In this document: piece by piece, positions 1 through 64,000 of the stretch
Layout of the letters: the number at the start of each line of letters is the position of its first letter
Numbering within the stretch: position 1 is the first letter of the stretch
Assembly: GCF_011045215.1 (NCBI RefSeq)
Contig: NZ_CP049201.1
Strand: one strand, 5' to 3'
Length of the DNA: 64,000 bases
Source of the DNA: Escherichia coli
GTDB taxonomy: Bacteria > Pseudomonadota > Gammaproteobacteria > Enterobacterales > Enterobacteriaceae
Notes under the pieces: generated by a model
What the model was told of the DNA's origin: nothing
The model's input: only the letters and a program-made list of their open reading frames with translations
The model's database searches: none
Position numbers and translations under genes: made by a program

Positions 1-269
1 CCATCGAGAAAGCACTCGGTATTGACCAGGTACGCTTGATCACCACCGGCGGCGACGCCTTTGAAGCCGAACGTGAGCAGTGGAACGACGCCAATAACGT
101 TCTGACCATCCGCCCCGGTGTGGTGATTGGTTACGAGCGCAACGTCTGGACTAACGAGAAATACGACAAAGCCGGCATCACCGTGCTGCCCATCCCGGGG
201 GACGAATTGGGACGAGGCCGCGGCGGCGCACGCTGCATGAGCTGTCCGCTTGAACGCGACGGAATTTAA
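1..269 (+). CDS. arcA: Arginine deiminase, C-terminal fragment (5' end lies outside the window)
   Basis: Frame continues open from the window edge; C-terminus ...[17 protein letters not shown] carries the conserved catalytic Cys motif of arginine deiminases; followed by carbamate kinase and OTC genes. Confidence 0.8.
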
Positions 270-279
270 AGGAGCCATC

Positions 280-1191
280 ATGGAACGAAAACCCACTTTG
301 GTTGTGGCGTTGGGCGGCAACGCATTATTGAAGCGCGGCGAACCACTGGAAGCAGAAATCCAGCGCCAGAACATTGAGTTGGCCGCCCGTACCATCGCCG
401 GGCTCACGGTGAATTGGCGCGTGGTGTTGGTTCACGGCAACGGTCCACAGATCGGGCTGCTGGCGCTGCAGAACAGCGCCTACGACAAAGTAACCCCTTA
501 TCCACTGGACGTTCTTGGCGCCGAAAGCCAGGGGATGATCGGCTACATGCTCCAGCAGGCGCTGAAAAACAGCCTGCCACAGCGTGAGGTGAGCGTCCTG
601 CTTACTCAGGTGGAAGTGGACGCTACTGACCCGGCGTTCAGCAACCCGACCAAATATATCGGACCGGTGTACAACGAAGACCTGGCAAAAACACTGGCAG
701 CAGAAAAAGGTTGGGGGTTTAAGGCCGACGGCAGCTACTTCCGTCGCGTGGTGCCATCTCCACAGCCGAAACGCATTGTCGAGAGCGATGCTATTACGGC
801 ACTGATCCAGCGCGACCATCTTGTTATCTGCAACGGCGGCGGTGGTGTGCCAGTTGTGGAAAAGGCTAACGGCTATCGCGGAATTGAGGCGGTGATCGAC
901 AAAGACCTCTCTGCTGCCCTGCTGGCATACCAGATAGGGGCCGACGCACTACTGATTCTCACTGATGCCGACGCGGTTTACCTCGATTGGGGCAAACCGA
1001 CCCAGCGTCCGCTAGCGCAGGTGACGCCAGAACTGCTCAGAGGCATGCAGTTTGACACCGGATCGATGGGGCCGAAAGTGGCCGCCTGCTGCAAGTTTGT
1101 TGAAGCTTGCAACGGTATTGCCGGGATCGGCGCTCTGGTCGACGGGGCTGAGATTTTGGCGGGCAAGAAAGGCACATTGATTCGTAACTGA
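280..1191 (+). CDS. arcC: Carbamate kinase
   Basis: 303 aa from ATG at 280 with AGGAG 7 nt upstream; N-terminus MERKPTLVVALGGNALL typical of the carbamate kinase (amino-acid kinase) family; operon context. Confidence 0.88.
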   Translation: MERKPTLVVALGGNALLKRGEPLEAEIQRQNIELAARTIAGLTVNWRVVLVHGNGPQIGLLALQNSAYDKVTPYPLDVLGAESQGMIGYMLQQALKNSLPQREVSVLLTQVEVDATDPAFSNPTKYIGPVYNEDLAKTLAAEKGWGFKADGSYFRRVVPSPQPKRIVESDAITALIQRDHLVICNGGGGVPVVEKANGYRGIEAVIDKDLSAALLAYQIGADALLILTDADAVYLDWGKPTQRPLAQVTPELLRGMQFDTGSMGPKVAACCKFVEACNGIAGIGALVDGAEILAGKKGTLIRN

Positions 1192-1275
1192 ATCCCCCTT
1201 CACCTAACCCTCTCCTCAAAGGGGAGATGGCAGAGTGAGGGCATCAGACAGTTAAAATTTAAAAAGGATTTCCTA

Positions 1276-2280
1276 ATGACCATCAATTTGAAAAAACGCA
1301 ACTTCCTTAAACTGCTGGACTACACCCCGGCAGAGATCCAGTACCTGATCGATCTCGCGATCAAACTGAAAGCGGCCAAAAAAGCCGGACGAGAAAAACA
1401 GACCTTGGTTGGCAAAAACATTGCCCTGATTTTTGAAAAAACCTCCACCCGTACCCGCTGTGCTTTCGAAGTGGCTGCGTTCGACCAGGGGGCGCAGGTG
1501 ACCTACCTCGGCCCAGGCGGATCGCAAATCGGCCATAAAGAGTCAATGAAAGACACCGCCCGTGTGCTGGGCCGTATGTATGACGGCATCGAATACCGTG
1601 GTTACGGTCAGGCCATCGTTGAGGAGTTGGGCAAATACGCGGGCGTACCGGTGTGGAACGGTCTGACCGACGAATTTCACCCAACCCAAATCCTCGCAGA
1701 TTTGATGACCATGCTGGAACATTCCCCGGGCAAAAAACTGTCGGAACTGAGCTTTGCCTACCTTGGCGACGCACGCAACAACATGGGTAACTCCCTGATG
1801 GTGGGGGCTGCCAAAATGGGGATGGATATCCGTCTTGTAGCCCCAAAATCCTTCTGGCCGGATGTGGTGCTTGTTGAACAGTGCCGTTCCATCGCGGAAG
1901 AGACGGGCGCACGTATCACCCTGACCGATGACGTGGAAGAAGGCGTGTGGGGAACGGATTTCCTCTACACCGATGTTTGGGTCTCCATGGGTGAACCGAA
2001 AGAGGCGTGGACCGAACGCGTCAGCCTGATGAAGCCTTATCAAATCAACGCTGACGTGATGAACGCCACCGGCAACCCGAACGTCAAGTTCATGCACTGC
2101 CTGCCAGCCTTCCACAATGAGCACACCAAAGTGGGCCGAGAAATTGAGATGGCATACGGCCTGAAGGGACTGGAGGTGACGGAAGAGGTCTTCGAATCCC
2201 CTAACTCTATCGTCTTTGATGAAGCAGAAAACCGCATGCATACCATTAAAGCGGTCATGGTGGCGACACTCGGCGACTAA
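1276..2280 (+). CDS. arcB: Ornithine carbamoyltransferase, catabolic type
   Basis: 334 aa; STRTR carbamoyl-phosphate binding motif, HCLP motif; strong similarity to E. coli ArgI recalled from memory; lies inside the ADI operon. Confidence 0.92.
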
Positions 2281-2327
2281 TCACCACCCGGTGCGTCGTA
2301 GGGTGCACCGGGTCTCAGGAGAACATC

Positions 2328-3731
2328 ATGGGTAAGTTCAAATTTCCCTCCGCATATACCATTCTCTTTTTTCTGATTGCCATCGTTGCCGTCCTGACGT
2401 GGATCATTCCAGCCGGGCAGTATCACATGGCAATGAACGAAGCTCTCGGCAAGGAGGTTCCTGTTGCCGGCACCTATGCACACGTAGAGGCCAATCCGCA
2501 GGGACTGATTTCAGTGCTGATGGCCCCAATTGCCGGGTTGTATGATCCAGACTCCGGTCAGGCTAGGGCGATAGACGTTGCGCTGTTTATTCTGATCATC
2601 GGAGGATTCCTCGGGATCGTCACCAAAACCGGGGCCATTGACGCCGGAATCGAGCGCGTCACCACCCGACTACGTGGTCGCGAAGAGTGGATGATCCCGA
2701 TCCTTATGGCGCTGTTTGCTGCTGGCGGTACAATTTACGGCATGGCCGAAGAATCCCTGCCGTTTTATACCCTGCTGGTGCCGGTGATGTTGGCAGCACG
2801 CTTCGACCCTGTGGTAGCCGCCTCCACCGTGCTGCTCGGCGCCGGGATCGGCACGCTCGGTTCCACCATTAACCCTTTCGCGACGGTGATCGCCGCCAAT
2901 GCAGCCGGGATCCCCTTCACCAACGGTATCACCTTGCGTGTGGTGGTGCTTGTCATCGGCTGGATAATCTGCGTGACATGGGTGATGCGCTATGCCCGGA
3001 AAGTTCGCAAGGAGCCGTCTCTCTCCATTATTGCGGATAAACAAGAGGAGAACCTCGCCCACTTCCTCGGCAATAAAAGCGAACAGGCTCTGGAGTTCAC
3101 CCCGGTACGCAAAATTATTCTGGTGATTTTCGCCCTTACCTTCGCGGTCATGATCTACGGCGTGGCGGTGCTGGGTTGGTGGATGGCGGAGATCTCAACG
3201 GTATTTCTGGCCAGCGCAATTATCATCGGCCTGATCGCCCGCATGAGCGAAGAGGAACTGACCTCTACCTTTATCAACGGCGCGCGAGATTTGCTGGGCG
3301 TTGCACTGATTATCGGTATCGCGCGCGGTATCGTAGTGATCATGGATAAAGGTATGATTACCCATACTATTTTGCACTACGCCGAGGGAATGGTTACTGG
3401 ATTATCGACAGTAGCATTCATCAACGTGATGTATTGGCTGGAAGTGGTGCTGTCGTTTCTTGTGCCTTCTTCGTCCGGTCTGGCCGTTCTGACGATGCCG
3501 ATCATGGCACCTCTTGCCGACTTCGCTAACGTCAACCGCGACCTGGTAGTTACGGCTTACCAGTCTGCGTCCGGTATCGTTAACCTGATCACTCCCACCT
3601 CTGCCGTTGTGATGGGCGGACTGGCTATCGCCCACGTGCCTTACGTGCGATATCTGAAATGGGTTGCGCCGCTGCTTGGGATATTAACAGTGGTAATTAT
3701 GGTGGCATTAAGTCTGGGGGCATTGTTGTAA
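2328..3731 (+). CDS. YfcC-family polytopic membrane transporter (putative arginine/ornithine exchanger of the ADI operon)
   Basis: 467 aa, multiple hydrophobic helices, Gly/Ala-rich segments; positioned between OTC and the ArgR-like regulator. Confidence 0.75.
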   Translation: MGKFKFPSAYTILFFLIAIVAVLTWIIPAGQYHMAMNEALGKEVPVAGTYAHVEANPQGLISVLMAPIAGLYDPDSGQARAIDVALFILIIGGFLGIVTKTGAIDAGIERVTTRLRGREEWMIPILMALFAAGGTIYGMAEESLPFYTLLVPVMLAARFDPVVAASTVLLGAGIGTLGSTINPFATVIAANAAGIPFTNGITLRVVVLVIGWIICVTWVMRYARKVRKEPSLSIIADKQEENLAHFLGNKSEQALEFTPVRKIILVIFALTFAVMIYGVAVLGWWMAEISTVFLASAIIIGLIARMSEEELTSTFINGARDLLGVALIIGIARGIVVIMDKGMITHTILHYAEGMVTGLSTVAFINVMYWLEVVLSFLVPSSSGLAVLTMPIMAPLADFANVNRDLVVTAYQSASGIVNLITPTSAVVMGGLAIAHVPYVRYLKWVAPLLGILTVVIMVALSLGALL

Positions 3732-3811
3732 TTTGCCGGATGGCGCTGCCCCTATCCGGTCTACGGAATGGTGTGGTGTCACCGGTTATTTCGAGAACTG
3801 AATATAGGATT

Positions 3812-4291
3812 ATGATGGATTACGAAGATTTCTCTCCCAAAGAGCAACTACAGCTAACGGTCTGCCAACGTCTGATTGCAGAAAAGAGCTATTTTTCCCA
3901 AGAGGAGCTCCGCCGCGACTTACAGGAGCGTGGTTTTGAGACAATCAGCCAGTCCACCGTTTCTCGTCTGCTCAAGTTGTTAGGTGTCATAAAAATTCGA
4001 AATGCCAAAGGGCTAAAAGTCTATTCGCAGAATCCACAGTTGCGTCCGGCTCCTGATGCCGCGCGCACTGTGTCCGAAATGGTGGTGAGCGTTGAGCACA
4101 ATAGAGAATTTATCCTTATCCATACCGTTGCTGGATATGGCCGCGCAGTGGCACGTGTCCTTGATTATCACCAGTTGCCAGAAATTTTAGGCGTGGTGGC
4201 CGGAAGCAGTATCGTCTGGGTCGCTCCTCGGATGGTGAAGCGTGTCGCTCTGGTGCATAAGCAAATTAATTATTTACTAAGAACGTATTAA
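3812..4291 (+). CDS. ArgR-family arginine repressor-like regulator
   Basis: About 159 aa from the ATG at 3812 (the ORF-track start at 3659 is probably too far upstream); resembles ArgR in the N-terminal winged-helix (...SQSTVSRLLKLLGVIKIRNAKG...) and C-terminal oligomerisation region. Confidence 0.78.
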   Translation: MMDYEDFSPKEQLQLTVCQRLIAEKSYFSQEELRRDLQERGFETISQSTVSRLLKLLGVIKIRNAKGLKVYSQNPQLRPAPDAARTVSEMVVSVEHNREFILIHTVAGYGRAVARVLDYHQLPEILGVVAGSSIVWVAPRMVKRVALVHKQINYLLRTY

Positions 4292-4484
4292 TATTCACAA
4301 ATGCCCGCTTGTATTGACTAATACATACATTAAATCGCTTCATTCGCAAAGCGAGTTTCCTATAATGCCTGATAATGTGCCAGGAGGGAGCATAGTCAAG
4401 CGTGTACGATATAACGTCTCACCGCGTCTGAAATCAGACACTGGCTTGGTGTTTTATTCCCGTTGCTTAATCTATTCCTTGGGT

Positions 4485-4508
4485 CCCTCATTTGAGGGGC
4501 TTTTTTTG
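4485..4508 (+). terminator. Intrinsic terminator (GC stem ccctc/gaggg plus T7 run)
   Basis: Hairpin 4485-4498 followed by tttttttg; ends either the arc operon read-through or a short transcript starting near 4370. Confidence 0.5.
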
Positions 4509-4528
4509 CTCGGCATCAGGAGATAAAC

Positions 4529-4678
4529 ATGAATCCGTTTTATCAAAAAATAAATGCCCCTAGCCGCGAAGTGCTGGAGCTCGTTCTAAAAATCGCAGCA
4601 AAAATTGAAAACCATTCCTCAACCATCGCGGCGTTCGTATGCGCCGCCAATGATGCGCCCGAAAACGCGTCAATATGA
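4529..4678 (+). CDS. Small hypothetical ORF (49 aa) whose 3' end lies in a 63-bp repeat
   Basis: ATG at 4529 preceded by AGGAGA; translation MNPFYQKINAPSREVLELVLKIAAKIENHSSTIAAFVCAANDAPENASI; the last 14 codons recur at 4955-5017. Confidence 0.25.
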   Translation: MNPFYQKINAPSREVLELVLKIAAKIENHSSTIAAFVCAANDAPENASI

Positions 4679-5043
4679 GTTCGCCGGAATATTACTCTGC
4701 TGTCGGGAGTTGAACGCCTGACGACAGGAAATGAGCCAGGCCAGCCACCACGCGGGCTGACAGCGAATCAGAACCTGAGTCAGCCCGGAGCCATTCCCGG
4801 GGCTGCACTTCATCACCTGCCACCAGTACCCGTGTCAGTACTTCGCGACCTGACGCAATTATCCGACTCAGTCCTTCAGAACCCGCCTCCGATACCAGCC
4901 TGGCGCTCGCCCCTGCGCAAGCAAAATAAATCAACCATTGTCAGACTGCGATCATTCGTATGCACCGCCGATGACGCGCCCGAAAACGCGTCAATATGAG
5001 TTCGCCGGAATATTACTCAATATGAGTTCGCCGGAATATTACG
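4634..5043. repeat. Direct repeats: 63-bp unit at 4634-4696 and 4955-5017; 26-bp subunit (caatatgagttcgccggaatattac) in three copies at 4671-4696, 4992-5017, 5018-5043
   Basis: Read directly from the sequence; lies between the ADI operon and the cdiI terminator. Confidence 0.8.
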
Positions 5044-5065
5044 CCTAGCTGGGGGTTTTCTGTGC

Positions 5066-5096
5066 ACAAAAAAATCCCGGCATAATGGCCGGGATT
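5066..5096 (-). terminator. Intrinsic terminator of the cdi operon (minus strand)
   Basis: Palindrome atcccggc...gccgggat followed on the minus strand by a T7 run, just downstream of the cdiI stop. Confidence 0.6.
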
Positions 5097-5110
5097 TGCG
5101 AGCTTTCCCA

Positions 5111-5485
5111 CTATTTCTTGATTCCTAAACGGAACATATCAGTTGGGAATAAAGGTTGTATTATCACTTCATCATTAAAAATGAATAATTTGGGCGATAA
5201 AGCTGTTACGTCATAGATATTTTCAGCGATTAATCTTAGATTTGACCTAAAAACTGGAATACTTGCATCATCTACAAAGACAAACATGTCATCGTTTTTT
5301 ACAGAGTTTGCACACAATAGCTCATCAAAACTCTCATAATCAGAATGCCAGATCTCTGACCAAGTAACACTTCCTTTCGCGAGAGGGTACTTATTTAAAA
5401 TGCCCAGAGCCTCCTGCTGAGCCAGCCCCTCTACTATATTAAAATCAGCACTCAGTGCTTCCCGACACTCATCAAATAAAGTCAT
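5111..5485 (-). CDS. cdiI: CdiI immunity protein (cognate to the CdiA-CT encoded at 5494-6246)
   Basis: 124-aa acidic protein starting 5 nt after the cdiA stop codon; position and size typical of cdiI. Confidence 0.75.
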   Translation of the reverse strand: MTLFDECREALSADFNIVEGLAQQEALGILNKYPLAKGSVTWSEIWHSDYESFDELLCANSVKNDDMFVFVDDASIPVFRSNLRLIAENIYDVTALSPKLFIFNDEVIIQPLFPTDMFRLGIKK

Positions 5486-5490
5486 TTGCT

Positions 5491-8400
5491 CTACCTGTTT
5501 AGCTGTTTCAATATTGTTTCAAAAGACTTTTCATTGCCTTCAAAAGGTATGACTTGCTTCACCGCTTTTCCAGGGCCTTTACCCTGCGAGTAATCCCATA
5601 TATTGATGTGTGTGCCTTTTTCAGGATCATAATCAACACGCCAACCAACTTTTCCGTCGCTGGATTGCCGCCCTATGACTTTCCCATTACCAGCGCTGAC
5701 TTCCAAACGTCCGATAACTGGCTTAGAGTCCGCTCCTAAATTACCTACAAGATCCAATGCCTTGTTTCGAGCAGTTTCCCAGTTTTTCTCTGGCTTGAGG
5801 ATTTGTTCAATTTTAGGCTGGGAATTCCCTTTAACCTTACTAATTCCCCCAAATGCTGACGCCGCAGCGCTCGCGACTATTCCCGCCTGAACTTCATCCA
5901 AACCGTATTCTTCTTGGAGTGCTTCCGAGACTTTGTTGGTCGCGACAACCCCTTCAGCCTGCATTTGCTGCGCAAAAGTCGCCGTCAGATCGTAGACCAT
6001 TTTGATCGGGATATCTTCACCCAGAGCACGATCTATTGCCTGCTTCACCGCCAGACTGTCAGTCAGTACATCACCGTATTTCTGCTGGCAGGTTGCCGGG
6101 CTGGCTGCACAGTCACTGATCAGTTGCTTTTGCTGTGCCGTACTCAACTCTTCGTACTTTTTGATAATACCGCCGCAGTCACCGCCTTTCGCCTGACAGG
6201 ACTTCATTTCAGCGGACCAAGCATCTATCTGCTTACTGCTCAGATAGTTATTCTCAACAGTTGTCTTACCTGACTGTGCGCCGGCTACCGCTGAAGCCCC
6301 CGAGTCTCCCACCAGACCACCGGCCAGGCCGGCAGCAACCGTTGCCAGTGTCGAGACCGTCTGCTTCTCTGTCTCGCTCAGTTCACTCACCGGCTTACCG
6401 TACATCTGTGTGGCTATCATTCCCACCACCTCGCCGGTGGCTGCACCTGCAGCACCGGCAAGGGCATTCTTACCCTGTGCCAGAGACAGGGCGGCATTCA
6501 CTACTGCATGAGCTGCCACACGCCCCGCACCGTCCGGGGTGGTCTGTTTGATAATTTCAGCAATATACGGCGCTGCACCACCTGCCAGGGCTGCACTCAG
6601 ATTACCGCCGGCCAGTCCCTGTACCGCTGCCGTTGCGGCCTGTATCGCCTGCTGGTATTTGCCTCCCGTTCCAAAACCGGAGGCTGCCATACCGTTATTG
6701 TAGGCCCGCTGTGCCACATCCTGTTCCGTGTACGGTTTTCCTGCTGCCTCAAGCTCTGCGCGGGCCTGATTCAGTGCTGCCGGGTCCCGCTTCGCTTTCT
6801 CACCGGCTATCTGTCCTTCCGTTCTGGCAATATCTGCCACCTGGTTACCAATCTCACCAATGAGTTGCGCCTGCTGCAACCGCTGCTGCTCTTTTTCCCT
6901 GTCAAAGATGGGGGACAGCGTCTGGTTTGCATGCGCAACGTCACGGTTCAGGTCTGCCACATCCTGTTTCTGGCTCTGTGTATCCCGGATAGTGATATTC
7001 CCGGCAGACACAGCCGACTGCGTGGTACTGTCCGCATGGCCTTCATGATTTGCACCGACCAGCAGATTGTTTGCCATGTTCCCCAGGAAATTTCCGGCAA
7101 CACTGCCACCGGTACTGAGCCCTGCACTCTGATGTTCCGTTTTAAAGTCAGCCCGGTTTTCAGTGTCACTGAAGCCCAGTGTGCCGGTATCCAGCCTGTT
7201 TTTATCTGCCGTTGCCGTGGACGCAATCACCGCACCGTTCAGTTGCGTATGCTGTCCGGTGGTGACATCAAACCCGCCCCTGCCGGCAAAAATCCCCGTC
7301 TGCTCCTGTACACTGTCGTAGTTACTGTGCATTTTATCCCGGCTGAGGTTCACACTCGCCGAACCGCTCATGGACCCGAAAGTGAAGCTGCCTCCGGCGC
7401 TGGCATTCTGCTGCTTACTGTCATAACGGTCACTGTCCTGCTCACTGGTCAGTGTCAGATGACGACCGGCATCCACTTTCACCGTTTCACCGCCAGCCTG
7501 CGCGCCGGTAAGCGTGGTGTCCCGCCCGCTGATAATGGTCAGCCGGTTTCCCGCATCCACCGTGGTTTCTGTATGGGTGGTACCGTTGCCTTTTTCACTG
7601 CCCTTACCCTGGTTTGCGCTGGCTGACAGACTGAAACCAGGCCCTCCGGGCCCCACACCGATACCGACACCCACGCTGCCACCACTGGATGTGTTCTTTC
7701 CTTCCAGCTTTGACGTGTTTTCTGCTGATACCAGATTCACGTCACGGTTTGCCTGCAGCAGAACGTTGTTCCCGGCCTTTATCTGACCGCCCTGTATCGT
7801 CAGGTCACCATCCACGCCCTTCACGCCGGAGCCGGTGGCCTGAATACTGAGGTTATTACCTGCGGTCAGTGTACTGCCCTTCGCCACCGTCTGCTCTGAC
7901 TGCTGTTCTGATTTCGAAGACTGGCTGCCGTAAGAGAGGCTGATACCCACGGTATTGTTATTCTCTTTCTGGTTGCCCTGTGCTTCTGCCAGTCGTCCGG
8001 CCTGCACGGCCTGAGCCCCCGAGAGCGCGGCCTTCACCCCCTGCAGGGCTTCAAGCCGGCTGTTTCCGGCAGATTTCGCCGCCTGTACGGTCTCCACCGT
8101 CGTGTTCAGGGCGCTGCCCGCTGTGCCGGACAGGGCAAGCGTCAGACCGGAGGTTTTCTGCTCCACCGTATGTGTCTGCACATGCCGGTCAGTGGCGGCG
8201 GTAATGCTGACCTCCTTACCACTGAGTGCCATGTCCCTGCCGGCAATCAGGTCAGAGCCGTTGACGGTCAACCGGTTACCTGCCTGAAGGGAAACATCAC
8301 CGTGAACACTCCCCACCGTGCTGCCTTTCTGCGTGGTGTCTGTTGCGGTGTCCGTGACCTTCAGACTCTGGCTGCCCACGCTGAATCCCACACCTCCGGA

Positions 8401-11400
8401 GCTCATCAGTCCGGATTTTTTCTCCTGTTTCAGGTGTGTTTCACGGTTGCTTTCTGTCAGCGTTCCGATACTCAGGTTATTTCCGGCAGCCAGGGAGACA
8501 CGGTTATCCCCGGCCACACTGCTGCCCGTGACGTTCAGATTATGTCCGGCACCGATACTGACCGTATCCCCGTTCAGTTCACTGCCCGTCATGGTCCGGC
8601 GGTCAGTGACATCATGCGTGGTAGTGGTGGTTTTCGATAACATCCCGCTGTTGCCGGTCACTTTATGGTATTCATCCAGCGAGCGGGTATTCTGTGCACC
8701 GGTCAGCGTCACGTCATGACCCGCCATCAGGGCCAGGCCTTTCTGAGCTGACAGCGATGCCGCCTGTGACGTCATATCCCGTCCGGCGGTCAGCGTGACA
8801 TCACCGTTACCGGCAAGTGTGCTGCCCGTATTCTGTGTGACGCCCTGCGACAGACGATTATTTTTATCCCAGGTAATATTGTCCTGCGCGGATGTGGTCA
8901 CCGTGGAAAGCGTCATATCCCTGCCGGCACTGAGTTGTGTCAGGCTGTCCTTACCCTGATTCACCACCGTTGCCGCCGTCAGATTCATATCCCGTCCGGC
9001 CTGCAGCACCAGTCTTCCCTGGTCGTTCTGCACATACACGCCGGCCACACTGTCGATACTGGTACGTTCAAAATGGTTCTGCCCGGCGTCGCGCTGTGCC
9101 GTACGGGTGGTGGTGGTCAGACTGATATCCCGTCCGGCCATCGCCAGCAGGCTGTCCGTGGCCTGCAGCAGCCCGCCGGTACTGTTAATATCCGTCCGGG
9201 CCGTCAGGCTGACATTTGCTCCCTGAATGGTGCCGGCCTGGTTGTGAATGTTTTCTGCACTGAGCTGCACGGCCTGCTTCCCGGCCAGTTTACCGCTGTT
9301 AAACAGGTCACCATCCAGCTTCATCACCATGTCCCTGCCGGCAATCAGCGCACCGGCACTGTTCACATCACCGGGTTTTACACGGGCATACACCTGAGGT
9401 ACCTGAACCGTCTGCGTGCTGCCGTCCGGCAGTGTCACCGTGGTGTTAACCAGCCAGACAATATCACCGGTCAGTAACGCCATCTGCTCAGCAGTCAGCG
9501 CCACACCTGGTGTCAGGTTGTATTGCTTACCAAATGCAATACCCGCATCCATTAACGCCTTAAACTGCTCTTCATCATTACTGTATCCGTCCAGGTACCG
9601 TTGCCCGGTCAGAGCGACAACCTGCTCACGAATCAGACGCTGTTCGTAAAAACCATCCCCCAGGCGTTTGAGCATGTTATCCCCGTTCTGAGAAAACGCC
9701 TTCTGCATGTAATCACTGCCCAGCCACGTCTTCTGGTTCGTAAAACGCGGGTCCGTTTCAACCAGATATGGCACATTCACTGCCGGATTTGTTTTAAACA
9801 GGCTGCTGTCCGGCAGACGGGTATCCGGCCCGGCAACATGGATACTGCCCTGAGGTGCGCTGACTTCAAACTGCTGCCCCGGCAACAGAATGACCGGTTC
9901 ACCGGCTGACACCACCGGGCGAAGCGGTATCCGGTCAGTAACGGCTACTGTCGCATCCACATTTCCGGTCAGTCCTGTCTGTACATCCGTTCCCTGTGGC
10001 TTCAGGGGAGAAAGCGTGACCTGGCTGCCCTGAACCTGTCCGTGGCTGGTGAGCTCTCCCGGCTTCAGCGTGATGGTCTGAATGACGGGGGGCGGCTCGT
10101 AAGGGGAAATTCTTTCCCCCTGCCTGTCATTTTTATTTTTTCTTTTTATCCGGTAATAATATGTGGATGTCCCTTTATCAGTAACATGGCGCTCTCCGCT
10201 GACACTGACGTTTTCCACATCACCGGCCTGCATATCCAGCAGACCACCTGCAACCACCTGGCTCTTGTCATTAAGCAGTTTGTCTGCCACAACCGTCATG
10301 CCGGCACCGGACAGTATTTTCCCCGGGTCGGAGTCTTTTACCCGGGTTTCCTCCACGGTACGGGTGTATTCATATTTTGTGAACCGGTCGTTGTTATGTC
10401 CGGTATCATCCGGCGTGTTCAGGTTCAGCAGTCCATCAGAGGAGTTGTTATCAATGAACACCCCCTCATCTTTTGCATTCCAGCGGACATCTGACCCGCG
10501 ATGCTGATACTCAGTCACCTTTTCCGTGGAGACCACCACGCGCTCCGTGGTGAAATGGTCATTGACGTTATTGATTTGCCCGGCACTCAGTGTCAGGGAA
10601 CCGGCGGCTTCAATCGTGGCACTGTGATTATTCAGTACACCGGCTTTCCCCGTGGCGGCGCCATTCGCATCCAGCATGCCACCGATATGCATATCACCTG
10701 CACTGTAAATCAGGCTGTGCGTCCGGTTATTCAGGGTCTGTACCCCCAGGTCCACACGCTCACGTCCGGCCAGCGTCGCCGCCACGCCATTTTCATCCAG
10801 ATTATTAAATGTGGCAGCGCTGACACCAACAGCATCGCCGTAGATTCGCCCGGTACCGGAATTCGTCAGGGTGTTCGCCTGAAGATGCGTATATTTCCCG
10901 TCAATCAGCCCACGGTTCAGCAGTGTGTCCGTCACGTTAAGCCAGGTCTGCCCGGCACTGATTTCACCTTTCTCTGTGTTTTCAAGGCGGATGCTGTTCA
11001 GGTCAAGCCGGCTGCCTGCCAGCAGGCTGCCGGTATTAGAGACATCGCCATTAACGGAAAGCGTAAGGTTTCCGTTTGCAATGGTCTGACCACTGTTACT
11101 GAACGCTGTGTTACTTTTCAGCGTTATATCGCCCGGCGAAAGCAGTTTCCCGTCACCACCAAGCTGACCGACATCCACAGAGACTGACTGCCCGGCCTTA
11201 ACCACGCCGTCACGGTTCGAAAACGCCAGCTGACGGCCACTGACAGACAATGTCGCGCCGGAAGAGAGCACGCCATCATTATTACTGAGCGTCCTGTCTG
11301 CCATAACCGTAAGCGCCCTGTCTGCCAGAATACTGCCCTCCTGGTTATCAAGGTCCTGCGTCGTGATGTGTATTGTCTGCGCTTCCAGCCCCTGGCCGGT

Positions 11401-14400
11401 ATTCTGCGTGTGGCGATTGATAAACTGCAGGGCGTTCAGCGTAATGGCAGAACCACTGCGAATCAGACCAGAGACGTTGTCCACAACGCCCCGTACACTG
11501 TCGAACAGAATGTCGCCCACAGACTGTATCTGTCCGTGGCTGTTCTGCAGGCCTCCCGTATGCAGACGGAGTTCACCTTCACTGACCAGCCGGCCACCCT
11601 CACGGTTATCCAGCGAGGTGGTGCTCAGGTCAGCTGTCGTTTTCGCCCCCACGGTCCCGCCCCGGTTATCCATTGCTCCGGTACTGACAGTCAGTTCCTG
11701 CAGGCTGTTCAGCGTACCCCCTCTGTTATCCAGCGTCCGGCCTGCGCTATTAATGCTGATGCCTTTCCCCTGAATAAGACCGGACTGATTGTTCAGCGCC
11801 AGACTGTTCCGGCCGGGCAGACCGGTCGCCACAATCTGACCATTCGCCACCACCTGACCGGATGTATTGTTAACCACGCCTGCAGTCAGGGACAGCGCAT
11901 CTCCCGACAAAAGCACACCGGCAGTGCTGTCCAGTGTGCCGGCATTCAGCGTCATCGGGCCCTGACTGATAACCCCGCCCCGGTCACCACTGTTACGGTT
12001 GCTCAGTGTGTCAGCACGGAGATTCAGTGTGGCACCGCTCTGTATCAGACCACCTGCATCATTGCTGATATCCGTCGAGGAAAGGGTCAGTGACTGCTGT
12101 GCCACCAGTCTGCCGCCCTGATTATCAGAGCGGGTGACATCCAGCCTGCTGTTACCGTTGCTGACCACCGTCCCCTGCTGATTTTCCAGCACATTCAGGT
12201 GCGCATTCAGGTCCCCGCCGGCGGCAAGCGTCCCTTCCTGATTACTGACATCGCCACCACTCAGCAACATATCCGTCCCGGCCTTCAGTGCGCCTTTCTG
12301 GTTCATCAGCGTACCTGACGATATCTGTAATGACGCCTGACTCCCCAGCACGCCCTGACGGTTATCGAGCGTTCCGGCGTTCAGGGTCATATCCTTCTGA
12401 CCCGCCATAAATCCCTGCTGGTTATTCAGCATACCGGCCCGTACTGTCAGGGTACCGGCGCTGCTGATACCACCCCGTGTTTTCGTGTTCCGGTTACTGA
12501 GAACCCCGTCCTGTACATCCAGCGTCATGTCACTGCCGGACTGAATCAGACCATCATCAGAGACCAGTTCGCTGCCTGACACAGACAGCGTTTTCTGTGA
12601 AAGCAGTCTGCCGGACGTATTATCCAGCGCACCATCCAGCGTCACGGACAGCCCGTCAGACACCACCGTACCCTGGTGGTTATTCAGACTCCCTGCCGAA
12701 ATATCCAGCCTGCCGGCGGACTCCATTCGTCCCTCAGTATTGCTGACAGCCTGCTGTGTTTTTATCCTGCCCGTTCCGGCAGCAGCTGAAATCAGTCCGT
12801 TGTCGTTATTCAGTGCCTGTGTATTAATCAGGATGTCACGGCTGGCAATCAGACTTCCCTGCTGGTTATCCACGGCGCCGGTTGTCCTCACCTGCAGACT
12901 ACCTGACTGCGCCGCCTGCACTTTCCCCCTGCGATTATCAAGGCTCAGTGCATCCAGGCGCACCGCGCCATTTGCCGCAAGCAGCCCTTCCCGGTTATCC
13001 ACACCTCCCGGCAGGTTCAGTGAAAAATCCCCTGTTCCCGTCTGAATCAGTTTACCCCTGTGGTTTGACAGGCTCTGTGCTGATATCTGCAGTGTGTCGG
13101 CATTTATCGTGCCGTCATTATTGCTGAACTGCCCGGCAGTCCGGGCGGAAAGCGTACCGGCACTCAGTTGCGCATTTTGCGTGAACAGATTTCCGCTGCC
13201 TGCATCCAGCTCAGTATGTTGTCCCTGTATCCGGCTGTTGCTTAAATCCAGCCCCTGCCCCTTCAGTTGCATGTCCCCACCGGACAGAACCTGTCCGTGT
13301 GCCGCCAGTTCGCCGGTGGTACTGACAGTCAGGTTGCCCGCTGCCGCCAGACGTCCGTCATCTTTCACCCCGGCGGCCAGCAGACTCCGCTCACCGCCGG
13401 TCAGACGCGCTGTCTGAATCCGGGTGTTGCGACGTGATGCCACAGAGCCTGTATGGGTGAATACACCATCACTCTGTATCTGCGTATCCTGCCCCGCATA
13501 AACAGAACCACTGTTATGCAGCTCCCGGGTTGTCACCAGATGCACATCCGTTTTCGCACTGATACTGCCACTGTTTTCAATTCGTCCGTCAGCCGTCAGG
13601 GTAACCGCCCCTGCCTGCGCACCAATATGACCGGCGTTACGAACACCCACCCCCGTTTCCGTACCGACAAGGCGAATTTTTCCGGCATACATTCCACCAA
13701 GGCTGGACACATCCAGCGCCACCTGTGGCTGCGAAGAGGCATCAGCGGCTTTTTTCTCAGTCTGCCCGTGTGCAATATCCACATTGTTACGTCCGGTGGT
13801 CACTTTCAGGTCCTGCGCCCAGATACCCGCATTAATCTTCACAGACCGGGCAATGATATCGGTATAATCCGTGCGCGAGGCATCCATCCCTTTGCCCGTA
13901 ATCTGAATCTCACCACGTTCAACACTGAATCCGGTCAGACTGCCGTTTTTCATCTGAGGCTGCCCCGTGGTCAGCGTGGCCCGGTTCGCATTAATAAAAC
14001 CGCACCCGTCGCAACTGATGCCGGCCGGGTTCGCAATCACCACCTGCGCCTTTTTCCCGGCAACCTCAACAAAACCGTTCAACTGGCTGGGATTGCGACT
14101 GTTCACTTCATTAAGAATGATTCGGGCCTCTCCCTTCGCCAGCCACGGGTTACCGGCAACCATGCCGCCCAGTTGGGTCTGCACATTTTTATGCGAGTTA
14201 TTCAGAATGACACCCTGATGACTGACATCAAACTGACTGTAAGTATTGTGCGATACCCCACCTGCAGAAGGTGTCTGGATATTGACCTGAGGAATGCCGC
14301 TGGCTGTCTGCGTAATCGTGGGCTGCTGATGCCCCGGTGCGCCATGGTCTGCGACAATGCCTGCAGCACTGACAGAATGCACCATCCCCGAGGCCAGCCA

Positions 14401-14565
14401 CAGGGAGAATGCAAGCGATGTGACACGGCAGATACGTTGCCTGCGTGGATATCCTGTACGGGAGGAGGGTGATGCACCGGCGCGACCGGAACGGGCAATA
14501 TCTGCCACCACCATCAGCATTCCCCGGGCTTTGTTAAAAATAATGCGGTAACAATTTTTGTTCAT
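5491..14565 (-). CDS. cdiA: CdiA contact-dependent inhibition exoprotein (TpsA/filamentous-haemagglutinin family), 3024 aa
   Basis: N-terminal extended signal peptide MNKNCYRIIFNKARGMLMVVADIA; TPS domain; long Gly/Thr/Asn/Ser-rich FHA-type repeats; VENN motif at codons 6247-6258; 251-aa variable C-terminal domain. Confidence 0.95.
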   Translation of the reverse strand: MNKNCYRIIFNKARGMLMVVADIARSGRAGASPSSRTGYPRRQRICRVTSLAFSLWLASGMVHSVSAAGIVADHGAPGHQQPTITQTASGIPQVNIQTPSAGGVSHNTYSQFDVSHQGVILNNSHKNVQTQLGGMVAGNPWLAKGEARIILNEVNSRNPSQLNGFVEVAGKKAQVVIANPAGISCDGCGFINANRATLTTGQPQMKNGSLTGFSVERGEIQITGKGMDASRTDYTDIIARSVKINAGIWAQDLKVTTGRNNVDIAHGQTEKKAADASSQPQVALDVSSLGGMYAGKIRLVGTETGVGVRNAGHIGAQAGAVTLTADGRIENSGSISAKTDVHLVTTRELHNSGSVYAGQDTQIQSDGVFTHTGSVASRRNTRIQTARLTGGERSLLAAGVKDDGRLAAAGNLTVSTTGELAAHGQVLSGGDMQLKGQGLDLSNSRIQGQHTELDAGSGNLFTQNAQLSAGTLSARTAGQFSNNDGTINADTLQISAQSLSNHRGKLIQTGTGDFSLNLPGGVDNREGLLAANGAVRLDALSLDNRRGKVQAAQSGSLQVRTTGAVDNQQGSLIASRDILINTQALNNDNGLISAAAGTGRIKTQQAVSNTEGRMESAGRLDISAGSLNNHQGTVVSDGLSVTLDGALDNTSGRLLSQKTLSVSGSELVSDDGLIQSGSDMTLDVQDGVLSNRNTKTRGGISSAGTLTVRAGMLNNQQGFMAGQKDMTLNAGTLDNRQGVLGSQASLQISSGTLMNQKGALKAGTDMLLSGGDVSNQEGTLAAGGDLNAHLNVLENQQGTVVSNGNSRLDVTRSDNQGGRLVAQQSLTLSSTDISNDAGGLIQSGATLNLRADTLSNRNSGDRGGVISQGPMTLNAGTLDSTAGVLLSGDALSLTAGVVNNTSGQVVANGQIVATGLPGRNSLALNNQSGLIQGKGISINSAGRTLDNRGGTLNSLQELTVSTGAMDNRGGTVGAKTTADLSTTSLDNREGGRLVSEGELRLHTGGLQNSHGQIQSVGDILFDSVRGVVDNVSGLIRSGSAITLNALQFINRHTQNTGQGLEAQTIHITTQDLDNQEGSILADRALTVMADRTLSNNDGVLSSGATLSVSGRQLAFSNRDGVVKAGQSVSVDVGQLGGDGKLLSPGDITLKSNTAFSNSGQTIANGNLTLSVNGDVSNTGSLLAGSRLDLNSIRLENTEKGEISAGQTWLNVTDTLLNRGLIDGKYTHLQANTLTNSGTGRIYGDAVGVSAATFNNLDENGVAATLAGRERVDLGVQTLNNRTHSLIYSAGDMHIGGMLDANGAATGKAGVLNNHSATIEAAGSLTLSAGQINNVNDHFTTERVVVSTEKVTEYQHRGSDVRWNAKDEGVFIDNNSSDGLLNLNTPDDTGHNNDRFTKYEYTRTVEETRVKDSDPGKILSGAGMTVVADKLLNDKSQVVAGGLLDMQAGDVENVSVSGERHVTDKGTSTYYYRIKRKNKNDRQGERISPYEPPPVIQTITLKPGELTSHGQVQGSQVTLSPLKPQGTDVQTGLTGNVDATVAVTDRIPLRPVVSAGEPVILLPGQQFEVSAPQGSIHVAGPDTRLPDSSLFKTNPAVNVPYLVETDPRFTNQKTWLGSDYMQKAFSQNGDNMLKRLGDGFYEQRLIREQVVALTGQRYLDGYSNDEEQFKALMDAGIAFGKQYNLTPGVALTAEQMALLTGDIVWLVNTTVTLPDGSTQTVQVPQVYARVKPGDVNSAGALIAGRDMVMKLDGDLFNSGKLAGKQAVQLSAENIHNQAGTIQGANVSLTARTDINSTGGLLQATDSLLAMAGRDISLTTTTRTAQRDAGQNHFERTSIDSVAGVYVQNDQGRLVLQAGRDMNLTAATVVNQGKDSLTQLSAGRDMTLSTVTTSAQDNITWDKNNRLSQGVTQNTGSTLAGNGDVTLTAGRDMTSQAASLSAQKGLALMAGHDVTLTGAQNTRSLDEYHKVTGNSGMLSKTTTTTHDVTDRRTMTGSELNGDTVSIGAGHNLNVTGSSVAGDNRVSLAAGNNLSIGTLTESNRETHLKQEKKSGLMSSGGVGFSVGSQSLKVTDTATDTTQKGSTVGSVHGDVSLQAGNRLTVNGSDLIAGRDMALSGKEVSITAATDRHVQTHTVEQKTSGLTLALSGTAGSALNTTVETVQAAKSAGNSRLEALQGVKAALSGAQAVQAGRLAEAQGNQKENNNTVGISLSYGSQSSKSEQQSEQTVAKGSTLTAGNNLSIQATGSGVKGVDGDLTIQGGQIKAGNNVLLQANRDVNLVSAENTSKLEGKNTSSGGSVGVGIGVGPGGPGFSLSASANQGKGSEKGNGTTHTETTVDAGNRLTIISGRDTTLTGAQAGGETVKVDAGRHLTLTSEQDSDRYDSKQQNASAGGSFTFGSMSGSASVNLSRDKMHSNYDSVQEQTGIFAGRGGFDVTTGQHTQLNGAVIASTATADKNRLDTGTLGFSDTENRADFKTEHQSAGLSTGGSVAGNFLGNMANNLLVGANHEGHADSTTQSAVSAGNITIRDTQSQKQDVADLNRDVAHANQTLSPIFDREKEQQRLQQAQLIGEIGNQVADIARTEGQIAGEKAKRDPAALNQARAELEAAGKPYTEQDVAQRAYNNGMAASGFGTGGKYQQAIQAATAAVQGLAGGNLSAALAGGAAPYIAEIIKQTTPDGAGRVAAHAVVNAALSLAQGKNALAGAAGAATGEVVGMIATQMYGKPVSELSETEKQTVSTLATVAAGLAGGLVGDSGASAVAGAQSGKTTVENNYLSSKQIDAWSAEMKSCQAKGGDCGGIIKKYEELSTAQQKQLISDCAASPATCQQKYGDVLTDSLAVKQAIDRALGEDIPIKMVYDLTATFAQQMQAEGVVATNKVSEALQEEYGLDEVQAGIVASAAASAFGGISKVKGNSQPKIEQILKPEKNWETARNKALDLVGNLGADSKPVIGRLEVSAGNGKVIGRQSSDGKVGWRVDYDPEKGTHINIWDYSQGKGPGKAVKQVIPFEGNEKSFETILKQLNR
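5494..6258 (-). other. VENN motif plus CdiA-CT polymorphic toxin domain (251 aa)
   Basis: gttgagaataac (VENN) encoded on the minus strand at 6247-6258; Cys-rich segment (SCQAKGGDCGG...DCAASPATCQQ) right after VENN; distinct C-terminal domain ...GWRVDYDPEKGTHINIWDYSQGKG... Confidence 0.8.
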
Positions 14566-14580
14566 TCTGATAAACCTGAC

Positions 14581-15108
14581 TTATCTCTCCGGCACATCCA
14601 CAGCAAGCGGGTGCTGCACACGCCACTGGCGCGCCTCTTCACGACTGACCTGTGCACCCCGGAAATTCATCACCCGCAACCCGGTCTGCTGCCCACGGTG
14701 GTACAGCGAACGCCAGCACAGACGGGGAAAAATATCCTGCCGGACAAGACGACTCATATCCGGGGTATGTCCAAAAGGGGCAATCCAGTCACAGACCCAC
14801 ATCCGGTCGCCGCTGTTCCAGTCCGACTGAGGCATGAGAATTGCCGGCTGCGTAAGATAACGCGCCTCTGCCTCCGGGCTGAGCCAGGCCTGGCTCATGA
14901 AGAAAACCGGTCGCCCCTGCTCTGTTGCCACCACATACTGTCGGTGCTTAATCACCGGCAGCAGCAGGTCCGGCAGGGTATGCAGTGGCGCATCACGATG
15001 CAGGGGGGAGTGCATCCACAACCAGACGGCCGCCCCCAGGACTTCCGCCTCATTGACCGGCTCACCGGAATACAGGGGACTCAGAACGTCATATTTCCCG
15101 TTACGCAT
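14581..15108 (-). CDS. cdiC: CdiC, HlyC/TAAT-family lysine acyltransferase
   Basis: 175 aa; WLWMHSPLHRD ... HRQYVV ... WNSGDRMWVCDWIAPFGH closely parallel the HlyC motifs (WLWASSPLHRN ... NQYVLL ... WTSGDRKWFIDWIAPFGD, recalled from memory); sits between cdiB and cdiA. Confidence 0.85.
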   Translation of the reverse strand: MRNGKYDVLSPLYSGEPVNEAEVLGAAVWLWMHSPLHRDAPLHTLPDLLLPVIKHRQYVVATEQGRPVFFMSQAWLSPEAEARYLTQPAILMPQSDWNSGDRMWVCDWIAPFGHTPDMSRLVRQDIFPRLCWRSLYHRGQQTGLRVMNFRGAQVSREEARQWRVQHPLAVDVPER

Positions 15109-15117
15109 GAAACTTTC

Positions 15118-16857
15118 TCAGAAATCCCGGAACAGATTAAAACCGGCTGTCACATCACTCGTCATAAAACCCGCCGGCTTTGAAAACGGACGACCGATGA
15201 AAACGTCATAATCCGTACTGAACAGTTGCCCCCTCAGCCCCACAACACCACCAGCCAGATGACGTCCCACCAGGTATTCACTGCCGGCTCCCCCCACCTC
15301 GCCGTAATCCATTCCCAGATATAACTCCTGCTCCGGCAGTGGCGTACGCCAGGCCAGGTCGTTGCGGATATACCAGCCGTTACTGGCATTCAGCGTTCGC
15401 TCCCCGTCAAAACCACGAACCGTCCAGCGGTTACCGATGGCAAACTGTTCCTGTGGGGTCAGCGGGGTATTGCTCAGCTGGCGCTGATACCGGAAGGAAT
15501 AACTGAAGGGCTGCCCTGCAAGGGTAAAGGGCAGATTAAAGGATGCATTCAACTGCAGGATCTTACTGAGCGCCGTTGCCTCACCGAACGTTTCTTCCGG
15601 CGCCGGCTGTGCACCAAACCAGCGGGTTCCCCGTTGCCAGCTGACACCAGCATCCAGTGTGGCCTGAGAAATATAATGACGGTGCTGCAGCCCAAGTCGC
15701 CAGGCCGCTGTCTGCCGGCGCTGCACCTGGATTTCCGTATCATTAATGTAGTTACGCGACCTGCGGGCCTGAACATCGTAGGTCAGCACCGTTTTCTGCG
15801 TCCCGTTACGGTGCAGTACCCGGCTCAGCTGCATACCCAGATTCTGACTCTCGCCACTGTACTGGTAATCCTCAACCGCACCAGCTACCGTCTGATGGTA
15901 ATCGTAATCACTGGCGGTGACGGAAAACTGCCAGTAGCCGAAAGGCACAGAGTAATGGGCCGTGTAGTTTTTACTGCCCTTACCCCCGTAATGTGGAAAA
16001 TTACGGGTGGCAGAAACATACAGCAGGTCACTCAGGGAAAAAGGATTATCCAGAGAAAATGTTATACCACCGAGATAACGCCCTGTGCTGCGGGTACCTG
16101 AATCATCAAGCGAAAACCCCAGTCGCCAGTATTTGTCCTGTTTGCGGGTAATAAGAATGTCACTTTCCCCTGGCTGCTCACCGGGTACAATTTCCATATC
16201 AGCCTGCACACCCGGCAGTCGTTGCATATTCTCCAGCCCCTGCTCAATGTCCCGTAAATCCAGCAGAGAACCTTCGTGTGCCGGGAATGAGGAATACAAC
16301 TGAATATAGTCATCACTGTCCGGTGTCAGACGCACATGTCGCACAACACCGGGAATAACAACCAGCCGGAGGATACCGCTTTTTAAATCCTGCGAAGGTG
16401 CCAGAACACGGGTGGTGACATAACCATGATCGACCAGACGGTTCTGCAATGTACTCATCAGCAGATTAATTCCTTTCGCCCCCAGGCAATGCCCGACCGC
16501 CCCGTTGGCGATTTTTTGTAAAGGCAGCCAGTGTGGTAACGCATCAGCCCCCTCCAGTTCCGTCTGTTTAATCTGAAAACAGGGCGTTTCAACAGGAAAA
16601 TTAATCTTACGGGCAAAAGAGCCAGGTGCAGAAAGGCGAACATCAGGGGCTGAAGGCGTCAGTTGTTGCTCAAGGGCTTCCTGACGCTGCTGCTGAATGA
16701 TAAATGCATTATCTCCGCTACGCCGGACATCCGCGGCCTGAAGAGATAAAGGCGATAATAAAACAGACATCAGTGTCAGTGACAGCAAGGACGGACAGCG
16801 CCGGAATACGCTTTGTTCCTCAGCCCTCTCGTTCCTGCAACATAATTTTCCAGTCAA
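15118..16857 (-). CDS. cdiB: CdiB outer-membrane TpsB transporter (ShlB/FhaC/HecB family)
   Basis: 579 aa; signal peptide; POTRA-like N-terminal region and beta-barrel C-terminus ending in an aromatic residue; immediately upstream of cdiC-cdiA. Confidence 0.9.
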
Positions 16858-17448
16858 ACGAAAAACCTTTTATTCATGTCATACCAACAATCACCAGCCT
16901 CCTGACGATACCTCCCACCATGTTTTGCGATGGTACGCTACCGCCCTTCCGGTATTTACCCGCATCAACCGGTACCAGAATGTTGAGTAATAAATTTGTC
17001 AACTCTGAATTGGTTTAATTTTGATCATTATAGAATGAAGATCTGAAAATTCTCAATATTGCAGACATATCGATCGATATGTAGTTATCACGTAGTTATT
17101 TATTCCAACTAATATCGCAAAAGCAGCATATTGCAAAACTTATAACCACGGAGAACAAAAAACGACAGAAAATTATTCCGTAAGATGCTTCAAATACAGC
17201 CAGTCAACACTGAAAAAAGTGATTTTTGATTAAAATCATTGAAGTTTATGCAGTACAGAATCTGAGCGGTTCTCAGCGAAAGTCAGAAGAAAGGGAGGTG
17301 AGGTAAAAGGCAGAAATCAGAGTGACAGGAATGCACAAAAAGCAAAAAAAAATCAACAAAACAATAAATTAACATACCCCGAAAAAGCATCCGCAACGTA
17401 CCGGGTAATAACAACAATATCGTGTAAAACAACATTGTTCCGGAAGTT

Positions 17449-17640
17449 ATGTCTGAAGATATCCCGTTACCCAAAGTCGGTCAGCGATACAGAGACGATC
17501 ATGGTGCGCTTGTCACCGTAACCAGTGTTGAGGAAACCCGGGTGGTATTTATGCGGGACGGCTATCCACATCCCTGTATGCGGCCAATGTACAACTTTCC
17601 AGGAAAATTCAAACCCGAACCCCGGGAAGAAACAGAATAA
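17449..17640 (+). CDS. Hypothetical small protein (63 aa)
   Basis: ORF with a compact protein-like sequence (MSEDIPLPKVGQRYRDDHG...); no recognised domain. Confidence 0.3.
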   Translation: MSEDIPLPKVGQRYRDDHGALVTVTSVEETRVVFMRDGYPHPCMRPMYNFPGKFKPEPREETE

Positions 17641-17692
17641 AACGAAATTCCTGCCGGCAATCACACTGCCTGATGGCAGCATAATCCACTTT

Positions 17693-17926
17693 TTAATTCT
17701 CATCCCCGAAGACAAGCCCAGAAAACCACTCCGGGTGTTCACTGTATGCCGTGTTCAGCGCATCCCAGGAAACGTTTATATAAAAGCTGTCCTGCAATCT
17801 GCGGGTAACAACTTCTGCCAGGCGATTCCGGTTATCCGCCAGTCCGGCATAACCTCTCTCTGCCAGCCACTCATTCAGTTCATGTTCCAGAGACAGATTG
17901 ATAATATCGTAATCGGACCTTGCCAT
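17693..17926 (-). CDS. Hypothetical small protein (77 aa)
   Basis: ORF downstream of and co-oriented with the 207-aa gene; amphipathic, protein-like composition. Confidence 0.35.
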   Translation of the reverse strand: MARSDYDIINLSLEHELNEWLAERGYAGLADNRNRLAEVVTRRLQDSFYINVSWDALNTAYSEHPEWFSGLVFGDEN

Positions 17927-18012
17927 TCCCGTTTCCTTAGCACATGTTTTCAGGCACGGGTAAAAGTATAAAGAATGTCATACTGCTGCCAGAGCCCCCC
18001 CTGATGGTCGTA

Positions 18013-18636
18013 TCAGAGATGGTATGCCGGCACTTTGCGGGTTGTTCCCGTCAGGTTATCGTGCACCTCCACATTCGTTGTCACTACCGGCATTCCGCTC
18101 TGTCTTAATCTCAGGACATCAGCCGCAATACGCTGACTGCCAGACCAGAACAGCCCGTCCAGTGCGGTCACCAGTAAACCTGCTTCCAGCGCATACTTCA
18201 GCCGTTCACGGGACGCTTTCACTTCCCGGGCAACCTGCTGATATGGCAATGATGTGTTTTCATTCCCAACCACGCGACGAATACGGTGAGACAGATGATA
18301 CCGGAATGTATCCGGCACACCCGAAAGGCTGGCCTTCAGGCTGTACACGCAGCCAAACCGTTTATCGTTGAACACCACATTTTTCTGGCTGATGCCCCAT
18401 TCTTCACGCAGCGCGGCAATCAGTTGTGGTGTCCGGGTAAGCAGCAAGCGAAAAGGCAGCTCAAAACTGGTGACGTAATCCACATTCAGCAGTGCAATAC
18501 GCAGCCGTTCTTCTGGCCCGGCCCCTGTCTGCCGGCACTCATCCAGAACATCCTGCCACTGCCGACGAAGACGTGGAGATTCATTCAGTTCTGTAAAACA
18601 GTATTTATTCACCAGATAATCAATTCGTGTACGCAT
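18013..18636 (-). CDS. Hypothetical protein (207 aa)
   Basis: ORF with balanced composition; no recognisable motif. Confidence 0.45.
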   Translation of the reverse strand: MRTRIDYLVNKYCFTELNESPRLRRQWQDVLDECRQTGAGPEERLRIALLNVDYVTSFELPFRLLLTRTPQLIAALREEWGISQKNVVFNDKRFGCVYSLKASLSGVPDTFRYHLSHRIRRVVGNENTSLPYQQVAREVKASRERLKYALEAGLLVTALDGLFWSGSQRIAADVLRLRQSGMPVVTTNVEVHDNLTGTTRKVPAYHL

Positions 18637-18895
18637 AATATAGATTCAGGAAACAATAAAAGCTGAATAAGCCCATATTTCATTGGGAAAACTGCAGTGT
18701 CAATACCAAAATGTTGCTCAAATCGTAGTAGAAGTATGGGATGTAGCGTTCAGGGTATTAAGAAACTTTTAGTTGACTACGATTGGTAAAATACATTAAT
18801 TTTTATTGCGGTTGCGTTTAATAGACTGCGGAGCGTGTTAACGCTCTAAATAAAAGTACTTAAGATGGCATAAATGTTACAAGACCAGGATAATT

Positions 18896-19291
18896 ATGGC
18901 TGAATTTACTGTAAGATCGAAGGATGAACTCGAAAAAGCTCAAAACAGCAGAGCTGAAATTATAATTATTGAAGGAGAGTTAGCAAATAAAATTAAAAAA
19001 GCAAAGGCTGTAACAAAAGTAAGTGGTGTTGTTATTGCTGCCATGATCGCAACTTGTGCTACTATTCCACTCACTGGTGGAGGTTCTGTTTTAGCTGTTA
19101 GTTCTTTAGCTGCATTATCCGGACTTGATATCGCTGTTATTATTGCTGCAGCATCCATTGGTATTGCTCTGGTTATTACTGTTTTCCGCGATTACGAAGA
19201 AATTGAATTTAGCAATGGAAAGATGATATTAAAGTTAAAACGTAAAAAAACTGAGTCTACAACTGACAAAAATGAGAAAAAGCAGAAGTGA
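18896..19291 (+). CDS. Hypothetical small membrane protein (131 aa, two predicted TM helices, Lys-rich tail)
   Basis: AT-rich ORF; hydrophobic segments VSGVVIAAMIATCATIPL and LDIAVIIAAASIGIALVITVF. Confidence 0.45.
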   Translation: MAEFTVRSKDELEKAQNSRAEIIIIEGELANKIKKAKAVTKVSGVVIAAMIATCATIPLTGGGSVLAVSSLAALSGLDIAVIIAAASIGIALVITVFRDYEEIEFSNGKMILKLKRKKTESTTDKNEKKQK

Positions 19292-19598
19292 AAGGTCTGT
19301 GCATCGGAATATGAACATATTTTAGTAATATTTTAATAAATCGTAAAGCCTCTATATTCAGAACCACGAAATAGAGGTGTTTTAAACTGCAACTGTTATC
19401 TCAATTTTTATCGAGGCGCCATTAAAACAAATACCCCGTTCTGCTGTTTTCTGATTATGCCATGAGATTAAAAACACTAATTTTTGATTGAATTGTATAT
19501 ATACATTGTAATACAAGATTTAAATACATATTTCTTCTTTTTTATCTGTAATCTATTATTATCAATAATCACATGAACAATATCAGAGGCAACACATT

Positions 19599-20372
19599 AT
19601 GAATAAAGCTGAAGTTCTGGAAAAAGGTTATTGGATTGAAATCAGTATTGATGCATATGCACAAAAAGTTAAGGGTATATCACGAGATGACTACCCACCA
19701 TTACGTTGTATCTCATGCGAGAAACCTGTCCATGATAGCGGATTAGTCACTCCCAATCCTGATTATAGCCCCAGATTCTCTCATTCCGCTTCACCAGAAA
19801 ATAAAGAGTTCTGTCCCCTAAGCGCAAGATCTCAACGTTTTTCTGGTTTTTCAGGTAATGAACGCTCTGCTTCAGCAGAAATTGCAGTATCTCGCCGAAA
19901 TCAATTCATGCAATTTGATAACCTCTATCGGGCCTGGGTTGTTTGTAGAGCATTAAGGGGAGGTGAAGGGAAGCTTGATCAAAAATCATTCATTCGGATG
20001 GTCAGGATCGCGGATAGTTTTGGGATCTGGCATTATAGCTATATGCCTGACTGGGGAATCCCTCTTATGCTAATGTTAATGGATAACCACCCGACACCAA
20101 ATGGTAAATCAACTTTTTTCTATTCATTAAAAAAAGAACGTGTTCGAAAAGGTGTAAAATGGCAAGATCTAAATGTCAGACTTGAAGCACATTGGGTAAA
20201 TGGTGGTAACCGCATAGTTCCAAATAAAGATAAAAAAGCTTCATTCTTGCTCACCATTCCATTTGCTAAGTCTGTTATTGATGAAATACTGAGTAAAGAA
20301 AATCTGTCATGGTGCTCAAAAAACTCTCTACCAATATTGCATTCTTTTAGCATTAGAGCTTTAACCACTTAA
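19599..20372 (+). CDS. Hypothetical protein (257 aa) with an N-terminal CxxC pair
   Basis: AT-rich ORF with purine-rich sequence just upstream; CISCEKPVHD motif; no recognised family. Confidence 0.45.
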   Translation: MNKAEVLEKGYWIEISIDAYAQKVKGISRDDYPPLRCISCEKPVHDSGLVTPNPDYSPRFSHSASPENKEFCPLSARSQRFSGFSGNERSASAEIAVSRRNQFMQFDNLYRAWVVCRALRGGEGKLDQKSFIRMVRIADSFGIWHYSYMPDWGIPLMLMLMDNHPTPNGKSTFFYSLKKERVRKGVKWQDLNVRLEAHWVNGGNRIVPNKDKKASFLLTIPFAKSVIDEILSKENLSWCSKNSLPILHSFSIRALTT

Positions 20373-20662
20373 TTGAGGAAGTAATGATACAAGCTACAGT
20401 ATTGGTGACGAATCTATAGACAAGGAGATAAAAACCAAATATCAGAATTATTTTTGATAGTGCTGGTAAAGAAGCGGTGTTTGATATCAGCATGTTTATC
20501 GGAAAAAAGCTTACCTGGAGCTTTGAAAAATTGCAAAGCAGGGCCTGACAATGAAGGCCCTAATACTGTACTAAATGTTAACTCAGTACCAAATCACAAG
20601 GAAAAGTATTTTTTCTGGTAAGATTCTATATACATAATAAATCACCTTATAGTTACAATAGG

Positions 20663-21166
20663 TCAAAAACCGCTGTAGCCAAAGTTACGCTGGCCTGATG
20701 CTTTAGTGTCGAGCTTCGTCAAATAATCCAGACGTACCAATAAGCGCTGGTACTGCTCAGGGAAATCAGGATCGTTAATATCCAGGATGTAACGCCCATT
20801 AGTAGGGAAATGAACTAATCCCTGGTGATCTTCCAGTTCCAACCCTAAGGCACTGTACCAGGCTCCGGTAATTAACCCTCTCAGGGTGTCAGAGCGCTCA
20901 TAGTCTCCCAGGTGGTAATAGGCGTCTTTGTTAAACAACAGGCAGACGTGATAATGACATTTAAAGGACTGCGTATATTCTTTCGCCCAGATAATACAAA
21001 CCGACGTTGCGTAGGTGCGTTTGCCTTGTTGTTTTTTACGGTGTTGATCTGCATTAATTTTCGCATTCAGCGAGTTACGGAAACGAGATATTTCTCCGGG
21101 GGTCAGGTTAGGAAAACAGGTAATGGTATCCCCGTTGTCAATCACAGGAGGGTAATGGAGATCCAC
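20663..21166 (-). CDS. YfjJ/YagK-like (inovirus Gp2-type) prophage protein
   Basis: 167 aa; resembles the CP4-57 YfjJ family and the paralogue at 21739-22302. Confidence 0.5.
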   Translation of the reverse strand: MDLHYPPVIDNGDTITCFPNLTPGEISRFRNSLNAKINADQHRKKQQGKRTYATSVCIIWAKEYTQSFKCHYHVCLLFNKDAYYHLGDYERSDTLRGLITGAWYSALGLELEDHQGLVHFPTNGRYILDINDPDFPEQYQRLLVRLDYLTKLDTKASGQRNFGYSGF

Positions 21167-21280
21167 CCGTATTGCTGTTATTCTGGAAGTATTTTTAATA
21201 TTCGTATTGATAGTTCTCAGAGATATATCACACTCTAGATATTTTAATTAAGTATCAGTTCGATATCGGCATATTGTACA

Positions 21281-21644
21281 CTACCTCTGGTAGATGATGA
21301 GATCAGATACAGGGATCAACTGACGGTGAGCGCAGTCCCCACATTTTATCCAGGGCTTACTGCATATTCCCAACAGCCATTCGTTAGCCAGGTAGACGAA
21401 TACCCTTTCCGCTGGTTTTGCTTTCCCATCGAAGGGCCCATACATCATCACGCCCGCGAAACAGTCGACAAAATAACGCAACTTTCTCATCCGTGGATAA
21501 TACGAAAACGCACTGCACAGGGCTCTGCGGTTTACGTCGCCATTCAATCCCATGAGCTTCAAGTAATGAGACCAGCCGGGTATTTTCTGCCCGCAGTACT
21601 GCTAGTTCATCGCTGTCAGATTTATAAACCATATGCGTTATCAC
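21281..21644 (-). pseudogene. Fragmented gene remnant (two overlapping minus-strand frames)
   Basis: ORFs 21281-21562 and 21384-21644 lie in different frames and overlap; consistent with a frameshifted relic. Confidence 0.3.
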
Positions 21645-21738
21645 TTGTACCTGTCTCCCGGCGGCACCACGACTGAAATTCGTGTGAAGGCAAATCCACG
21701 CGATAACTTACGATAGTTCGGACATAAGCCCCCATAAT

Positions 21739-22302
21739 TCAGTTATGTCGTGGTCGGCCGCGGTTACTTTTTTCGGGAAGCCTGCTACGCCCCAGAATAA
21801 TACCGTGTTCTTTCTGATCCTGTTTCGCCAGATAGCTAAGGGCGTAACGTAAGTCGTCTACCGCAGATTTATCACTATAGTGAATTACATGATCGATACG
21901 CACCGGGTATTTATCTTTAGCCCGGCACAGGTGAAAATAACCCTCCCCTTCCGTGATCCGCCTCCAGATATCTCCCAGTTGCCTGGATATCTGATAAGAG
22001 TTCTTGTGACGTTGTCCATCCAGATAGCCGATAAAATGAATATGAAGCCCTTTGTCTGGTGTATATTCCATTACCCAGTAATATCCCGCCAACATCGTCT
22101 GGGTTTCGCTAAGTAAGCGGTACATTTCCATACACATACTGTGCTTACAGGAAAGACCAAAACTGGGCGTGTCTTTCCTGTAAGCAAAATCAATTCTGAA
22201 AGGTAACAGTTTAGAAAAACGTTGAAACAGACCTTCCATGTGTTCATTCACATCTTTCAGAATCGCGAAATTCATTTCGTAATTGGGATTGGCATTATAC
22301 AT
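21739..22302 (-). CDS. YfjJ/YagK-like (inovirus Gp2-type) prophage protein
   Basis: 187 aa; family resemblance to CP4-57 YfjJ; prophage gene context. Confidence 0.55.
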   Translation of the reverse strand: MYNANPNYEMNFAILKDVNEHMEGLFQRFSKLLPFRIDFAYRKDTPSFGLSCKHSMCMEMYRLLSETQTMLAGYYWVMEYTPDKGLHIHFIGYLDGQRHKNSYQISRQLGDIWRRITEGEGYFHLCRAKDKYPVRIDHVIHYSDKSAVDDLRYALSYLAKQDQKEHGIILGRSRLPEKSNRGRPRHN

Positions 22303-23240
22303 TTTATAGTCCTTACTTTATAAAACTGACAGGAAAGTGGAATTACATAAATACTGAGAGTACAGAAACGCCGTACCGCGGCATTAATAAAAGAGGTAAC
22401 CAGCAGCACAGACAACCTGATAAAACTGTTTCGTATTACCTCATTACAGTAATAGGGTAATGATTCAGAATACAGTAAGACTTTCTTAAACTGAGGACCA
22501 GAACGAATTACAATAAAAAACACACCTCATATAATTGAGTTTAAGAAAGCACCATTCAATTACTTACAGGATATAATCTGATCTTCACAAAAGTCAGTAC
22601 CGGGTAGCCACAGACAACATCGCTATTAATATTGCCGTACCATTAAGTAAAAACAGAGACTCTGCAGAGAGAGCCTACAGATATTTAACCTCACAATAAG
22701 AAGATTATTTCATACAGAAAATATTATATTTACCTATGCTTATAAACTGTAACGGAGCCATAACATACTCTAATAGTGTTCCGGTACGTAACCAGTGTTA
22801 AGTGCGTACAAGACAACATAACATAACAGATTTATGTTCCCAACATTACACCACATAATTCACCATACAGCTTCCCCCCATATGCTTCACTGCGTAGTGT
22901 ATGGAGATATATGTATTACACACATACAGAATACTTAGCATAGAGAGGAGTGACATTACGATAAAAGAGACAACATAACAGATCACATAACTCCCACTAA
23001 TAATACTAATTAACCTAAATTATTTATTGAACACGAAAACAATGAAGGCCCCACCTCACCTCAGACTAAAGCCGACAATATCCTGAGCAACACTCTATCC
23101 AATAGTAAATAGTGGTTACACCAGTTATATTTACTGACTGACCTGTACCAGAGTTTTCTAATACAACGCTGACATGGTAAAGACATTAGTCTCCTCCGCA
23201 AGTAGCAGAGGAGACTATATGTACTCAACGATTAAGTCGT

Positions 23241-24692
23241 TCAGAGGTCAAAGTTAGGTGCGACACACAACGTTTTTCCCTCAATAACCGGTACAACTCT
23301 GTTTTGTTCATACAGTAAATCCAGTAACCAGTTGATTTTATCCTTTTTCCGGAAACGGTTCGGGCCACGCTGTAAAATGTCATTTTTTTTCATACAGAGG
23401 ATCCCCTTCTCAATGCAATAGCTTTTTATCCAGTTGAAAAGTTCAAGCTCCTCTGGAATGAGTCGCACAGGTACGGTCAGGGCGGAGTTGTCAAAAGTTA
23501 ACGGATTAGACAACCGCACATACTCATTACCGTACCATATTGCTAATTCTCTCGCCATTTCTGCAGTGTAAGGGGAAATCTCCCCCTCTTCACCGCTCGA
23601 ATGGTAAATAAGTCCTGCCAGTCTTGCCATATACTCTGCATTTTTAGCAGCATATTCCCGGCAATGTCTTAAAGGCCCCAATCCCCCCAGCTTCGATTCC
23701 ACATCATTGTAATAATCCGTCCAGATTCTGGCAGCCTGAGGAGAAAAGTGAAGGCAACGTCGTTCACCACTCATCGCCAGACTTTCATCAATAAGCTCAT
23801 TGATCCTCTCTTCAAACAAATCCTGATACTGTGATGAATAATTATCTCCGGTTATTATCCTTGTCCCCTGCGTTGATGTTGGTTGACACATCAAAAACCT
23901 TGCATGATGTCCTGACGTTTTCACAAGTTCTTTTTTTCGCGTACAAAAACCTTTGTGGTAAACATCAGGCTGAATCATCACCGATATCGTCAGTCTTGGC
24001 TCCTTCAAATTAATTCCGGGAGATGATTTCCTGTCGATGAAAAGAGAACCTCCATCCCACAAAGTGTTAATAATTCCCAGTTTACTCATGGCCCGGCTGT
24101 CAAAAATTACCCCCCCTTCACTGGATACAAGAGCAAAAGAGCGATTGCTATCAGAGTAATATTTTAACATTCCCTCTATCGTTGTCTCATTAAAAATTGT
24201 TCGACGTATCTGCGGCGGAACAGGAGATTTATTCAGATGCGTTTCAAGCTCTGATTCTGTTGCCTTGTAATCTTTACCGGCACGAATCTCTTTATGAAAT
24301 TTTGATTCCAGCGCTTTTTGTTTTTGCTCCCATATTTCCTTTTCTGTACTGTAATTCTCAACCAGTTTCGCGTATTCTTCCGCCAGGGCTTCATCCCTGA
24401 GATAAAATGCTTTCATAAACACTTTATCCACGGTCGTTTTCCTTTCACCGGAATCAGCCAGAATCAGAGAGTAAAGATTAACAGGCCCATGTAAATTTCC
24501 AGGTCTGCACACGTCAATCTGATTCTGACAGGCAATTGAGATCGCTGTTAATGCGGATGTTGCCACCATAGCCAAAGGTGCCTGTGTATTTTTTTGAGTT
24601 TCAATTATTGCATTTCTCACCAGCGGTGGTAGTGCATATATCGGATAAGGATTTTCTGGTGCAAGTAAGCACATAAAAGCCTCTCTTTTCAT
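23241..24692 (-). CDS. DUF3987-domain protein (YfjI-like, primase C-terminal-like)
   Basis: 483 aa; sits downstream of alpA as yfjI does in CP4-57. Confidence 0.6.
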   Translation of the reverse strand: MKREAFMCLLAPENPYPIYALPPLVRNAIIETQKNTQAPLAMVATSALTAISIACQNQIDVCRPGNLHGPVNLYSLILADSGERKTTVDKVFMKAFYLRDEALAEEYAKLVENYSTEKEIWEQKQKALESKFHKEIRAGKDYKATESELETHLNKSPVPPQIRRTIFNETTIEGMLKYYSDSNRSFALVSSEGGVIFDSRAMSKLGIINTLWDGGSLFIDRKSSPGINLKEPRLTISVMIQPDVYHKGFCTRKKELVKTSGHHARFLMCQPTSTQGTRIITGDNYSSQYQDLFEERINELIDESLAMSGERRCLHFSPQAARIWTDYYNDVESKLGGLGPLRHCREYAAKNAEYMARLAGLIYHSSGEEGEISPYTAEMARELAIWYGNEYVRLSNPLTFDNSALTVPVRLIPEELELFNWIKSYCIEKGILCMKKNDILQRGPNRFRKKDKINWLLDLLYEQNRVVPVIEGKTLCVAPNFDL

Positions 24693-24892
24693 TAATGGGT
24701 TAGTAAAATAGCAGCAACTCCCGCTACAATAGCGAAAATAGCTGCTATTCAGACCTGATGCTCTGAGAAATACTGAGCATTTGTAGATCTGATGTTTAAT
24801 AAACCGATAAGGTTAATTCAGTGCAGACTGTATTATTTACCACGAAATATCATTCATATTTCTCATTCTTAATACCTCCAGAAATTATTTCA

Positions 24893-25090
24893 CTAATACC
24901 TTTCCCCCGGTCTTTTCCCTTTCTCCAGAACCATAGTGTAAATATTAACGGCCCCACGTAAATTTCCGGGGCTGCATACGTCAACCTGATTCTGACAGGC
25001 AATTGACATCGCTGTTAATACTGACATTGCAACCAGAGTCAGAGGTACTTGTTTATTGTATTGAGCTTTAATTATTGCCTTCCCTATCAT
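24893..25090 (-). pseudogene. Duplicated 5' fragment of the DUF3987 gene
   Basis: 65-aa ORF (…TLVAMSVLTAMSIACQNQVDVCSPGNLRGAVNIY…) paralogous to the N-terminus of the 483-aa protein (…LAMVATSALTAISIACQNQIDVCRPGNLHGPVNLY…); flanking DNA is also duplicated. Confidence 0.5.
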
Positions 25091-25316
25091 TGATGGTCAC
25101 GTATATACTGAATACGGCATATCCGGTTTGATGTAAGACATAAATGCTTCCTTTTTCGTAATACGTTTCGGTTATAGCAGCAATTACCGCTACAATAGCG
25201 ACAATAGCTGCTCTTTCAACAATGAATGCTGGAAATTCTGTTTATCAATTAAACTTCTGGCTAAATTGTTCTTATGCTTCTTTTTCCTCCTGAGGTGATC
25301 ACGTGATGACAAAAAC

Positions 25317-25625
25317 TTATCTGCTCATGGTCATATCTGAAGAAAGCGTATGTCGCACTTCGTCATTAACACCTTTGACTGCTGATCTGGCAGGTACAGT
25401 ATGTAAAGTAAGCCATTCGTCAATAGCTGATGAACGCCAGCCCACAGAACCACTACCAAGACGTACCGGCCTGGGGAAGGTTGCATCGTAGTATTTCGAT
25501 AACGGATTCATTTTTTCGTAAATTGTCGAACGAGATATACCTAACAATTGGCTCAGTTCAGGCATCCGTAAGATGCGTGAAGGAGTCCAGCAGTATCCGG
25601 ATTGATCTGGCATTTTATCCCCCAT
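25317..25625 (-). CDS. alpA: AlpA-family phage transcriptional regulator (HTH)
   Basis: ...RILRMPELSQLLGISRSTIYEKM... is the AlpA-type helix-turn-helix signature; start codon uncertain (25625, 25613 or 25697). Confidence 0.7.
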   Translation of the reverse strand: MGDKMPDQSGYCWTPSRILRMPELSQLLGISRSTIYEKMNPLSKYYDATFPRPVRLGSGSVGWRSSAIDEWLTLHTVPARSAVKGVNDEVRHTLSSDMTMSR

Positions 25626-25822
25626 AGTGTGGTGAACTGTCGTTACAGTTTGTATTCCCCGGGTAAATTTGTCTGCGTAAAAAAATGGGCTGAGCAAAAA
25701 GACAATAAATAATTAAAAATCAATACGATAGAAAACAACAGCATTATTGTTATTTTACTTTCTCCTTATCACTGTCGATTCTCATTATCATTCATTGGTA
25801 AAAAAACAGCAAAAGAGGCCCT

Positions 25823-26585
25823 GGTAATGACTCCAGTCAGTAGTACAGTGTTTTCGATAAATGAACCAATGGCTTTTCGTGAATTTCCAGGGAGCGTGAA
25901 AAGCAAATCGTTTTCCGGGCTGGTCGTTTGATGTGAGTACGAAGTGTCAGATTGTTGCGCTCAATGCGCCGGGTAAATATCTTGCCGACAAGATGCTTAT
26001 CCTGTGGCATTTCTCTGGTATAACTGCTCCGGTTGTCTCTGGTTATCATGCCTGTGGAGAATGGCTTCAGGAGTTCCGGCAACTCACGACATGTTTCATC
26101 AGTGCGAGGACCAAAAGTGTAAGCCAGCACACCTCCAGATTTGGTGTTATACGCATACCAGTGCCACTGCTGACGAGCTTTGTTTTCGACAAAACTCCAT
26201 TGTTCATCAAGTTCGCAGATAAGCGCCACATCGGCACTGACGTCTGGAGATGTGGTTACTTTGCGTGGTGAGCGTTTTATAAAGTGAGAATGACGGTGTT
26301 GATATCCACCTTCAGCGTTCTGGAGCTATCGCGAACCCGACTCCGTTATGAACCATTTCAACAATTTGCTCTTTGATGCCTGGTTTTCGGGTTTCGTAGA
26401 TGTAATTCAGTTGAAATACACACATTTGCAGGATTAGCACTGGAAACGCTCATGATCTGAGGTGCTGTGATCATAATGGTACACTTTATAGGAATTACAG
26501 CGGGGAGAATGTACTGTAACTGTTGCCATATGGTCTCCAGATACCAATAGAATATCACATTAATCTATCGTCAGAAGGCATCACC
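25823..26585 (-). mobile_element. IS1-family insertion sequence, divergent and degenerate (763 bp)
   Basis: Terminal sequence ggtaatgactcca at 25823 and gcatcacc at 26578-26585 match the IS1 inverted repeats; the 130-aa ORF 25837-26229 resembles the InsB C-terminus (MALICELDEQW...RIERHNL...); the InsA-like frame is interrupted. Confidence 0.6.
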
Positions 26586-26725
26586 GGGGCCTTCTGACAT
26601 AATCTGTTAATACGTGTACTATTACCCTGTTCAGAAAATATTGATTCAAAAATGAAAACCAGTTAACAGAAAAGCAAAATGATATAATGTTAAAATTTTA
26701 TATAGTGCAATAAAAGGAGAATGTT

Positions 26726-28543
26726 ATGTATAATTTTATCACTATAATGTATGATGTCTTTTCATGTTTTGGTGTTCTGGCTAAAAACCAGAATACCCGT
26801 GACATCCGAAATATTAAAAATTTTTCCTCACATCAACATTCACTGGGCGACATGTTTGATGAATTAATAAACATTATTGATAAAGAACAAGTATTGAGTA
26901 CAGAACAACGAAAAGTTATATTTAGGAGATATGAAGATCTCTATGTTAAGCTAATGCACTATTCTGTTTTTACAGACAAAACACATCAAATAATAAAACA
27001 AAAATATTTTAATGACATTGTACCAATGATTCTCGCACTCGACATCAGGAACACATATCGCCCGGATAATGAGATGGCATTTTACTATCATATTCATTCT
27101 TTTCTCACTCAGATACCGGATAATGAGGATGATATATATCATGCTGCAAGGACATATCTGCGAAATTACATTAAGTTATGTTTATCCGGATACACACCAG
27201 CGAATGCGCATTTCAAAGATATCTTTGATGGCGTATATGAATTCATTCGTAATATTCGCAAAAACAGTACACCAGGAAAAACAAAACTTACCGCAACTAT
27301 CAACACATGCAAAGAAACCTGTAAACATCTGCTTTATTTAAGTAATGAAGACAAGGAAAAAATAATTTCTGACTTAGATAAAATTCAAGTTGCATGTTAT
27401 TATCTCACCATATTACTGGCTTTCGAAAGACGAACTTCATTAACAAGCGCCCTGGCAACTTTATATAAAATGCTGATAAGCGAAAGAGAAGTTTCAGAAT
27501 ATGAATGCCAGTTATTATATTTAACCAACCCAATAGATGTAATGAATATACTGAACAAACACATATATTACTTTCCTAATGAGAACTCACCATTTTATAC
27601 ACTGAAAATTGACAGTGCATTATCGTGGGAGGCCATTGACGCAATACGAGACTATAGTATTTCTGATATTTATCTTTATCCTGAACAAAAAACAATAAAT
27701 TGTGTCGTTGAGATTGAAAACATTGTCTTTGGCGGTTACATTTATACATTGAACAACGGCGTCACATTACAAAACATAGAAAACACTTTAAAAGATTCTT
27801 CATGCCATTATGTCTTAAATGGCTATACAGAATTTGTTAACTGTTTGATACAACTTACTTCAGGAAAGACTGAAAGTGTTCATCGCACCATCAATAAACT
27901 GAACTATGAGAAATTACCTTTTGGATTTATCATTGCCGCGTTTGCTATACTAAAGATAGCATTTAAAATAAAATTCAGTAAAAATCATGTAAATATCCGA
28001 GCATTATTAAATGACATCAATTATTTTATGACTTATCAGGGCGAGTCCATTAACCTTATTTCACTGGATCACGAATACCCAGAGTCCTGTCTTCAAAATG
28101 ACACAAACACATATTTATTAGGAAGAGTAATATTTCTGTATAACTCAATGATTTATAAGTTCATAAACTGTCAGGAACATGAAACCAATAACATTCACTC
28201 AGCTATGATAAATAACCTATTACAGGAAGTTGATATAGCCCTTGGTAAAATAAATAACATTATAGACAGCAGAAATATATCAACCCCCCATGAACTAGCA
28301 AATATTCTTACCCGCGAAAAAATACTTACAACACGGGAAAAAAAAGGAAACCTGATAAGCCTGTTTGATGGATTCACTTTATTCCATTGTGTTGGAATGA
28401 TAACCTTTCTTATCCATTATCTCAGAACACCTGAAGAAAAAGTTGAAAATATATTTATGTTATATGGTGCAGATAAAAACAATAAACTACGCAGAAGACT
28501 GATTTATGACGCACTAGGAATAATTCAGTCTCAGCAGGAGTGA
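26726..28543 (+). CDS. Hypothetical 605-aa protein, strongly AT-rich, no recognised domain
   Basis: Long uninterrupted ORF in low-GC DNA with AGGAGA 7 nt upstream of the ATG; Asn/Ile/Tyr/Lys-rich; two short hydrophobic segments; no P-loop or nuclease motif recognised. Confidence 0.6.
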   Translation: MYNFITIMYDVFSCFGVLAKNQNTRDIRNIKNFSSHQHSLGDMFDELINIIDKEQVLSTEQRKVIFRRYEDLYVKLMHYSVFTDKTHQIIKQKYFNDIVPMILALDIRNTYRPDNEMAFYYHIHSFLTQIPDNEDDIYHAARTYLRNYIKLCLSGYTPANAHFKDIFDGVYEFIRNIRKNSTPGKTKLTATINTCKETCKHLLYLSNEDKEKIISDLDKIQVACYYLTILLAFERRTSLTSALATLYKMLISEREVSEYECQLLYLTNPIDVMNILNKHIYYFPNENSPFYTLKIDSALSWEAIDAIRDYSISDIYLYPEQKTINCVVEIENIVFGGYIYTLNNGVTLQNIENTLKDSSCHYVLNGYTEFVNCLIQLTSGKTESVHRTINKLNYEKLPFGFIIAAFAILKIAFKIKFSKNHVNIRALLNDINYFMTYQGESINLISLDHEYPESCLQNDTNTYLLGRVIFLYNSMIYKFINCQEHETNNIHSAMINNLLQEVDIALGKINNIIDSRNISTPHELANILTREKILTTREKKGNLISLFDGFTLFHCVGMITFLIHYLRTPEEKVENIFMLYGADKNNKLRRRLIYDALGIIQSQQE

Positions 28544-28730
28544 AACGTTAAAACAGGCAAATTGTTTTTTATAAACAGGAGATTGTTGAGTAATCCCCTG
28601 TTTATAAAAATACGCTTTCCTGACGATCTGATAATTATCAGCTCAATACATTTGACATAAAAGCGGTTCCTTAATTACTACTGCCACGATCACATATCAA
28701 ATCATGATCGTACAATATACATTTTCACTA

Positions 28731-29933
28731 TTATTTATTCACAATTTGAGACATCACATAATCCGCCCATGCCTGCATCATCGGTACACGCTGCTCCAGT
28801 AGATCAGTGCGATGATATGCCGCCTCAACCTTATTTTTCAGCGTATGAGCGAGCGCCCTTTCCGCCAGATCCCGCGAATACCCCTGTTCACTACACCAGT
28901 CCCTGAATGTTGAGCGAAAACCATGTGCCGTGGCAACTCGCCCCGGAATGTCACTGACGGCTTTCTTTTTACGCAGAAAACTTGTCAACACCATATCGGA
29001 AAGGATCTGCTGCTTTCTGGGTGAAGGGAACACCAGTTCATCATGCAGGCCACGTATATTTTCCAGAATGTAAATAGCCTGCCGGGATAAAGGAACACGA
29101 TGCTGTAGCCTAGCTTTCATTCTTTCTGCAGGTATAGTCCATACCCGCTTATGAAAATCAATTTCAGCCCAGCGCATTCCCCTGGCTTCGCCCGAGCGAG
29201 TTGCTGTAAGTATCACCATTAATAACAGTGCGCGGGTAACATTATAAGGTTCATCACTATACACACTGGTCGCCACAAAAAGCGGTAACTGCCTCCAGGG
29301 CATTGCGGGTTGGTGTTCATCACGTCCTCTTGTCTGCTGAGGAAGCAAATGGTCAACCACATCAACAGGATTTGCCACACAAAAACCGTGCGCCCATCCC
29401 CACTGCATAACAACATGAATGCGCTGTTTAACCCGGCTTGCCGTTTCTGACAAGGTTAACCAGACTGGACGCAATGTTTCTGCCACGTCCGCAGCCGTAA
29501 TCGAATCCAGCGTTTTTGCTCCCAGTTGAGGAAACGCGTAATTCTCAAGCGTCGATAACCACTGCCTTACATGCTTTGGATTTTCCCATCCAGGAGACAG
29601 TTCTGCATGTACACGCCTGGCTGCATCGGCAAATGTTGGGATAACGACTTTCTCAGATTCAGCCTTTTTAATCTCCAGAGGATCATCACCTGCAGCAAGT
29701 TGCTCTCGCATTATCCGGGCAGTACGTGCAGCTTCAGCAATACTGACCTCTGGGTAAGTTCCCAATCCAGCATTACGTCTTTTTTGTGTCACCGGACTTA
29801 CATAACGAAAAACCCATTTCCCCCGCCCCTTTACTGAAGAAGGATGAAGGGTCAGTCCGGTAATTCCCCCATGGGGCAATGGTTTGTCATCAGGTTTGAT
29901 ATGTCTTGCTTTCGTATCCGTCAATACTGCCAT
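28731..29933 (-). CDS. int: P4-type (tyrosine recombinase) phage integrase
   Basis: 400 aa; N-terminus MAVLTDTKARHIKP...; C-terminal catalytic region with HGFRST...; ends ...LAHT...AYHRTD...RVPMMQAWADYV, conserved in P4-family integrases. Confidence 0.9.
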   Translation of the reverse strand: MAVLTDTKARHIKPDDKPLPHGGITGLTLHPSSVKGRGKWVFRYVSPVTQKRRNAGLGTYPEVSIAEAARTARIMREQLAAGDDPLEIKKAESEKVVIPTFADAARRVHAELSPGWENPKHVRQWLSTLENYAFPQLGAKTLDSITAADVAETLRPVWLTLSETASRVKQRIHVVMQWGWAHGFCVANPVDVVDHLLPQQTRGRDEHQPAMPWRQLPLFVATSVYSDEPYNVTRALLLMVILTATRSGEARGMRWAEIDFHKRVWTIPAERMKARLQHRVPLSRQAIYILENIRGLHDELVFPSPRKQQILSDMVLTSFLRKKKAVSDIPGRVATAHGFRSTFRDWCSEQGYSRDLAERALAHTLKNKVEAAYHRTDLLEQRVPMMQAWADYVMSQIVNK

Positions 29934-30149
29934 ACGCTAATTCCCGTCACTCTGGTATGCCATCCAGTATGCCATTAGTCTCTCGCTTCACTAAGAATAC
30001 ATTAGATAATATCGGACAACAAAAAGTGTAATACATTGTTTATAATGAAATTATATAACACCCCTGGATTAAGTCAGATTTATTTCAGGCGGTCCCCCTC
30101 ACCGCCATATTTAAATAAATATCCTCCGGCATAGCCGGAGGTTTTTCAA

Positions 30150-30860
30150 ATGCGCCTATAAGGCTCTCTTACCAGCCGCGCCCTAACAGGCGCACACGAT
30201 CTGACATTTGCATCCAACTTCGTTACTTACGGCCCGTAAACGGGCTGCCCGGATAGGGAATCGATAACTGCTCTCCCATTTCATCCTCTTCAAGCTGGTG
30301 CTTTATGTAATCCTGTATCTTCGCCGTGTTCTTACCCACCGTATCGACGTAGTACCCTCTGCACCAGAACTCCCTGTTCCTGTATTTGAATTTCAAATCC
30401 CCAAACTGCTCATAAAGCATCAGACTGCTTTTCCCTTTCAGATATCCCATAAAGCCGGATACGCTCATTTTGGGCGGGATCTCCACAAGCATATGGATAT
30501 GATCTGCACAGCATTCAGCTTCAAGAATCCGTACGCTTTTCCACTCACACAGCTTTCTCAAAATACTGCCTATTGCTCTACGCTTCTCTCTGTAGAACAC
30601 TTGTCTTCGGTATTTTGGCGCAAAAACTATGTGATATTTACAGTTCCATCGGGTGTGCGCTAAGCTCTTTTCGTTCCCCATTGGGACCCCCTTTTGATTT
30701 CTTGTTTGACACTTGCAGTTGCCAGACCGCAAGGTGTTTTAACAAATCAAAAGGGGTTTTAATAACTGGCTCAAAGCTGAAAGCTTTCCGGAACCCCCAG
30801 CCTAGCTGGGGGTTTTCTGTGCACAAGAAGAGCCCGTACGAAAGTACGGGCTTTTTTTTC
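30150..30860 (-). mobile_element. IS200 element (ends approximate)
   Basis: tnpA flanked by palindromes (acggcccgtaaacgggctgcc at about 30232; gcccgtacgaaagtacgggc plus T8 at 30831-30858); boundaries not determined. Confidence 0.5.
30223..30684 (-). CDS. tnpA: IS200 transposase TnpA (IS200/IS605 family Y1 HuH transposase)
   Basis: MGNEKSLAHTRWNCKYHIVFAPKYRR...HIHMLVEIPP...YY motifs; near-identical to IS200 TnpA as recalled; start taken at Met17 of the 169-aa ORF. Confidence 0.85.
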   Translation of the reverse strand, partial: PMGNEKSLAHTRWNCKYHIVFAPKYRRQVFYREKRRAIGSILRKLCEWKSVRILEAECCADHIHMLVEIPPKMSVSGFMGYLKGKSSLMLYEQFGDLKFKYRNREFWCRGYYVDTVGKNTAKIQDYIKHQLEEDEMGEQLSIPYPGSPFTGRK

Positions 30861-31010
30861 GTATATTGCACACACCGGGTGCCCCCGCCCACGTCTGTTA
30901 GGGCGAGGGGAAATCGTGCACATCAACTGTCTGATTGCTCAGTCAACAATCAAAATGCGCAAGAGAGTACAGAACATATATGCGCTATCTGGTCACTTCC
31001 TGTAACTTCC

Positions 31011-31997
31011 TCACTTATTAAAATGCCCCCAACGGAAATACATGTCACATGCCATCATAAAATCGTTATGCCAGAGGAACCGACAATGGAAAAAATAGTA
31101 AATTAAGCACGGTACATAGCAGAGTAAAAAATAGGCTTCAAACCAAATCCGCCATTCCACAAGCGTTGCCAATACCGACACCAGCGTAATCCACATCACT
31201 TCAATAACCAGCAATATGAATAACCGAAGCCAAAGCGGCTTGGCAAAAAAGGTCGACAACGCATTTTCACTGGAGAAAAACAGATCGATTTCCTGCAAAA
31301 AAAGCCTGCCCAGAAAAGCGTACCGCTTGGAGAAGCGCAGAAAAAACAGATTAATCGCCAACACTACGCCACAAAGAATGAGCAATGCAATTATCGATTT
31401 AAACGTTAACCACTGCCCCTCTGTCACAAAAGAGTTACTGTTACGCAACGGGCTGATAGTAAGCAGGTTAACAACCGTTGAGATACAAACCGAAAGCAGC
31501 ACATAGCGAGTCAGACTTTTATATTTTACTTTTTTCGCTACTGAAATAGCGACCTGCTTGACATAACTGGTGCGGATCATCCGAAACAACAGAAAGATGA
31601 CCAACGGCCCAAGTAACGAAATCAGGAACAGCGCATATAACGAGGGTAGAAGCTGGTATAGCCCCCAACTCATTGCACTCAACATGATTAACGACAGAAA
31701 TCCTGCCACCAGAGGTTGTGTAAGAAATAATTCTATTTTGTGGTTCTGCTTTTTCTTAAACCACGAAAAATCGATATTCTTCGTGACGCATTTATAAGCC
31801 CAGTACGCCTTGAGATCAAAAATAAAATTATACAGCACCAGGGCCAGAATCCCACTAACTACACCAATATCCTCTGATGGAAAAGTAAACCCTGCATTTT
31901 TCCAATAAAAGCCTATCAGAATAAGTCCAATAGCATAAATGTATATCAGATTTCGTTTATCCTGAAAGCGAATAAAAGTTAAATAATCAGGAATCAT
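31011..31997 (-). CDS. Hypothetical polytopic inner-membrane protein (last gene of the biosynthetic cluster)
   Basis: 328 aa, multiple hydrophobic helices; start overlaps the stop of the upstream acyltransferase. Confidence 0.5.
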
Positions 31998-32938
31998 TTG
32001 AATACCTTCGCATCACTAAATGCTTTACGACAATGCATAACTCGTTGCTGATCCACGCCAGCAAAATCATTTAACATATTCCCCAAATAGGGCTTATTAC
32101 TTATTTCAAGGAAAGCTACCGGGGTTGGCATATTCAGAAATGTATCGAGAGATTCAGTCCATTTCACCGTATGAGTTAAGTGTAATGAGAGATTTTCTTT
32201 GATAATTGACGGAGCGACCTCGCTTTTTGCTGTTACGTTCATCAGAACCTGATGCTCTGGCGAAGCGATATCCAGTCCGGCAAGATAATCGCGCATTGCC
32301 TGAACGCCGTCTTCCATCAAACGCGTGTGCCAGGCACCGCTCACACCGAGTTTAACCGGTTCGTACCCAGCGGCCATCAGCAGCGTGGCAAATTCATTCA
32401 ACGCAGTCTGCGTTCCCCCAATAACCTGCTGGCGCGGCGTGTTATCACAGCTAATATCCAGCGCAATGCCTGATTCCGTAATCATCGTCTGCAGTTGTTC
32501 GCGGTTGATGCCTTTAACCGCCAGCATTGCGCCTTTATTTCTCTGGCTTTCGTCATGCATCAGGCTGGCTCTGAAGTGAATCATGCCAAATAGCGTCTCA
32601 AGAGAAATAGCTCCAGCGGCGTAGAGCGCACTGTATTCACCAACGCTGTGTCCGCAGGAGCCCACAACCGTTAAATTCTCAAGACGCTCGCGGCACAGGG
32701 TATAGAGCGTTACATTAATTGCGGTCACCGCCAGTTGTTGTACCGTCGTTTGAATAAGGCGATTCATCGGCCCTTTCTGACACAGGCGACGCAGGTTCAG
32801 TCCGGAAATATCGCTGGCACAATCCCAGATATGTTTTGTACTGGCGTTGAGATCCCAAAGATCGCTGCCCATACCAATAACCGGATTACCCTGACCGGCA
32901 AAAAGCAGTACTGTCGGTTGTGAAGCATTATTCATCAT
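31994..32938 (-). CDS. FabD-like malonyl-CoA:ACP transacylase family acyltransferase
   Basis: 314 aa; GHSVGEY active-site motif (GHSxG); N-terminal LLFAGQG. Confidence 0.7.
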
Positions 32939-32948
32939 CTCTTTATCC

Positions 32949-34337
32949 TTATAGATAGTATTTAAAGCCCAAATAAAGGCCTAACGTGTCGCCAAAAAGC
33001 GCAAATTCAGAATACCGACTTCCCAGCGCGCTATAGCCACCGGCATAGGCTTCAAGCTGGTTACTGATAGCGCTGAGCGGCGTGGAATAATGCAGGCCCA
33101 GCAACGTACTGCCATCAATGAGATTGACCACCAGCGAAGGCTGCAGCGTCGACTCTCCCGCCAGCGGCAGACTGGCCCAGGCGTTCAGATAGTGCTTACC
33201 CTGCAGCATCCCCTGATTGGCGGTATTGCTGATTTCTGAAGCCATCAGGTATTTGTAAGAATCAAATGCCTGATCCAGTGGCGCATAGCCGGTTGTGGTA
33301 TTGAGGAAGTCAATTAACTCGCGCTGCTGACGCTGTTCAGCGCGCGAATAACCCTCGCTCTGAAAGTAATACTCAACGCCAAACACGCTGAAATTATCAC
33401 TGGTGTACTGCCCACCCAGCGCCAGCTCCACGCCGCTTTCATCTTTCGTTTCATAGAGCGAATCCGGAAACTGATATTCCTCGACCTGCGCCGTCTCACG
33501 GTGGGAAAGATGCCGCCATTGCTGGGAGCGGTGGTAGGCTGCGTCGACATTCAGCGTAAGCTGCGGGGTGTAGTGATAACTGTCAGACAGCGCGAGTGAC
33601 GGCGATGGTCCGAGCCGCACATTGACTGTCGGCGTGTGCTCACCAAAGCGATGATCGCTGAAGCTCAGCAGATAGGCTTCGTCGCTGTTTCCCTGCTGAT
33701 TAGCCGACCAGTTGCCAGACGTCACATAGCGTTTGTCGATGGTGGCTAACTTCGGTATGACACTCGCCGAAAACGCATAATCGCGTGTATCCACGCTCAT
33801 TTTTGCGCCCCACGATGACGCCTGATACGCCGATGTCATTTTGGGATCGTGCAAACGCGTCGACTGGAATCCAGTGTAATAATGCGTTTGCAAATCAGAA
33901 GGCGAACGCAAAAAGAACATTCCTGACGGCGCGGCAAATTTGCCTGCTTCAAATTGAACGCTGTCCGAGGCACTATAGACCAGACTGAAGCGGTTAATTA
34001 ACGCACGCGTGCGGCTATCATCCGTTTCGAATTTCCCTGCAGGTTTAAGCGCATATTCGTTTATTCCATACAGATTGAGCTTAAGGTCCAGCGTATTGTC
34101 GATTATTGAACAACCACTATTGATGCCAATCCCCGCCTCCTGATAACCGTTGTGACGTGTGTAGGGATTTTTGCCTGCAATCTGCCAGGCCGAAGCCTGT
34201 TTATTGACATAAGACACCTGCTCGTAGAGCGTCACATCGCTGTTTTGTGCCACCTCGTCACCTGACAGGCAATCCGCCTGTACCGTCAACGGCAGCGCAA
34301 CACACAGCAACGAAGAGATCTTCAGCGTGCGTTTCAT
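32949..34337 (-). CDS. Putative outer-membrane beta-barrel protein
   Basis: 462 aa; signal peptide MKRTLKISSLLCVALPLTVQA; alternating aromatic/hydrophilic pattern; C-terminal ...FKYYL. Confidence 0.5.
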   Translation of the reverse strand: MKRTLKISSLLCVALPLTVQADCLSGDEVAQNSDVTLYEQVSYVNKQASAWQIAGKNPYTRHNGYQEAGIGINSGCSIIDNTLDLKLNLYGINEYALKPAGKFETDDSRTRALINRFSLVYSASDSVQFEAGKFAAPSGMFFLRSPSDLQTHYYTGFQSTRLHDPKMTSAYQASSWGAKMSVDTRDYAFSASVIPKLATIDKRYVTSGNWSANQQGNSDEAYLLSFSDHRFGEHTPTVNVRLGPSPSLALSDSYHYTPQLTLNVDAAYHRSQQWRHLSHRETAQVEEYQFPDSLYETKDESGVELALGGQYTSDNFSVFGVEYYFQSEGYSRAEQRQQRELIDFLNTTTGYAPLDQAFDSYKYLMASEISNTANQGMLQGKHYLNAWASLPLAGESTLQPSLVVNLIDGSTLLGLHYSTPLSAISNQLEAYAGGYSALGSRYSEFALFGDTLGLYLGFKYYL

Positions 34338-35122
34338 TTCGCACCTCGCTGAATATACTCTTTGGTGAAATGAAACTCTGGCAGCGATTCCAGACGAACA
34401 TCGCTGTACTCCATCACTGAATAGTTATTGCCGTGACGGACATCGGTAACGGTTATTTTCATGGGTCGCGTTTTCCCCAGCACCGGCTGGAAATCCTGAT
34501 ACAACACTTCTTTTATTAACTGGTCATCCTGCGAGTAATAGGCCGCCTTCCACGGGCGATTATCACCGTCTTTTTCAACGTAATAGATAACCTTCGGCCA
34601 GGTGATATCCGCCGATTTACGCACAAGCGCCAGCTTGTAACACTGCTTTTCAGCACAAGAGACTTCCCCCACAAGGGTCGAGTCATAGGCATATTCAAAG
34701 TTAGTGACAATGACATCGCCGTTAGAGATTTGCCCAATTAATCTTTGTTGCCGTGAAATAGGCATCGGACGTCGCAGTTCCGGCGTGTAAAACCATAAAT
34801 CGTACCAGTCGGAAAGCATGACTTTTCCTTTATCTCGCGGCGGATAAATAAAACGCACCAGCGAGCGCGCATCCGCTTTTTCATTACCCAGCGGTTTCAT
34901 AAAACGCATGGAAATATCGAGGACCTGTTTATTCTCTGGCTGGGTTACGCCCGCTTTATATTCCGTTACCGTCAGCGTGTAACGAAACGGTTTATTCGGC
35001 GAACGAATTTCGTCAGCGCGACGAATTATATCCAGCGCCTTATTATCTGTGCTCGCCGCCTGAACGCACGACGTAGCGAGCCACAGGCAAGCAAACCACT
35101 TGCCGTAAAAAGCCATATTCAT
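34334..35122 (-). CDS. LolA-like periplasmic lipid/lipoprotein carrier protein
   Basis: 262 aa with signal peptide; clusters with the ABC permease and ATPase. Confidence 0.45.
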   Translation of the reverse strand: MNMAFYGKWFACLWLATSCVQAASTDNKALDIIRRADEIRSPNKPFRYTLTVTEYKAGVTQPENKQVLDISMRFMKPLGNEKADARSLVRFIYPPRDKGKVMLSDWYDLWFYTPELRRPMPISRQQRLIGQISNGDVIVTNFEYAYDSTLVGEVSCAEKQCYKLALVRKSADITWPKVIYYVEKDGDNRPWKAAYYSQDDQLIKEVLYQDFQPVLGKTRPMKITVTDVRHGNNYSVMEYSDVRLESLPEFHFTKEYIQRGAK

Positions 35123-35130
35123 AATCAGTC

Positions 35131-36441
35131 CTACGAGAATTTAAATGCGTCAGAAATATTCAGCCGGGAAGCACGTAAAGCCGGTAACACAGAGGCACCT
35201 GTTGCTGTCAAAATAGGTAATACCACCGTCACCCAAATCAATTCCGGGTTACTGGTTTTTATAAAGGCGGTATAGCCGATGGTTTGTCCCGGCGATGGCG
35301 GCATCGCAATACCATAAAGATTAATAATCCAGGCTAGCGCCCCCCCCACCAGTAGGCTACCGACTGCGCCAATCACACCAATAAAAATGCCTTCCGTCAG
35401 AAACAAGCGCGTGACGTGAAGCGGCTTCAGGCCTATGGCACGCAGAGTGGTAATTTCACGGGTGCGTTCAACAATGTTCATTGCCATCGAATTGCTGATC
35501 ATGAAGATGACAATCAGCGCAACAATCAGCTTGATGAAGAAATAGATCCCCGACAGTAACCCCTCAACCTGTTGATAAAAGAGTGAAACATCACGCCAGT
35601 CTTTGACCACCAGCGGCAAATGATTGCGTTCAATAAACTGACGCAGCTTAGCGCTAAACGCCGCGGTGTCATCCTCTTTTAGCAGGATAAGCACTTTGCT
35701 GACGCCATCCGTACCCATCATGCGCTGCGCGGTGTCCAGCGGGATCTTCATCGCGACATCGTCATAATCTTTAATGCCTGACTCAAAAATGCCACGCAGT
35801 TTTAGCGACAATGCGCCCTGCCCGCCCGCCGTGTTGACGACCATCACATCCAGCCAGTCGTCATATTTCGCATTCAACGTTTTCGCCAGACCGCTGCCCA
35901 GGGTGATTTCATCACCTTTTACCCGGGAAAGATCGCTCCCCGCGATAATCTTATCGAACGAGCCCAGCTTTAAAGCGGGTAACGGCTCCACCCCTAGCGC
36001 GGAGAAATAGCTGGAGGTTTCGCTCTCGTAATGTGAAATTACGCCAGTAAACTCCAGTTGCCCGGAGAGCGTGGAAATATCCGCCGCCAGCGTCGGGTCC
36101 GACAAAATAGCTTTCTTTAACGCCGCATAATCGGCAATCAGGCTCTTATTTTTATTCGACGTTTCAAAATAGTGCTGATTGTAAATCTGTACATGACCAA
36201 TATTGGTACGAATCGTCTGCTCTTTCAGGATCCAGAAAGAGTAATCAATAAATCCGCCATATAAAAAAATTGCCACGCCACCCAATACAATGGCGGTTAT
36301 AGTAGAAAAAGAGCGACGCTTGTGGCGAAAGAGATTCAAAAATGCAAATTTGACATCTCGTGAATAAAACAGAAGCTGATAAAACACAAAAAACAGAATC
36401 AGCAGCAGAACGCAATTAACAGCTAAAATTTCCCCGGACAT
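35131..36441 (-). CDS. ABC transporter permease (FtsX/MacB/LolE-like, large periplasmic loop)
   Basis: 436 aa; TM1, about 200-aa periplasmic domain, then three C-terminal TM helices. Confidence 0.7.
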   Translation of the reverse strand: MSGEILAVNCVLLLILFFVFYQLLFYSRDVKFAFLNLFRHKRRSFSTITAIVLGGVAIFLYGGFIDYSFWILKEQTIRTNIGHVQIYNQHYFETSNKNKSLIADYAALKKAILSDPTLAADISTLSGQLEFTGVISHYESETSSYFSALGVEPLPALKLGSFDKIIAGSDLSRVKGDEITLGSGLAKTLNAKYDDWLDVMVVNTAGGQGALSLKLRGIFESGIKDYDDVAMKIPLDTAQRMMGTDGVSKVLILLKEDDTAAFSAKLRQFIERNHLPLVVKDWRDVSLFYQQVEGLLSGIYFFIKLIVALIVIFMISNSMAMNIVERTREITTLRAIGLKPLHVTRLFLTEGIFIGVIGAVGSLLVGGALAWIINLYGIAMPPSPGQTIGYTAFIKTSNPELIWVTVVLPILTATGASVLPALRASRLNISDAFKFS

Positions 36442-37098
36442 TTACTCACCTTTCATCAGCGGCAGCAGTACCTGGGTTAACTCTTCACTATCCCATTCTG
36501 GTACAACATTAAAATCATGCGTCAGCGACTGCGCTAGCGCGGTGTTTTGCCCTTTAATTTGCGCCAACAACGCATTCGCACGGGTGGTGTCCTTGCAGTG
36601 ACGTAATGCGCGATAACGCATCGCCAGAATATGGTCGCGGATCGTTGTCGTCCATATCGCCGGGTCAGCCAGCATGTGTTCGGTATCTTTGACTGTCACC
36701 ACGCAACGCCCTGAATCTGCGGGTAAATAGGCATCTACGCGGGCACGTAAATACCGTACGCGTTGATTTTTCTCCTGCAAATCCACCGCTTCATCCAGCC
36801 AGAAAAAGCCGCTTTTGGCGTATTCTGAGGCATGGATAAAATCGTTTGTTGCCGCATAACTGTCTGCCTGACGCAGTAAGCCATAGGCATAAAAAACCAG
36901 CGCCACCACATTGTGCCTGGCGTCATACTCTTTCTTTAACGCCTCGGTCAGCATCGCCAGCGCGGCAGGCTGCGCCGGGAGCCCCTGTTGCAGAACCTGG
37001 TTAACGGCGTCGGGTGTTGCCGCGTAAATCTTCGGGGCCAAAAACGCCGCGTACAAAAAGACGCCGATGAGCAAAAATCCTTTATGCATCTGAGTCAT
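36442..37098 (-). CDS. Hypothetical secreted protein
   Basis: 218 aa with N-terminal signal-like segment; stop abuts the permease start. Confidence 0.45.
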   Translation of the reverse strand: MTQMHKGFLLIGVFLYAAFLAPKIYAATPDAVNQVLQQGLPAQPAALAMLTEALKKEYDARHNVVALVFYAYGLLRQADSYAATNDFIHASEYAKSGFFWLDEAVDLQEKNQRVRYLRARVDAYLPADSGRCVVTVKDTEHMLADPAIWTTTIRDHILAMRYRALRHCKDTTRANALLAQIKGQNTALAQSLTHDFNVVPEWDSEELTQVLLPLMKGE

Positions 37099-37789
37099 GA
37101 ATCAATACTCCATCCTGAATTTCAACCACTCGCCGTGCCCGCGCTTTTAATTCGCTGGAGTGCGTGGAAATAACAAATGTGGTGCCTGTCTGCTGATTAA
37201 TCGTCAACAGCAGGTCCAAAATAGCCTCGCCGGTTGCCAGGTCTAAATTTCCCGTCGGTTCATCGGCAATGACCACCATCGGTTCGTGTGCCAGTGCCCG
37301 GGCGATGGCGACACGCTGTTGTTGACCGCCCGATAGTTGCCCAGGTTTGCGATCGCCAAAACCGCTTAATCCGACGCTATCGAGATAATGCAGCGTCCGT
37401 TCAGTGGCTTCTTTTTTACTGAACTGGCCATTAAGCACCAATGGGAAATAAACGTTATCGAAAACATTTAATACCGGCATAAGATTAAAAAACTGAAAAA
37501 TAAAACCCAGATGTTTTCCACGAATCACAGCTAACTGCTCTTCCGGCAGTTGGTTCAGTAATTTATTTAAAAATATCACCGTTCCGCTGGTCGGTTTATC
37601 AATACCCGAGAGAATATTCAACAGAGTACTTTTACCACTGCCTGATGGCCCACACAGTGCGAGAAATTCGCCTTTATTGATATCAAGATTAATGCTTTTA
37701 AGCGCATCAACCTTTCCTGCCCCGGCACCATAACACTTGTAAATGTTGCTAAGCGAAATAGCGGGCAACGATTTAATAGTAGATTGCAT
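37082..37789 (-). CDS. ABC transporter ATP-binding protein (LolD/MacB type)
   Basis: Walker [10 protein letters not shown], signature [15 protein letters not shown], Walker [13 protein letters not shown]; start taken at Met30 of the ORF (37789) to avoid a 77-nt overlap. Confidence 0.8.
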
Positions 37790-37799
37790 ACGACTGTCG

Positions 37800-38753
37800 T
37801 TATCCTTCAAGGTATTCAAGGTCAAAGTAGTGATAACCAAACTGTTTATCGGCAATGACCGTACGCATTTTTCCACCGGGCTGAATATGACGGGTTAAAT
37901 AATCCATACTCAGCGCGGGCGTCAGACAACCGCTTTCTCCGTAATGGGCTACCAGGTCGATAACGCCAGCAGCAGGCCGGGACGGCATTTGTCGCCGTTC
38001 GCTGAAGGCCATGACATCAATATCCGTAGCATGCTGTGGCGCAGTGCCGGAATGATATTCCCCGCATTGCAGCCTGATGGCGCTCTCACGCTGGCTGAGA
38101 ATAAAACAACCCACGCGTTCAACAGATAAATTCACCTCATCAGCACGACGGGGGAATAAACGCTTAGGCGGTTTACCCACATCCTCTTCAGAGAATACCA
38201 GTACCGGAATTGCCCGATAGGCAGCGCAAATCACCACGTTATCGAATACATCCCAGGCGAGATAATCCTGCGCCATACGCAGCGCCTGAACGAATGCCTG
38301 TTTTTCGCCACGAATTTTGCAAGTCGGCTCAGTTATCGAAAACTTCTTAAGTAAATTCTTGGGAAGCGTATCAATAGTGGCGATATGCAGCGCACTGGAA
38401 ATTTTTTCAAACGGACCGGATTCGCCCCAGGAATCGGCATAAATAAATGCCGTGCGCGATTTCATTAACTTCATGCGTTCTTTAGTCGGCATTTGTTGTA
38501 ATGCAGAATCGGTCACCTGCTCCATCGCCTCAAGGTAAGGCATATATTGCGGATTACGGATCCGTTCCGGCGCATAAATATCGTTCTCAACGCCAAAGCG
38601 CTTCAGCCCCCAGCCATTAGCACGGGTGCCATATAATCCTCTTTCGTACATATGTGCTTCCCAGGCGTTGAGCCAGGTCGGCTGATAAAAATAAAAAATG
38701 TCGTCCGGTTCCGTAAGCGCCCAGGAAGACAGGTAGATACTCTTTTCCGTCAT
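37800..38753 (-). CDS. Hypothetical protein (317 aa) in the FAS/PKS-like cluster
   Basis: ORF tightly packed between the KS and ABC ATPase genes; no motif recognised. Confidence 0.45.
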   Translation of the reverse strand: MTEKSIYLSSWALTEPDDIFYFYQPTWLNAWEAHMYERGLYGTRANGWGLKRFGVENDIYAPERIRNPQYMPYLEAMEQVTDSALQQMPTKERMKLMKSRTAFIYADSWGESGPFEKISSALHIATIDTLPKNLLKKFSITEPTCKIRGEKQAFVQALRMAQDYLAWDVFDNVVICAAYRAIPVLVFSEEDVGKPPKRLFPRRADEVNLSVERVGCFILSQRESAIRLQCGEYHSGTAPQHATDIDVMAFSERRQMPSRPAAGVIDLVAHYGESGCLTPALSMDYLTRHIQPGGKMRTVIADKQFGYHYFDLEYLEG

Positions 38754-40039
38754 TTCGCGCGCCCCGCTTGCATATTTGACATAACAACGCCAATAACCGA
38801 ACCATCGACACCCACACCAACCTTCAGCAAATGGCGTTTGCTATGGTTTGTCACGCTGCCGTCCGTAAGTACCAGCGAAGCCATGCTGTCGATAATGACG
38901 TCGTTACCAACAGGTGCGATCAGTTGATGATGCGTCAACGAATGGTGGCCAATGATCAGATCGACAACACCGGATCCGGTTGCGGTATAGCCGATCTGCC
39001 CTTTATAGGCGAGAACGGGGATCTGCCGCTCCCCTGCGAACATGGTGATGGCTTTGGCTTCCGCGTTATCGCTCACTGCCGAACCGTTGCCGTGTGGAAG
39101 AATGGCTGCAAGATCATCCAGCGCTATTTCAGCCTGCTTCATCGCGGCCTGCATGACCTTGTGCACGTTAGTGCTAAGCCAGGAGGCATCGTTGCTGCGG
39201 CCCGCGCTGATTTGGGTGTAAGTCGTTTGCACCCTTACGCCCTCACTTTGTTGACGCGCCCGGCGGTGATGAGCGCTTTCCAGTAGGAGCGCGCTAAAAC
39301 CTTCTGCGAACGCCACACCTTTACTGTTTTCACCAAACGGCTGAACCTGTTCGCTGTCCAGCATCGATTGCGTTTCCAGGAACCAGATATCCTGGGTTTT
39401 AATTTTCGAACAGTTCAGCACAATCGCGAGATCAATCCCGCCCTGCTCAATGCCCTGCGTCGCCAGATGCACCGCAGTCAGTGACGAGTTACTGGTGCAG
39501 TTCATGTTAGGCGGCAAATACTGCAAGCGATATTTGCGCGCAAGATGGCTTGAAATCGTGTCCTGCGACATCTTTGAGGCATGCAGATTTGTGATGGATT
39601 GCGTTAAGTTGATATCTTCTACATCGTTGTAATTATAGAAAGATTTGTAATCCAGCCCGTCGATACGCGGCCCAATACCGGTCAGATAAACGCGAACGTT
39701 GCGCCCGGCCAGGCAATGCTTATCCAGCATTGCCTGTTCCAGGGCTTCGTCGATCAACTGAGACAGCAGGTCCAATGCGCTATCGTCCACCTGTTTCAAC
39801 GTCGCCACTGACGGATTACCCTTAAACCCGCATTTAATGGCTTCCTCGTTGGAGGTAAACCAGGGTGTACGCGCAACGCGTTTCCCCTGTTTCAGATTGT
39901 CAATTAACTGCGAACAGTCTTCGGCATACGGCATCCACACGCTGTAACCCGAAATAATAGCGGCATTGTCCACAGTCTTATCCCTTAATGACGAACGCGT
40001 AGTAGTTGCCGCCTTCCGTTGCGCCAACAAGCAGGACAT
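38750..40039 (-). CDS. Beta-ketoacyl synthase-like protein (thiolase fold, possibly a chain-length-factor-type partner)
   Basis: 429 aa; KS-like architecture; start likely downstream of the ORF-track start because it overlaps the upstream gene by 62 nt. Confidence 0.65.
   Translation of the reverse strand: MSCLLAQRKAATTTRSSLRDKTVDNAAIISGYSVWMPYAEDCSQLIDNLKQGKRVARTPWFTSNEEAIKCGFKGNPSVATLKQVDDSALDLLSQLIDEALEQAMLDKHCLAGRNVRVYLTGIGPRIDGLDYKSFYNYNDVEDINLTQSITNLHASKMSQDTISSHLARKYRLQYLPPNMNCTSNSSLTAVHLATQGIEQGGIDLAIVLNCSKIKTQDIWFLETQSMLDSEQVQPFGENSKGVAFAEGFSALLLESAHHRRARQQSEGVRVQTTYTQISAGRSNDASWLSTNVHKVMQAAMKQAEIALDDLAAILPHGNGSAVSDNAEAKAITMFAGERQIPVLAYKGQIGYTATGSGVVDLIIGHHSLTHHQLIAPVGNDVIIDSMASLVLTDGSVTNHSKRHLLKVGVGVDGSVIGVVMSNMQAGRAK

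Positions 40040-64000: not shown

Follow-up and report, generated by a model that had tools for sequence, protein, structure and literature searches.

An arginine deiminase (ADI) operon occupies positions 1-4291 of a 64,000-nt stretch of Escherichia coli DNA (contig NZ_CP049201.1; the window, hereafter, is this whole stretch), close to contact-dependent inhibition (CDI) genes, which raises the question of whether the operon is E. coli DNA that happens to adjoin an acquired island or is itself foreign, and from what source it came. The first-pass annotation described the operon as directly abutting the island and as perhaps part of a larger accessory region; the latter suggestion holds, in that the operon sits inside a genomic island, but its placement at the edge does not, the att-like end of the island lying at about 30.1 kb. 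Judged by sequence comparison, region 1-4291 is very probably the known mobile arc operon of E. coli, carried here as an Enterobacter-like fragment inside the CDI locus of a serX-associated integrase island.

Gene content and predicted pathway

Five genes with family matches far beyond chance lie on the plus strand, and the earlier assignment of ADI-type gene content is borne out. The same annotation called the operon full, which is correct in that all five genes are present, but arcA, encoding arginine deiminase (3..269, +), is cut by the window edge and consists of its last 88 codons only. The C terminus that remains matches positions 318-405 of 405 in NCBIfam model NF002381 (E of 6e-46 in the profile search), and the complete gene, encoding 406 aa, is present in DNA that is 99.9-100% identical (L001 among them), where its score is 609 bits (cut-off, 414). 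Besides the incomplete arcA, the ADI pathway is represented by two genes that score above curated cut-offs: arcC, the carbamate kinase gene, so named in identical genomes (280..1191, +; NF009008, 499.9 bits with a cut-off of 361; TIGR00746, 383 bits versus 358), and the ornithine carbamoyltransferase (OTC) gene of the cluster (arcB, annotated argF; 1276..2280, +; NF003286, 552 bits with a cut-off of 515; TIGR00658, 442 bits versus 281). OTC shares 68% amino acid identity with K-12 ArgI, and its cluster context suggests a catabolic role. The fourth gene (2328..3731, +) encodes a YfcC/DcuC-family membrane transporter (Pfam PF03606, DcuC, 405 bits) that falls under the YfcC equivalog cut-off (295 versus 500) and is therefore regarded as a YfcC paralogue. 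NCBIfam labels YfcC a "putative basic amino acid antiporter," ArcE-type exchangers have been described (ArcE is TC 2.A.118, "basic amino acid antiporter"; PMC5300872), and the transporter is a candidate ArcE-type arginine/ornithine exchanger.

The last gene (3812..4291, +) encodes an ArgR-family regulator of the STM4463 type, for which Pfam Arg_repressor and Arg_repressor_C both score above cut-off and which lies below the ArgR equivalog cut-offs in the profile search. In Salmonella, STM4463, the orthologue of this regulator, controls expression of STM4467, the arginine deiminase. A start at 3659 (ORF 3659-4291) was rejected as an over-extension overlapping the transporter gene, and the annotated start at 3812 was taken. 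The four complete genes (those for ArcC, OTC, the transporter, and the regulator) are intact, and their proteins are identical to those in hundreds of genomes. Promoter scanning returned matches at or below shuffle expectation, leaving two terminator-like hairpins (described below) as the only informative signals, and an Rfam scan of positions 1-6000 at an E value of ≤0.1 gave no match.

Going by these families and by what has been published on close homologues, the YfcC/DcuC-family protein would swap external arginine for internal ornithine, ArcA would convert arginine to citrulline and NH3, OTC would phosphorolyse citrulline to ornithine and carbamoyl phosphate, and ArcC would turn carbamoyl phosphate into ATP, CO2, and NH3, the cluster being under the control of the ArgR-family protein, probably as an activator.

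The downstream flank and the donor

The first-pass annotation took the 3' flank at 4.5-5.1 kb to be the junction with the cdi/integrase island. A junction of some kind does exist there (4292-5110), but it is an internal IS scar and not an island border. Downstream of the regulator lies a remnant of the pyrL leader peptide gene (4365..4526, +; homologous core at 4395-4526; NF007587 match), annotated "pyrBI operon leader peptide" in relatives, with an altered start codon and with a terminator-like hairpin found by the hairpin scan at the position of the pyrBI attenuator (4481-4502, +). Next is a pyrB' fossil made up of the first 32 codons of aspartate carbamoyltransferase (4529..4624, +), the product of which has 61% amino acid identity to the N terminus of Enterobacter PyrB, and it is here that collinearity with Enterobacter stops. 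The fossil is followed by IS66-family debris (4634..5042, no strand assigned), recognized from local blast matches to IS66-family elements of L001 and L089 at their tnpC-distal ends and consisting of a 64-bp end-like repeat (4634-4697), a terminal 324 bp (4693-5016), and a 26-bp partial repeat (5017-5042); L089 has a complete IS66 element at this position. The second hairpin (5072..5097, −) lies downstream of cdiI. Because Enterobacter collinearity continues through pyrL-pyrB' and is succeeded by IS66 debris, we read 4.3-5.1 kb as an internal scar and the operon as a foreign insert. Two open reading frames of the flank were rejected as genes: 4314-4526 is the pyrL remnant, and 4692-4934 (−) falls within the IS66 debris and has no family match.

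A native ADI locus of the E. coli/Salmonella type is found between tabA and pyrLBI in 558 genomes (e.g., CFT073), and the window operon is only 75% identical to that of CFT073 at the nucleotide level, versus 84-86% to Enterobacter chromosomes, with which blastn alignment is collinear over 1-4624. Protein identities run in the same direction, at 91% for ArcC, 95% for OTC, 94% for the transporter, and 92% for the regulator with E. cloacae, against 84, 89, 80, and 78%, respectively, with CFT073; among the sampled species, none is closer to the window operon than about 86% nucleotide identity. The ADI genes are directly upstream of pyrB in most Aeromonas loci and in all Enterobacteriaceae loci long enough to show the arrangement, whereas the window copy is without the tabA/argI and intact pyrLBI setting, its pyrB being cut at codon 32 and followed by IS66 debris and cdiI. 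By these comparisons, the window copy is evidently not the native E. coli/Salmonella-type locus but a xenolog whose source was an Enterobacter-like chromosome. A piece of roughly 6.3 kb was cut from the conserved argI-ADI-pyrLBI neighbourhood of such a chromosome, and it retains the pyrL leader, 32 codons from the start of pyrB, and the 708 bp preceding arcA.

Earlier statements on occurrence are upheld: the operon is absent from K-12, where the slot reads yjgH-bdcA-bdcR-tabA-yjgL, and an ADI operon is present in Salmonella and some pathogenic E. coli, as well as in Citrobacter. The same statements had passed over the xenolog status of this copy, its Enterobacter-like chromosomal source, and its 75% nucleotide identity to the native locus. 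For the native arc operon of E. coli Nissle, arginine catabolism is known to raise pH (PMC10659395).

The CDI locus, the island, and other copies

Beyond the scar, and on the opposite strand, is a CDI locus consisting of the immunity gene cdiI (5111..5485, −; Pfam PF24172, CdiI_ImmP, 117 bits), the cdiA-CT toxin domain, which starts at the VENN motif (codons at 6247-6258) and extends as far as the stop (5491..6258, −), the cdiA body (6259..14565, −), a cdiC-type toxin-activating lysine acyltransferase gene (14581..15108, −; the name follows the annotation of genomes with 95-97% identity, and there is no NCBIfam match), and cdiB, encoding a ShlB/FhaC-family transporter (15118..16857, −). The cdiA-CT is 100% common to the window and H1 (NZ_CM132658.1), together with the ADI block, but the cdiA body is of another lineage (28-56% amino acid identity to that of H1), and the H1 island occupies ileX/nfeF, unlike that of the window. 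Upstream of arcA in relatives, Enterobacter homology ends 708 bp before the gene; chromosomes L001 and L002 and IncF plasmid L088 share one pre-VENN cdiA fragment joined at this end. The ADI block of relatives has cdi fragments on both flanks; in strain A19, it stands at the end of an orphan array with the same cdiBCA class.

The captured fragment came to rest among the orphan modules of a cdiBCAI locus that is itself within the serX-associated integrase island, with an IS66-family scar on one side and, to judge from relatives, a truncated pre-VENN cdiA fragment on the other. With a cdiA-CT/cdiI cassette on one side of it and a truncated pre-VENN orphan on the other, the ADI block may also have been swapped as CDI-locus cargo, by the VENN-region homologous recombination that shuffles CDI cassettes, between unrelated cdiA genes and islands and finally onto plasmids, a reading that we offer tentatively and at less than even confidence. 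If it were true, selection for immunity/toxin cassettes would drag a metabolic operon along.

The island has the features of a tRNA-associated integrase element, namely, a tyrosine integrase (28731..29933, −; Pfam Arm-DNA-bind_3, Phage_int_M, and Phage_integrase), a repeat of a tRNA 3' end at its border, and core synteny outside. The tRNA scan of the whole window found none, and the border was therefore located by comparison with K-12: an att-like copy of the serX tRNA 3' end (30094..30115, +; 14 nt plus 8 nt downstream) matches K-12 at 22/22 positions, and K-12 homology restarts at 30825 (ycdU), making this the ycdU-side end of the island. The operon is in the orphan-module region of the cdiBCAI locus, about 26 kb inside the island. 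As the window opens within arcA, what is said of the arcA promoter, of the left junction, and of the far island end is drawn from relatives. The arrangement of the whole window occurs in no complete genome of the collection, and a single record covers at least 80% of 14.6-39.5 kb, without the cdi part.

An operon that is core and identically placed in close relatives, which the first-pass annotation named as the outcome that would overturn its view, is not what the distribution shows. Versions with at least 99% identity occur in 347 of 5,426 complete E. coli genomes (none of them K-12), mostly on plasmids (304 places), with about 51 chromosomal copies (~15%; 51/347). Long-form copies, which reach 4695, number 51, and all 30 of those listed are chromosomal. 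In PLSDB, coverage of the query reaches 80% or more in 245 plasmids, and of the 322 plasmid records that match, 263 are predicted to be conjugative; the 25 best-ranked plasmid matches listed are 99.7% identical over 1-4327 and end at 4327, and the one plasmid copy examined for its type (L088) is IncF. Flanks vary among L001, L002, L089, L091, and L088, the ADI block being IS framed, and IS66-family elements flank it on plasmids too. The plasmid copies examined (IncF where typed) represent a shorter cut of the same block.

Alternative readings and known systems

A native or core origin of the operon in E. coli, with mere adjacency to an acquired cdi/integrase island, is scarcely credible. Such a reading could appeal to the GC content of positions 1-4000 (51-58%), which is E. 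coli-like and higher than that of the AT-rich island interior, and to the existence of a chromosomal ADI locus in some E. coli, but the true native locus has another position (tabA-ADI-pyrLBI) and just 75% identity to the window copy, which breaks off in a truncated pyrB and IS66 debris; in relatives, cdi fragments flank both sides, and some 94% of complete genomes lack the operon, most copies of which are plasmid borne. It is refuted by the native-locus comparison, the distribution, the K-12 slot, and Enterobacter collinearity combined. A subtler question concerns the direction of travel. Chromosomal copies keep ~300 bp more donor context (pyrL and pyrB', to 4624) than the listed plasmid copies, which end at 4327, and a plasmid carries the pre-VENN cdiA fragment at the same junction, sensible only as the relic of a CDI locus; derivation of the chromosomal copy from an IncF plasmid, instead of plasmid copies from a chromosomal CDI locus, is thus improbable, even with plasmid copies outnumbering chromosomal ones by ~6 to 1, mostly predicted to be conjugative, and likewise flanked by IS66-family elements.

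We also consider it unlikely that the Enterobacter-like insert is silent or decaying cargo without ADI function in its host. Both neighbouring pyr genes, pyrL (with a changed start codon) and pyrB, are fossils, the arcA promoter is outside the window, and the ArgR-like protein and the transporter score below equivalog cut-offs, all of which would fit decay. Yet the four complete genes are intact, and hundreds of genomes have kept proteins identical to their products; in relatives, arcA is accompanied by 708 bp of its native upstream sequence; and the 99.7% identical plasmid operon has measurable fitness effects, according to the summary in PMC7671891.

Billard-Pomares et al. 2019 (Antimicrob Agents Chemother 63:e00635-19) reportedly deals with a mobile arc (ADI) operon that E. 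coli carries on plasmids and on chromosomes. The plasmid operon influences fitness in mouse models (Billard-Pomares et al. 2019, as summarised in PMC7671891 and a 2025 bioRxiv preprint). Because a link has been drawn between the operon and both the success of ST131 and ESBL-producing E. coli and a fitness trade-off between the gut and the urinary tract, its origin and movement are of epidemiological interest. The operon of the window is real and accessory yet already described in E. coli (Billard-Pomares 2019), and the pyrB fossil and the CDI linkage are small additions, which leave the understanding of the pathway unchanged: the pyrL-pyrB' fossil shows excision from an Enterobacter-like chromosome, the chromosomal form is a less-trimmed version of the plasmid cargo, and a physical link joins the block to CDI toxin/immunity loci.

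The staphylococcal arginine catabolic mobile element (ACME) of Staphylococcus aureus USA300 (PMC5452487) offers a likeness by analogy only: there too, a clinically successful lineage has acquired a second arc cluster horizontally, on a mobile island. The mobile element, gene complement, and transporter and regulator families of ACME appear unrelated to those of the window operon. CDI loci with orphan cdiA-CT/cdiI modules are similar in having cdiB-cdiC-cdiA-cdiI followed by truncated pre-VENN fragments and in that identity with another strain stops exactly at VENN, but here the modules have a metabolic operon with an IS scar in their midst. Native Enterobacteriaceae ADI loci (Salmonella STM4467-STM4463; arcA-arcC-arcB-arcD-arcR in CFT073 and Nissle) have the same gene order as the window operon, which is 75-76% identical to them and away from the tabA/pyrLBI slot, although its fossil tail still records the native ADI position directly upstream of pyrLBI. 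Closest is the mobile arc operon of E. coli (Billard-Pomares 2019), with the same five genes in the same order and IS framed, relative to whose plasmid copies the window has a longer chromosomal form, with a pyrL-pyrB' tail and beside a live cdiBCAI operon.

Operon content and separation from the native locus

Profile searches place five genes on the plus strand of window positions 1-4291: the 3' end of arcA (3-269, its last 88 codons, aligned to 318-405 in an arginine deiminase model of 405 positions, E 6e-46), arcC (280-1191; 499.9 bits, cut-off 361), an ornithine carbamoyltransferase (OTC) gene (1276-2280; 552 bits, cut-off 515), a YfcC/DcuC-family transporter gene (2328-3731; Pfam PF03606, 405 bits), and an ArgR-family regulator gene (3812-4291). 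The regulator start is that annotated in identical genomes, and a reading frame beginning at 3659 was rejected as an over-extension. The first-pass annotation called this a full operon, which holds for genomes with 99.9 to 100% identical DNA, where arcA is complete (406 amino acids; 609 bits, cut-off 414), but not within the window, whose edge truncates arcA.

The window belongs to E. coli (positions 1-5500 are 99.9% identical to chromosome NZ_CM132658.1), and the expectation that the arginine deiminase (ADI) operon is accessory there was correct: 347 of 5426 complete E. coli genomes carry this version at at least 99% identity and at least 80% coverage, and another 558 match it at only 75%. 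As also anticipated, the operon occurs in Salmonella and in some pathogenic E. coli, such as CFT073, and is missing from K-12. The CFT073 copy has the identical gene order and is flanked by tabA and an intact pyrL-pyrB-pyrI; in K-12, which has no ADI genes, this slot holds yjgH-bdcA-bdcR. According to a 2025 preprint, clades B0 and C of ST131 differ by gain and loss of these two sets of genes. By sequence comparison, the window operon is a xenolog, separate from the native E. coli locus.

Donor origin and the 3' flank

To place the operon among its relatives, one genome per species was scanned with the transporter protein, yielding 80 loci that were then compared locally. Window positions 1-4624 are collinear with chromosomes of the Enterobacter cloacae complex at 84 to 86% nucleotide identity, versus 75 to 80% for Citrobacter, Salmonella, and Escherichia loci, and no sampled species provided a donor above ~86%. 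Amino acid identities to E. cloacae versus CFT073 are 91% and 84% for ArcC, 95% and 89% for OTC, 94% and 80% for the transporter, and 92% and 78% for the regulator. Collinearity continues past the regulator through a pyrL leader (NCBIfam pyr leader match), an intact, terminator-like pyrBI attenuator hairpin (4481-4502, plus strand), and the first 32 codons of pyrB (pyrB', 4529-4624, plus strand). Because this collinearity extends through pyrL and pyrB', and because ADI genes lie immediately 5' of pyrB in every Enterobacteriaceae locus with room to show the arrangement (likewise in Tatumella, Erwinia, Rahnella, and most Aeromonas), the tail at 4292-4624 is a fossil of the donor's chromosomal neighborhood. 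Within the pyrL remnant (4365-4526), the canonical start position reads ATA, and the annotated frame uses an upstream ATG; the hairpin would stop read-through out of the ArgR-like gene.

The 3' flank had been taken for the junction with the island. It consists instead of the pyrB' end followed by IS66-family debris, comprising a 64-bp repeat that looks like the end of an IS66-family element (4634-4697), the terminal 324 bp of such an element (4693-5016), and a 26-bp partial repeat (5017-5042), and then, beyond a terminator-like hairpin (5072-5097, minus strand), cdiI (5111-5485, minus strand; Pfam CdiI_ImmP). Strain 23CRST026 has a complete IS66-family element at exactly this spot, and the 4.3-5.1 kb segment is an IS scar internal to the island. 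Nor does the operon abut the island, as proposed: it lies within it, the regulator ending ~26 kb inside a border marked by an integrase gene with arm-binding, central, and catalytic domains (28731-29933) and a 22/22 match to the serX 3' end plus 8 downstream bases (30094-30115). Next comes an IS200 transposase gene (30223-30732, minus strand), and from 30825 the sequence is again homologous to K-12, in the direction of ycdU. The opposite border falls outside the window, past its start. The integrase is on the partial-tRNA side rather than beside an intact tRNA, and K-12 (L090, 9015-9579) carries four copies of this 22-mer between serX and ycdU, in tandem repeats of 181 bp. No member of the complete-genome collection reproduces the whole window arrangement.

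Right of ycdU, positions 31994-51340 (minus strand) hold clustered genes for acyl carrier protein (ACP), ketosynthase, dehydratase, reductase, ABC transporter, and lipoprotein-sorting proteins, and after them another two-partner secretion pair (ShlB-type, 45820-47439; FHA-type, 47528-51340); all that K-12 has left there is the ymdE pseudogene and an IS3. A chaperone-usher fimbrial operon occupies 52733-59357 (plus strand) within an AT-rich stretch, its 840-amino-acid usher encoded at 54799-57321.

Linkage to CDI loci and spread

In two E. coli chromosomes (L001, which is NZ_CM132658.1, and L002) and in 23CRST026, Enterobacter homology ends 708 bp 5' of arcA. At that point it is joined, in both chromosomes, to a truncated fragment of cdiA from before its VENN motif ('LAGGDVGAVLAGASAPELAYLLK...AVENN'), and an IncF plasmid has the same fragment and junction. 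Since this fragment is fused upstream in relatives, the ADI block lies among the orphan modules of a CDI locus. E. coli A19 carries, in order, cdiB-cdiC-cdiA of the window's class, several orphan modules, the ADI block, and another VENN fragment; between its orphan modules and the ADI genes is a defense-like pair, an ATP-dependent nuclease and a UvrD helicase (L091, 21819-25140), and past arcA the strain has a pap-like fimbrial operon.

Window positions 5000-6259 are 100% identical to L001 (17001-18260), ending exactly at the cdiA VENN codons (6247-6258), yet upstream of VENN the CdiA bodies are only 28 to 56% identical, and the islands differ, that of L001 lying between ileX and nfeF and that of the window on the serX/ycdU side. 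Thus the cdiA-CT/cdiI cassette, IS scar, and ADI block were swapped as a single unit between unrelated cdiA genes, with one crossover at VENN, and we infer that the block may habitually hitchhike on such exchanges. Among the matches listed, this cassette occurs only in the window and mip270 strains. A cdiC-type toxin-activating lysine acyltransferase gene between cdiB and cdiA (14581-15108, minus strand) makes the locus cdiBCAI-type, a class present at 95 to 97% identity in 178 complete genomes.

Plasmids account for 304 of all matching places in complete E. coli genomes, and PLSDB has this version on 245 plasmids. Most of the matching plasmid records are predicted conjugative, and the single one examined is IncF. 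The 25 best-ranked PLSDB copies stop at window position 4327. A longer form, extending to 4695, occurs in 51 records, and all 30 of those listed are chromosomes. Because the plasmid copy examined keeps the cdi relic but those 25 plasmid copies have no pyrL-pyrB' tail, the sequences point to one capture into a chromosomal CDI locus and more trimming en route to plasmids. Among the matches listed, most chromosomal long-form carriers come from chickens or other birds, many of them poultry, whereas those with the plasmid form are largely clinical isolates from humans.

Proposed function and relation to described operons

Control of the cluster probably falls to the ArgR-family protein, as it does to STM4463 in Salmonella, a role reportedly described by Choi et al. 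in 2012. The OTC is 68% identical to ArgI, and cluster context suggests that it is catabolic; ArcA, OTC, and ArcC would together yield 2 NH3, CO2, and 1 ATP per arginine. The transporter, whose family NCBIfam names "putative basic amino acid antiporters," would bring arginine in and ornithine out. Among 39 gammaproteobacterial arc clusters, 22 encode an exchanger of the ArcE type, a class assigned to TC 2.A.118, the basic amino acid antiporter family (PMC5300872).

The window operon, which is genuine and accessory, was known in E. coli before. Modest detail is contributed by the pyrB fossil, by the inferred direction of transfer from chromosome to plasmid, and by the link to CDI. Function, putative for the window copy, has been demonstrated in close homologues: the plasmid operon altered fitness in mouse models of the gut and urinary tract (Billard-Pomares 2019, as relayed in PMC7671891 and in the 2025 preprint), and the native operon of Nissle raises pH through arginine catabolism (PMC10659395).

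Follow-up and report, generated by a model that had tools for sequence, protein, structure and literature searches.

What stands between the ArgR-like gene and the adjoining island of this Escherichia coli genome, where a promoter-like site is followed shortly by a strong terminator? In a preliminary description, made from the sequence of the 64,000-nt stretch analysed here (the window), the two sites were paired into a candidate short transcript, to be read either as a small regulatory RNA or simply as 3' UTR plus terminator of the arc operon. The pair is a second, worn copy of the pyrBI leader and attenuator, not a new small RNA gene. Window positions 4339-4633 very probably (roughly 85%) form a relic of an arc operon-pyrBI junction from an Enterobacter-like enterobacterium. 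The features referred to below are as follows.

3812-4291, plus strand: ArgR-like regulator, last gene of the arc module arcA-arcC-argF-yfcC-argR (PGAP annotation in the island copy; Pfam Arg_repressor domains).
4339-4344, plus strand: -35 hexamer TTCATT, homologue by alignment of the conserved TTGATC of the pyrBI promoter.
4361-4366, plus strand: -10 hexamer TATAAT, the same in 13 of 13 aligned sequences.
4374-4379, plus strand: initially transcribed region AATGTG, homologue of the invariant AATTTG of the orthologues.
4383-4387, plus strand: conserved Shine-Dalgarno sequence GGAGG of the leader ORF (alignment).
4392-4526, plus strand: pyrL-like leader ORF of 44 codons and TAA, reading through the terminator, with ATA at the place of the canonical ATG.
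4424-4441, plus strand: homologue of the leader hairpin preceding the U-rich tract, with one pair broken (C4425/A4440; the orthologues have G at the second position).
4451-4459, plus strand: U-rich tract GTTTTATTC, for which the orthologues have GTTTTTCTTC; in the window it is substituted (including a private C to T change at 4457) and shorter by 1 nt.
4481-4507, plus strand: attenuator, consisting of an intrinsic terminator hairpin (core 4483-4500) and T7.
4518-4522, plus strand: conserved Shine-Dalgarno sequence AGGAG of pyrB (alignment).
4529-4633, plus strand: 5' stub of pyrB, with a 12-nt deletion and a frameshifting insertion; homology is gone at about 4633.
4634-4697, no strand assigned: 64-nt junction sequence in place of the remainder of pyrB; a second copy lies at 4955-5018 and a partial one at 4981-5044.

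PGAP annotation was taken from an island copy with 99.9% identity to window 1-4291 and no difference in the 4339-4508 region.

The promoter and the terminator were both present as first described: TTCATT and TATAAT are separated by a 16-nt spacer, and a G+C-rich hairpin at 4481-4502 runs into seven T at 4501-4507 (sequence read directly). The terminator was called by a consensus scan (9 pairs, 5 of them GC) and, folded alone, reaches -13.6 kcal/mol (z = -2.66; 3 of 200 shuffles fold as well). The promoter was missed by the same scan, its -35 hexamer matching at only 3 of 6 positions, and consensus alone does not lift it above chance, with 3 promoter-like sites found in the scanned region and 4.3 expected. 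What shows both elements to be real is homology, not consensus matching: -10 hexamer and attenuator each match, column for column, those of pyrBI in E. coli, Klebsiella, Enterobacter, Citrobacter, and Salmonella. Their pairing into a short transcription unit stands on the same ground, since it is homologous to the attenuated leader transcript unit of native pyrBI. The T-run of the terminator ends about 20 nt before the ATG of the pyrB stub at 4529, as in pyrBI attenuators. Between the stop codon of the argR-like gene (4291) and the terminator, the consensus scan gave a single hairpin, a weak one at 4335-4354. A promoter-like site was also seen on the opposite strand at 4399-4372 (TTGACT, 16 nt, CATTAT), pointing back into the argR-like gene; as a minus-strand promoter it was rejected, being one of the chance-level sites counted above.

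By BLAST, window 4292-4530 matched 5,424 of 5,426 complete E. coli genomes, and in 51 of these genomes the copy is at least 99% identical. In the other genomes, essentially every complete one, the match is to the resident pyrL, with about 76% nucleotide identity over window 4361-4527. The pyrL-pyrB region of Enterobacter is closer (about 80% identity over window 4292-4624, E = 4e-86). A duplicate of the host's own pyrL was therefore rejected, the more so as the native argR-like gene is 75% identical to that of the window. The product of ORF 4392-4526 is identical to PyrL at 17 of 44 positions (E = 9e-9), and Pfam PF08052 (PyrBI_leader) recognizes it with 30.4 bits over a cut-off of 25, covering profile positions 2-44 of 44; the cut-off of the NCBIfam equivalog NF007587 (pyr operon leader peptide) was missed (25.5 and 61 bits, respectively). 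In EC11, the genome inspected in full, RefSeq calls the exact sequence (window 4365-4526) a 'pyrBI operon leader peptide' and the ORF after it a 'hypothetical protein'; the same leader-peptide label lies under the 20 matches listed from the 51 genomes with copies at least 99% identical. The element thus belongs to a classic, fully described attenuation system and is already labelled by RefSeq.

The 70-aa ORF 4314-4526 (TTG start) had been set aside as spurious. As such it is indeed no gene, but the stretch 4392-4526, its final 44 codons, is the homologue of pyrL. The annotation has an oddity of its own: the 53-aa 'pyrBI operon leader peptide' of PGAP begins at 4365, with an ATG lying partly in the -10 hexamer, because the codon at which orthologous leaders start has mutated to ATA. 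The 'hypothetical protein' after it is a pyrB fragment.

An independent small regulatory RNA, acting in trans and co-opted from the old leader transcript, would be bracketed by the promoter-like site and the terminator at a length of about 134 nt, and its sequence is identical across many E. coli assemblies. That identity reflects the recent spread of one island rather than selection, however; the -35 hexamer is weakened, and the whole predicted transcript folds no better than shuffles (z = -0.70). Every homologue found is a 5' leader of pyrB, none free-standing, and the segment itself is a pyrL-type leader with attenuator before a pyrB stub. A covariance-model scan against Rfam, which the preliminary description had proposed as a check, gave no match in window 3000-6500 at E values up to 1. 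This counts little against a small RNA and cannot decide the case, because the genuine E. coli pyrL locus, for which Rfam has no model either, returned sub-threshold chance matches only. On this evidence a separate small RNA gene is very improbable, and the segment is better read as a copy of the pyrBI leader.

For comparison we used the pyrBI leader and attenuator of E. coli K-12, the system of promoter P2 described by Turnbough and colleagues. Shared with it are TATAAT, a start 8 nt downstream, GGAGG, a 44-codon ORF through the terminator, the U-rich tract, the hairpin and T-run about 20 nt ahead of the pyrB ATG, and AGGAG with the pyrB start. The window copy differs in its ATA for ATG, AATGTG for AATTTG, and TTC for TTG in the -35 hexamer, in its weaker hairpin, and in that pyrB and pyrI are not intact. 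The closest relatives are the pyrL-pyrB regions of Enterobacter (E. cloacae DSM 26481 and related; loci L005, L007, L043, and L008), with 80% identity over 333 nt including the argR-pyrL spacer. There, too, the leader directly follows the argR-like gene, and pyrB begins with MNP, as in the window, and not with MANP; unlike the window copy, these leaders have ATG and AATTTG, encode a 34-aa peptide whose stop codon lies in the terminator loop, and are followed by pyrB and pyrI in intact form.

The frame in the window reaches 44 codons because its T-tract is 1 nt shorter than that of Enterobacter. Leader-peptide length (44 aa in the window, 34 aa in Enterobacter) was considered as a sign of decay and rejected, since both lengths occur in functional orthologues (compared loci: L005, L007, L008, L012, L014, L015, L022, L025, L043, and L002). 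Peptides of 44 aa, ending beyond the T-run, occur in E. coli, C. koseri, and Pseudenterobacter; peptides of 33-34 aa, with TGA in or at the terminator hairpin, in Enterobacter, Kosakonia, Salmonella arizonae, and Klebsiella (annotated as a 105-nt CDS). The two lengths bear on how far the ribosome has to travel to block the hairpin.

Attenuators of the trpL, hisL, and pheL type likewise have a short leader ORF overlapping an intrinsic terminator upstream of a biosynthetic operon. Attenuation of the pyrBI type has no alternative antiterminator hairpin and works by UTP-sensitive pausing and physical occlusion by the ribosome; the leader hairpin of pyrBI acts as a pause hairpin. The window copy is a remnant of this type, unlike the trpL, hisL, and pheL type. 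Its leader hairpin and U-rich tract are both recognizable and both altered (alignment; folding).

The neighbourhood agrees with this identity. A protein scan for the ArgR-like regulator, with one genome taken per species, gave 46 loci from Enterobacter, Lelliottia, Kosakonia, Citrobacter, Salmonella, Trabulsiella, and others. In 45 of these, and also in E. coli LF82, a pyrL-pyrB region lies directly downstream of the argR-like gene; the one exception, at which a pyrL-pyrB match was absent, is locus L020. E. cloacae has a complete pyrB (310 aa) and pyrI (153 aa); both genes are intact in LF82 too, where the native order is argF, yfcC, argR-like, pyrL, pyrB, pyrI, ridA. The arc genes of the window are closest to Enterobacter (86% over 4.3 kb), and it is this, together with the shared synteny, that makes the window copy a foreign, Enterobacter-like junction.

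Gene order is identical to that of the window at the native arc-pyrLBI junction of E. coli phylogroup B2 (e.g., LF82) and of Salmonella. About 593 complete E. coli genomes hold the native argR-like gene, and in these (e.g., LF82) the native arc operon stands directly upstream of a canonical pyrLBI. The native E. coli junction is nevertheless unlike that of the window in that its argR-like gene is only 75% identical and its pyrL canonical and intact, which argues for a foreign copy and against a duplicate of the host locus. For the native arc operon (LF82, locus L061, 1-4626), identity to the mobile module is likewise only 75%. E. coli has, then, two unrelated sources of arginine deiminase genes, the native cluster and the mobile module; the native cluster has been linked to pks-positive lineages in a pangenome study (PMC8545132).

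The state of the copy was assessed in an alignment of 13 sequences, the window and 12 others, with a change counted as private where the window differs from a column in which all 12 agree. The window has 50 such private differences; any other sequence has 0-13. As a control for the distance of the lineage, the argR-like gene was treated in the same way at columns invariant in the same 11 species: the leader and pyrB stub differ at 52 of 240 invariant columns, the argR-like gene at 11 of 282 (Fisher p = 2.8e-10). By segment, the differences amount to 7/28 in the spacer, 5/17 in the promoter, 13/111 in the leader transcript, and 27/84 in the stub, each individually elevated over the argR-like gene. 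Identity of the window to E. cloacae is 84.6% in the leader, 67.5% in the stub, 87.7% in the argR-like gene, and 86% in the arc genes, whereas leaders of functional orthologues at comparable distance are 93-97% identical. Between E. cloacae and Lelliottia the leader (94%) is better conserved than the argR-like gene (86%), an order that the window reverses. The changes hit parts on which the mechanism depends, namely the start codon of the leader, the T-run, the G of the -35 hexamer, the leader hairpin, and the stem of the terminator, and they also hit pyrB itself:

Position 4341, -35 hexamer: TTG in the orthologues; TTC in the window (G to C).
Position 4377, initially transcribed region: AATTTG in the orthologues; AATGTG in the window (T to G, breaking the T-run).
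Position 4394, leader start codon: ATG in the orthologues (12 of 12); ATA in the window (G to A).
Position 4440, leader hairpin: paired in the orthologues; one pair broken in the window.
Position 4484, terminator stem: C in the orthologues; T in the window.
Positions 4501-4507, terminator T-run: 8 or 9 T in the orthologues; one fewer (T7) in the window.
After 4549, pyrB: intact in the orthologues; 12-nt deletion in the window.
Position 4600, pyrB: in frame in the orthologues; +1 insertion (frameshift) in the window.

The terminator hairpin has an energy of -13.6 kcal/mol in the window, -15.9 in E. coli, and -17.8 in E. cloacae. The window copy is most likely a decaying relic. Some of the private changes could instead belong to a functional lineage outside the sample and not to decay after capture: the nearest species sampled is only 86% identical to the window, and the true donor is not among the sampled genomes. 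For most of these changes, the argR-like control argues against such an origin. Copies within E. coli are nearly identical to one another.

At a functional pyrBI start, AATTTG supports UTP-driven reiterative transcription, which requires at least three consecutive T (PMC7039003, PMC6524683, PMC6245113). A ribosome translating pyrL close behind RNA polymerase blocks the attenuator hairpin, according to the passages of PMC4824070 and PMC5021804 that cite Roland et al. 1988. In the native system, the UTP level sets the distance between ribosome and RNA polymerase on pyrL, and with it whether the attenuator hairpin forms; UTP also drives unproductive reiterative transcription on the AATTTG start. 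We propose that an arc-pyrBI junction came into E. coli on the right-hand end of the mobile arc module and that its capture broke pyrB. The relic retains promoter, pyrL leader, and attenuator of pyrBI together with about 35 codons from the start of pyrB, and has nothing left to regulate.

By homology, transcription would start at 4374. The only in-frame ATG for the leader is at 4365, inside the -10 hexamer and upstream of this presumed start, so that the leader would be left untranslated for want of a usable start codon; the element for reiterative transcription is probably lost as well, because AATGTG removes the T-run that it needs. Still intact are the -10 TATAAT, both Shine-Dalgarno sequences, the open leader frame, and a good terminator, which makes some activity likely. 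If the weakened promoter still fires, the terminator would form nearly always, giving a non-functional RNA of about 134 nt, from 4374 to about 4507 (end at about 4505-4508); rare read-through transcripts would enter the dead pyrB stub. That the promoter is active, how long the transcript is, and that the leader goes untranslated are all inferred from the sequence.

The features that remain might also be taken for a still-functional, pyrimidine-responsive attenuator controlling the small ORF 4529-4678, since the -10, the Shine-Dalgarno sequence, the leader frame open through the terminator, and a Shine-Dalgarno sequence with ATG for the next ORF have all been kept. The ATA start and the broken T-run lie, however, at sites invariant in 12 orthologues, and the downstream ORF is a frameshifted pyrB stub without a family match, 49-85 aa long depending on the sequence past the junction; a working attenuator is hardly conceivable here.

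The second proposal of the preliminary description, that the segment is the 3' UTR and terminator of the arc operon, fails as to origin, the element belonging to pyrBI, but an incidental stop of arc read-through is possible. The same terminator would probably halt transcription coming from the arc operon, because only the weak hairpin at 4335-4354 intervenes between the argR-like stop codon and 4481-4507. A stronger form of this proposal holds that the segment is kept mainly for that purpose, the former attenuator ending argR-like read-through and insulating the convergent genes of the contact-dependent inhibition (CDI) locus beyond. The terminator is the best-preserved functional part, and the downstream genes are convergent. 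Yet the hairpin has been weakened rather than maintained, the element is pyrBI by origin, and about 298 IncF plasmid copies of the arc module, ending 36 bp after the argR-like stop codon, do without it. Retention for this role is unlikely. Co-option in a wider sense, with the terminated RNA of about 134 nt or the terminator serving the island, for instance by shielding the convergent CDI toxin and immunity genes from arc transcription, or with a regulatory RNA derived from pyrL, seems distinctly improbable.

The pyrB stub keeps about the first 35 codons, the 12-nt deletion amounting to 4 codons, and its open frame continues to 4678 (ORF 4529-4678, 49 aa). The N-terminus of this ORF resembles PyrB (16 of 30 positions identical); no Pfam or NCBIfam match was obtained for it. 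There is no intact pyrB-pyrI for the element to control, only the frameshifted 5' stub. A 64-nt direct repeat begins exactly where pyrB homology ends; its copies are 95% identical and 321 nt apart, with a partial third. Some 800 complete E. coli genomes contain the stretch 4634-5018, often in several copies; O157:H7 islands and certain plasmids are among its locations. The 64-nt repeat resembles a recombination or junction element, or what remains of a small mobile element. No tRNA or tmRNA gene turned up in a scan of the window, so the island has no tRNA-linked boundary here.

The arc module also occurs on about 298 E. coli IncF plasmids, where it is 99.65% identical and ends 36 bp after the argR-like stop codon, beside IS66 genes (example: locus L004 on IncF plasmid p123, 1758-7036, compared with window 1-4327). 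The pyrL element is missing entirely from these copies, from which it follows that the arc genes do not need it. The chromosomal island copy of the 51 complete genomes is longer than the plasmid copy and presumably the older form. An index of public assemblies lists the exact 53-aa product, as annotated, in 2,653 blocks. All 10 contexts sampled have the same arc genes on its left and a stub ORF of 61-85 aa after it; none has an intact pyrB there.

Sequence in common with the window ends at 4695 in the 10 other contexts compared, and the flanks beyond vary: CDI genes, a group II intron reverse transcriptase, hlyE, and IS1. One further locus, L054, shares the downstream context of the window (97.75% identical to window 4292-5490). 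In the window, a CDI locus is convergent towards the relic (5072-5097, 5111-5485, and 5491-14565, all on the minus strand); it comprises a 3,024-aa CdiA-like ORF and a 124-aa CdiI-like immunity ORF, and its strong terminator has 10 pairs, of which 6 are GC. At L054, Pfam assigns CdiI_ImmP to the immunity gene, and Fil_haemagg_2, Fil_haemagg (faint), and PT-VENN to cdiA.

The biological weight of the finding is little, because the attenuation system is a classic, fully described one and the copy is decaying. For annotation it is a caution: RefSeq names a 53-aa leader peptide that starts inside the -10 of a promoter, and a fragment of pyrB as 'hypothetical protein'. For the history of the arc genes, the pyrL leader and pyrB stub are a molecular fossil of a mobile arc module excised from an Enterobacter-like chromosome at the arc-pyrBI junction, a module that today is found in chromosomal islands of E. 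coli and, among complete genomes, on some 300 IncF plasmids.

Follow-up and report, generated by a model that had tools for sequence, protein, structure and literature searches.

Probable junction of two acquired island blocks downstream of cdiI in Escherichia coli, with stacked IS66-family and IS200 ends

Introduction

The window analysed in this study, a stretch of 64,000 nucleotides placed in Escherichia coli by megablast, carries a cdi locus whose genes (cdiI, cdiA and cdiB, on the minus strand) face a block of plus-strand genes encoding arcA, arcC, argF, a YfcC-family carrier and an ArgR-family repressor. Between the two lies a short region with direct repeats, a GC-rich segment and a 49-aa open reading frame, and the question raised by this locus is whether these mark the boundary of an island, the remnant of an orphan toxin-immunity module, a small gene or the debris of another element. 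We consider it highly probable that the region is a non-functional junction of two horizontally acquired E. coli island blocks, at which the ends of mobile elements have been stacked. On the basis of sequence comparisons, every base of 4290-5100 can be assigned to a pyrL′/pyrB′ relic, IS66-family ends, an IS200 tip or a terminator. The features are as follows.

4290-4631: promoter, leader and attenuator of pyrL plus the first ~100 nt of pyrB, read as a foreign second copy
4361..4366, plus strand: -10 box (TATAAT) of a pyrBI-type promoter, aligning with TATAATGCC of K-12, Enterobacter and Salmonella
4392..4526, plus strand: pyrL-like leader frame of 44 codons (Pfam PyrBI_leader, RefSeq annotation, alignment)
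4481..4509, plus strand: pyrBI attenuator, a G+C hairpin and T run (terminator scan), homologous to K-12 CCCCTCAATCGAGGGGCTTTTTTTT
4529..4631, plus strand: 5′ stub of a xenologous pyrB, the aspartate carbamoyltransferase catalytic chain (DNA alignments, BLASTP)
4529..4678, plus strand: chimeric 49-aa ORF, running from the pyrB stub into IS sequence (ORF list; ATG start)
4634..4695, plus strand: IS66-family right end, fragment 1, the last 62 bp including the right inverted repeat (57/63 against pRK1)
4696..5016, plus strand: IS66-family right end, fragment 2, the last 321 bp, comprising the tail after tnpC and the right inverted repeat (311/322)
5017..5042, plus strand: IS66-family right end, fragment 3, a terminal 26-bp stub (26/26 against the IS tip)
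5043..5067, minus strand: IS200 terminal 25 bp, the end upstream of tnpA (25/25 against the intact IS200)
5072..5097, minus strand: cdiI intrinsic terminator, a two-way hairpin with a 10-bp stem, six G-C pairs and a T run
5111..5485, minus strand: cdiI, CDI immunity gene (ORF list; 'CDI toxin immunity protein' in RefSeq for mip270_05)
30114..30824, minus strand: intact IS200, origin of the second 27-mer (711-bp insertion relative to RM12761; Y1_Tnp)

Results and Discussion

The repeats downstream of cdiI correspond to IS66-family right ends

The initial annotation had described a 63-bp sequence occurring twice and a terminal 26-mer occurring three times. A repeat search recovered both long copies where they had been placed (4634-4697 and 4955-5018), but as a 95% match with three mismatches rather than an exact repeat, together with a third, overlapping repeat register at 4981-5044. 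Likewise, the 26-mer held for its first two copies but not for the third, which deviates at the last base. The exact common unit is the 25-mer CAATATGAGTTCGCCGGAATATTAC, present at 4671-4695, 4992-5016 and 5018-5042 (three observed versus zero expected from 100 shuffles), and no fourth copy with up to three mismatches was found on either strand of the 64-kb window.

Matches to positions 4634-5042 were found in 410 plasmids and ~640 E. coli records, where they fall at the 3′ ends of intact IS66-family elements, and in annotated records the tnpA-tnpB-tnpC genes of IS66-family elements lie immediately upstream of the matching segment. As a reference we took the 2,773-bp element of E. coli W plasmid pRK1 (NC_017637.1 83399-86171), which is bounded by imperfect inverted repeats (GTAATGTTCCGG.../GTAATATTCCGG...) and encodes proteins matching the Pfam families TnpB_IS66 (120 bits), DDE_Tnp_IS66 (304 bits), zf-IS66, LZ_Tnp_IS66 and DDE_Tnp_IS66_C. 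The left inverted repeat of the pRK1 element reads GTAATGTTCCGGGGAACTCATCTTCAC, and the reverse complement of the 25-mer shared by its right end and the window reads GTAATATTCCGGCGAACTCATATTG; the terminal inverted repeats thus begin with 5′-GTAA on the outward strand, a start that is typical of the IS66 family. Target duplications of 8 bp were found for the copies in pRK1 (GTTTTCTG), pRHB23-C14_3 (CACATAAC) and pCFSAN004179G (CAGTCGTC).

Aligned with the right end of the pRK1 element, the three window fragments of 62, 321 and 26 bp showed 90.5%, 96.6% and 100% identity, respectively, and fragment 2 was also aligned with three intact copies. All three run in one direction and terminate at the inverted-repeat tip ...GGAATATTAC; the last of them (5017-5042) repeats the terminal 26 bp perfectly and in tandem. 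We therefore read the 25-mer as the right inverted repeat of the element, and the previously noted GC-rich spacer as its 3′ non-coding tail: the GC content of 4697-4954 is indeed raised (0.589, or 0.58-0.61 when taken in 150-nt windows, compared with an overall 0.472 for the 64 kb), but the segment, which also includes the start of fragment 2, belongs to the same IS that carries the repeats and is no spacer. The earlier suggestion that the repeats do not resemble cdiA and may derive from some other element or from recombination agrees well with their identification as terminal fragments of an IS66-family element.

In contrast to an intact IS66-family element, the window holds fragments of a family member and no element as such. 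Only right ends are present; no tnpA-tnpB-tnpC genes or DDE_Tnp_IS66 transposase were found in the region, and no left inverted repeat of the element was found anywhere in the 64-kb window. As no left end remains, nothing at 4634-5042 can transpose.

Another repeat was observed elsewhere in the window, where a direct repeat of ~466 bp with 74-75% identity (24458-25215) duplicates the 5′ end of a 483-aa gene on the minus strand (23241-24692) and has left a 65-aa pseudo-copy of that gene at 24893-25090.

A foreign pyrL-pyrB relic precedes the IS66-family fragments

Alignment showed that positions 4290-4631 are collinear throughout with pyrL-pyrB of K-12. The features in common are those expected of this locus in the Enterobacteriaceae: the -10 box within TATAATGCC, the 44-codon leader frame, the attenuator hairpin and T run, a ribosome-binding site, the ATG and the first pyrB codons, NP(F/L)YQK...SR..L.LVL..AAK. 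The Shine-Dalgarno sequence CAGGAGATAAA is identical to the ribosome-binding site of K-12 pyrB. The leader scored 29.7 bits against Pfam PyrBI_leader (cut-off 25) and 24.8 bits against the NCBIfam equivalog PRK10224 (cut-off 61), and in strains SCU-176 and mip270_05 it carries the RefSeq name 'pyrBI operon leader peptide'. The canonical leader start at 4392-4394 is ATA, where the aligned Enterobacter, Salmonella and K-12 sequences have ATG, and RefSeq starts the leader instead at 4365, within the -10 box of the promoter. The pyrL-like leader is thus homologous to the known one but is probably no longer a working leader: it is likely to be untranslatable, as part of a pyrL′B′ relic that is probably decaying.

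The pyrB portion is similarly damaged. It shares 16 of 30 residues with residues 3-32 of K-12 PyrB (BLASTP, E 1e-5) and is nearest to the Enterobacter type in a three-way alignment with K-12, Enterobacter asburiae and Salmonella, from which a 12-nt deletion (four codons) and a 1-nt insertion causing a frameshift near 4604 could be recognised. Homology to pyrB ends at ~4631, after ~100 nt or ~33 codons, and searches of the 49-aa ORF against Pfam, NCBIfam and PDB detected neither of the domains, OTCace_N and OTCace, that characterise a PyrB of ~310 aa. What remains of pyrB in the window is best described as a gene fragment. Compared with the pyrBI operon of Enterobacteriaceae, the window copy is a second and foreign one, located in an island, with an ATA leader start, a cut and frameshifted pyrB and no pyrI.

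The exact breakpoint between pyrB′ and the IS is ambiguous by ~15 nt, since a 10-mer at 4619-4628 (TCAACCATCG) fits both sides: it is pyrB-like (GCAACCAGAGC in K-12) and is also an exact match to the IS, 26 bp upstream of the homologous start of fragment 1. This 10-mer may have served as microhomology when a deletion brought pyrB′ and the IS together.

By tracing relatives of the adjacent repressor to their contigs, we found that Enterobacter asburiae (repressor 92% identical) and Salmonella enterica carry a native arcA-arcC-argF-dcuC/yfcC-argR-pyrL-pyrB-pyrI-ridA stretch. This synteny shows that the arcA-arcC-argF-yfcC-argR-pyrL′-pyrB′ block of the window was captured from the chromosome of a donor resembling Enterobacter or Salmonella, with the cut falling within pyrB.

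The 49-aa ORF is probably a pseudo-ORF

The ORF at 4529-4678 exists as the initial annotation had reported, and its Shine-Dalgarno sequence is good because it is the old ribosome-binding site of pyrB; it does not, however, appear to be an independent gene. We judge it to be a non-functional chimera that starts in the pyrB stub and ends in the IS tail. An A-run indel in its IS-derived part changes its length from strain to strain (85 aa in SCU-176 and 61 aa in mip270_05, compared with 49 aa here), and it had zero matches in Pfam, NCBIfam and PDB. The other small ORFs of the region likewise had no matches in these three databases, apart from the pyrL leader.

A genuine gene for a small protein at this position, possibly responsive to pyrimidines via the surviving pyrBI promoter and attenuator, would account for the strong ribosome-binding site and ATG, for the apparently intact -10 box and attenuator upstream, and for the 'hypothetical protein' annotated here in RefSeq. 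We regard this as very unlikely, given that the C-terminal half of the ORF is IS sequence, that the indel sets its length by strain, that the pyrB-derived part has suffered both the four-codon deletion and the frameshift, that the pyrL leader has lost its own start codon, and that no family or structure matches were obtained. The RefSeq 'hypothetical protein' entries WP_057698441.1 and WP_029402540.1 are better interpreted as a pseudogene stub of pyrB that continues into IS sequence.

The 27-mer at 5043 is the tip of an IS200

The 27-mer at 5043-5069, reported as a junction, does recur in direct orientation at 30800-30826. Further comparison identified positions 30114-30824 as a 711-bp insertion relative to strain RM12761, whose empty site fixes the boundaries of the inserted element. 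The insertion encodes a Y1 transposase (Pfam Y1_Tnp, E 3.8e-38, 30223-30681) that is named 'IS200C family transposase' by RefSeq in strain GF4-3. Both this transposase and the presence/absence polymorphism that defines its ends place the insertion in the IS200/IS605 group. Positions 5043-5067 are identical to bases 687-711 of this intact IS200 (25/25), and include half of the end-proximal hairpin CCCCCAGC-TAG-GCTGGGGG, whose loop is interrupted at 5043 by the tip of the IS66-family element. Both IS200 copies abut an intrinsic terminator, but in contrast to the intact copy only 25 bp are left at 5043, the remainder presumably having been displaced or deleted after the IS66-family insertion.

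We also observed that the intact IS200 is flanked by a tyrosine recombinase gene (28731-29933) and ycdU and directly adjoins a terminator hairpin, and that the truncated tip at 5043 abuts the terminator hairpin of cdiI in the same relative orientation.

A direct 27-mer repeat, further direct repeats and a tyrosine recombinase gene within the same window might be taken for the attachment-site scars of an integrative island carrying cdiBAI. This is extremely improbable, as 30800-30824 is the tip of an IS200 that encodes its own Y1 transposase and is absent from the otherwise identical RM12761 site, and as the repeated 25-mer, being the tip of an IS66-family inverted repeat, has unrelated flanks in plasmids. 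The 27-mer was also considered as an attachment site whose core should occur once in the empty site, and this candidate was rejected: the RM12761 empty site lacks the IS200 25-mer altogether. The recurrence of the 27-mer therefore reflects an IS200 tip and neither an island boundary nor an att site, and this direct repeat is unsuitable for delimiting the cdi island. In addition, a tRNA scan of the window found zero tRNAs, so the island is not tRNA-anchored within the window.

Orphan cdiA-CT/cdiI remnants are common downstream of cdiI, and the position of the region, as well as the presence of VENN pre-toxin fragments and IS66 fragments near the cdi loci of related strains, would be compatible with such a remnant here. 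We give this explanation next to no credence, since 4290-5100 is wholly assigned to the pyrL′/pyrB′ relic, the IS66-family ends, the IS200 tip and the terminator, and the ORFs on both strands of 4529-5100 had zero Pfam matches. A search of 3600-5600 against Rfam gave only two sub-threshold matches, both of them terminator-like parts of sRNA models matching the cdiI terminator hairpin. The region is thus without an orphan cdi module, an att site, a new RNA family or a credible small protein, and its explanation as stacked ends of known elements is an ordinary one, the IS66-family element itself being already known.

Related strains carry different states of the junction

The full arrangement of the window was found only in strains mip270_05 and mip270_22. 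The first of these is collinear with the window only around 4300-5110, with cdiA and the rest of the island differing. The junction between pyrB′ and the 62-bp IS fragment is more widespread, being common to 51 E. coli genomes. Some of these lack cdiA and cdiI, which means that the repeats do not mark the insertion boundary of the cdi locus, as had been proposed for examination by BLASTN.

In E. coli 1303 and several O111 strains an intact IS66-family element abuts the same IS200 25-mer, terminator and cdiI, a state that looks like the precursor of the 26-bp stub in the window. The intact element next to cdiI in 1303 was also seen to lack an 8-bp target duplication (left flank CGAACTTAT, right flank GCCTAGCT, at 1040-1060 and 3789-3800 of the compared segment), which points to recombination or an adjacent deletion there too.

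These intact elements offer a potential source of transposase, and with the right inverted repeats of the window being intact, the three ends could in principle be a non-autonomous, MITE-like derivative still movable by an IS66-family transposase. We find this scarcely believable: all the ends point one way, the left inverted repeat is missing across the 64-kb window, and the exact arrangement occurs at a single locus only, in mip270_05 and mip270_22. Inert fragments remain the preferred reading.

A third state is represented by SCU-176-type genomes, in which an 18-bp stub comes after the pyrB′/IS junction; beyond it lie another IS66-type element, represented by its left end and a truncated tnpA, and a truncated cdiA. 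In this lineage an IS-associated deletion took most of cdiA together with cdiI. Because the two lineages do not have the same sequence to the right of the 62-bp fragment (the 321-bp fragment in the window, the 18-bp stub and another IS66-type left end in SCU-176), one or more additional recombinations between IS ends are needed to explain the distribution. In all, 32 genomes were observed to have the pyrB′/IS junction followed by a different IS66-type left end and truncated tnpA fused to a 5′ cdiA fragment; in SCU-176 this segment occupies 5416-5790 of the compared segment.

A proposed history of the junction

From the states described above we infer an order of events that is not provable. 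In the first step, an IS200 would have inserted beside the cdiI terminator. A copy of the IS66-family element would then have entered the IS200 hairpin, giving the state that survives intact in strain 1303. Next, additional copies of the element would have inserted into the resident one in the same direction, at distances of 26 bp and 321 bp from its right tip, and homologous recombination could have reduced each direct pair to a single element with a terminal stub. Finally, a deletion reaching from pyrB′ to 62 bp from the element tip would have taken out the transposase genes.

Tandem right-end stubs and possible self-targeting

Tandem duplications of the right end, in which a short stub follows a longer right terminus, were found in four states.

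26-bp stub: window, 4992-5042, tandem right-end duplication
28-bp stub: Z1323CEC0017, 4298-4349 of the compared segment, tandem right-end duplication
23-bp stub: pCFSAN004179G, 2257-2303 of the compared segment, tandem right-end duplication
18-bp stub: SCU-176, 5369-5415 of the compared segment, tandem right-end duplication

Each duplication stops exactly at the IS tip, where the transposase cleaves. The stubs were surveyed by BLAST with synthetic junctions, using random spacers, stub lengths of 12-60 and both IS ends. Among 5,426 E. coli genomes only these four stub states were found (in 32, 1, 2 and 1 records), with no left-end stubs, and the same approach gave no additional case in PLSDB. 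Exact-pattern scans of metagenome contigs and of contigs from species-representative genomes detected zero tandem right ends. In pCFSAN004179G the 8-bp duplication CAGTCGTC encloses the element and the stub as one unit, so that the stub is either the original end of the resident copy or has moved together with the element.

One explanation of this pattern is that the IS66-family element prefers to insert, in direct orientation, in the last 18-28 bp of a resident right inverted repeat, and that recombination then collapses the tandem. We put this forward tentatively and think it somewhat unlikely; the sample comprises four or five events, of which three of five lie at cdiI-proximal loci and are possibly related. 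Under such self-targeting, the 321-bp fragment of the window would count as one more such event, the fifth. Insertion targeted to inverted repeats has been described for IS30, IS911 and IS21-type elements, and the present case resembles these in that new copies have seemingly landed in or beside a resident end, leaving abutted or tandem ends. It differs from them in that the stubs are of the right end only and in direct orientation, and in being represented by four or five natural events. A full-text search of the literature found no description of end targeting by the IS66 family, or of this locus.

Significance

Taken alone, the result matters little, removing one candidate small gene and one candidate island boundary from consideration. 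For the island as a whole, it indicates that the arc block and the cdi locus were probably stitched together by the activity of IS66-family and IS200 elements. The pattern of right-end stubs, if confirmed, would reveal a target preference in an IS family about which little has been established.

Follow-up and report, generated by a model that had tools for sequence, protein, structure and literature searches.

Class IV systems of contact-dependent growth inhibition (CDI) are characterized by a CdiA that binds to the LPS core and is lipidated by CdiC (Halvorsen 2021, PMC8510554), and the acyltransferase-containing variant of CDI corresponds to the cdiBCAI type published in that work. In cdiBCAI-STEC4 of E. 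coli STEC_O31, His37 and Asp107 of CdiC were shown to be catalytic, and the acylation site of CdiA was mapped (PMC8510554). The toxin domain of a CdiA-CT from E. coli A0 34/86 is available in complex with its CdiI (PDB 5T86; 'toxin type 3', EC1738); the literature gives this toxin type without an assigned activity, and our literature search found no mechanistic paper on the complex. Here, we describe a locus at positions 5111-16857 of a 64-kb stretch of Escherichia coli DNA (the whole analysed stretch is referred to as the window), which is very probably an intact class IV CDI operon (cdiBCAI), with functional steps assigned by homology. Because this type of system has already been studied experimentally and the toxin/immunity pair has already been crystallised, the locus is of a known kind.

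Gene organization of the cdiBCAI locus

All four genes are encoded on the minus strand in the order cdiB-cdiC-cdiA-cdiI, with spacers of 9 nt (cdiB-cdiC), 15 nt (cdiC-cdiA) and 5 nt (cdiA-cdiI), and all four frames are open over 11.7 kb. The ORF coordinates and the 5-nt cdiA-cdiI spacer agree with a preliminary description of this DNA, which had recognized four co-oriented, closely spaced minus-strand genes and had read them as a TpsB transporter, a HlyC-like acyltransferase, a 3024-aa TpsA exoprotein with an extended signal peptide and a VENN motif 251 residues from its end, and a small acidic ORF, 5 nt past the cdiA stop, acting as the immunity gene. The profile matches given below bear out each of these readings. 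The acyltransferase-containing variant proposed there matches the class IV type, both the CdiC dyad and the acylatable lysine being found, and the comparison of the receptor-binding domain (RBD) with the CdiA classes, which had been suggested as a check, also yielded class IV. Our class IV assignment is thus based on the gene order, the presence of CdiC and an RBD with a conserved acylatable lysine.

The cdiB gene (15118-16857, minus strand) encodes an Omp85/TpsB outer-membrane transporter of 579 aa, as counted from a mechanically picked TTG start codon that is uncertain. The product matches Pfam ShlB (1.6e-109), POTRA_2 (7.4e-23) and POTRA_3 (2.8e-17) and has a VRGF loop-6 motif at residue 480. 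The cdiC gene (14581-15108, minus strand) encodes a 175-aa toxin-activating lysine acyltransferase of the TAAT/HlyC family (Pfam HlyC 4.6e-32) that carries the His37/Asp107 dyad, and its exact sequence is present on 103 contigs.

A promoter-like site and a terminator-like hairpin lie at the two ends of the operon. The former (17027-17056, minus strand), located ~170 nt upstream of cdiB, resembles a sigma-70 promoter (TTGAGA, 18-nt spacer, TATAAT; 11 of 12 positions) by consensus match only, and it lies within the shared region, because the homology between class IV loci reaches ~17200-17243. The latter (5072-5097, minus strand), an intrinsic terminator-like structure with a 10-bp stem followed by a T run, is located 14 nt past the cdiI stop codon.

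Domain architecture of CdiA

The cdiA gene (5491-14565 including the stop codon; this and all domain coordinates below are on the minus strand) encodes a class IV CDI effector of 3024 aa, and the exact protein is already present in NCBI (QIF14235.1 / WP_164475831.1). The extended signal peptide (14365-14565) contains an ESPR at residues 1-38 (Pfam ESPR 1.9e-10), and its cleavage is predicted after VSA67 because of the AXA motif and the start of the TPS domain at residue 68. The TPS secretion domain (13576-14364, residues 68-330) is matched by Pfam TPS (2.4e-57) and TIGR01901 (1.5e-21) and contains the NPSQL158 and NPAGI179 motifs. It is followed by the FHA-1 beta-helical repeat region (10567-13575, residues 331-1333), with TIGR01731 (1.6e-54) matching in 12 stretches together with Fil_haemagg matches.

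No family was matched by a Pfam scan of the class IV RBD (9736-10566, residues 1334-1610). However, this domain, in which the Tyr-rich basic segment STYYYRIKRKNKNDR is found, can be aligned to STEC4-like fragments as well as to homologues from Cronobacter, Klebsiella, Photorhabdus and Brenneria, V1334 corresponding to V1328 of STEC4. Lys1476 (codon at 10138-10140) is aligned to Lys1467 of CdiA-STEC4 (YYYRIKRKNK here and YYYRIRKKGK in the STEC4-like sequence), and from this alignment and the site mapping in STEC4 (PMC8510554) we infer that it is the CdiC acylation site. Its immediate neighbours are R and N here versus K and G in STEC4. The FHA-2 repeat region (7216-9045, residues 1841-2450) shows a best Fil_haemagg_2 match of 2.3e-45 and four weaker ones. 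The PT-VENN pretoxin domain follows (6238-6390, residues 2726-2776; Pfam PT-VENN 1.8e-20). Its VENN (residue 2770, codons 6247-6258), which is followed by 251 residues, is the only VENN in all six frames of the 64-kb window.

The C-terminal region and CdiI

The CdiA-CT's cytoplasm-entry domain (5812-6246, residues 2774-2918) contains four Cys residues (2790, 2797, 2819 and 2826) that are invariant across 33 homologues. A solved homologue of this domain was sought, but none was found. In a search of 1.84 billion representatives, the entry domain behaved as a separately shuffled module, and it matches that of an orphan CT bearing an Endonuclease_NS_2 toxin (E 9e-42), the identity being 37% when the whole aligned CT is counted and 45% for the entry domain taken by itself. 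Judging from these sequence comparisons, the CT is composed of two independently shuffled modules. The second module, the toxin domain (5494-5811, residues 2919-3024), belongs to E. coli 'toxin type 3' and is 100% identical to chain A of PDB 5T86; its AlphaFold2 model (pLDDT 95) superposes on 5T86 with a TM of 0.96.

The cognate immunity gene cdiI (5111-5485, minus strand) encodes a 124-aa protein with a pI of 4.33 (Pfam CdiI_ImmP 6.6e-34) that is identical to chain I of 5T86 at 121 of 124 residues, and this exact sequence was found on 275 contigs. The backbone has a GC content of 57%, which falls to 44% in the toxin domain and to 37% in cdiI; the value for the whole window is 47%. A fall of this kind in the CT/cdiI module is what would be expected if a toxin/immunity cassette had been swapped.

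Flanking regions and possible horizontal acquisition

Directly past the terminator lies a 27-nt scar (5043-5069, plus strand) identical to an IS200C end. This sequence, GCCTAGCTGGGGGTTTTCTGTGCACAA, recurs exactly at 30800-30826, with no such duplication expected by chance, and the second copy is located 5'-terminally within an IS200C copy and its STnc490 RNA. The IS200-related nature that the preliminary description had ascribed to this 27-mer was thus confirmed. The repeat scars that it also mentioned correspond to 64-nt direct repeats at 4634-4697 and 4955-5018, and the fragment between them matches DNA adjoining an IS66 transposase gene. As for the nearby P4-type integrase, an integrase gene is present at 28731-29933 and its product matches the PRK09692 model (9.4e-55). 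However, it is located 11.9 kb from cdiB, and the score falls below the curated cut-off of that model. No tRNA gene that could define an attachment site is present in the 64-kb window. Strain 100181 lacks the CDI segment but otherwise matches with 100% identity over 42-64 kb. Together with the GC contrast and the adjoining IS remnants, this absence is consistent with the horizontal acquisition of the locus, as previously suggested.

Proposed mode of action and alternative explanations

Homology to CdiA-STEC4, and to other CDI systems that have been studied, suggests the following steps. CdiA would be exported by CdiB to form a surface filament with the RBD at its tip, and CdiC would use acyl-ACP to acylate Lys1476 (in STEC4, the chain is 3-hydroxydecanoate). 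Once lipidated, this basic, Tyr-rich tip would bind the phosphorylated heptose inner core of the LPS of a neighbouring cell, whereupon export would restart and FHA-2 would take the C-terminal region across the target outer membrane. After a cut following VENN, the disulfide-stabilised entry domain would reach the cytoplasm via an inner-membrane protein, for which MetI is the favoured candidate. The 106-residue toxin would stop growth, an RNase activity being the leading guess, and siblings would be spared through binding of the toxin by CdiI.

A functional CDI system may also target cells in a manner unlike the studied examples, using another LPS core chemotype or surface receptor, a non-MetI inner-membrane protein (family 18), or both; we regard this as possible but distinctly less probable. 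Compared with the class IV locus of F2_407_2_2, the RBD shows 84% identity. Conservation is higher for CdiC, which is 99% identical to the CdiC of a class IV relative, and for the locus as a whole (~95.6% at the DNA level). The differences cluster at residues ~1355-1400 and around K1476, and one patch in the N-terminal half shares only ~55% identity with other class IV effectors. Even so, the acylatable Lys and the Tyr-rich basic motif have both been kept. At the entry step, the nearest homologues of the entry domain come from two genera placed under entry family 18, Lonsdalea (87%) and Dickeya (89% when the whole CT is taken). The 5T86-type toxin itself has entries under family 1 as well as under family 18, for which no receptor is listed. 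In contrast, two papers pair the E. coli 5T86-type toxin with the MetI-dependent entry family, which also bears Endonuclease_NS_2 toxins. In a table of E. coli toxin types from 2024, only MetI is given for the 5T86-type toxin, and the Endonuclease_NS_2 toxin, to which a homologous entry domain is fused, is likewise assigned to MetI. These assignments argue, indirectly, for MetI as the probable entry protein.

It is improbable that the locus has fallen silent or is decaying and no longer plays a role in competition, like its O157:H7 and bovine relatives. The F2_407_2_2, C4 and O157:H7 matches have a split cdiB and a cdiA reduced to several pseudogene fragments, IS3 or ISEc8 has inserted in other top matches, and the full-length CdiA is the sole member of its 90% cluster. 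Here, however, the four open frames are accompanied by intact catalytic and structural motifs, and a strong promoter-like site and a terminator flank the operon. TPS, FHA-repeat and HlyC-family parts would also be present in a host-directed TPS protein, whether adhesin or cytolysin, that depends on an RTX-type acyltransferase for its activation, and it is known that CDI effectors can help cells to aggregate and to form biofilms, but the PT-VENN domain, a toxin identical to a crystallised CDI toxin, the immunity gene 5 nt downstream and the absence of RTX repeats or other cytolysin domains from all Pfam scans make this explanation scarcely credible.

Comparison with known systems

For the comparison with cdiBCAI-STEC4, we used STEC4-like fragments together with the class IV loci found in other strains. 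Both loci have cdiC between cdiB and cdiA, the CdiC dyad at identical positions, an FHA-1 that departs from classes I-III in the same manner, and a homologous RBD in which the acylated Lys (K1467 there and K1476 here) is conserved, as is the Tyr-rich basic segment. Relative to the STEC4-like and class IV sequences compared, RBD identity is ~84%, and the RBD here has an insertion of 3 residues and a patch that has diverged. The toxins are not the same: STEC4 has an Ntox25 ionophore, whereas the 5T86-type toxin, paired with a CdiI of its own, is found in the present locus. CdiC shares its acyltransferase family and catalytic dyad with the HlyC/CyaC/ApxC activators. The substrate of the latter is an RTX protoxin, whereas that of CdiC is the RBD of a TPS-secreted CdiA, and the sequences around the acylated Lys are unrelated.

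The class IV loci of O157:H7 and bovine strains (e.g. F2_407_2_2 and C4) show ~95-96% DNA identity over cdiB-cdiC-cdiA-cdiI and encode a CT/cdiI of the same family. In these loci, however, frameshifts or IS elements interrupt both cdiB and cdiA, which are intact here, and the loci adjoin hsdR/M48 genes rather than the arc operon. Such frequent pseudogenisation in close relatives may indicate that selection on the locus is weak.

The toxin of E. coli A0 34/86 is identical to the present one at 106 of 106 residues, and the 5T86 structure comprises the toxin domain and CdiI without the entry domain. The same CT is also found on other kinds of CdiA, of 3188 aa in strain 1303 and of 3289 aa in mip270_05, the locus of which lacks cdiC. 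This cdiBAI locus of E. coli mip270_05 (NZ_CM132658.1) shares the left flank arcC-argF-yfcC-argR (100% identical) and the CT/cdiI module with the present locus (99.85% identity over window positions 4300-6259), whereas the right flanks differ. The homology ends one base before the VENN codons, and the DNA upstream of VENN shows ~65% identity in a single FHA-2 stretch only.

Organization of the cdi operon and domain composition of its products

The preliminary description placed four co-oriented genes on the minus strand, and all four were recovered as open reading frames with exactly the same boundaries: cdiB (15118-16857; 579 aa, with a putative TTG start), cdiC (14581-15108; 175 aa), cdiA (5491-14565; 3024 aa), and cdiI (5111-5485; 124 aa, pI 4.33). 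The spacers between them are very short (9 nt for cdiB-cdiC, 15 nt for cdiC-cdiA, and 5 nt for cdiA-cdiI). The two ends of the operon are represented by a sigma-70-like site on the same strand (17056-17027), which matches the consensus at 11 of 12 positions, and by a hairpin with a 10-bp stem and a downstream T run (5097-5072, minus strand).

Profile searches with TPS, PT-VENN, HlyC/TAAT, and POTRA models recovered all of the domains that had been named for these proteins. CdiB, described as a TpsB transporter, contains two POTRA domains (Pfam POTRA_2 and POTRA_3) and a beta-barrel (ShlB, 1.6e-109), and the Omp85 loop-6 motif VRGF is found at residue 480. The assignment of CdiC as a HlyC-like acyltransferase was borne out by its match to Pfam HlyC (4.6e-32). 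CdiA has the composition of a TpsA-type exoprotein with an extended signal peptide: its N-terminal part contains ESPR (1.9e-10), the TPS domain (2.4e-57, with the motifs NPSQL158 and NPAGI179), and numerous Fil_haemagg repeats, and its C-terminal part contains Fil_haemagg_2 (2.3e-45) and PT-VENN (1.8e-20), so that both FHA-1 and FHA-2 repeats are present. The single VENN motif lies at residue 2770 and is followed by 251 residues, precisely as described. The small acidic ORF that begins 5 nt past the cdiA stop is indeed cdiI, because its product matches CdiI_ImmP (6.6e-34); moreover, 121 of its 124 residues are identical to chain I of 5T86, the PDB entry for the CdiA-CT/CdiI complex of E. coli A0 34/86. 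In NCBIfam scans of the whole CdiA, its C-terminal region (CT) alone, CdiC, CdiB, and CdiI, only the TPS model and the repeat model TIGR01731 (1.6e-54, CdiA repeats) were matched.

Class IV assignment and the receptor-binding domain

A HlyC-family gene located between cdiB and cdiA is the defining mark of the class IV (cdiBCAI) loci, for which CdiA-STEC4 of E. coli STEC_O31 is the reference (Halvorsen et al. 2021; PMC8510554). The receptor of CdiA-STEC4 is the LPS inner core, and CdiC-STEC4, with the catalytic residues His37 and Asp107, attaches 3-hydroxydecanoate to Lys1467, which is located within a basic stretch, rich in Tyr, of the receptor-binding domain (RBD) (PMC8510554). CdiC of the window contains His37 and Asp107 at exactly the same positions as CdiC-STEC4, and it is 99% identical to its counterpart in another class IV locus.

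Pfam detected no family in the RBD region in a scan of CdiA residues 1100-2000. The RBD (residues 1334-1610) aligns to E. coli class IV fragments and to distant enterobacterial homologues. Its identity is 84% to class IV relatives, such as that of strain F2_407_2_2 (a degenerate locus), and to STEC4-like fragments, through which STEC4 itself is represented in this comparison, and 35-47% to the homologues in other enterobacteria. This makes a contrast to the locus as a whole, which is ~95.6% identical at the DNA level. The differences from F2_407_2_2 are clustered at residues ~1355-1400 and include a 3-residue insertion.

The acylation segment reads STYYYRIKRKNKNDR in the window and STYYYRIRKKGK in the STEC4-like fragments. 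K1476 of the window (YYYRIKRKNK) is aligned with the second K of YYYRIRKKGK, inside the basic, Tyr-rich segment. Because the STEC4-like fragments fit the published R1465-K1466-K1467-G1468-K1469, Lys1476 is the apparent counterpart of the acylated Lys1467; the offset in numbering is consistent, since V1334 of the window corresponds to V1328. Lipidation by CdiC at Lys1476 and binding to the LPS inner core are therefore predicted functions of this CdiA. The locus had been described as the acyltransferase-containing variant, and the cdiC position, the His/Asp dyad, the RBD homology, and Lys1476 place it in class IV. As far as can be judged from sequence, the locus has every feature of a CDI system and of class IV. 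An RTX cytolysin operon was rejected as an alternative, because Pfam scans jointly spanning the entire CdiA, the putative acylated substrate, detected no RTX (nonapeptide repeat) or hemolysin family.

Toxin, immunity protein, and entry domain

When 1.84 billion representatives were searched with phmmer, 510 relatives of the CT were identified. In many of them the match is confined to residues 1-146 after VENN (the entry domain), and in many others to residues 145-255 (the toxin), which shows that the CT consists of two separately shuffled modules.

Both sequence and fold identify the toxin/immunity pair with the crystallised 5T86 pair, whose toxin is E. coli toxin type 3 and is also known from E. 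coli EC1738. Its activity is given as 'unknown' in the 2022 and 2024 tables from the Hayes laboratory, a 2026 preprint describes it as BECR-fold while stating that a mechanistic paper is absent, and one of its carriers is named 'tRNA nuclease' at NCBI. Considering these three sources together, an RNase is the leading guess for the toxin and should be taken as such. In our analysis, the toxin domain was not recognizable as a BECR-fold RNase toxin. Toxin-domain residues R48, R58, D60, D62, K65, and H68 vary little or not at all among 79 homologues and are candidates for the active site. It is conceivable, albeit improbable, that the toxin is not a BECR RNase and has an activity new to CDI, and that the diverged 45-residue RBD patch and the altered neighbours of the acylated Lys retune the recognition of LPS core chemotypes. 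If true, either a new toxin activity or a retuned RBD recognition would be an addition to CDI biology. Neither would be specific to the window, however, as hundreds of E. coli genomes carry this toxin and RBD variants of a similar kind.

As to the import route, the entry domain spans residues 2774-2918 and has four cysteines (C21, C28, C50, and C57, numbered with the V of VENN as residue 1), all of which are conserved without exception in 33 sequences. The MetI-dependent entry domain has been reviewed as having a disulfide-dependent structure, and the paired cysteines are predicted to form disulfides, a feature of that family. In the 2022 and 2024 tables, the 5T86-type toxin of EC1738 is listed under the MetI-dependent entry family 1, alongside Endonuclease_NS_2 toxins. 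The entry domain of the window is homologous (E 9e-42) to that on the Endonuclease_NS_2 orphan of mip270_05, an E. coli with a cdiC-less cdi locus, with 45% identity over the entry domain and 37% over the whole aligned CT. The 5T86 toxin is also tabulated under entry family 18, and the nearest homologues of the entry domain are found in Lonsdalea and Dickeya, genera tabulated in that family. When searched against the PDB as a single sequence and as a 33-sequence profile, the entry domain gave no significant match; the best one was a motif-level resemblance to the first Cys hairpin in the CT of EC869 (E 0.11-0.43). A word-indexed search for homologous entry domains, aimed at the Pfam domains of their fused toxins, yielded mostly short fragments without toxin annotation, and the reference accessions EIQ74285.1 (S. 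flexneri 1235-66) and WP_001081264.1 (EC1738) were absent among the cluster members. On balance, we regard MetI-dependent import as the probable route of the toxin, with family 18 entry as the less favoured one.

Flanking regions and traces of mobile elements

The window is E. coli DNA. Its segment at 1-4600 (arcC, argF, a yfcC-family transporter gene, and an arginine repressor gene) is 100% identical to mip270_05. Behind the arginine deiminase pathway island (within 1-4530) comes a small ORF annotated as 'pyrBI operon leader peptide'; its terminator hairpin occupies 4481-4502. Most of this stretch is present in about 350 E. coli records, and approximately one-third of the matching places are on plasmids.

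The mobile-element traces that had been reported around the cdi genes were both found and could be specified. The IS200-related 27-mer directly past the cdiI terminator is an exact copy of the end of IS200C. The repeat scars proved to be two direct repeats of 64 nt (4634-4697 and 4955-5018; 95% identical) that flank a 324-bp fragment with 98% identity to DNA adjoining the IS66-family tnpC gene in mip270_05. The target-site duplication of the IS66 family is ~8 bp, which is far exceeded by this 64-nt flanking duplication. A 26-nt tandem reduplication is also present in the region 4634-5044. Orphan VENN-CT/immunity arrays (Endonuclease_NS_2 and Ntox25) with interspersed IS66 and IS110 elements are located near the cdi loci of mip270_05 (L001, 7357-9909) and of C4, a strain with a degenerate class IV locus (L003, 10903-14480). 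The window contains no orphan cdiA-CT/cdiI module, having only one VENN and one PT domain.

Upstream of cdiB, the island cargo (17449-28543) includes DUF4222, two inovirus Gp2-family genes, a TOTE conflict-system primase fragment, YfjI-family, DUF3987, and HTH genes, and an IS1 remnant; a 605-aa hypothetical protein encoded there had no NCBIfam match. The cargo is followed by a tyrosine integrase gene (28731-29933), and a complete IS200C copy (about 30110-30830), which contains the STnc490 Hfq-binding RNA (30691-30814; Rfam, 146 bits), lies between this integrase gene and ycdU. No tRNA gene that could provide an attachment site was found in the window. Strain 100181, an E. coli without the cdi segment, carries ycdU and the same IS200C insertion and diverges from the window straight after the element; it is 100% identical to the window at 42000-64000.

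A fatty-acid/polyketide-like synthesis cluster (31011-45804, minus strand) is located between ycdU and a second two-partner secretion pair. According to the annotation of strain 100181, it encodes AcpS, an SDR, a FabZ-like dehydratase, ACP, an aminomethyltransferase-family protein, two ketoacyl synthases (one of 852 aa), an ABC transporter, a LolA-like protein, and a malonyltransferase. This region resembles O-island 47 of O157:H7. The second pair (45820-51340, minus strand) consists of a 539-aa ShlB-type transporter and a 1270-aa TpsA, the TPS domain of which shares 44% identity with that of CdiA. No VENN, toxin domain, or immunity gene was detected for this TpsA; rather than a CDI effector, it is probably an adhesin or an exoprotein of the hemolysin-like kind. 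A chaperone-usher fimbrial operon with an 840-aa usher (52733-59357, plus strand) follows; in relatives, an EAL-domain gene is annotated in the same matched stretch. The segment at 42000-64000, comprising the last 3.8 kb of the synthesis cluster, the second pair, and the fimbrial operon, is present in only 417 of the 5426 complete E. coli genomes.

Comparison with known CDI loci

The observation made in the preliminary description is confirmed and its reading is supported, and the toxin/immunity pair is one that has already been solved. The exact 3024-aa CdiA is present at NCBI (QIF14235.1/WP_164475831.1, on a 5.41-Mb contig), and its 90% cluster has no other member; identical copies of CdiC are encoded on 103 contigs and identical copies of CdiI on 275. 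The system type, the toxin family, and the exact protein are all public, and our results are mostly a confirmation of existing knowledge. What the toxin does, how it is imported, and how RBD variation affects receptor recognition are general questions, none of them specific to the window.

Class IV loci that are ~95% identical to that of the window and have a CT/cdiI belonging to the same family (96%) are found in O157:H7 and bovine strains. These loci occupy another chromosomal site, adjoining hsdR and M48 genes, and both their cdiB and their cdiA are disrupted, either by frameshifts or by IS elements, whereas the copy in the window is intact. In the complete E. coli genomes, the close class IV relatives that were inspected are pseudogenised or IS-interrupted; at the end of the circular record of E. 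coli C5, no class IV locus is present. The intact copy is therefore a possible clonable template for studying the action of the 5T86 toxin, MetI entry, and RBD variation in relation to LPS recognition and CdiC lipidation.

The mip270_05 locus shares the same arc flank but continues into cdiB-cdiA-cdiI without cdiC and encodes a CdiA of 3289 aa. The window at 4300-6259 shows 99.85% identity to mip270_05, and this identity ends one base short of the VENN codons (6258-6247). The junction represents a classic VENN-delimited exchange of a toxin/immunity cassette, with which the base composition agrees (GC content: backbone, 57%; cdiC, 60%; toxin domain, 44%; cdiI, 37%). The locus thus provides a textbook case of CDI modularity, in which VENN is the exact point of fusion between a class IV delivery backbone and a toxin/immunity cassette that elsewhere is carried on the CdiA of a cdiC-less locus.

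What the first reader, a model, noticed from the sequence alone, without database searches (positions are those of the whole stretch)
5111..6258. CdiA-CT/CdiI toxin-immunity pair of unassigned fold
The 251 residues after VENN contain a Cys-rich N-terminal subdomain (resembling the cytoplasm-entry domains of other CdiA-CTs) and a C-terminal domain (...GWRVDYDPEKGTHINIWDYSQGKGPGK...) that I cannot place in a known toxin family from sequence alone. The cognate 124-aa immunity protein is strongly acidic, which fits neutralisation of a basic nuclease-type toxin. The activity (DNase, tRNase, rRNase or other) is not determinable here.
Basis: inference. Interest (0 to 1): 0.7.

Follow-up and report, generated by a model that had tools for sequence, protein, structure and literature searches.

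The report
Known E. coli CDI toxin-immunity pair
This is a genuine contact-dependent growth inhibition toxin and its immunity protein in E. coli, but the pair was crystallised in 2017 (PDB 5T86); only its biochemical activity, probably an RNase, is still unpublished.

Summary
A 3024-aa CdiA (5491-14565, minus strand) has VENN at residues 2770-2773 followed by 251 residues. A 124-aa acidic CdiI (5111-5485) starts 5 nt after the cdiA stop.

The "unassigned fold" reading is out of date.
- The last 106 residues of CdiA are 100% identical to PDB 5T86 chain A (CDI complex, E. coli A0 34/86). CdiI is 121/124 identical to chain I.
- CdiI belongs to Pfam PF24172 (E 6.6e-34).
- The toxin has no Pfam hit, but a profile of its homologues aligns to Ntox47 proteins (hhalign 98.5%). 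Ntox47 is the predicted BECR RNase family typified by Salmonella Rhs2.
- At least 450 cluster representatives carry this toxin domain, on CdiA, Rhs, LXG and HINT carriers. A Brevibacillus copy is still followed by a PF24172 gene.

The Cys-rich N-terminal part is a modular, all-helical entry domain (Pfam DUF6862), joined to at least seven toxin types. Its inner-membrane receptor is probably MetI, but this is unproven.

Most likely mechanism: an Asp/His/Arg/Lys RNase that blocks translation and is neutralised by CdiI. Already known; low to moderate interest.

The parts
5491..6258 (-). cdiA-CT: VENN plus 251 residues plus the stop codon (CdiA residues 2770-3024)
   Evidence: Translation and coordinates. 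DNA identity to another E. coli cdi locus is about 100% up to VENN and falls to about 0.55-0.65 just upstream of it.
6247..6258 (-). VENN motif, the boundary between the conserved CdiA body and the variable CT
   Evidence: Single occurrence in CdiA. It is the recombination breakpoint. Related fragments carry PF04829, PT-VENN.
5830..6246 (-). Cytoplasm-entry domain (CT residues 5-143), with four invariant Cys (CT 21, 28, 50, 57)
   Evidence: Homologues at 73-99% identity are fused to different toxins. Pfam DUF6862 matches 12/17 members. The AF2 model is all-alpha with 7 helices, pLDDT 63. It is 46% identical and colinear with a second subtype that carries Endonuclea_NS_2.
5494..5811 (-). Toxin domain (CT residues 150-255). 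Conserved polar residues: E151, E161, R164, N165, R197, R207, D209, D211, K214, H217, N219, D222, K227
5111..5485 (-). cdiI immunity gene (124 aa, pI 4.33), starting 5 nt after the cdiA stop
   Evidence: 121/124 identical to PDB 5T86 chain I. Pfam PF24172, E 6.6e-34. All 120 listed homologues (of 171 found) carry PF24172.
5072..5097 (-). Intrinsic-terminator-like hairpin with a T-run, 14 nt after the cdiI stop
   Evidence: 10-bp stem with 6 GC pairs, followed by TTTTTGT.
6259..14565 (-). Body of cdiA (residues 1-2769): TPS domain, FHA repeats, receptor-binding region, pre-toxin region
   Evidence: ORF and translation. The protein is WP_164475831.1 of E. coli. A Tyr/Lys-rich motif YYYRIKRKNK lies at residue 1469.
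14581..15108 (-). cdiC, an HlyC-type lysine acyltransferase lying between cdiB and cdiA
   Evidence: Pfam PF02794, E 4.6e-32. Annotated 'toxin-activating lysine-acyltransferase' in related genomes.
15118..16857 (-). cdiB, the two-partner-secretion outer-membrane transporter (579 aa)
   Evidence: ORF. The homologous gene is annotated as ShlB/FhaC/HecB family in related genomes.

Best explanation
The region is the variable 3' cassette of an intact E. coli cdiB-cdiC-cdiA-cdiI locus. It encodes the same CdiA-CT toxin / CdiI immunity pair that was crystallised as PDB 5T86 (E. coli A0 34/86).

Proposed mechanism, step by step:
1. CdiB exports CdiA. CdiC probably lipidates the receptor-binding region, and the effector binds the LPS core of a neighbouring cell. 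This is inferred from class IV systems.
2. The CT is released at VENN in the target periplasm. This is inferred from work on other CdiA-CTs.
3. The all-helical entry domain (CT 5-143), with two predicted disulfides, carries the toxin across the inner membrane by using a specific membrane protein. That protein is most likely the methionine permease MetI. This is inferred and unproven.
4. The 106-residue basic toxin domain is a sister clade of Ntox47. It most likely acts as a metal-independent RNase on tRNA or rRNA and so stops translation, possibly working on or with EF-Tu as its relative Rhs2 appears to. The likely active surface is the conserved cluster R207/D209/D211/K214/H217/N219, with R164/N165/R197. 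This is inferred.
5. In the producer, acidic CdiI (PF24172) binds the toxin 1:1 and blocks it. Binding is shown by the crystal complex of the identical toxin with a 121/124-identical CdiI. Occlusion of the active site is inferred.
For: Identity:
- The toxin domain is 100% identical to 5T86_A and CdiI is 121/124 identical to 5T86_I.
- CdiI matches PF24172 at E 6.6e-34.

Cassette behaviour:
- The CT, cdiI and downstream flank are about 100% identical to E. coli mip270_05, which has a different 3289-aa CdiA. Identity collapses exactly at VENN.
- GC content falls from about 0.6 upstream of VENN to 0.37 in cdiI.
- The module is present in 122 of 5426 complete E. coli genomes.

Toxin family:
- 450 cluster representatives match at E<=1e-3, nearly all at the extreme C-terminus of longer proteins.
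- Carriers include CdiA, Rhs, LXG, pre-toxin TG and HINT proteins in Proteobacteria and Firmicutes.
- A Brevibacillus RHS-associated copy is directly followed by a PF24172 gene whose product is 27% identical to CdiI, E 3e-8.

RNase inference:
- hhalign of the family profile against a PF15540 (Ntox47) protein gives probability 98.5%, E 1.9e-15.
- Ntox47 is typified by Salmonella rhs2 and was predicted to be a BECR RNase (PMC3482391).
- The Rhs2 preprint reports that D192A (equivalent to CdiA D209) and H204A abolish toxicity, and that Rhs2 co-purifies with EF-Tu (10.64898/2026.05.10.723254).
- D209, D211, H217, R207, K214 and N219 are conserved in 94-99% of 125 homologues.
- The toxin has pI 9.2 and CdiI has pI 4.3.

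Entry domain:
- It is joined to 5 toxin clusters in species-representative genomes, plus PF13930 and PF15542 toxins elsewhere.
- The four Cys are invariant.
- Bartelli 2022 Table S1 lists an E. coli CdiA with a 5T86-type toxin under the MetI-dependent entry family 1, alongside Endonuclea_NS_2 and DUF4258 toxins. Those toxin types are found on the 46%-identical second subtype.

Class IV context:
- cdiC is an HlyC-type acyltransferase.
- In class IV systems CdiC acylates Lys1467 and the receptor is the LPS core (PMC8510554).
- A Tyr/Lys-rich motif lies at residue 1469 of the window's CdiA.
Against: - No enzymatic activity has been published for this toxin.
- The toxin and all 55 tested homologues fail the Pfam Ntox47 HMM, even at E<=10.
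- A D-x-D...H cluster could equally bind a metal, as in a DNase.
- EF-Tu binding was shown only for Rhs2, which is about 33% identical in the aligned region.
- The neighbouring gene that presumably encodes the immunity protein of an Ntox47 toxin shows no sequence similarity to the CdiI profile.
- Table S1 also lists a 5T86-type toxin under entry family 18, whose receptor is unknown and which has Lonsdalea and Photorhabdus members. The MetI assignment is therefore uncertain.
Confidence: 0.6

Rival explanations
1. It is a metal-dependent DNase. The conserved acidic and His residues (D209, D211, H217, N219, D222) coordinate a divalent cation, and the toxin degrades target-cell DNA.
For: A D-x-D plus His/Asn cluster is conserved in 93-99% of homologues. 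Many CdiA-CTs that share this entry domain are DNases, for example Endonuclea_NS_2. No activity data exist.
Confidence: 0.12
2. It is a translation inhibitor that is not a nuclease. The toxin binds or covalently modifies EF-Tu or another translation factor rather than cutting RNA.
For: The Rhs2 toxin domain forms a SEC-stable complex with EF-Tu, and no RNA cleavage has been shown for it. The fold has no nuclease neighbour in the PDB.
Against: EF-Tu binding is also typical of true CDI tRNases, according to the preprint's discussion. The basic surface and the conserved Asp/His/Arg/Lys set fit RNase chemistry. No cofactor-binding motif is evident.
Confidence: 0.12
3. One reading: a toxin of an unassigned fold and family that cannot be placed.
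For: There is no Pfam or NCBIfam hit for the toxin domain. It is listed as 'unknown' in Bartelli 2022 Table S1. It is a structural singleton in the PDB apart from its own entry.
Against: The fold is experimentally determined (5T86). The immunity protein has a Pfam family named after it. Profile comparison places the toxin next to Ntox47.
Confidence: 0.05
4. The locus is a decaying remnant that no longer delivers toxin, as in E. coli O157:H7.
For: In O157:H7 and other strains the homologous cdiBCAI locus carries frameshifted cdiA and truncated cdiB. Truncated copies of the cassette exist in several genomes.
Against: In this window cdiB (579 aa), cdiC (175 aa), cdiA (3024 aa) and cdiI (124 aa) are all uninterrupted ORFs, followed by a terminator.
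Confidence: 0.08

Closest known systems
CdiA-CT/CdiI complex of E. coli A0 34/86 (PDB 5T86, released 2017, structural genomics, no associated paper)
   Same: The toxin domain is 106/106 identical and CdiI is 121/124 identical. The predicted and solved folds agree.
   Different: CdiI differs at three positions (W46R, C58S, V70A relative to the PDB chain). Here the cassette sits on a 3024-aa CdiA in a cdiBCAI locus. In many other E. coli it sits on a 3289-aa CdiA of another class.
Salmonella Typhimurium Rhs2-SciX (Ntox47, Pfam PF15540), a T6SS effector-immunity pair
   Same: The toxin domains are remotely homologous (hhalign 98.5% to an Ntox47 protein). They share the motif SYEQARNKAL...R-x-[DE]-Y-D...G-x-H-I-N. 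D192 of Rhs2 corresponds to CdiA D209. The preprint reports structural similarity of both toxin and immunity protein to 5T86.
   Different: Delivery is by T6SS/Rhs rather than CDI. The window toxin fails the PF15540 HMM. The neighbouring gene that presumably encodes the immunity protein of an Ntox47 toxin has no detectable sequence similarity to the CdiI family. EF-Tu binding and the mutational data exist only for Rhs2.
MetI-dependent cytoplasm-entry domain (CdiA-CT of E. coli STEC_MHI813; entry family 1 of Bartelli et al. 2022)
   Same: The N-terminal region has two Cys pairs followed by helices. From my own recollection, Bartelli et al. 2019 describe two disulfides plus a C-terminal helical bundle. 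Family 1 is listed with a 5T86-type toxin in E. coli, and with Endonuclea_NS_2 and DUF4258 toxins.
   Different: I could not obtain the MHI813 sequence. The window domain is only 46% identical to the E. coli Endonuclea_NS_2-linked subtype. A second family (18, receptor unknown) is also listed with a 5T86-type toxin.
Class IV CdiA (CdiA-STEC4 of E. coli STEC_O31), cdiBCAI loci
   Same: The gene order is cdiB-cdiC-cdiA-cdiI with an HlyC-type acyltransferase. A Tyr/Lys-rich motif lies near residue 1467-1478 (PMC8510554).
   Different: CdiA-STEC4 carries an Ntox25 membrane-depolarising toxin, whereas this CdiA carries the 5T86-type toxin. I did not align the receptor-binding domain to STEC4.

Membership tests
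CDI CdiA-CT/CdiI cassette | VENN (PT-VENN) motif separating the conserved CdiA body from a variable C-terminal region | tested here: met
   There is a single VENN at residues 2770-2773. Nucleotide identity to another cdi locus is about 100% downstream of VENN and about 0.55-0.65 upstream. Related fragments carry PF04829.
CDI CdiA-CT/CdiI cassette | Small immunity gene immediately downstream of cdiA that binds the toxin | tested here: met
   cdiI starts 5 nt after the cdiA stop. Its product is 121/124 identical to the chain co-crystallised with the toxin in 5T86.
CDI CdiA-CT/CdiI cassette | Linked CdiB two-partner-secretion transporter and a filamentous CdiA | tested here: met
   A 579-aa ORF lies at 15118-16857. 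Its counterparts are annotated ShlB/FhaC/HecB. CdiA is 3024 aa and is named as a hemagglutinin-repeat protein.
CDI CdiA-CT/CdiI cassette | Growth inhibition of neighbouring cells, blocked by the cognate CdiI | not testable with these tools
   This needs co-culture competition or controlled expression.
5T86-type toxin domain (no Pfam family) | Sequence and fold identity with PDB 5T86 chain A | tested here: met
Pfam PF24172 CdiI_ImmP (CdiI immunity protein EcoliA0-like) | Significant full-length match to the family HMM | tested here: met
   E 6.6e-34, residues 1-121 against model positions 1-129 of 129.
Ntox47 (Pfam PF15540) | Match to the PF15540 HMM | tested here: not met
   There is no hit even at E<=10 for the window toxin or for any of 55 homologues.
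Ntox47 (Pfam PF15540) | Detectable homology to bona fide Ntox47 proteins and shared conserved residues | tested here: met
   hhalign probability 98.5%, E 1.9e-15 over 88 columns against a PF15540 protein. The two share YEQARNKAL, R-x-[DE]-Y-D and G-x-H-I-N. This makes it a sister clade rather than an HMM-level member.
[quoted passage not shown] | Structural similarity to solved BECR nucleases | tested here: inconclusive
[quoted passage not shown] | Conserved acid / His / basic catalytic residues and RNA cleavage | tested here: inconclusive
   D209, D211, H217, R207, K214 and R197 are conserved in 92-99% of homologues. RNA cleavage itself cannot be tested with these tools.
MetI-dependent cytoplasm-entry domain (entry family 1) | Sequence membership in the family and MetI-dependent import | tested here: inconclusive
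   Table S1 of PMC9424206 lists an E. coli CdiA with a 5T86 toxin in family 1 and another in family 18. The window domain is 46% identical, with all four Cys conserved, to the subtype linked to the family-1 toxin types. No reference sequence was available, and MetI dependence cannot be tested here.
Class IV cdiBCAI system | cdiC TAAT-family acyltransferase between cdiB and cdiA, and an LPS-core-binding receptor domain with an acylated Lys near 1467 | tested here: met
   Only the gene-order and motif parts were tested. cdiC matches PF02794 at E 4.6e-32. YYYRIKRKNK lies at residue 1469, which fits the description in PMC8510554. LPS binding and acylation cannot be tested here.

The most novel reading that the evidence does not exclude
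Probability: 0.15. Interest if true: 0.6.

Novelty: already known. Interest (0 to 1): 0.28.

Why it matters
For a scan that looks for new biology this item is ordinary, because the exact toxin and a near-identical CdiI have been in the PDB since 2017 and the immunity family is in Pfam.

Its remaining value is as a pointer. This is a very widespread toxin domain, with at least 450 clusters at 50% identity across CdiA, Rhs, LXG and HINT carriers. Its structure is solved, yet its biochemical activity, substrate and import receptor have never been published.

The link made here, 5T86-type to Ntox47/Rhs2, gives a concrete and cheap experimental plan: D209A and H217A variants, an EF-Tu pull-down, RNA analysis, and metI-deleted targets.

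The window also holds an intact copy of a class IV cdiBCAI locus that is pseudogenised in E. coli O157:H7. That makes it a usable source for functional work.

Tried and rejected
Searches that found nothing:
- Pfam and NCBIfam scans of the toxin domain gave no hit.
- A profile of the toxin family against PDB sequences found only 5T86.
- tblastn of the toxin against 50,697 phage records found nothing. I ran it because some homologues are named 'ribonuclease YokI/YxiD' and I recalled that yokI lies in the SPbeta prophage. I treat those names as inherited from the LXG backbone, not as evidence of RNase activity. I read the RefSeq product name 'contact-dependent inhibition effector tRNA nuclease' the same way. 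It labels members of different lengths in a 90% cluster of 8532 CdiA sequences, so I take it to follow the CdiA backbone rather than the CT.

Fold searches:

Attempts to assign the entry domain:
- I tried to locate WP_001081264.1 (E. coli EC1738, listed under family 1) among annotated genomes and in the cluster listing. It was not found.
- Bartelli 2019 and Willett 2015 are not held in the paper library.
- A genome-contig scan gave 42 loci, but none came from the reference strains named in Table S1.
- I tried to label the other toxins fused to this entry domain by PDB sequence search, looking for 5T87 or colicin E3/ECL types. There were no hits.

Immunity comparison:
- BLASTP and hhalign of the CdiI family against the presumed immunity protein encoded next to an Ntox47 toxin showed no similarity.

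Idea rejected:
- A beta-beta-alpha-Me/HNH reading of the 'H-I-N' motif. The His lies on the second strand of the hairpin with no following helix in the right place, and no HNH fold was hit.
Full report

Yes, exactly as described. The minus strand carries a 3024-aa ORF (5491..14565) and, 5 nt after its stop, a 124-aa ORF (5111..5485). VENN occurs once, at residues 2770-2773 (codons 6247-6258), and 251 residues follow it. The finding's span of 5111-6258 is therefore VENN through the end of cdiI.

The CT has four Cys at positions 21, 28, 50 and 57 (V of VENN = 1), and it contains the quoted GWRVDYDPEKGTHINIWDY motif. CdiI has pI 4.33 and the C-terminal toxin domain has pI 9.22. A 10-bp hairpin followed by a T-run lies 14 nt past cdiI.

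The host is E. coli. The CdiA is WP_164475831.1/QIF14235.1, and the exact CdiI sequence is on 275 public contigs.

**2. What it is**

The decisive result is that the pair is already a solved structure.
- The last 106 residues of CdiA are 100% identical to PDB 5T86 chain A ('CdiA toxin', E 2.8e-67).
- CdiI is 121/124 identical to chain I (E 8.3e-77).
- 5T86 is the 'CDI complex from E. coli A0 34/86', released 2017.
- CdiI matches Pfam PF24172, 'CdiI immunity protein EcoliA0-like', at E 6.6e-34.

**3. Cassette behaviour**

The same CT and cdiI are found in 122 of 5426 complete E. coli genomes. In strain mip270_05 the cassette and its downstream flank are about 100% identical to the window, from about 4320 up to VENN. 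Identity then falls to 0.55-0.65 immediately upstream. The reason is that the cassette there sits on a different, 3289-aa CdiA with no cdiC.

GC content falls from about 0.6 in the pre-toxin region to 0.44-0.49 in the toxin and 0.37 in cdiI. This is the standard signature of a CDI toxin/immunity module exchanged at VENN.

**4. The locus**

Between cdiB (15118-16857) and cdiA lies a 175-aa HlyC-family acyltransferase (PF02794, E 4.6e-32). This gives the cdiBCAI order of class IV systems. In those systems the receptor is the LPS core, and CdiC acylates Lys1467 of the receptor-binding domain (PMC8510554). The window CdiA has a Tyr/Lys-rich YYYRIKRKNK at residue 1469.

In O157:H7 and several other strains the same locus is pseudogenised. 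Here all four genes are intact.

**5. The toxin family**

An exhaustive HMMER search found 450 cluster representatives at E<=1e-3, of which 185 are at E<=1e-10. Among the 150 listed hits, 107 carry a complete copy of the domain at the extreme C-terminus of proteins up to 1822 aa long.

Named or domain-annotated carriers include CdiA/filamentous haemagglutinins, RHS proteins, LXG/T7SS toxins, pre-toxin TG proteins and HINT proteins. They occur in Enterobacterales, Pasteurellaceae, Snodgrassella, Aeromonas, Bacillus, Brevibacillus, Paenibacillus and Clostridia.

In Brevibacillus, a 55%-identical RHS-associated copy is directly followed by a 125-aa PF24172 gene. Its product is 27% identical to the window CdiI, E 3e-8. 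The toxin-immunity pairing is therefore ancient and independent of the delivery system.

Residues that are nearly invariant over 125 sequences are E151, E161, R164, N165, R197, R207, D209, D211, K214, H217, N219, D222 and K227. R207/D209/D211 alternate along strand b4, and H217/N219 alternate along the neighbouring strand b5. They should therefore line one face of the sheet. This is an inference from the secondary structure.

**6. Relationship to known toxin families**

Pfam and NCBIfam give nothing for the toxin. The weakest hits of the profile search, however, were proteins carrying PF15540 (Ntox47). hhalign of the family profile against one of them gives probability 98.5%, E 1.9e-15 over 88 columns. 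The two share the motifs YEQARNKAL, R-x-[DE]-Y-D and G-x-H-I-N.

Ntox47 was defined by Zhang et al. 2012, typified by Salmonella rhs2, and predicted to be a BECR-fold RNase (PMC3482391). A 2026 preprint on Rhs2-SciX reports the following (10.64898/2026.05.10.723254):
- Rhs2 D192 corresponds to CdiA D209, which is exactly my numbering.
- D192A and H204A abolish toxicity.
- The Rhs2 toxin co-purifies with EF-Tu.
- No mechanistic publication accompanies 5T86.

Table S1 of Bartelli et al. 2022 likewise lists the 5T86 toxin type as 'unknown'.

**7. A caveat on 'BECR'**

The topology (a helix packed on an antiparallel sheet) is compatible with BECR. The assignment nevertheless rests on prediction, not on measured structural similarity. 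I record it as inconclusive.

**8. The N-terminal domain**

Residues 5-143 of the CT behave as an independent module.
- Homologues at 73-99% identity occur in Serratia, Photorhabdus, Yersinia ruckeri, Edwardsiella, Enterobacter, Lonsdalea, Pantoea, Erwinia and others.
- They are joined at the same point (around GGISKAGK) to five unrelated toxin clusters in species-representative genomes. PF13930 and PF15542 toxins are also found on it in metagenome proteins.
- The four Cys are invariant.
- The Cys region matches Pfam DUF6862 in 12/17 members.
- AlphaFold2 predicts seven helices at low confidence, pLDDT 63. This fits the dynamic, helical, disulfide-stabilised entry domains described for CDI toxins (PMC9424206).

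Which inner-membrane protein it uses is not settled. Table S1 lists a 5T86-type toxin under family 1 (MetI; E. coli EC1738) and under family 18 (receptor unknown; S. flexneri 1235-66). A second subtype is 46% identical, colinear, and has the same Cys pattern. It is linked in E. coli and Photorhabdus to Endonuclea_NS_2 and DUF4258-like toxins, which are the toxin types listed for family 1. I therefore favour MetI, at roughly 60%. I could not obtain a reference sequence to prove it.

**9. Most likely mechanism**

Shown:
- The toxin and CdiI form a complex (crystal structure of the identical toxin with a 121/124-identical CdiI).
- The cassette is modular and widespread.
- The toxin-immunity linkage is conserved across phyla.

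Inferred:
- Class IV delivery through the LPS core, with CdiC lipidation.
- Release of the CT at VENN.
- Entry-domain-mediated import, probably through MetI.
- RNase action on tRNA or rRNA, possibly EF-Tu-associated, using the D209/D211/H217/R207/K214 surface.
- Neutralisation by CdiI covering that surface.

Rivals are a metal-dependent DNase (0.12) and a non-nucleolytic translation inhibitor (0.12).

**10. Verdict**

It is a real CdiA-CT/CdiI pair with an entry domain and an acidic immunity protein, and its activity is still unknown. It is not of unassigned fold, because it is PDB 5T86. It has a Pfam immunity family and a detectable relationship to Ntox47.

Novelty: already known. Interest is low to moderate. 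It lies in the fact that a very common toxin domain with a solved structure still lacks a published activity, and that the intact locus here, together with the Ntox47/Rhs2 link, makes that question directly testable.

Noticed in passing
window 14581-15108 (-): A 175-aa HlyC-family lysine acyltransferase (PF02794, E 4.6e-32) lies between cdiB and cdiA. The locus is therefore a class IV-type cdiBCAI system. CdiA carries a Tyr/Lys-rich YYYRIKRKNK at residue 1469, near the acylated Lys1467 described for CdiA-STEC4.
   Followed up: partly
window 5111-16857, compared with L007 (E. coli O157:H7 17B6-2) and L002 (F2_407_2_2): The same cdiBCAI locus is pseudogenised in O157:H7 and other strains, with cdiA split into fragments and cdiB truncated. 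It is fully intact in this window. The window's full-length CdiA is the only member of its cluster at 90% identity.
   Followed up: partly
window about 4320-6258, compared with L001 (E. coli mip270_05): The CT, cdiI and the downstream arc-gene flank are about 100% identical to a strain whose cdiA body (3289 aa, no cdiC) is only about 55-65% identical. The breakpoint is exactly at VENN. Two different delivery backbones therefore sit on the same cassette at the same chromosomal site.
   Followed up: yes
window 4634-4697, 4955-5018 and 4981-5044: A 64-nt direct repeat (95% identical, 321 nt apart) lies downstream of cdiI. In addition, there is a 26-nt tandem duplication (TCAATATGAGTTCGCCGGAATATTAC x2) just before the terminator. 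Its function is unknown.
   Followed up: no
window 250-4526 (+): The ORFs next to the cdi locus correspond to the carbamate kinase, ornithine carbamoyltransferase, YfcC-family and arginine-repressor genes, and to a 'pyrBI leader peptide'-like ORF, as annotated in L001. This is an arginine deiminase-pathway island.
   Followed up: no
window 17000-41000: The rest of the window matches E. coli genomic-island DNA (integrase, YfjI, ABC transporter, beta-ketoacyl synthase) at 97-98% identity. Only one complete genome covers more than 80% of this stretch.
   Followed up: no
L050 2501-3442 (Brevibacillus sp. VP): An RHS-associated orphan toxin, 55% identical to the window toxin domain, is directly followed by a PF24172 immunity gene. 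The toxin-immunity pair has moved between Gram-negative CDI systems and Gram-positive Rhs systems.
   Followed up: yes
L012 (Serratia ureilytica), L026 (Lonsdalea quercina), protein P0038: Several copies of the 5T86-type toxin are frameshifted or truncated part-way through the toxin domain, while keeping the entry domain. These are decaying orphan cassettes.
   Followed up: no
L001 4602-6097 (E. coli mip270_05): This is an orphan CdiA-CT. It has a 46%-identical variant of the same four-Cys entry domain fused to an Endonuclea_NS_2-type nuclease, plus a small downstream ORF. It lies among IS66/IS110 elements about 7 kb from the main cdi locus.
   Followed up: partly
E. coli RefSeq annotations (hits H1, H66-H73): CdiA proteins that carry this CT are named 'contact-dependent inhibition effector tRNA nuclease'. 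I read the name as following the CdiA backbone, because it labels members of different lengths in a 90% cluster of 8532 sequences. If so, it could mislead, since this CT has no demonstrated tRNase activity.
   Followed up: partly

Follow-up and report, generated by a model that had tools for sequence, protein, structure and literature searches.

Organization of the cdi operon

Within the 64-kb window, by which we mean the whole stretch of Escherichia coli DNA that was analyzed, four genes lie on the minus strand in the order cdiB-cdiC-cdiA-cdiI, and all four reading frames were intact (579, 175, 3024 and 124 aa, respectively). The cdiB ORF (15118..16857, minus strand) encodes a TpsB/Omp85 transporter with Pfam matches to POTRA_2 (6.8e-23), POTRA_3 (2.6e-17) and the full ShlB barrel (1.4e-109). 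This frame opens with a TTG at 16857, and the real start of cdiB is likely the ATG at 16770, which directly precedes a signal-peptide-like stretch. The stop codon of cdiB (TGA, 15118-15120) is followed after 9 nt by the ATG of cdiC (14581..15108, minus strand), the product of which was assigned as a toxin-activating lysine acyltransferase through Pfam, PDB, alignment and predicted fold. After 175 codons cdiC ends in a TAA stop (14581-14583), and a further 15 nt lead to the ATG of cdiA at 14565. The tight packing of a 175-aa ORF at this place, with the motifs described below, had been claimed in a sequence-only reading of the same DNA and was confirmed.

Gene cdiA (5491..14565, minus strand) encodes a class IV CDI effector of 3024 aa, whose Pfam domains comprise ESPR (1.6e-10), TPS (1.8e-57), Fil_haemagg repeats and PT-VENN (2.2e-21). 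The layout of the protein runs from the ESPR signal through the TPS domain, FHA-1 repeats, receptor-binding domain, FHA-2 and PT-VENN to the C-terminal toxin. The VENN motif (CdiA residues 2770-2773; 6247..6258, minus strand) marks the boundary between the conserved body of the protein and the variable CdiA-CT. The exact CdiA protein is present in NCBI as QIF14235.1 / WP_164475831.1. Downstream lies cdiI (5111..5485, minus strand), which encodes an immunity protein of 124 aa carrying the NCBI name "CDI toxin immunity protein."

Upstream of cdiB, a promoter-like site (17027..17056, minus strand; TTGAGA, 18-nt spacer, TATAAT) has 11 of 12 matches to a sigma-70-like consensus and is a consensus match only. 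In the related STEC4 locus, described below, removing the predicted cdi promoter abolished activity (PMC8510554). An intrinsic-terminator-like hairpin (5072..5097, minus strand), with a 10-bp stem containing six GC pairs and a T-run, begins 14 nt after the cdiI stop codon. This single promoter-like site and single terminator bracket the four genes, all on the minus strand. The features that characterize a CDI system were found together, namely a TpsB protein with POTRA and ShlB domains, a CdiA with TPS, FHA and VENN regions, and an immunity gene downstream. This arrangement indicates that the cdiBCAI locus is complete and forms one operon, in which a same-strand cdiC stands between cdiB and cdiA, and the placement of the ORF in a cdi operon given by the sequence-only reading therefore held. 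From the intact reading frames, we assume that the operon is expressed and functional in the source strain.

The C-terminal toxin domain of CdiA (residues 2919-3024; 5494..5811, minus strand) was identified by its match to PDB 5T86 chain A, an entry named "CdiA toxin," to which the last 106 residues are identical throughout (106/106, E 2.8e-67). CdiI shares 121 of its 124 residues with chain I of that entry. PDB 5T86 is a crystallized CdiA-CT/CdiI complex with no mechanistic paper, the activity of the toxin being unpublished, and the fold of this toxin is disputed between two papers, one of which places it with the BECR RNases and the other with the metal-binding VOC family. Between the VENN motif and the toxin domain, the sole Pfam signal was a weak match to DUF6862. 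The GC content is mosaic inside the operon (cdiC 60%, cdiA 56% with 48% past the VENN motif, cdiB 53%, and cdiI 37%), as would be expected if the CT/immunity cassette is a module exchanged horizontally.

The cdiC gene and its product

The CdiC sequence contains two motifs, VWLWMHSPLHR and SGDRMWVCDWIAPFG, both of which align with their counterparts in HlyC, EhxC, ApxC and the CdiC of Ralstonia. The Pfam family HlyC (PF02794, "RTX toxin acyltransferase family") matched residues 23-149 with an E-value of 4.6e-32, and the match spanned the whole model (positions 1-127 of 127). In the PDB, the sole solved relative was ApxC (4WHN; E 3.6e-27, approximately 39% identity). Judged by their scores, the PF02794 and ApxC matches are far beyond chance. 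An NCBIfam search of CdiC, CdiA-CT and CdiI returned no family, only sub-threshold noise, and the family assignment of CdiC therefore stands on Pfam and the PDB.

An AlphaFold2 model of CdiC (pLDDT 84.8, pTM 0.82) was compared with the PDB. The top matches were the chains of 4WHN (E 2.7e-14, TM 0.75–0.79, rmsd 2.0–2.4 Å), and GNAT-type acyltransferases ranked far below them, so that CdiC is predicted to have the TAAT (GNAT-like) fold. These results upheld the earlier assignment of the ORF to the HlyC/TAAT family.

The catalytic residues were assessed in an alignment of CdiC with HlyC and EhxC from annotated plasmids, Vibrio RtxC, ApxC and the Ralstonia homolog. His37 of CdiC, within SPLHR (codon 14998-15000, minus strand), was invariant across the aligned set. 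Asp107, within CDWIAPFG (codon 14788-14790, minus strand), was matched by Asp in Ralstonia CdiC, HlyC, EhxC and ApxC, and by Glu in Vibrio RtxC. The literature gives His24 and Asp93 as the catalytic residues of ApxC and His23 as that of HlyC. An alignment check of the catalytic His and Asp had been proposed with the original family claim, and both residues proved to be kept; by this alignment CdiC is, as predicted from its sequence, an intact member of the TAAT/HlyC family with a His37/Asp107 dyad.

The composition of cdiC is coding-like (GC1/GC2/GC3 of 0.68/0.45/0.68). Compared with two E. coli orthologs, the gene showed four synonymous and one non-synonymous codon differences in each case. 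Against the CdiC of strain cM8a, the window protein was identical at 174 of 175 positions, with I109V as the sole change.

NCBI lists the same protein on 103 contigs under the name "toxin-activating lysine-acyltransferase [Escherichia coli]," and its 90% cluster has 740 members. Among 5426 complete E. coli genomes, 198 carry cdiC, annotated by RefSeq as a toxin-activating lysine-acyltransferase, and these copies have a DNA identity of at least 90%; this frequency bears out the suggestion that cdiC-containing loci form a minority class. Outside E. coli, the megaplasmid of Ralstonia solanacearum has the same B-C-A gene order, with a CdiC that is 58% identical to that of the window.

The receptor-binding domain and the predicted acyl-acceptor lysine of CdiA

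The receptor-binding domain of CdiA (approximately residues 1337-1610; 9736..10557, minus strand) was assigned to class IV from an identity of approximately 82% to fragments of STEC4 type, P0033 among them. The homolog search for this domain returned 21 matches, mostly partial proteins, and was used for placing the lysine, not as a survey of conservation. The sequence of CdiA-STEC4 itself was taken from the machine-read text of Fig. S3 of PMC8510554, and its acyl-site string was confirmed on database fragments. CdiA-STEC4 shares the N-terminus of the window protein (MN[RK]NCYRIIFNKARGMLMVVADIARSGRAG), and the two are colinear through the receptor-binding domain (STEC4 Val1328-Pro1601).

On alignment, the predicted acyl acceptor of the window protein is Lys1476 (codon 10138..10140, minus strand), which corresponds to the acylated Lys1467 of CdiA-STEC4. 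The surroundings of the site read ERHVTDKGTSTYYYRIKRKNKNDRQGER in the window and ERHVTDSGTSTYYYRIRKKGKDKQGEK in STEC4-type proteins, with core strings of YYYRIKRKNK and YYYRIRKKGK, respectively. Residue by residue, STEC4 Lys1466 is matched by Arg1475, Lys1467 by Lys1476, Gly1468 by Asn1477 and Lys1469 by Lys1478, and the window context carries one extra residue (KRKNKND vs. RKKGKD). More distant homologs in Cronobacter, Photorhabdus, Klebsiella and Ralstonia have a Lys/Arg-rich patch at the same position, following an aromatic cluster. The Lys1467 position is always Lys in cdiC-positive clusters (PMC8510554), and the window CdiA obeys this rule through Lys1476. In STEC4 the substitution K1466A lowered modification (PMC8510554), and the window protein has Arg at the equivalent position. 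The sequence-only reading had placed the modified lysine in the receptor-binding region of CdiA, and this agrees with the class IV domain found here, in which Lys1476 stands at the experimentally mapped acylation position.

Two acyl-site strings were seen among E. coli strains, the STEC4-type in cM8a and the window-type in 08-00022. When the window was compared with cM8a, positions 10077..10676 showed only 79–85% nucleotide identity, with in-frame indels of 9 and 3 nt, whereas the flanking cdiA segments were 97–100% identical. This divergent stretch ends just past the acyl-acceptor lysine, and the hot spot suggests that class IV receptor-binding alleles are exchanged by recombination. Lesser dips in cdiA identity to cM8a were seen at 11577..11876 (89%, with an in-frame 18-nt indel) and at 7077..7376 (88%). 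We think it rather unlikely that the window and STEC4 alleles are adapted to different LPS core types of E. coli, that they differ in how efficiently they are acylated, or that the acylated lysine is shifted; if so, polymorphism of the class IV receptor-binding domain would act as a target-range switch like those of classes I–III.

Relation to known systems

The closest system of known function is the cdiBCAI locus of E. coli STEC_O31 (STEC4). In that system, deletion of cdiC and the substitutions H37A and D107A each cut killing approximately 100-fold and left the export of CdiA unaffected (PMC8510554). When the receptor-binding domain was produced with CdiC it gained approximately 171 Da, corresponding to 3-hydroxydecanoate at Lys1467, and the substitution K1467R phenocopied the cdiC deletion (PMC8510554). 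Lipidation raised cell binding approximately 6-fold, and CdiA-STEC4 uses the inner core of LPS, with its phosphorylated heptoses, as receptor (PMC8510554). The dyad alignment, the mass spectrometry and the cdiC deletion that the sequence-only reading put forward as checks have thus already been reported for this sister locus (PMC8510554).

The window locus resembles that of STEC4 in species and gene order, in a dyad that is numbered identically (His37, Asp107), in highly similar CdiA N-terminal and FHA regions, and in a class IV domain with Lys at the mapped site. A further link is provided by cM8a, in which the CdiC with 174 of 175 identical residues adjoins a receptor-binding domain of STEC4 type. 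From the residue numbering, the cM8a protein and the at least 90% DNA identity of the 198 copies, we infer that the CdiC of the window is near-identical to CdiC-STEC4. The two loci differ in the length of CdiA (2939 aa in STEC4 vs. 3024 aa in the window), in the toxin, which is Ntox25 in STEC4 and of 5T86 type in the window, and in CdiI.

Another cdiC was described in Xenorhabdus doucetiae, where an HlyC-like ORF of approximately 175–180 aa that separates cdiB from cdiA encodes CdiC-FRM16 (Ogier et al., PLoS One 2016, PMC5131962). There, cdiBCAI forms one co-transcribed operon on a mobile island, and CdiC co-evolves with CdiB and CdiA (PMC5131962). That system differs from the window locus in its genus, in a much longer CdiA (4436 aa) and in its DNase toxin (PMC5131962).

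The RTX toxin acyltransferases HlyC, EhxC, ApxC (4WHN) and CyaC share the Pfam family, fold and His/Asp dyad with CdiC, as well as the acyl-ACP-dependent N-acylation of a lysine in a co-encoded secreted toxin. However, their identity to CdiC is only 31–39%, and their substrates are pore-formers secreted by type I systems, whereas that of CdiC is a type Vb (TPS) filament. The RTX acceptor lies in a Gly-Lys motif and that of the window CdiA does not. The acyl chain is 3-hydroxydecanoate in STEC4 compared with C14–C16 for RTX toxins, and the lipid serves LPS receptor binding in STEC4 in contrast to pore formation in the RTX toxins.

Taken with the published work, these comparisons lead us to conclude, with a probability of about 0.9, that the window ORF is the cdiC of a class IV cdiBCAI system and that its role is to acylate CdiA. 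We are somewhat less confident of the exact acceptor residue and acyl chain in the window CdiA. That CdiA is acylated, which acyl chain it receives and that LPS is its receptor are carried over by analogy from STEC4. In the mechanism that we propose, CdiC would take an acyl chain (3-hydroxydecanoyl in STEC4) from acyl-ACP in the cytoplasm, before Sec export, and transfer it to the epsilon-amine of CdiA Lys1476 by direct attack of that amine. CdiB would then export CdiA, so that the receptor-binding domain, rich in Tyr and Lys/Arg and now lipidated, comes to lie at the tip of the filament. On the target cell, the basic residues of the tip may bind the LPS inner core with its phosphorylated heptoses, and the acyl chain may become embedded in the lipid A leaflet, so that lipidation would raise binding affinity and increase killing approximately 100-fold. 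The 5T86-type CdiA-CT would be delivered into the target cell, and CdiI would neutralize the toxin in sibling cells.

If so, the source strain probably has a class IV CdiA effector that binds LPS and resembles a lipoprotein. The class IV reading matters for target range, in that rough or deep-rough cells and O-antigen-shielded cells would respond differently. Both the gene and its acylation function are already known, cdiC having been named in 2016 in X. doucetiae, where the cdiBCAI type was found to be widespread (PMC5131962), and its role having been shown in 2021 (PMC8510554). As the family, dyad, substrate lysine, acyl chain and receptor are published and the gene is annotated, the finding opens no new question. 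Its value is local, and lies in an intact copy of the locus with a variant receptor-binding allele and a 5T86-type toxin of unpublished activity.

Alternative explanations

The sequence-only reading had warned that cdiC might easily be taken for a shadow frame of its neighboring genes and dismissed. It overlaps neither cdiB nor cdiA, and its ortholog is annotated routinely by RefSeq, so that neither part of the warning applied. A chance or shadow frame without a product might still be argued from the 190-aa ORF that overlaps cdiC on the opposite strand (14611..15183, plus strand) and from the absence of any NCBIfam model matching the CdiC product. This idea was refuted by the Pfam (4.6e-32) and PDB (3.6e-27) matches, the TAAT fold, the 740-member cluster and the conserved position in Ralstonia, and the real shadow ORF is the plus-strand one at 14611..15183. 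Decay of the locus was a second consideration, in which cdiC would be intact merely as a small mutational target and the system would be non-functional in the source strain. In 08-00022, cM8a and O157:H7 strains, the annotation gives an intact cdiC next to a cdiB and a cdiA that are fragments or pseudogenes, and a similar fate could be supposed here. But the window has four intact frames with complete domain architectures, the dyad and the acceptor Lys are kept, and the differences of cdiC from its orthologs are synonymous to non-synonymous in a ratio of 4:1; we regard decay as the least probable of the explanations that survived.

It is also improbable, if slightly less so than decay, that CdiC modifies a substrate other than, or additional to, a lysine of the CdiA receptor-binding domain. 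Candidates would be a different position in CdiA, CdiB, the second TpsA of the window (47528..51340) or an RTX toxin encoded at another place in the genome. The 2021 authors state that they did not look at further positions in CdiA or CdiB (PMC8510554), and the second TPS pair lies 30 kb away in the window, adjoining a gene cluster of ACP/FAS-like character. Against this, the phenotype of K1467R equals that of the cdiC deletion in STEC4, so other sites carry little functional weight, and neither RTX GGxGxD repeats nor a second TAAT was found in the 64-kb window. The second TpsA matches CdiA in its TPS and FHA repeats only, not in the receptor-binding domain, and in strain 100181 the second TPS pair and the lipid cluster stand beside ycdU without an adjacent cdi island. 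Acylation of CdiA within its receptor-binding domain by CdiC is therefore the reading that we retain, and no observation in the window contradicted it.

Broken copies of the locus were seen in several genomes. In the loci on NZ_CP013662.1 (L001) and NZ_CM176589.1 (L002), and in other complete E. coli genomes including O157:H7, cdiB is annotated as two pieces (POTRA and ShlB). In L001, L002 and several others, cdiA is fragmented or interrupted by IS66, and cdiC is an intact frame of 175 aa. As cdiC is an approximately 20-fold smaller mutational target, its survival in these broken loci need not mean selection.

Genomic setting

The cdi locus lies within an island whose right bound is a tyrosine integrase gene (28731..29933, minus strand) next to ycdU. 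The left flank holds an arc-type gene set on the plus strand, consisting of genes for a carbamate kinase (250..1191), an ornithine carbamoyltransferase (1276..2280), a YfcC-like transporter (2328..3731) and an ArgR-like regulator (3659..4291). Between this set and the integrase there are also YfjI, inovirus Gp2-like, ECs1377-family and DUF4222 genes. ARAGORN found no tRNA genes in the 64-kb window.

Beyond the integrase are ycdU, a FAS-like lipid cluster, a second TPS pair, a fimbrial operon and an EAL protein. The second pair comprises a TpsA of 1270 aa (47528..51340, minus strand) and a TpsB of 539 aa (45820..47439, minus strand). It is directly followed on the same strand by the lipid-synthesis-like (ACP/FAS-like) cluster (31011..45804, minus strand), which ends at ycdU and whose genes were named from the RefSeq annotation of strain 100181. 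These genes encode a holo-ACP synthase, an SDR, a FabZ-like dehydratase, an ACP and an aminomethyltransferase, together with two ketosynthases, an ABC transporter, a LolA-like protein and an ACP S-malonyltransferase.

We considered whether this cluster feeds CdiC, and rejected that as the main reading because the cluster is outside the integrase-bounded cdi island. Such a role is also opposed by strain 100181, where the cluster has no cdi island beside it, and by the activity of the STEC4 locus in E. coli MC1061 when carried on a plasmid (PMC8510554). That the cluster at approximately 31–45.8 kb supplies a dedicated acyl-ACP donor is far less likely even than a difference in target range or acylation between the receptor-binding alleles.

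The remainder of the window contains a chaperone-usher fimbrial operon (52733..59357, plus strand), a gene for a winged-helix regulator (60973..61785, plus strand) and one for an EAL-domain protein (62382..63992, minus strand). In strain 100181, the region matching 52733..63992 is followed by dgcT and pgaABCD.

Follow-up and report, generated by a model that had tools for sequence, protein, structure and literature searches.

The five open reading frames (ORFs) that lie between cdiB and a set of prophage-like genes in this Escherichia coli DNA do not form one system. Rather, two unrelated modules lie side by side in the block: a regulator cassette, and an AT-rich segment with two orphan accessory genes. 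The first, module A, is a conserved cassette of 1.2 kb (17444-18637, delimited by blastn breakpoints), and the second, module B, is a cargo segment running from 18638 to about 20660 (20662). Positions are those of the window, the whole stretch of 64,000 nucleotides that was analysed. Our reading of the whole, held with moderate confidence, is that module A would be an island regulator cassette and module B two independent conflict-type insertions. Resolved in this way into a catalogued cassette and two orphan genes, the block is mostly ordinary island content.

Layout and composition of the block

In the program-made ORF list, module A comprises an ORF of 63 aa on the plus strand (17449-17640) and two on the minus strand, of 77 aa (17693-17926) and 207 aa (18013-18636). 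Module B comprises ORFs of 131 aa (18896-19291) and 257 aa (19599-20372), both on the plus strand, whose products are called below p131 and p257; the 207-aa protein is p207. All five, as well as the AT-rich right half, were present exactly where a previous, sequence-only reading of this DNA had placed them. GC content is 0.52-0.54 from 17.8 to 18.6 kb, and goes down to 0.28-0.41 from 18.6 to 20.6 kb. At third codon positions (GC3), the 63-, 77- and 207-aa genes have 0.47, 0.54 and 0.54, respectively, versus 0.22 for the 131-aa and 0.29 for the 257-aa gene. By composition, the right half is thus foreign, as that reading had proposed.

All five ORFs are genuine E. coli genomic-island genes and not chance ORFs, because public E. 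coli records contain exact copies of each of them, and because of the dN/dS values obtained against other alleles. The 63-aa ORF has values of 0.10-0.15, the 207-aa ORF 0.15-0.20 and the 257-aa ORF 0.18-0.37. For the 77-aa ORF, the ratio was approximately 0.09 against more divergent alleles; three closer alleles, which differ by few substitutions, gave 0.47-1.16. Substitutions in the 131-aa ORF were too few for a dN/dS judgement; one allele differs from it by 4 nonsynonymous and 0 synonymous changes, and its tail is frameshift-variable, so that constraint on this gene is unproven. Between 16.8 and 21.3 kb, the only repeats were short two- or three-copy matches of chance size, promoters and terminators were as numerous as expected from shuffled sequence, and an Rfam search returned no RNA family inside the block.

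Two modules with different distributions

The 17444-18637 cassette was found in 2291 of 5426 complete E. coli genomes (42%), at up to five places per genome. The segment from 18638 to about 20660 was found in 26 of these 5426 genomes, in the same context every time. When the window was compared by blastn with EC2, O157:H7 and T6SS-linked strains, homology spanned 17444-18637 and ended there, each breakpoint coinciding with the start codon of the outer gene on that side of the cassette. In strains that carry other cargo, homology to the window also terminates at 18637. Frequencies, breakpoints, composition and synteny together rule out a single operon, or a single system, of five ORFs.

Module A would then be a widespread cassette whose proteins act as island-encoded transcription regulators. 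They are read as such because RgdR, to which the 63-aa protein is related (see below), is a characterised regulator, and because of the winged-helix fold predicted for p207. The family membership, fold, distribution and purifying selection of module A are the established part of the reading. In module B, two accessory genes of foreign, AT-rich origin would have been inserted independently of each other, and each would act singly in mobile-element or phage conflict. A defence or exclusion role of these two genes is suggested by their neighbourhood alone.

A variable cargo position in a genomic island

The block belongs to an E. coli genomic island that carries an integrase and has a P4/CP4-57-like backbone, and it sits where the cargo of this island varies. 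On its left is cdiB (15118-16857, minus strand), with cdiC and a 3024-aa cdiA beyond. On its right are a truncated inovirus-Gp2/YfjJ-like ORF (20663-21166, minus strand) and a fragment of an archaeo-eukaryotic primase gene of the TOTE conflict system (about 21281-21676, minus strand), both assigned from the RefSeq annotation of syntenic strains, the latter also by a PADLOC PrimPol match (E 2.4e-16 for 21384-21644). Next come a full-length inovirus-Gp2/YfjJ-like gene (21739-22302), YfjI (23241-24692), the integrase (28731-29933) and a 3' remnant of tRNA-Ser (30093-30107). The flanks are therefore as previously described, cdiB to the left and Gp2/YfjJ-like genes to the right.

Comparison with E. 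coli UTAK-22 delimits the swappable segment. Its flanks match ours at 95-97%, and the interval from the cdiB upstream region to the full-length Gp2/YfjJ gene (17244-21734) is replaced by zorA1-zorB1-zorC-zorD, a type I Zorya, together with an IS66 fragment. In another strain, the same slot contains a full TOTE primase gene. Because the slot holds a type I Zorya elsewhere, defence-type cargo is a reasonable lead for the 131- and 257-aa genes. This part of the earlier proposal of toxin-antitoxin (TA) or abortive-infection cargo stands. The part based on gene pairs does not, as the 207- and 77-aa genes are not TA-like, and the 131- and 257-aa genes are not a conserved pair.

p131 and p257 as solitary genes

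p131 and p257 appear to be separately transcribed genes with no shared history. They were found together by tblastn only in E. coli and E. albertii, and always apart outside Escherichia. We rejected a two-gene system since homologues outside Escherichia are solitary without exception; an all-versus-all comparison of the neighbours of p257 homologues revealed no recurrent partner. The spacer between the two genes, 307 bp long and AT-rich, contains a terminator-like hairpin followed by UGUUUU, 57 nt past the p131 stop (19348-19378, plus strand; RNA fold -11.2 kcal/mol, z -2.4); this is weak evidence, because a simple terminator scan did not call the hairpin. A phage origin of the two genes was discarded, neither p131 nor p257 having a match in 50,697 deposited phage genomes.

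In p131, hydrophobic windows fall within residues 38-100 (stretches of about 42-62 and 64-98), which amounts to two or three transmembrane segments and agrees with the initial description of a membrane protein with a Lys-rich tail. The tail is variable, a 1-nt indel after an A7 run giving variants of 131 and 142 aa. The protein matches PHROG 25580 (E 4e-37). A 97%-identical copy bears the RefSeq name "PM1101 family membrane protein", and NCBIfam 20.0 (E≤1) returned no such family. Homologues are single genes. One occupies an accessory-gene slot in a Serratia prophage, with the lysis cassette on one side and the head genes on the other; the remaining ones are beside an integrase or on short contigs. 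In our reading, p131 would be a membrane factor of the superinfection-exclusion or abortive type.

The p257 family is the part worth pursuing. Its N-terminal part is a zinc ribbon (C37/C40/H62/C72), and behind this comes an alpha/beta domain that has no fold relative among solved structures. The protein is basic (pI 9.5) and has a helical core; its model is compact and well folded (pLDDT 84). The CxxC pair already noticed in the sequence is C37-x2-C40, and is invariant family-wide. As only C37, C40 and H62 are kept in the wider family, no catalytic site can be named. The family comprises about 98 clusters at 50% identity, spread across Proteobacteria, and corresponds to no Pfam family; p257 itself had no Pfam match even at E≤10. 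A profile search of the family against PDB sequences found nothing. Among 39 relatives, Pfam gave weak DUF7830/CoiA_N matches only (a single one for CoiA_N, E 0.013), and the CoiA nuclease domain (PF06054) was absent from all 39 and from p257. Ten remote relatives run against PADLOC returned just two REase_II scores of chance level (E 0.01 and 0.022). In the long relatives, the extra length consists of disordered P/S/A-rich tails, with no effector domains, and the CoiA label on proteins of this type comes from one depositor and one AFDB entry. The null PDB profile search, the weak Pfam matches and the tails devoid of effector led us to reject p257 as a PD-(D/E)xK or CoiA nuclease.

Elsewhere, p257 homologues stand alone, in defence islands and plasmid stability regions, and recur among restriction, ubiquitin-like, HEC-03 and TA genes. 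In Hafnia, the homologue lies between PADLOC HEC-03A/B and an E1-E2/Bub-type system with a GajB-like helicase. One Enterobacter homologue has hsdRMS on one side and, on the other, SymE with two HNH type-IV-like restriction genes; another, in a CP4-like island, follows CbeA/CbtA and precedes an orphan CdiA-CT/CdiI pair. On a Providencia phage-plasmid, the flanks are Phd/RelE and HicA. With its Proteobacteria-wide family, no Pfam or solved relative, defence neighbours and a slot allelic to Zorya, p257 is thus a cheap candidate for a new defence or plasmid-conflict gene. This zinc-ribbon protein would serve as a nucleic-acid-binding sensor or effector. A more specific version is speculative, and in our opinion rather improbable as stated: p257 would found a new family of single-gene mobile-element conflict proteins, in which the zinc ribbon recognises nucleic acid and the new alpha/beta domain is the effector, restricting phages or incoming plasmids, p131 being a separate exclusion factor.

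A role of p257 in maintenance or regulation fits equally well, because homologues adjoin replication and partition genes. p257 could be a DNA-binding factor for plasmid or ICE stability, partition or establishment, and its presence in defence islands would then reflect the clustering of accessory genes. The neighbours in question are RepE/ParB (Erwinia), ParA/ParB-KorB (ParA/KorB in Serratia), topoisomerase IA/SSB/relaxosome genes (topoisomerase/SSB on Pseudomonas plasmids), RepL with TA modules, and TraH/TraG. Six of the nine plasmid matches are on conjugative plasmids, and the basic charge, zinc ribbon, helical core and absence from the phage records go in the same direction. However, the chromosomal copies of Hafnia, Enterobacter and E. 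coli are surrounded by restriction or defence genes and have no replication or partition gene near them, and the position of p257 relative to backbone genes varies from element to element. We see this maintenance role as a real possibility, yet one that falls short of probable.

The proposed regulator cassette and the neighbouring weapon loci

In module A, the 63-aa ORF matches Pfam DUF4222 (PF13973) with an E value of 3.5e-23, residues 6-57 aligning on model positions 1-52 of 53, and it matches PHROG 1343 and 285. By this sequence criterion it is a short form of the RgdR regulator family. RgdR (ECs1581, DUF4222) is encoded by a prophage in EHEC O157:H7, where it activates the LEE type III secretion system (T3SS), and 63-aa "RgdR truncates" are located on OI-43, OI-48 and SpLE1 (PMC3378721). 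Direct reading of the 63-aa sequence shows RDD at residues 15-17 and no RGD; judged from its place in the domain, with no alignment, this RDD probably corresponds to the RGD of RgdR. With 63 residues, the protein has neither the RGD motif nor the 99-aa length that are tied to T3SS activation.

The 77-aa protein is acidic (pI 4.4) and has no match in Pfam, NCBIfam, PADLOC or PDB. In its cluster (n=670), the members listed come from the genus Escherichia, represented by E. coli, E. albertii and E. marmotae, apart from a single Salmonella record; among the loci examined, the gene was found outside E. coli in E. albertii only. It is separated by 87 bp from the gene of p207, a basic protein (pI 9.6) belonging to NCBIfam ECs1377_fam (NF052300; 316.2 bits for a cut-off of 190, over profile positions 1-190 of 190). 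The statement that no family can be assigned was therefore wrong for the 63-aa protein and for p207, and possibly also for p131, given its RefSeq PM1101 name. Winged-helix proteins, for the most part regulators of the ArsR/MarR/Stf76 type, match the structure model of p207, which is predicted to be a DNA-binding protein, probably with two winged-helix units. In the genomes of 79 other species examined, the p207 homologue is present without the 63- and 77-aa genes, and no conserved small partner was found there. This, together with the predicted DNA-binding fold, rules out a TA pair formed by the 207- and 77-aa genes. We found no functional data in the literature on ECs1377, PM1101 or the Z-numbers.

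The cassette, which 42% of complete E. coli genomes contain, is often near T6SS-1 or CDI loci and is a candidate regulator of these weapons. It could be, chiefly through p207, a dedicated regulator of the adjoining contact-dependent weapon, T6SS-1 in many strains and cdiBCAI here. In 191 of the 5426 genomes, including E. coli DSM 103246, its immediate neighbour is tssB, which shares the strand of the 207- and 77-aa genes; T6SS or cdiB remnants lie on that side of the cassette in many further strains. In Kosakonia and Citrobacter, p207 homologues are directly upstream of tssB and co-oriented. The first four loci even hinted at p207 as an obligate T6SS leader, but tssB is nearby in just 5 of 80 species, which discards an obligate role and is the reason why weapon regulation was lowered to a rival explanation. 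Within 8 kb of the p207 homologue, 5 of the 80 species have T6SS genes and 2 have a cdiB-like gene; the other 73 have no T6SS or TPS gene in this interval, and the neighbours there are housekeeping genes (LysR, alaC, btsS, fadI, mlaA, yfdC). In addition, the type member of the family, ECs1377, lies on SpLE1 in the Sakai genome, and the promoter side of the 207-aa gene faces variable DNA, away from the secretion locus. Dedicated control of the weapon is thus unlikely, and we keep to an island-encoded regulator cassette.

Less likely readings: decay, or a toxin-antitoxin system

The block could also be inert in its present host, as decaying passenger DNA of a degraded island. Its surroundings are scarred by the truncated Gp2 gene, the primase fragment and an IS1 remnant, DSM 103246 carries the 77- and 207-aa genes as pseudogenes, and the p131 tail varies by frameshift. 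Against this, all five ORFs are intact in the window, the dN/dS values given above are low for the 63-, 207- and 257-aa ORFs and, against more divergent alleles, for the 77-aa ORF, and p257 and p207 retain 45-75% identity across genera, with many invariant residues. Inertness is therefore quite improbable.

A TA or abortive-infection system with p131 or p207 as the toxin, formed by the whole block or by its 207/77 and 131/257 pairs, is very improbable: paired genes, an acidic protein beside a basic one, a small membrane protein and a Zorya in the slot of another strain speak for it, but no defence, TA or nuclease family matched any of the five proteins (NCBIfam; PADLOC-DB 2.0.0, 2023, the scan suggested earlier, with 0 families at E≤1), p207 has a predicted DNA-binding fold and stands alone in 79 species, p131 and p257 are never paired outside Escherichia, and the gaps are 87 bp and 307 bp, the latter with its terminator-like hairpin.

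Comparison with known systems

E. coli defence-island hotspots (PMC10121019) are variable defence-gene slots of integrative islands. The island studied here is similar to them in having a common integrase and backbone and variable cargo, and differs from them in that its cargo matches no described defence system of PADLOC-DB 2.0.0 (2023). Like the RgdR family, the 63-aa ORF has a complete DUF4222 domain, and its length is that of the published truncates; RgdR itself has 99 aa, and PMC3378721 reports no activity test of the 63-aa forms. p207 differs from described regulators, as the ECs1377 family has no described function and the N-terminal half of the protein is without a sequence-family match.

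p131 shares no sequence relation with any named exclusion protein, but resembles the membrane or superinfection-exclusion proteins of prophage "morons" in being small, membrane-embedded, AT-rich and solitary. As for p257, it differs from CoiA by having no CoiA nuclease domain. It resembles PD-lambda-4B, a component of the two-gene anti-phage system PD-lambda-4 (supplement of PMC9519451). Unlike PD-lambda-4, p257 has no AAA ATPase partner, no ATPase gene being present within 17-21 kb, and it matched no PADLOC model (E≤1), a comparison which assumes that a PD-lambda-4B model is in the library. Both proteins start with a CoiA-like zinc ribbon, of approximately 65 residues in PD-lambda-4B, which is followed by sequence of unknown function.

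Two modules in a shuffled cargo slot

The block is made of two modules, not one. All five ORFs proposed in the sequence-only reading were borne out by the ORF list: 63 aa at 17449-17640 (+), 77 aa at 17693-17926 (-), 207 aa at 18013-18636 (-), 131 aa at 18896-19291 (+) and 257 aa at 19599-20372 (+), and public E. coli records hold the exact sequences of all five proteins. The AT-richness noticed on the right was confirmed, GC falling from 0.52-0.54 (17.8-18.6 kb) to 0.28-0.41 (18.6-20.6 kb). Third-position GC is 0.47, 0.54 and 0.54 in the left three genes (63, 77 and 207 aa), and 0.22 and 0.29 in the right two (131 and 257 aa). Among 5426 complete E. coli genomes, the left 1.2 kb was found in 2291, at as many as five sites in one genome, and the right 1.9 kb in 33 (near-complete in 26), in a single context throughout. 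Homology to strains with other cargo (EC2, O157:H7) is confined to 17444-18637, hereafter Module A; the AT-rich DNA from 18638 to ~20660 is Module B. Each breakpoint is only a few bases from a start codon, that of the 63-aa gene on the left and that of the 207-aa gene on the right; these are the outer, convergently arranged units, and their promoters thus lie in island-variable DNA.

Strain UTAK-22 matches the window at 95-97% over 14000-17243 and 21735-26000, and the whole interval between these flanks is swapped for zorA1-zorB1-zorC-zorD, a type I Zorya anti-phage system, and an IS66 fragment. EC2 carries a complete 786-aa “TOTE conflict system” primase gene where the window has a fragment (21281-21676). 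Together with the module breakpoints, these replacements indicate that the block lies in a recombination-shuffled cargo region. The earlier reading of the right half as foreign cargo at a defence-type site is thus upheld, by its low GC and third-position GC and by the presence of Zorya in the same slot of UTAK-22.

Island setting

The block is part of an integrase-borne island. From the integrase side, the order is backbone, primase fragment, truncated Gp2 gene, block, and cdiB-cdiC-cdiA. The backbone comprises the integrase (28731-29933), an adjoining 605-aa hypothetical ORF (26726-28543), an IS1 remnant, an AlpA-like gene (from annotation in a syntenic strain), YfjI (23241-24692) and a Gp2/YfjJ gene (21739-22302). 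The archaeo-eukaryotic primase fragment (PADLOC PrimPol, E 2.4e-16) sits between two Gp2/YfjJ-like genes, the second being truncated (20663-21166) and next to the block. In other strains, the neighbour of the block is the T6SS-1 cluster (tssB onwards), in place of cdi.

The 605-aa ORF (GC 0.32, with hydrophobic segments) is retained in all island variants examined and has no NCBIfam or PADLOC match. Next to the integrase, 15 nt of a tRNA-Ser 3' end survive (tccccctcaccgcca, 30093-30107), yet ARAGORN found no tRNA gene within the whole window. Just past it is the STnc490 Hfq-binding sRNA (30691-30814, 146 bits), whose counterpart in EC2 is annotated as RtT sRNA. Past ycdU, a long minus-strand cluster (31994-47439) resembles a biosynthetic locus of lipid or polyene type; the annotation of a syntenic strain gives it ACP S-malonyltransferase, ketoacyl synthases, an ABC transporter, a LolA-like protein and an acyl carrier protein. 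On the other side, the cdi locus spans the 5111-16857 region, with an HlyC-type lysine acyltransferase gene (14581-15108) between cdiB and the 3024-aa cdiA, and a 124-aa ORF immediately downstream (5111-5485), a possible immunity gene.

Module A, a probable regulator cassette

The view that no family could be assigned was wrong: the 63-aa ORF encodes an entire DUF4222 domain (E 3.5e-23). This is the domain of RgdR, whose activation of the LEE type III secretion system has been characterised (PMC3378721; PMC10877973), and 63-aa “truncates” of RgdR were reported on OI-43, OI-48 and SpLE1 (PMC3378721). For the acidic 77-aa protein (pI 4.4), Pfam, NCBIfam, PADLOC and PDB gave no family match. Compared pairwise with other alleles, the 63-aa gene has a dN/dS of 0.10-0.15 and the 207-aa gene one of 0.15-0.20; values for the 77-aa gene are about 0.09 with more divergent alleles, and 0.47-1.16 with closer alleles that show few substitutions. 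We read the cassette, which the island carries, as probably encoding regulators.

A scan for homologues of p207, the 207-aa ECs1377-family protein, with one genome per species, gave 80 loci (58-94% identity). The first loci inspected had the p207 gene directly upstream of tssB, but an obligate T6SS leader role was downgraded to a rival reading, since T6SS genes lie within 8 kb at only 5 of the 80 loci. A cdiB-like gene lies as close at two, the 63-aa and 77-aa genes accompany p207 in E. albertii only, and the neighbours are for the most part housekeeping genes. Within E. coli, the cassette-tssB junction is unbroken in 191 genomes; elsewhere, IS elements and remnants of T6SS or cdiB border the cassette. 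A tie to contact-dependent weapons is possible. On the cdi side of the cassette, O157:H7 and EC2 keep just a cdiB fragment. A fragment 93% identical to E. coli p207, on a 422-bp Macrococcus carouselicus contig (coverage 0.83), almost certainly reflects a contaminated assembly.

Module B, a membrane protein and a zinc-ribbon family

Hydrophobic stretches at about residues 42-62 and 64-98 and a tail rich in Lys mark the 131-aa protein, p131. It has a PHROG match, 25580 (E 4e-37), and none in Pfam, NCBIfam or PADLOC. Its distant homologues are few (41-59% identity) and all solitary: one in a Serratia prophage, between the lysis cassette and the head genes, the others next to an integrase or on short contigs. 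A 1-nt indel directly after an A7 run (19244-19251) shifts the frame of the tail, giving 131- and 142-aa strain variants; the tail is therefore not conserved, which could reflect slipped-strand variation or merely an unconstrained tail. Changes between alleles are too few for dN/dS to be read.

For p257, the 257-aa zinc-ribbon protein (dN/dS 0.18-0.37, pairwise against other alleles), no match was found in Pfam, NCBIfam, PADLOC or PHROGs, nor any for its family in 50,697 phage records. Close relatives form 25 clusters (Enterobacterales, Orbus and one Neisseriaceae bacterium), and a profile search gave 98 representative clusters. Residues C37, C40 and H62, and no others, are constant in a set of 39 diverse members, C72 being nearly so, and the extra length of longer relatives consists only of disordered tails.

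Homologues of p257 are solitary in every context examined, and comparing their neighbourhoods with one another revealed no recurrent neighbour. In Hafnia, the homologue has PADLOC HEC-03A/B on one side and an E1-E2/Bub-type system with a GajB-like helicase on the other. In Enterobacter, one is flanked by hsdRMS and by two HNH restriction-like genes with SymE, and a second follows CbeA/CbtA in a CP4-like island; HicAB is near the Xenorhabdus homologue. The Hafnia paralvei locus (OX460963.1, 3938-15074) is a compact defence island with an integrase, HEC-03A/B-like genes with an RNA ligase, the p257 homologue, a ubiquitin-like BubE/ThiF/Multi_ubiq system and a 1136-aa M78-UvrD-PDDEXK protein.

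The 131-aa and 257-aa genes are read as independent accessory genes which, to judge by such neighbourhoods and by slot allelism, would most likely act in mobile-element or phage conflict. The main rival gives p257 a part in the maintenance or regulation of plasmids or ICEs: plasmid homologues adjoin ParA/ParB, RepE/ParB, Phd-RelE/HicA or topoisomerase/SSB, and the Neisseriaceae homologue lies in a conjugative element with ParE nearby; against this stand the restriction and HEC-03 settings of the chromosomal homologues. The gene pairs had also been likened to toxin-antitoxin modules, a view that fails because p207 homologues have no conserved small neighbour at the 80 species loci and no p257 relative was found near the distant p131 homologues.

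Comparison with known systems

Resolved into its parts, the block is largely ordinary island content, cargo in a variable slot, and the p257 family is its one candidate worth experimental testing. Two relatives of p257 match Pfam DUF7830 and one weakly matches CoiA_N; the CoiA nuclease domain had no Pfam match among the 39 relatives. According to the supplement of PMC9519451, the validated defence protein PD-lambda-4B begins with a CoiA-like zinc ribbon. As no PADLOC model matches p257, this likeness is one of resemblance, not of membership.

Follow-up and report, generated by a model that had tools for sequence, protein, structure and literature searches.

SpLE1 of Escherichia coli O157:H7 Sakai is the same island as OI-48 of strain EDL933, has a duplicate, OI-43, at serW, and is also called the tellurite-resistance and adherence island. 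OI-43 and OI-48 are flanked by perfect 14-bp repeats (TGGCGGTGAGGGGG) that constitute the last 14 bp of serW/serX; the SRL PAI has identical repeats, and its int is 99% identical in nucleotide sequence (PMC3064760). Complete excision was reported in ~2e-3 of cells for OI-43 and ~2e-4 of cells for OI-48 (PMC3064760). The SRL PAI has the same 14-bp direct repeats and the same serX target (PMC3064760; PMC7545054), and its precise, int-dependent excision has been demonstrated, with int being needed for the reaction (PMC7545054).

We analyzed a 64,000-nt stretch of E. coli contig NZ_CP049201.1 (assembly GCF_011045215.1), called the window below, in which a preliminary description had placed a decayed CP4-57-like integrative element with no recognizable tRNA attachment site at 20663-30860. 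With a probability of roughly 0.9, we read this segment instead as backbone from the integrase end of a large genomic island that belongs to the SpLE1 / OI-43 / OI-48 / SRL-PAI family, and the target of the island is very probably serX, the E. coli tRNA-Ser(GGA) gene located between ghrA and ycdU. The window has the features that identify an island of the SpLE1 family: a near-identical integrase, the 14-bp repeat at the int-proximal junction, ycdU as the neighboring gene, and the gene order ECs1299-ECs1305. The features are collected in the table.

Table. Features of the island, its junction, and the chromosomal flank (window coordinates).
Feature	Coordinates	Strand	Basis or remark
Arginine deiminase module (arcC, argF, DcuC-type carrier, ArgR-like)	250..4291	+	Pfam
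cdiB-cdiC-cdiA-cdiI contact-dependent inhibition locus, island cargo	5111..16857	-	Pfam ShlB with POTRA domains, HlyC acyltransferase, CdiI_ImmP
DUF4222 gene	17449-17640	+	Island backbone continuation
ECs1377-family gene	18013-18636	-	NCBIfam ECs1377_fam
131-aa ORF	18896-19291	+	Island backbone continuation
257-aa ORF	19599-20372	+	Island backbone continuation
YfjJ-type ORF without first 7 codons	20663..21241	-	Pfam YagK_YfjJ_C
iee remnant (IS-excision enhancer; primase-polymerase + helicase)	21287..21632	-	Codons 1-117 only, frameshifted
Gp2-type ORF, 187 aa, ECs1304 homologue	21739..22302	-	93.6% identical to ECs1304
yfjI (DUF3987, helicase-like), 477 aa, intact	23241..24674	-	Pfam DUF3987 over full length
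Diverged N-terminal DUF3987 fragment, upstream of yfjI	24893..25141	-	Pfam DUF3987, profile positions 1-42
alpA-type regulator, 98 aa, intact	25317..25613	-	Pfam Phage_AlpA; PHROGs 'excisionase and transcriptional regulator'
Old IS1-family relic, ECs1301-type pseudogene	~25794..26558	-	130-aa ORF matches DDE_Tnp_IS1 (Pfam)
Cargo ORF, 605 aa, ECs1300 homologue	26726..28543	+	Low G+C (~32%); holds the place of yfjH in CP4-57
int, P4-family tyrosine recombinase, 400 aa, intact	28731..29933	-	Pfam Arm-DNA-bind_3, Phage_int_M, Phage_integrase
Two direct GTATGCCAT copies, 3 bp apart	29955..29975	+	Between int start codon and core
att core / cryptic ser'X, CCCCCTCACCGCCA	30094..30107	+	Last 14 nt of tRNA-Ser(GGA) serX/serW; int-proximal island junction
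IS200, 709 bp, intact	30116..30824 (limits +/-2 bp)	-	Chromosomal flank, outside island
Displaced serX terminator, intergenic flank, and ycdU	30825..31997	-	Chromosomal side of junction; terminator at 30825-30880, ycdU at 31011-31997

The region between int and IS200 (29934-30222) had been taken to be free of tRNA-like sequence, which is incorrect because 30094-30107 is the last 14 nt of serX/serW. This core, CCCCCTCACCGCCA, occurs as a single exact copy in the 64-kb window, 160 bp upstream of where int starts. Its sequence is that of the serX 3′ end in K-12 and equals exactly the 14-bp direct repeat that has been published for OI-43/OI-48 and the SRL PAI (PMC3064760). In every related locus examined, at serX as well as serW, sequence switches from island to chromosome exactly at this 14-mer. 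Strain EC2 encodes an Int of the same accession beside ycdU; its island runs ~89.5 kb to an intact serX, and both junctions carry CCCCCTCACCGCCA, with the far copy inside the intact gene. Likewise, the SpLE1 feature of the Sakai record has this 14-mer as its start and extends right up to intact serX, which is followed by ghrA. Thus, of the tRNA 3′ end and matching direct repeat thought to be missing, the 14-nt end is present in the window and the second copy is seen in relatives, as in EC2. Across the entire window, ARAGORN and Rfam searches found neither a complete tRNA nor a complete tmRNA, and the 64 kb contain no serX, ghrA, or far-end backbone genes. A full tRNA had been expected beside int by analogy with CP4-57, but int marks the tRNA-distal end in the SpLE1 family.

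Between int and the core, the GTATGCCAT pair has no further plus-strand copies in the window, and a matching pair, CAGTATGCCATCGGGTATGCCATC, occurs in EC2, whose island is of the same type, ~60 bp in from the end next to serX. The presence of this repeated 9-mer at both ends of a relative suggests that the pair probably represents arm-type Int binding sites. On the chromosomal side of the junction, the displaced serX terminator and the sequence through ycdU align with K-12 and with two related loci (L008 and L009), the ycdU product is 98.2% identical to ECs1298, and positions 30825-64000 are colinear with Sakai ECs1272-ECs1298 at 98.3% identity, so that the adjoining chromosome is the same in the window and Sakai.

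The island in the window shares with SpLE1 its insertion site, between ycdU and serX-ghrA, its 14-bp core, and the order of ECs1299 (int), ECs1300, ECs1301 (the IS1 relic), ECs1302 (alpA), ECs1303 (yfjI), ECs1304, and the start of ECs1305 (iee), with the ECs1299-ECs1305 backbone being colinear at 92-99% DNA identity. An ECs1377-family gene is also present in both. The window differs from SpLE1 in that iee is cut to its first 117 codons and joined to a second module of YfjJ-type, ECs1377-family, and DUF4222 genes; in its visible cargo, which consists of cdiBCAI and the arginine deiminase module without ter, ure, or iha; and in the IS200 between the core and the serX terminator, which Sakai lacks. 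The cargo of the SRL PAI, resistance genes plus fec, also differs from that of the window.

Int is 99.25% identical to ECs1299 of SpLE1 and matches a 405-aa Shigella flexneri integrase, a protein that is not necessarily the SRL PAI's own, at 395/400 residues; the 5-residue gap between the two proteins fits a published 15-bp difference. The assembly collection has the exact Int sequence in 20,272 blocks; the sites whose surroundings were read lie beside clpA (serW) or ycdT/ycdU (serX). The 605-aa product of the cargo ORF is 98% identical to ECs1300 and has no match in Pfam, PADLOC, NCBIfam, PHROGs, or PDB sequences. AlpA, which is 100% identical to the copy at related locus L003 and 98% identical to ECs1302, is predicted to be an excision activator or directionality factor, a role we consider probable. 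YfjI is 95.8% identical to ECs1303, and its exact sequence was found in 80 blocks of the assembly collection, with the places read lying at serX and serW. The 187-aa Gp2-type ORF gave no Pfam match and no BLASTP match to K-12 YfjJ; its name (inovirus-type Gp2 or YagK/YfjJ domain) comes from the RefSeq annotation of relatives only.

The signs of decay noted earlier are real and comprise the IS1 relic, the DUF3987 fragment, a truncated primase-helicase gene, and a truncated YfjJ-type ORF. At the IS1 position, relatives are annotated with a frameshifted IS1 family transposase containing an internal stop or with the transposase pseudogene ECs1301, and the surrounding DNA is colinear with other strains at 98.5-98.8%. 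The DUF3987 fragment, annotated as a separate 65-aa CDS in relatives, is 52.6% identical to the N-terminus of the L003 YfjI, which is itself 95% identical to the yfjI product of the window. When Sakai ECs1305 (IEE) was compared with the iee remnant by tblastn, residues 1-76 aligned at 91% and residues 84-117 at 79% identity; relatives are annotated here with a frameshifted and incomplete TOTE conflict system primase. The product of 20663-21241 is 88% identical to residues 8-205 encoded by an intact gene of strain A20, and a second backbone module opens with this truncated YfjJ-type ORF, adjoining the first module at a deletion scar. The relics are common to many strains at 98-99.8% identity, in copies at both serX and serW, and therefore do not mark a locally immobilized copy.

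Position 20663 was proposed as the boundary of the element, yet colinearity extends leftward through cdiBCA and probably to the start of the window. The gene order at 17449..20372 is also annotated in strains DSM 103246, A20, and GXU-23-25-310, and this interval is colinear with serX and serW loci at 99.4-99.8%. In other strains, the cdi locus follows directly on the backbone up to the limit of the loci retrieved, at window position ~13240; over the larger interval 13241-30118, the window is colinear at 99.4-99.8% with loci at serX (L033, L036) and serW (L034). The arginine deiminase module is found in a wide range of mosaic island and plasmid settings. It probably also belongs to the cargo of the island, in which case the island continues leftward out of the window. 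We infer that the island spans at least the window start to 30107 and that intact serX, at the far island end, should lie past the left edge.

The comparison with CP4-57 of K-12 was justified with respect to gene order. The genes listed in the preliminary description are real, they form a P4-type integrative-island backbone, and its order mirrors that of CP4-57: a P4-type int, a divergent cargo gene (yfjH in K-12), alpA, yfjI (DUF3987), and a YfjJ-type gene (yfjJ in K-12). Protein identities to CP4-57 are low, at 34% for Int (408 aligned columns), 54% for AlpA, 41% for YfjI, and 44% for YfjJ. The window island and CP4-57 also follow one general strategy, integrating into a small RNA gene at its 3′ end. 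CP4-57 targets ssrA and carries intA beside intact ssrA, whereas the window island targets a tRNA-Ser gene and has int at the end distal to the intact gene. We considered membership in CP4-57 by virtue of ssrA integration and rejected it, as the window contains no tmRNA, the core is a tRNA-Ser 3′ end, and int lies beside a 14-nt fragment. Orthology of Int to IntA was rejected as well; at 34% identity, the two are members of the same family with different specificity.

IS200 is present, as had been recognized, by its Y1_Tnp transposase (Pfam; TnpA of 152 aa with one substitution) and by a 5′ leader that matches Rfam STnc490 at 146 bits. Its limits had been given as 30223-30860; the true limits, 30116-30824, make the last 107 bp of 29934-30222 part of IS200. 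The element begins 8 bp past the core, and these 8 bp are unchanged. Compared to L008, which has no IS200, the window has a clean 709-bp insertion with zero flank loss, and the serX terminator and ycdU flank are intact beyond it. The ~707-709 bp length, single Y1 transposase, structured 5′ leader, terminal hairpins, and lack of target DNA loss agree with what is known of IS200 (IS200/IS605 family), and nothing about the copy is unusual; strains share it as a polymorphism located 8 bp downstream of serX or serX-derived repeats. IS200 occupies the same position in GF4-3, NCTC9064, and DA33137, including island-free strains in which it lies beside intact serX (DA33137) or beside the last serX-downstream repeat (NCTC9064). 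In strain 100181, the same IS200 copy adjoins distal island genes; IS200-adjacent deletions do occur at the serX locus.

Among alternatives, the one that fares best accepts the serX island but holds that this copy is locked in place, either because the serX-proximal end is deleted or rearranged outside the window or because IS200 disturbs an Int binding site on the chromosomal side. We regard this as possible, although the balance of evidence is against it. Islands of the OI-43/48 type are mosaic, IS-rich, and frequently deleted internally (PMC3064760), related copies have a frameshifted int (GF4-3) or have lost the int end (100181), and the far end of the island is beyond the window. However, int and alpA are intact, as are the core, the putative arm repeats, and the 8 bp separating the core from IS200; moreover, serX plus IS200 exists as an empty site, which is the expected product of precise excision and a possible integration target.

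Far less likely is the original proposal, in which a ~10-kb CP4-57-like element decayed, was deprived of its tRNA/att end by an IS200-associated rearrangement, and became immobilized as a result. The lack of a complete tRNA in the window, the closeness of IS200 to int, the several backbone relics, and the position of IS200 next to distal island genes in strain 100181 could all be read in its favor, but no such removal took place at this junction: the att core is still in place, the sequences on either side of IS200 run on from one another in L008, where nothing interrupts them, and the same insertion is found in island-free strains. The tRNA-distal location of int in the SpLE1 family and the colinearity of the island left of 20663 also argue against this proposal. 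Weakest of all is the idea that the 14-nt match is fortuitous and that the island arrived by homologous recombination or transduction rather than site-specific integration. Large islands can spread in E. coli through recombination of flanking DNA, but none of the analyses gave specific support for a chance match. Over both strands (128 kb), ~5e-4 exact 14-mers would be expected by chance, and one is observed; the 14-mer marks the exact junction in all loci, although their chromosomal flanks are of two kinds (serX and serW); and excision between these repeats has been published (PMC3064760).

The assignment to the serX island family places the locus within a type that is already known, and the finding is an ordinary one. 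In this family, the P4-family Int recombines at a 14-bp core formed by the 3′ end of serX/serW; after integration, one end of the island has intact serX and the opposite end the 14-nt cryptic ser'X, with int adjoining the cryptic copy at the tRNA-distal end, beside ycdU. The window contains the cryptic copy together with intact int and intact alpA, in a backbone that lacks most of iee and is fused to a second island backbone bearing cdiBCAI. IS200, 8 bp past the core, belongs to the chromosomal flank and is an independent polymorphism at serX. Judging from the literature on close relatives, excision would occur by Int-mediated recombination between the two 14-bp repeats, and AlpA probably helps in this reaction.

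The segment is the integration module of an SpLE1/OI-48/SRL-PAI-type island at serX, an already known system. The exact 400-aa Int occurred in 20,272 indexed blocks of the assembly collection, and the Int loci that we read were from E. coli and adjoined either clpS-clpA or pgaABCD-ycdT-ycdU, the neighbourhoods of the identical tRNA-Ser(GGA) genes serW and serX. When the DNA 5′ of int from these loci was aligned with the window, all aligned loci matched up to ...GGCGGT CCCCCTCACCGCCA (window plus strand) and then split into their own chromosomal flanks. The island is absent from this locus in K-12, where the serX 3′ end reads ...GGGGGTTCGAATCCCCCCCTCACCGCCA, followed by the terminator hairpin and then ycdU. 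The window contains a single exact copy of CCCCCTCACCGCCA, at 30094–30107, 160 bp 5′ of the int start codon; this 14-nt tRNA end was overlooked in the preliminary description, which had reported no recognizable attachment site. OI-48 and its serW copy OI-43 are flanked by the same 14-bp repeats, which the Shigella SRL PAI shares exactly; the P4-family int of OI-43/OI-48 is 15 bp shorter than the SRL PAI int, to which it is 99% identical (PMC3064760). The window Int matched a 405-aa Shigella flexneri integrase at 395 of 400 residues. Between int and the core are two GTATGCCAT repeats, matched by a pair inside the serX-proximal island end of strain EC2, and we infer that these are putative arm-type Int sites.

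The earlier observation that no full tRNA is present was confirmed: ARAGORN found no tRNA or tmRNA anywhere in the 64-kb window and no tRNA in ten related loci, and Rfam searches of the window at gathering and permissive thresholds yielded no tRNA, the sole match being the IS200 leader RNA STnc490. Such finders are blind to this junction because only 14 nt of the tRNA remain there. Nor is the missing tRNA beside int a sign of att loss, because int in SpLE1-type islands occupies the end opposite the intact tRNA. In Sakai, the annotated SpLE1 begins at the 14-mer beside ycdU, the first gene being int (ECs1299); its other end, 86 kb away, directly adjoins an intact serX, and ghrA comes next. EC2 carries the same Int accession beside ycdU, its island extends ~89.5 kb to intact serX, and the 14-bp core is common to both junctions; at the serX-proximal end, an intact tRNA-Ser(GGA) ending in CCCCCTCACCGCCA is followed by island DNA, GATTATAAGCGCATGTTATTG, and the GTATGCCAT pair. 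In CP4-57, by contrast, intA adjoins ssrA, which was the source of the expectation of a tRNA beside int. The preliminary interpretation was right about the general kind of element, and the backbone order of CP4-57 is the same as in the window although the proteins are only 34–54% identical; it was wrong about the att loss and the role assigned to IS200.

Downstream of serX in many strains, we also observed one to three ~180-bp repeats annotated as RtT sRNA (for example, at 3990–4565 of the K-12 locus L013, 36060–36460 of L014, and 2697–3014 of L029). Every repeat closes with the final 19 nt of the tRNA and the terminator, so that it contains the 14-bp core and is a potential secondary att site. 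No RtT repeat was present between the core and IS200 in the window.

The preliminary description had proposed that an IS200-associated rearrangement removed the att end. A deletion of this kind is possible: in strain 100181 (locus L030, 2149–3711), IS200 borders, at its left end, a DUF932 gene belonging to the distal part of the island backbone, beyond which lie antirestriction, yeeS/T/U, and cbtA genes, and thus the int-proximal part of that island was deleted up to IS200. In the window, such a deletion is absent. Compared to L008, a locus with the same ycdU–int junction without IS200, the window has a clean 709-bp insertion whose limits, 30116–30824 (±2 bp), replace those reported earlier. 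On one side of IS200 is unbroken sequence, ...CACCGCCATATTTAAA; on the other, the serX terminator and ycdU flank continue, with nothing deleted relative to L008. The element lies beyond the core in chromosomal DNA, 8 bp away, and is intact; its 152-aa TnpA has a single residue changed relative to the common allele.

The same IS200 insertion was also found in strains without an island. In DA33137, it occurs at the same nucleotide directly after intact serX, and in NCTC9064 it follows the last serX-downstream repeat; neither has an island. In GF4-3, it lies beside a different island variant with a frameshifted int. These copies differ from that of the window by 2–7 nt and are positioned before the terminator hairpin. 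Presence of the same IS200 at serX with and without an island makes it a polymorphism of the serX locus itself, and it is most likely older than, or independent of, island acquisition; either the insertion is old and shared or the site is a preferred target. Insertions at the identical nucleotide were seen at 3023–3731 in both L029 and L031 and at 20168–20876 in L028, 8 bp past a CCA end belonging either to serX or to a repeat derived from it. Where no island is present, the hairpin at the end of IS200 and the T-run after it replace the native terminator directly after serX.

The gene list of the preliminary description, with its minus-strand backbone, was borne out by domain and ORF evidence. 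The table gives the features of the window.

Features of the island segment and its cargo in the window
Feature	Position	Strand	Remarks
Arginine deiminase module	1–4291 (250–4291 without the arcA end)	+	end of arcA, arcC, argF, DcuC-type carrier, ArgR-like regulator
cdiB-cdiC-cdiA-cdiI	5111–16857	−	complete; HlyC-type acyltransferase (CdiC), EcoliA0-like immunity protein
Second YfjJ-type ORF	20663–21241	−	truncated
Primase-helicase (iee) remnant	21287–21632		between the two Gp2/YfjJ-type ORFs; frameshifted, codons 1–117 only
Gp2-type ORF	21739–22302	−	name (inovirus-type Gp2 or YagK/YfjJ) from relatives' annotation; no Pfam match
DUF3987/YfjI gene	23241–24674	−	full length
DUF3987 N-terminal fragment		−	65–82 aa
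alpA	25317–25613	−	100% identical to relatives
IS1-family relic		−	between the 605-aa ORF and alpA
605-aa ORF	26726–28543	+	between int and the IS1 relic; ECs1300 type
int	28731–29933	−	400 aa; Arm-DNA-bind_3, Phage_int_M, and Phage_integrase domains; intact

The 605-aa ORF occupies the slot between int and alpA that holds variable cargo, yfjH, in CP4-57. It is conserved, has ~32% G+C, and is 98% identical to ECs1300, which is annotated as a 'membrane protein'; searches of Pfam, PADLOC, NCBIfam, PHROGs, and PDB sequences returned no match, and it might have an undescribed defence or membrane role. The int–alpA interval is a site of repeated insertions: locus L002 carries, besides the old relic, an intact IS1 with a 9-bp target duplication (13260–13957, corresponding to ~26691–26699 of the window). 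We considered whether this IS1 and the relic in the window are the same element and rejected the idea; the L002 copy, just beside the relic at a different position, is an independent and more recent insertion.

The degenerate IS1, duplicated gene fragment, and frameshifted remnants had been taken as local decay, a reading contradicted by their presence in loci of other strains that are 98.6–99.8% identical. Positions 22968–30115 were colinear with DSM 103246 and EC2 at 98.6–98.7% identity, and 13241–30118 were colinear at 99.4–99.8% with two serX loci (L033 and L036) and a serW locus (L034), each with a precise 14-bp junction. Judged from these alignments, the relics are not local damage. As the same variant, with truncated iee and the IS1 relic, occurs at serX and serW, two alternative att sites have received it. 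None of the island-variant strains located through the exact YfjI had the IS200. At 21241–21632, iee breaks off after codon 117, where a YfjJ-type gene that lacks 7 codons has been joined to it, and the same scar occurs in DSM 103246, GXU-23-25-310, and ~80 blocks of the assembly collection; this sublineage of SpLE1-like islands is therefore without functional IEE. In the published systems, the fraction of cells with complete excision between the 14-bp repeats is ~2e-3 for OI-43 and ~2e-4 for OI-48 (PMC3064760), and SRL PAI excision occurs at ~1e-5 and requires int (PMC3064760, PMC7545054).

Position 20663, previously given as an element limit, is no boundary, as the island is colinear further left. 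Positions 21735–30118 are colinear with SpLE1 ECs1299–ECs1304 at 92–99% identity, and the remnant at 21287–21632 matches the start of ECs1305, the gene for the IS-excision enhancer IEE. Left of it, a second backbone module begins with the truncated YfjJ-type gene and continues with a 257-aa ORF, a 131-aa ORF, an ECs1377-family gene, and a DUF4222 gene; the cdi operon follows, an order annotated likewise on islands of other strains. From its contiguity with backbone in other strains, the island spans at least 13,241–30,107, and it very probably reaches position 1 and continues past the left edge of the window, which contains no serX, ghrA, or typical serX-proximal backbone genes. The 3024-aa CdiA has no exact match on record; relatives have CdiA lengths of 2940–3289 aa, and thus the toxin end is probably variable. 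The arginine deiminase module is mobile cargo seen in many island and plasmid contexts, and its exact ornithine carbamoyltransferase recurs in >16,000 assembly-collection blocks, which include many different islands and an IncFII plasmid.

To the right, 30825–64000 is ordinary Sakai-type E. coli chromosome (ECs1272–ECs1298, 98.3% identity), whereas the K-12 counterpart has only a ymdE pseudogene and ycdU, beside IS3. Within this flank, 31011–59357 (ECs1276–ECs1298) carries ycdU, full-length ymdE for an ACP S-malonyltransferase, a cluster resembling fatty-acid or polyketide synthase genes together with an ABC transporter, a gene pair for two-partner secretion, and an operon for chaperone-usher fimbriae, and is not a type VI secretion system. 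IS200/STnc490 and the large right-hand cluster had suggested Salmonella SPI-6 (type VI secretion) at aspV, which we rejected on the basis of the ycdU, synthase-like, two-partner-secretion, and fimbrial genes and the colinearity with Sakai.

This copy combines an SpLE1-type integration module without functional iee, cdiBCAI, and the arginine deiminase module. None of the complete E. coli RefSeq genomes had the exact arrangement, the best match covering 85% of 16000–32000 at 96.9% identity; in A19 and A20, similar cargo lies on islands whose integrases and insertion sites differ. Published work already covers the integrase of the family, its 14-bp core at serX/serW, and how these islands excise, and the SpLE1 backbone is annotated in Sakai. 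For comparative studies of E. coli islands at the genome level, the combination is of routine interest. Two modestly new readings are improbable: that IS200, which puts its own end hairpin in place of the native serX terminator and sits at the chromosomal edge of attB, alters the efficiency of SpLE1-type integration or excision in lineages that carry it, and that the 605-aa ORF has an undescribed defence or membrane function. For annotation, the lesson is that the int-side junction of SpLE1-type islands is marked only by a 14-nt tRNA fragment.
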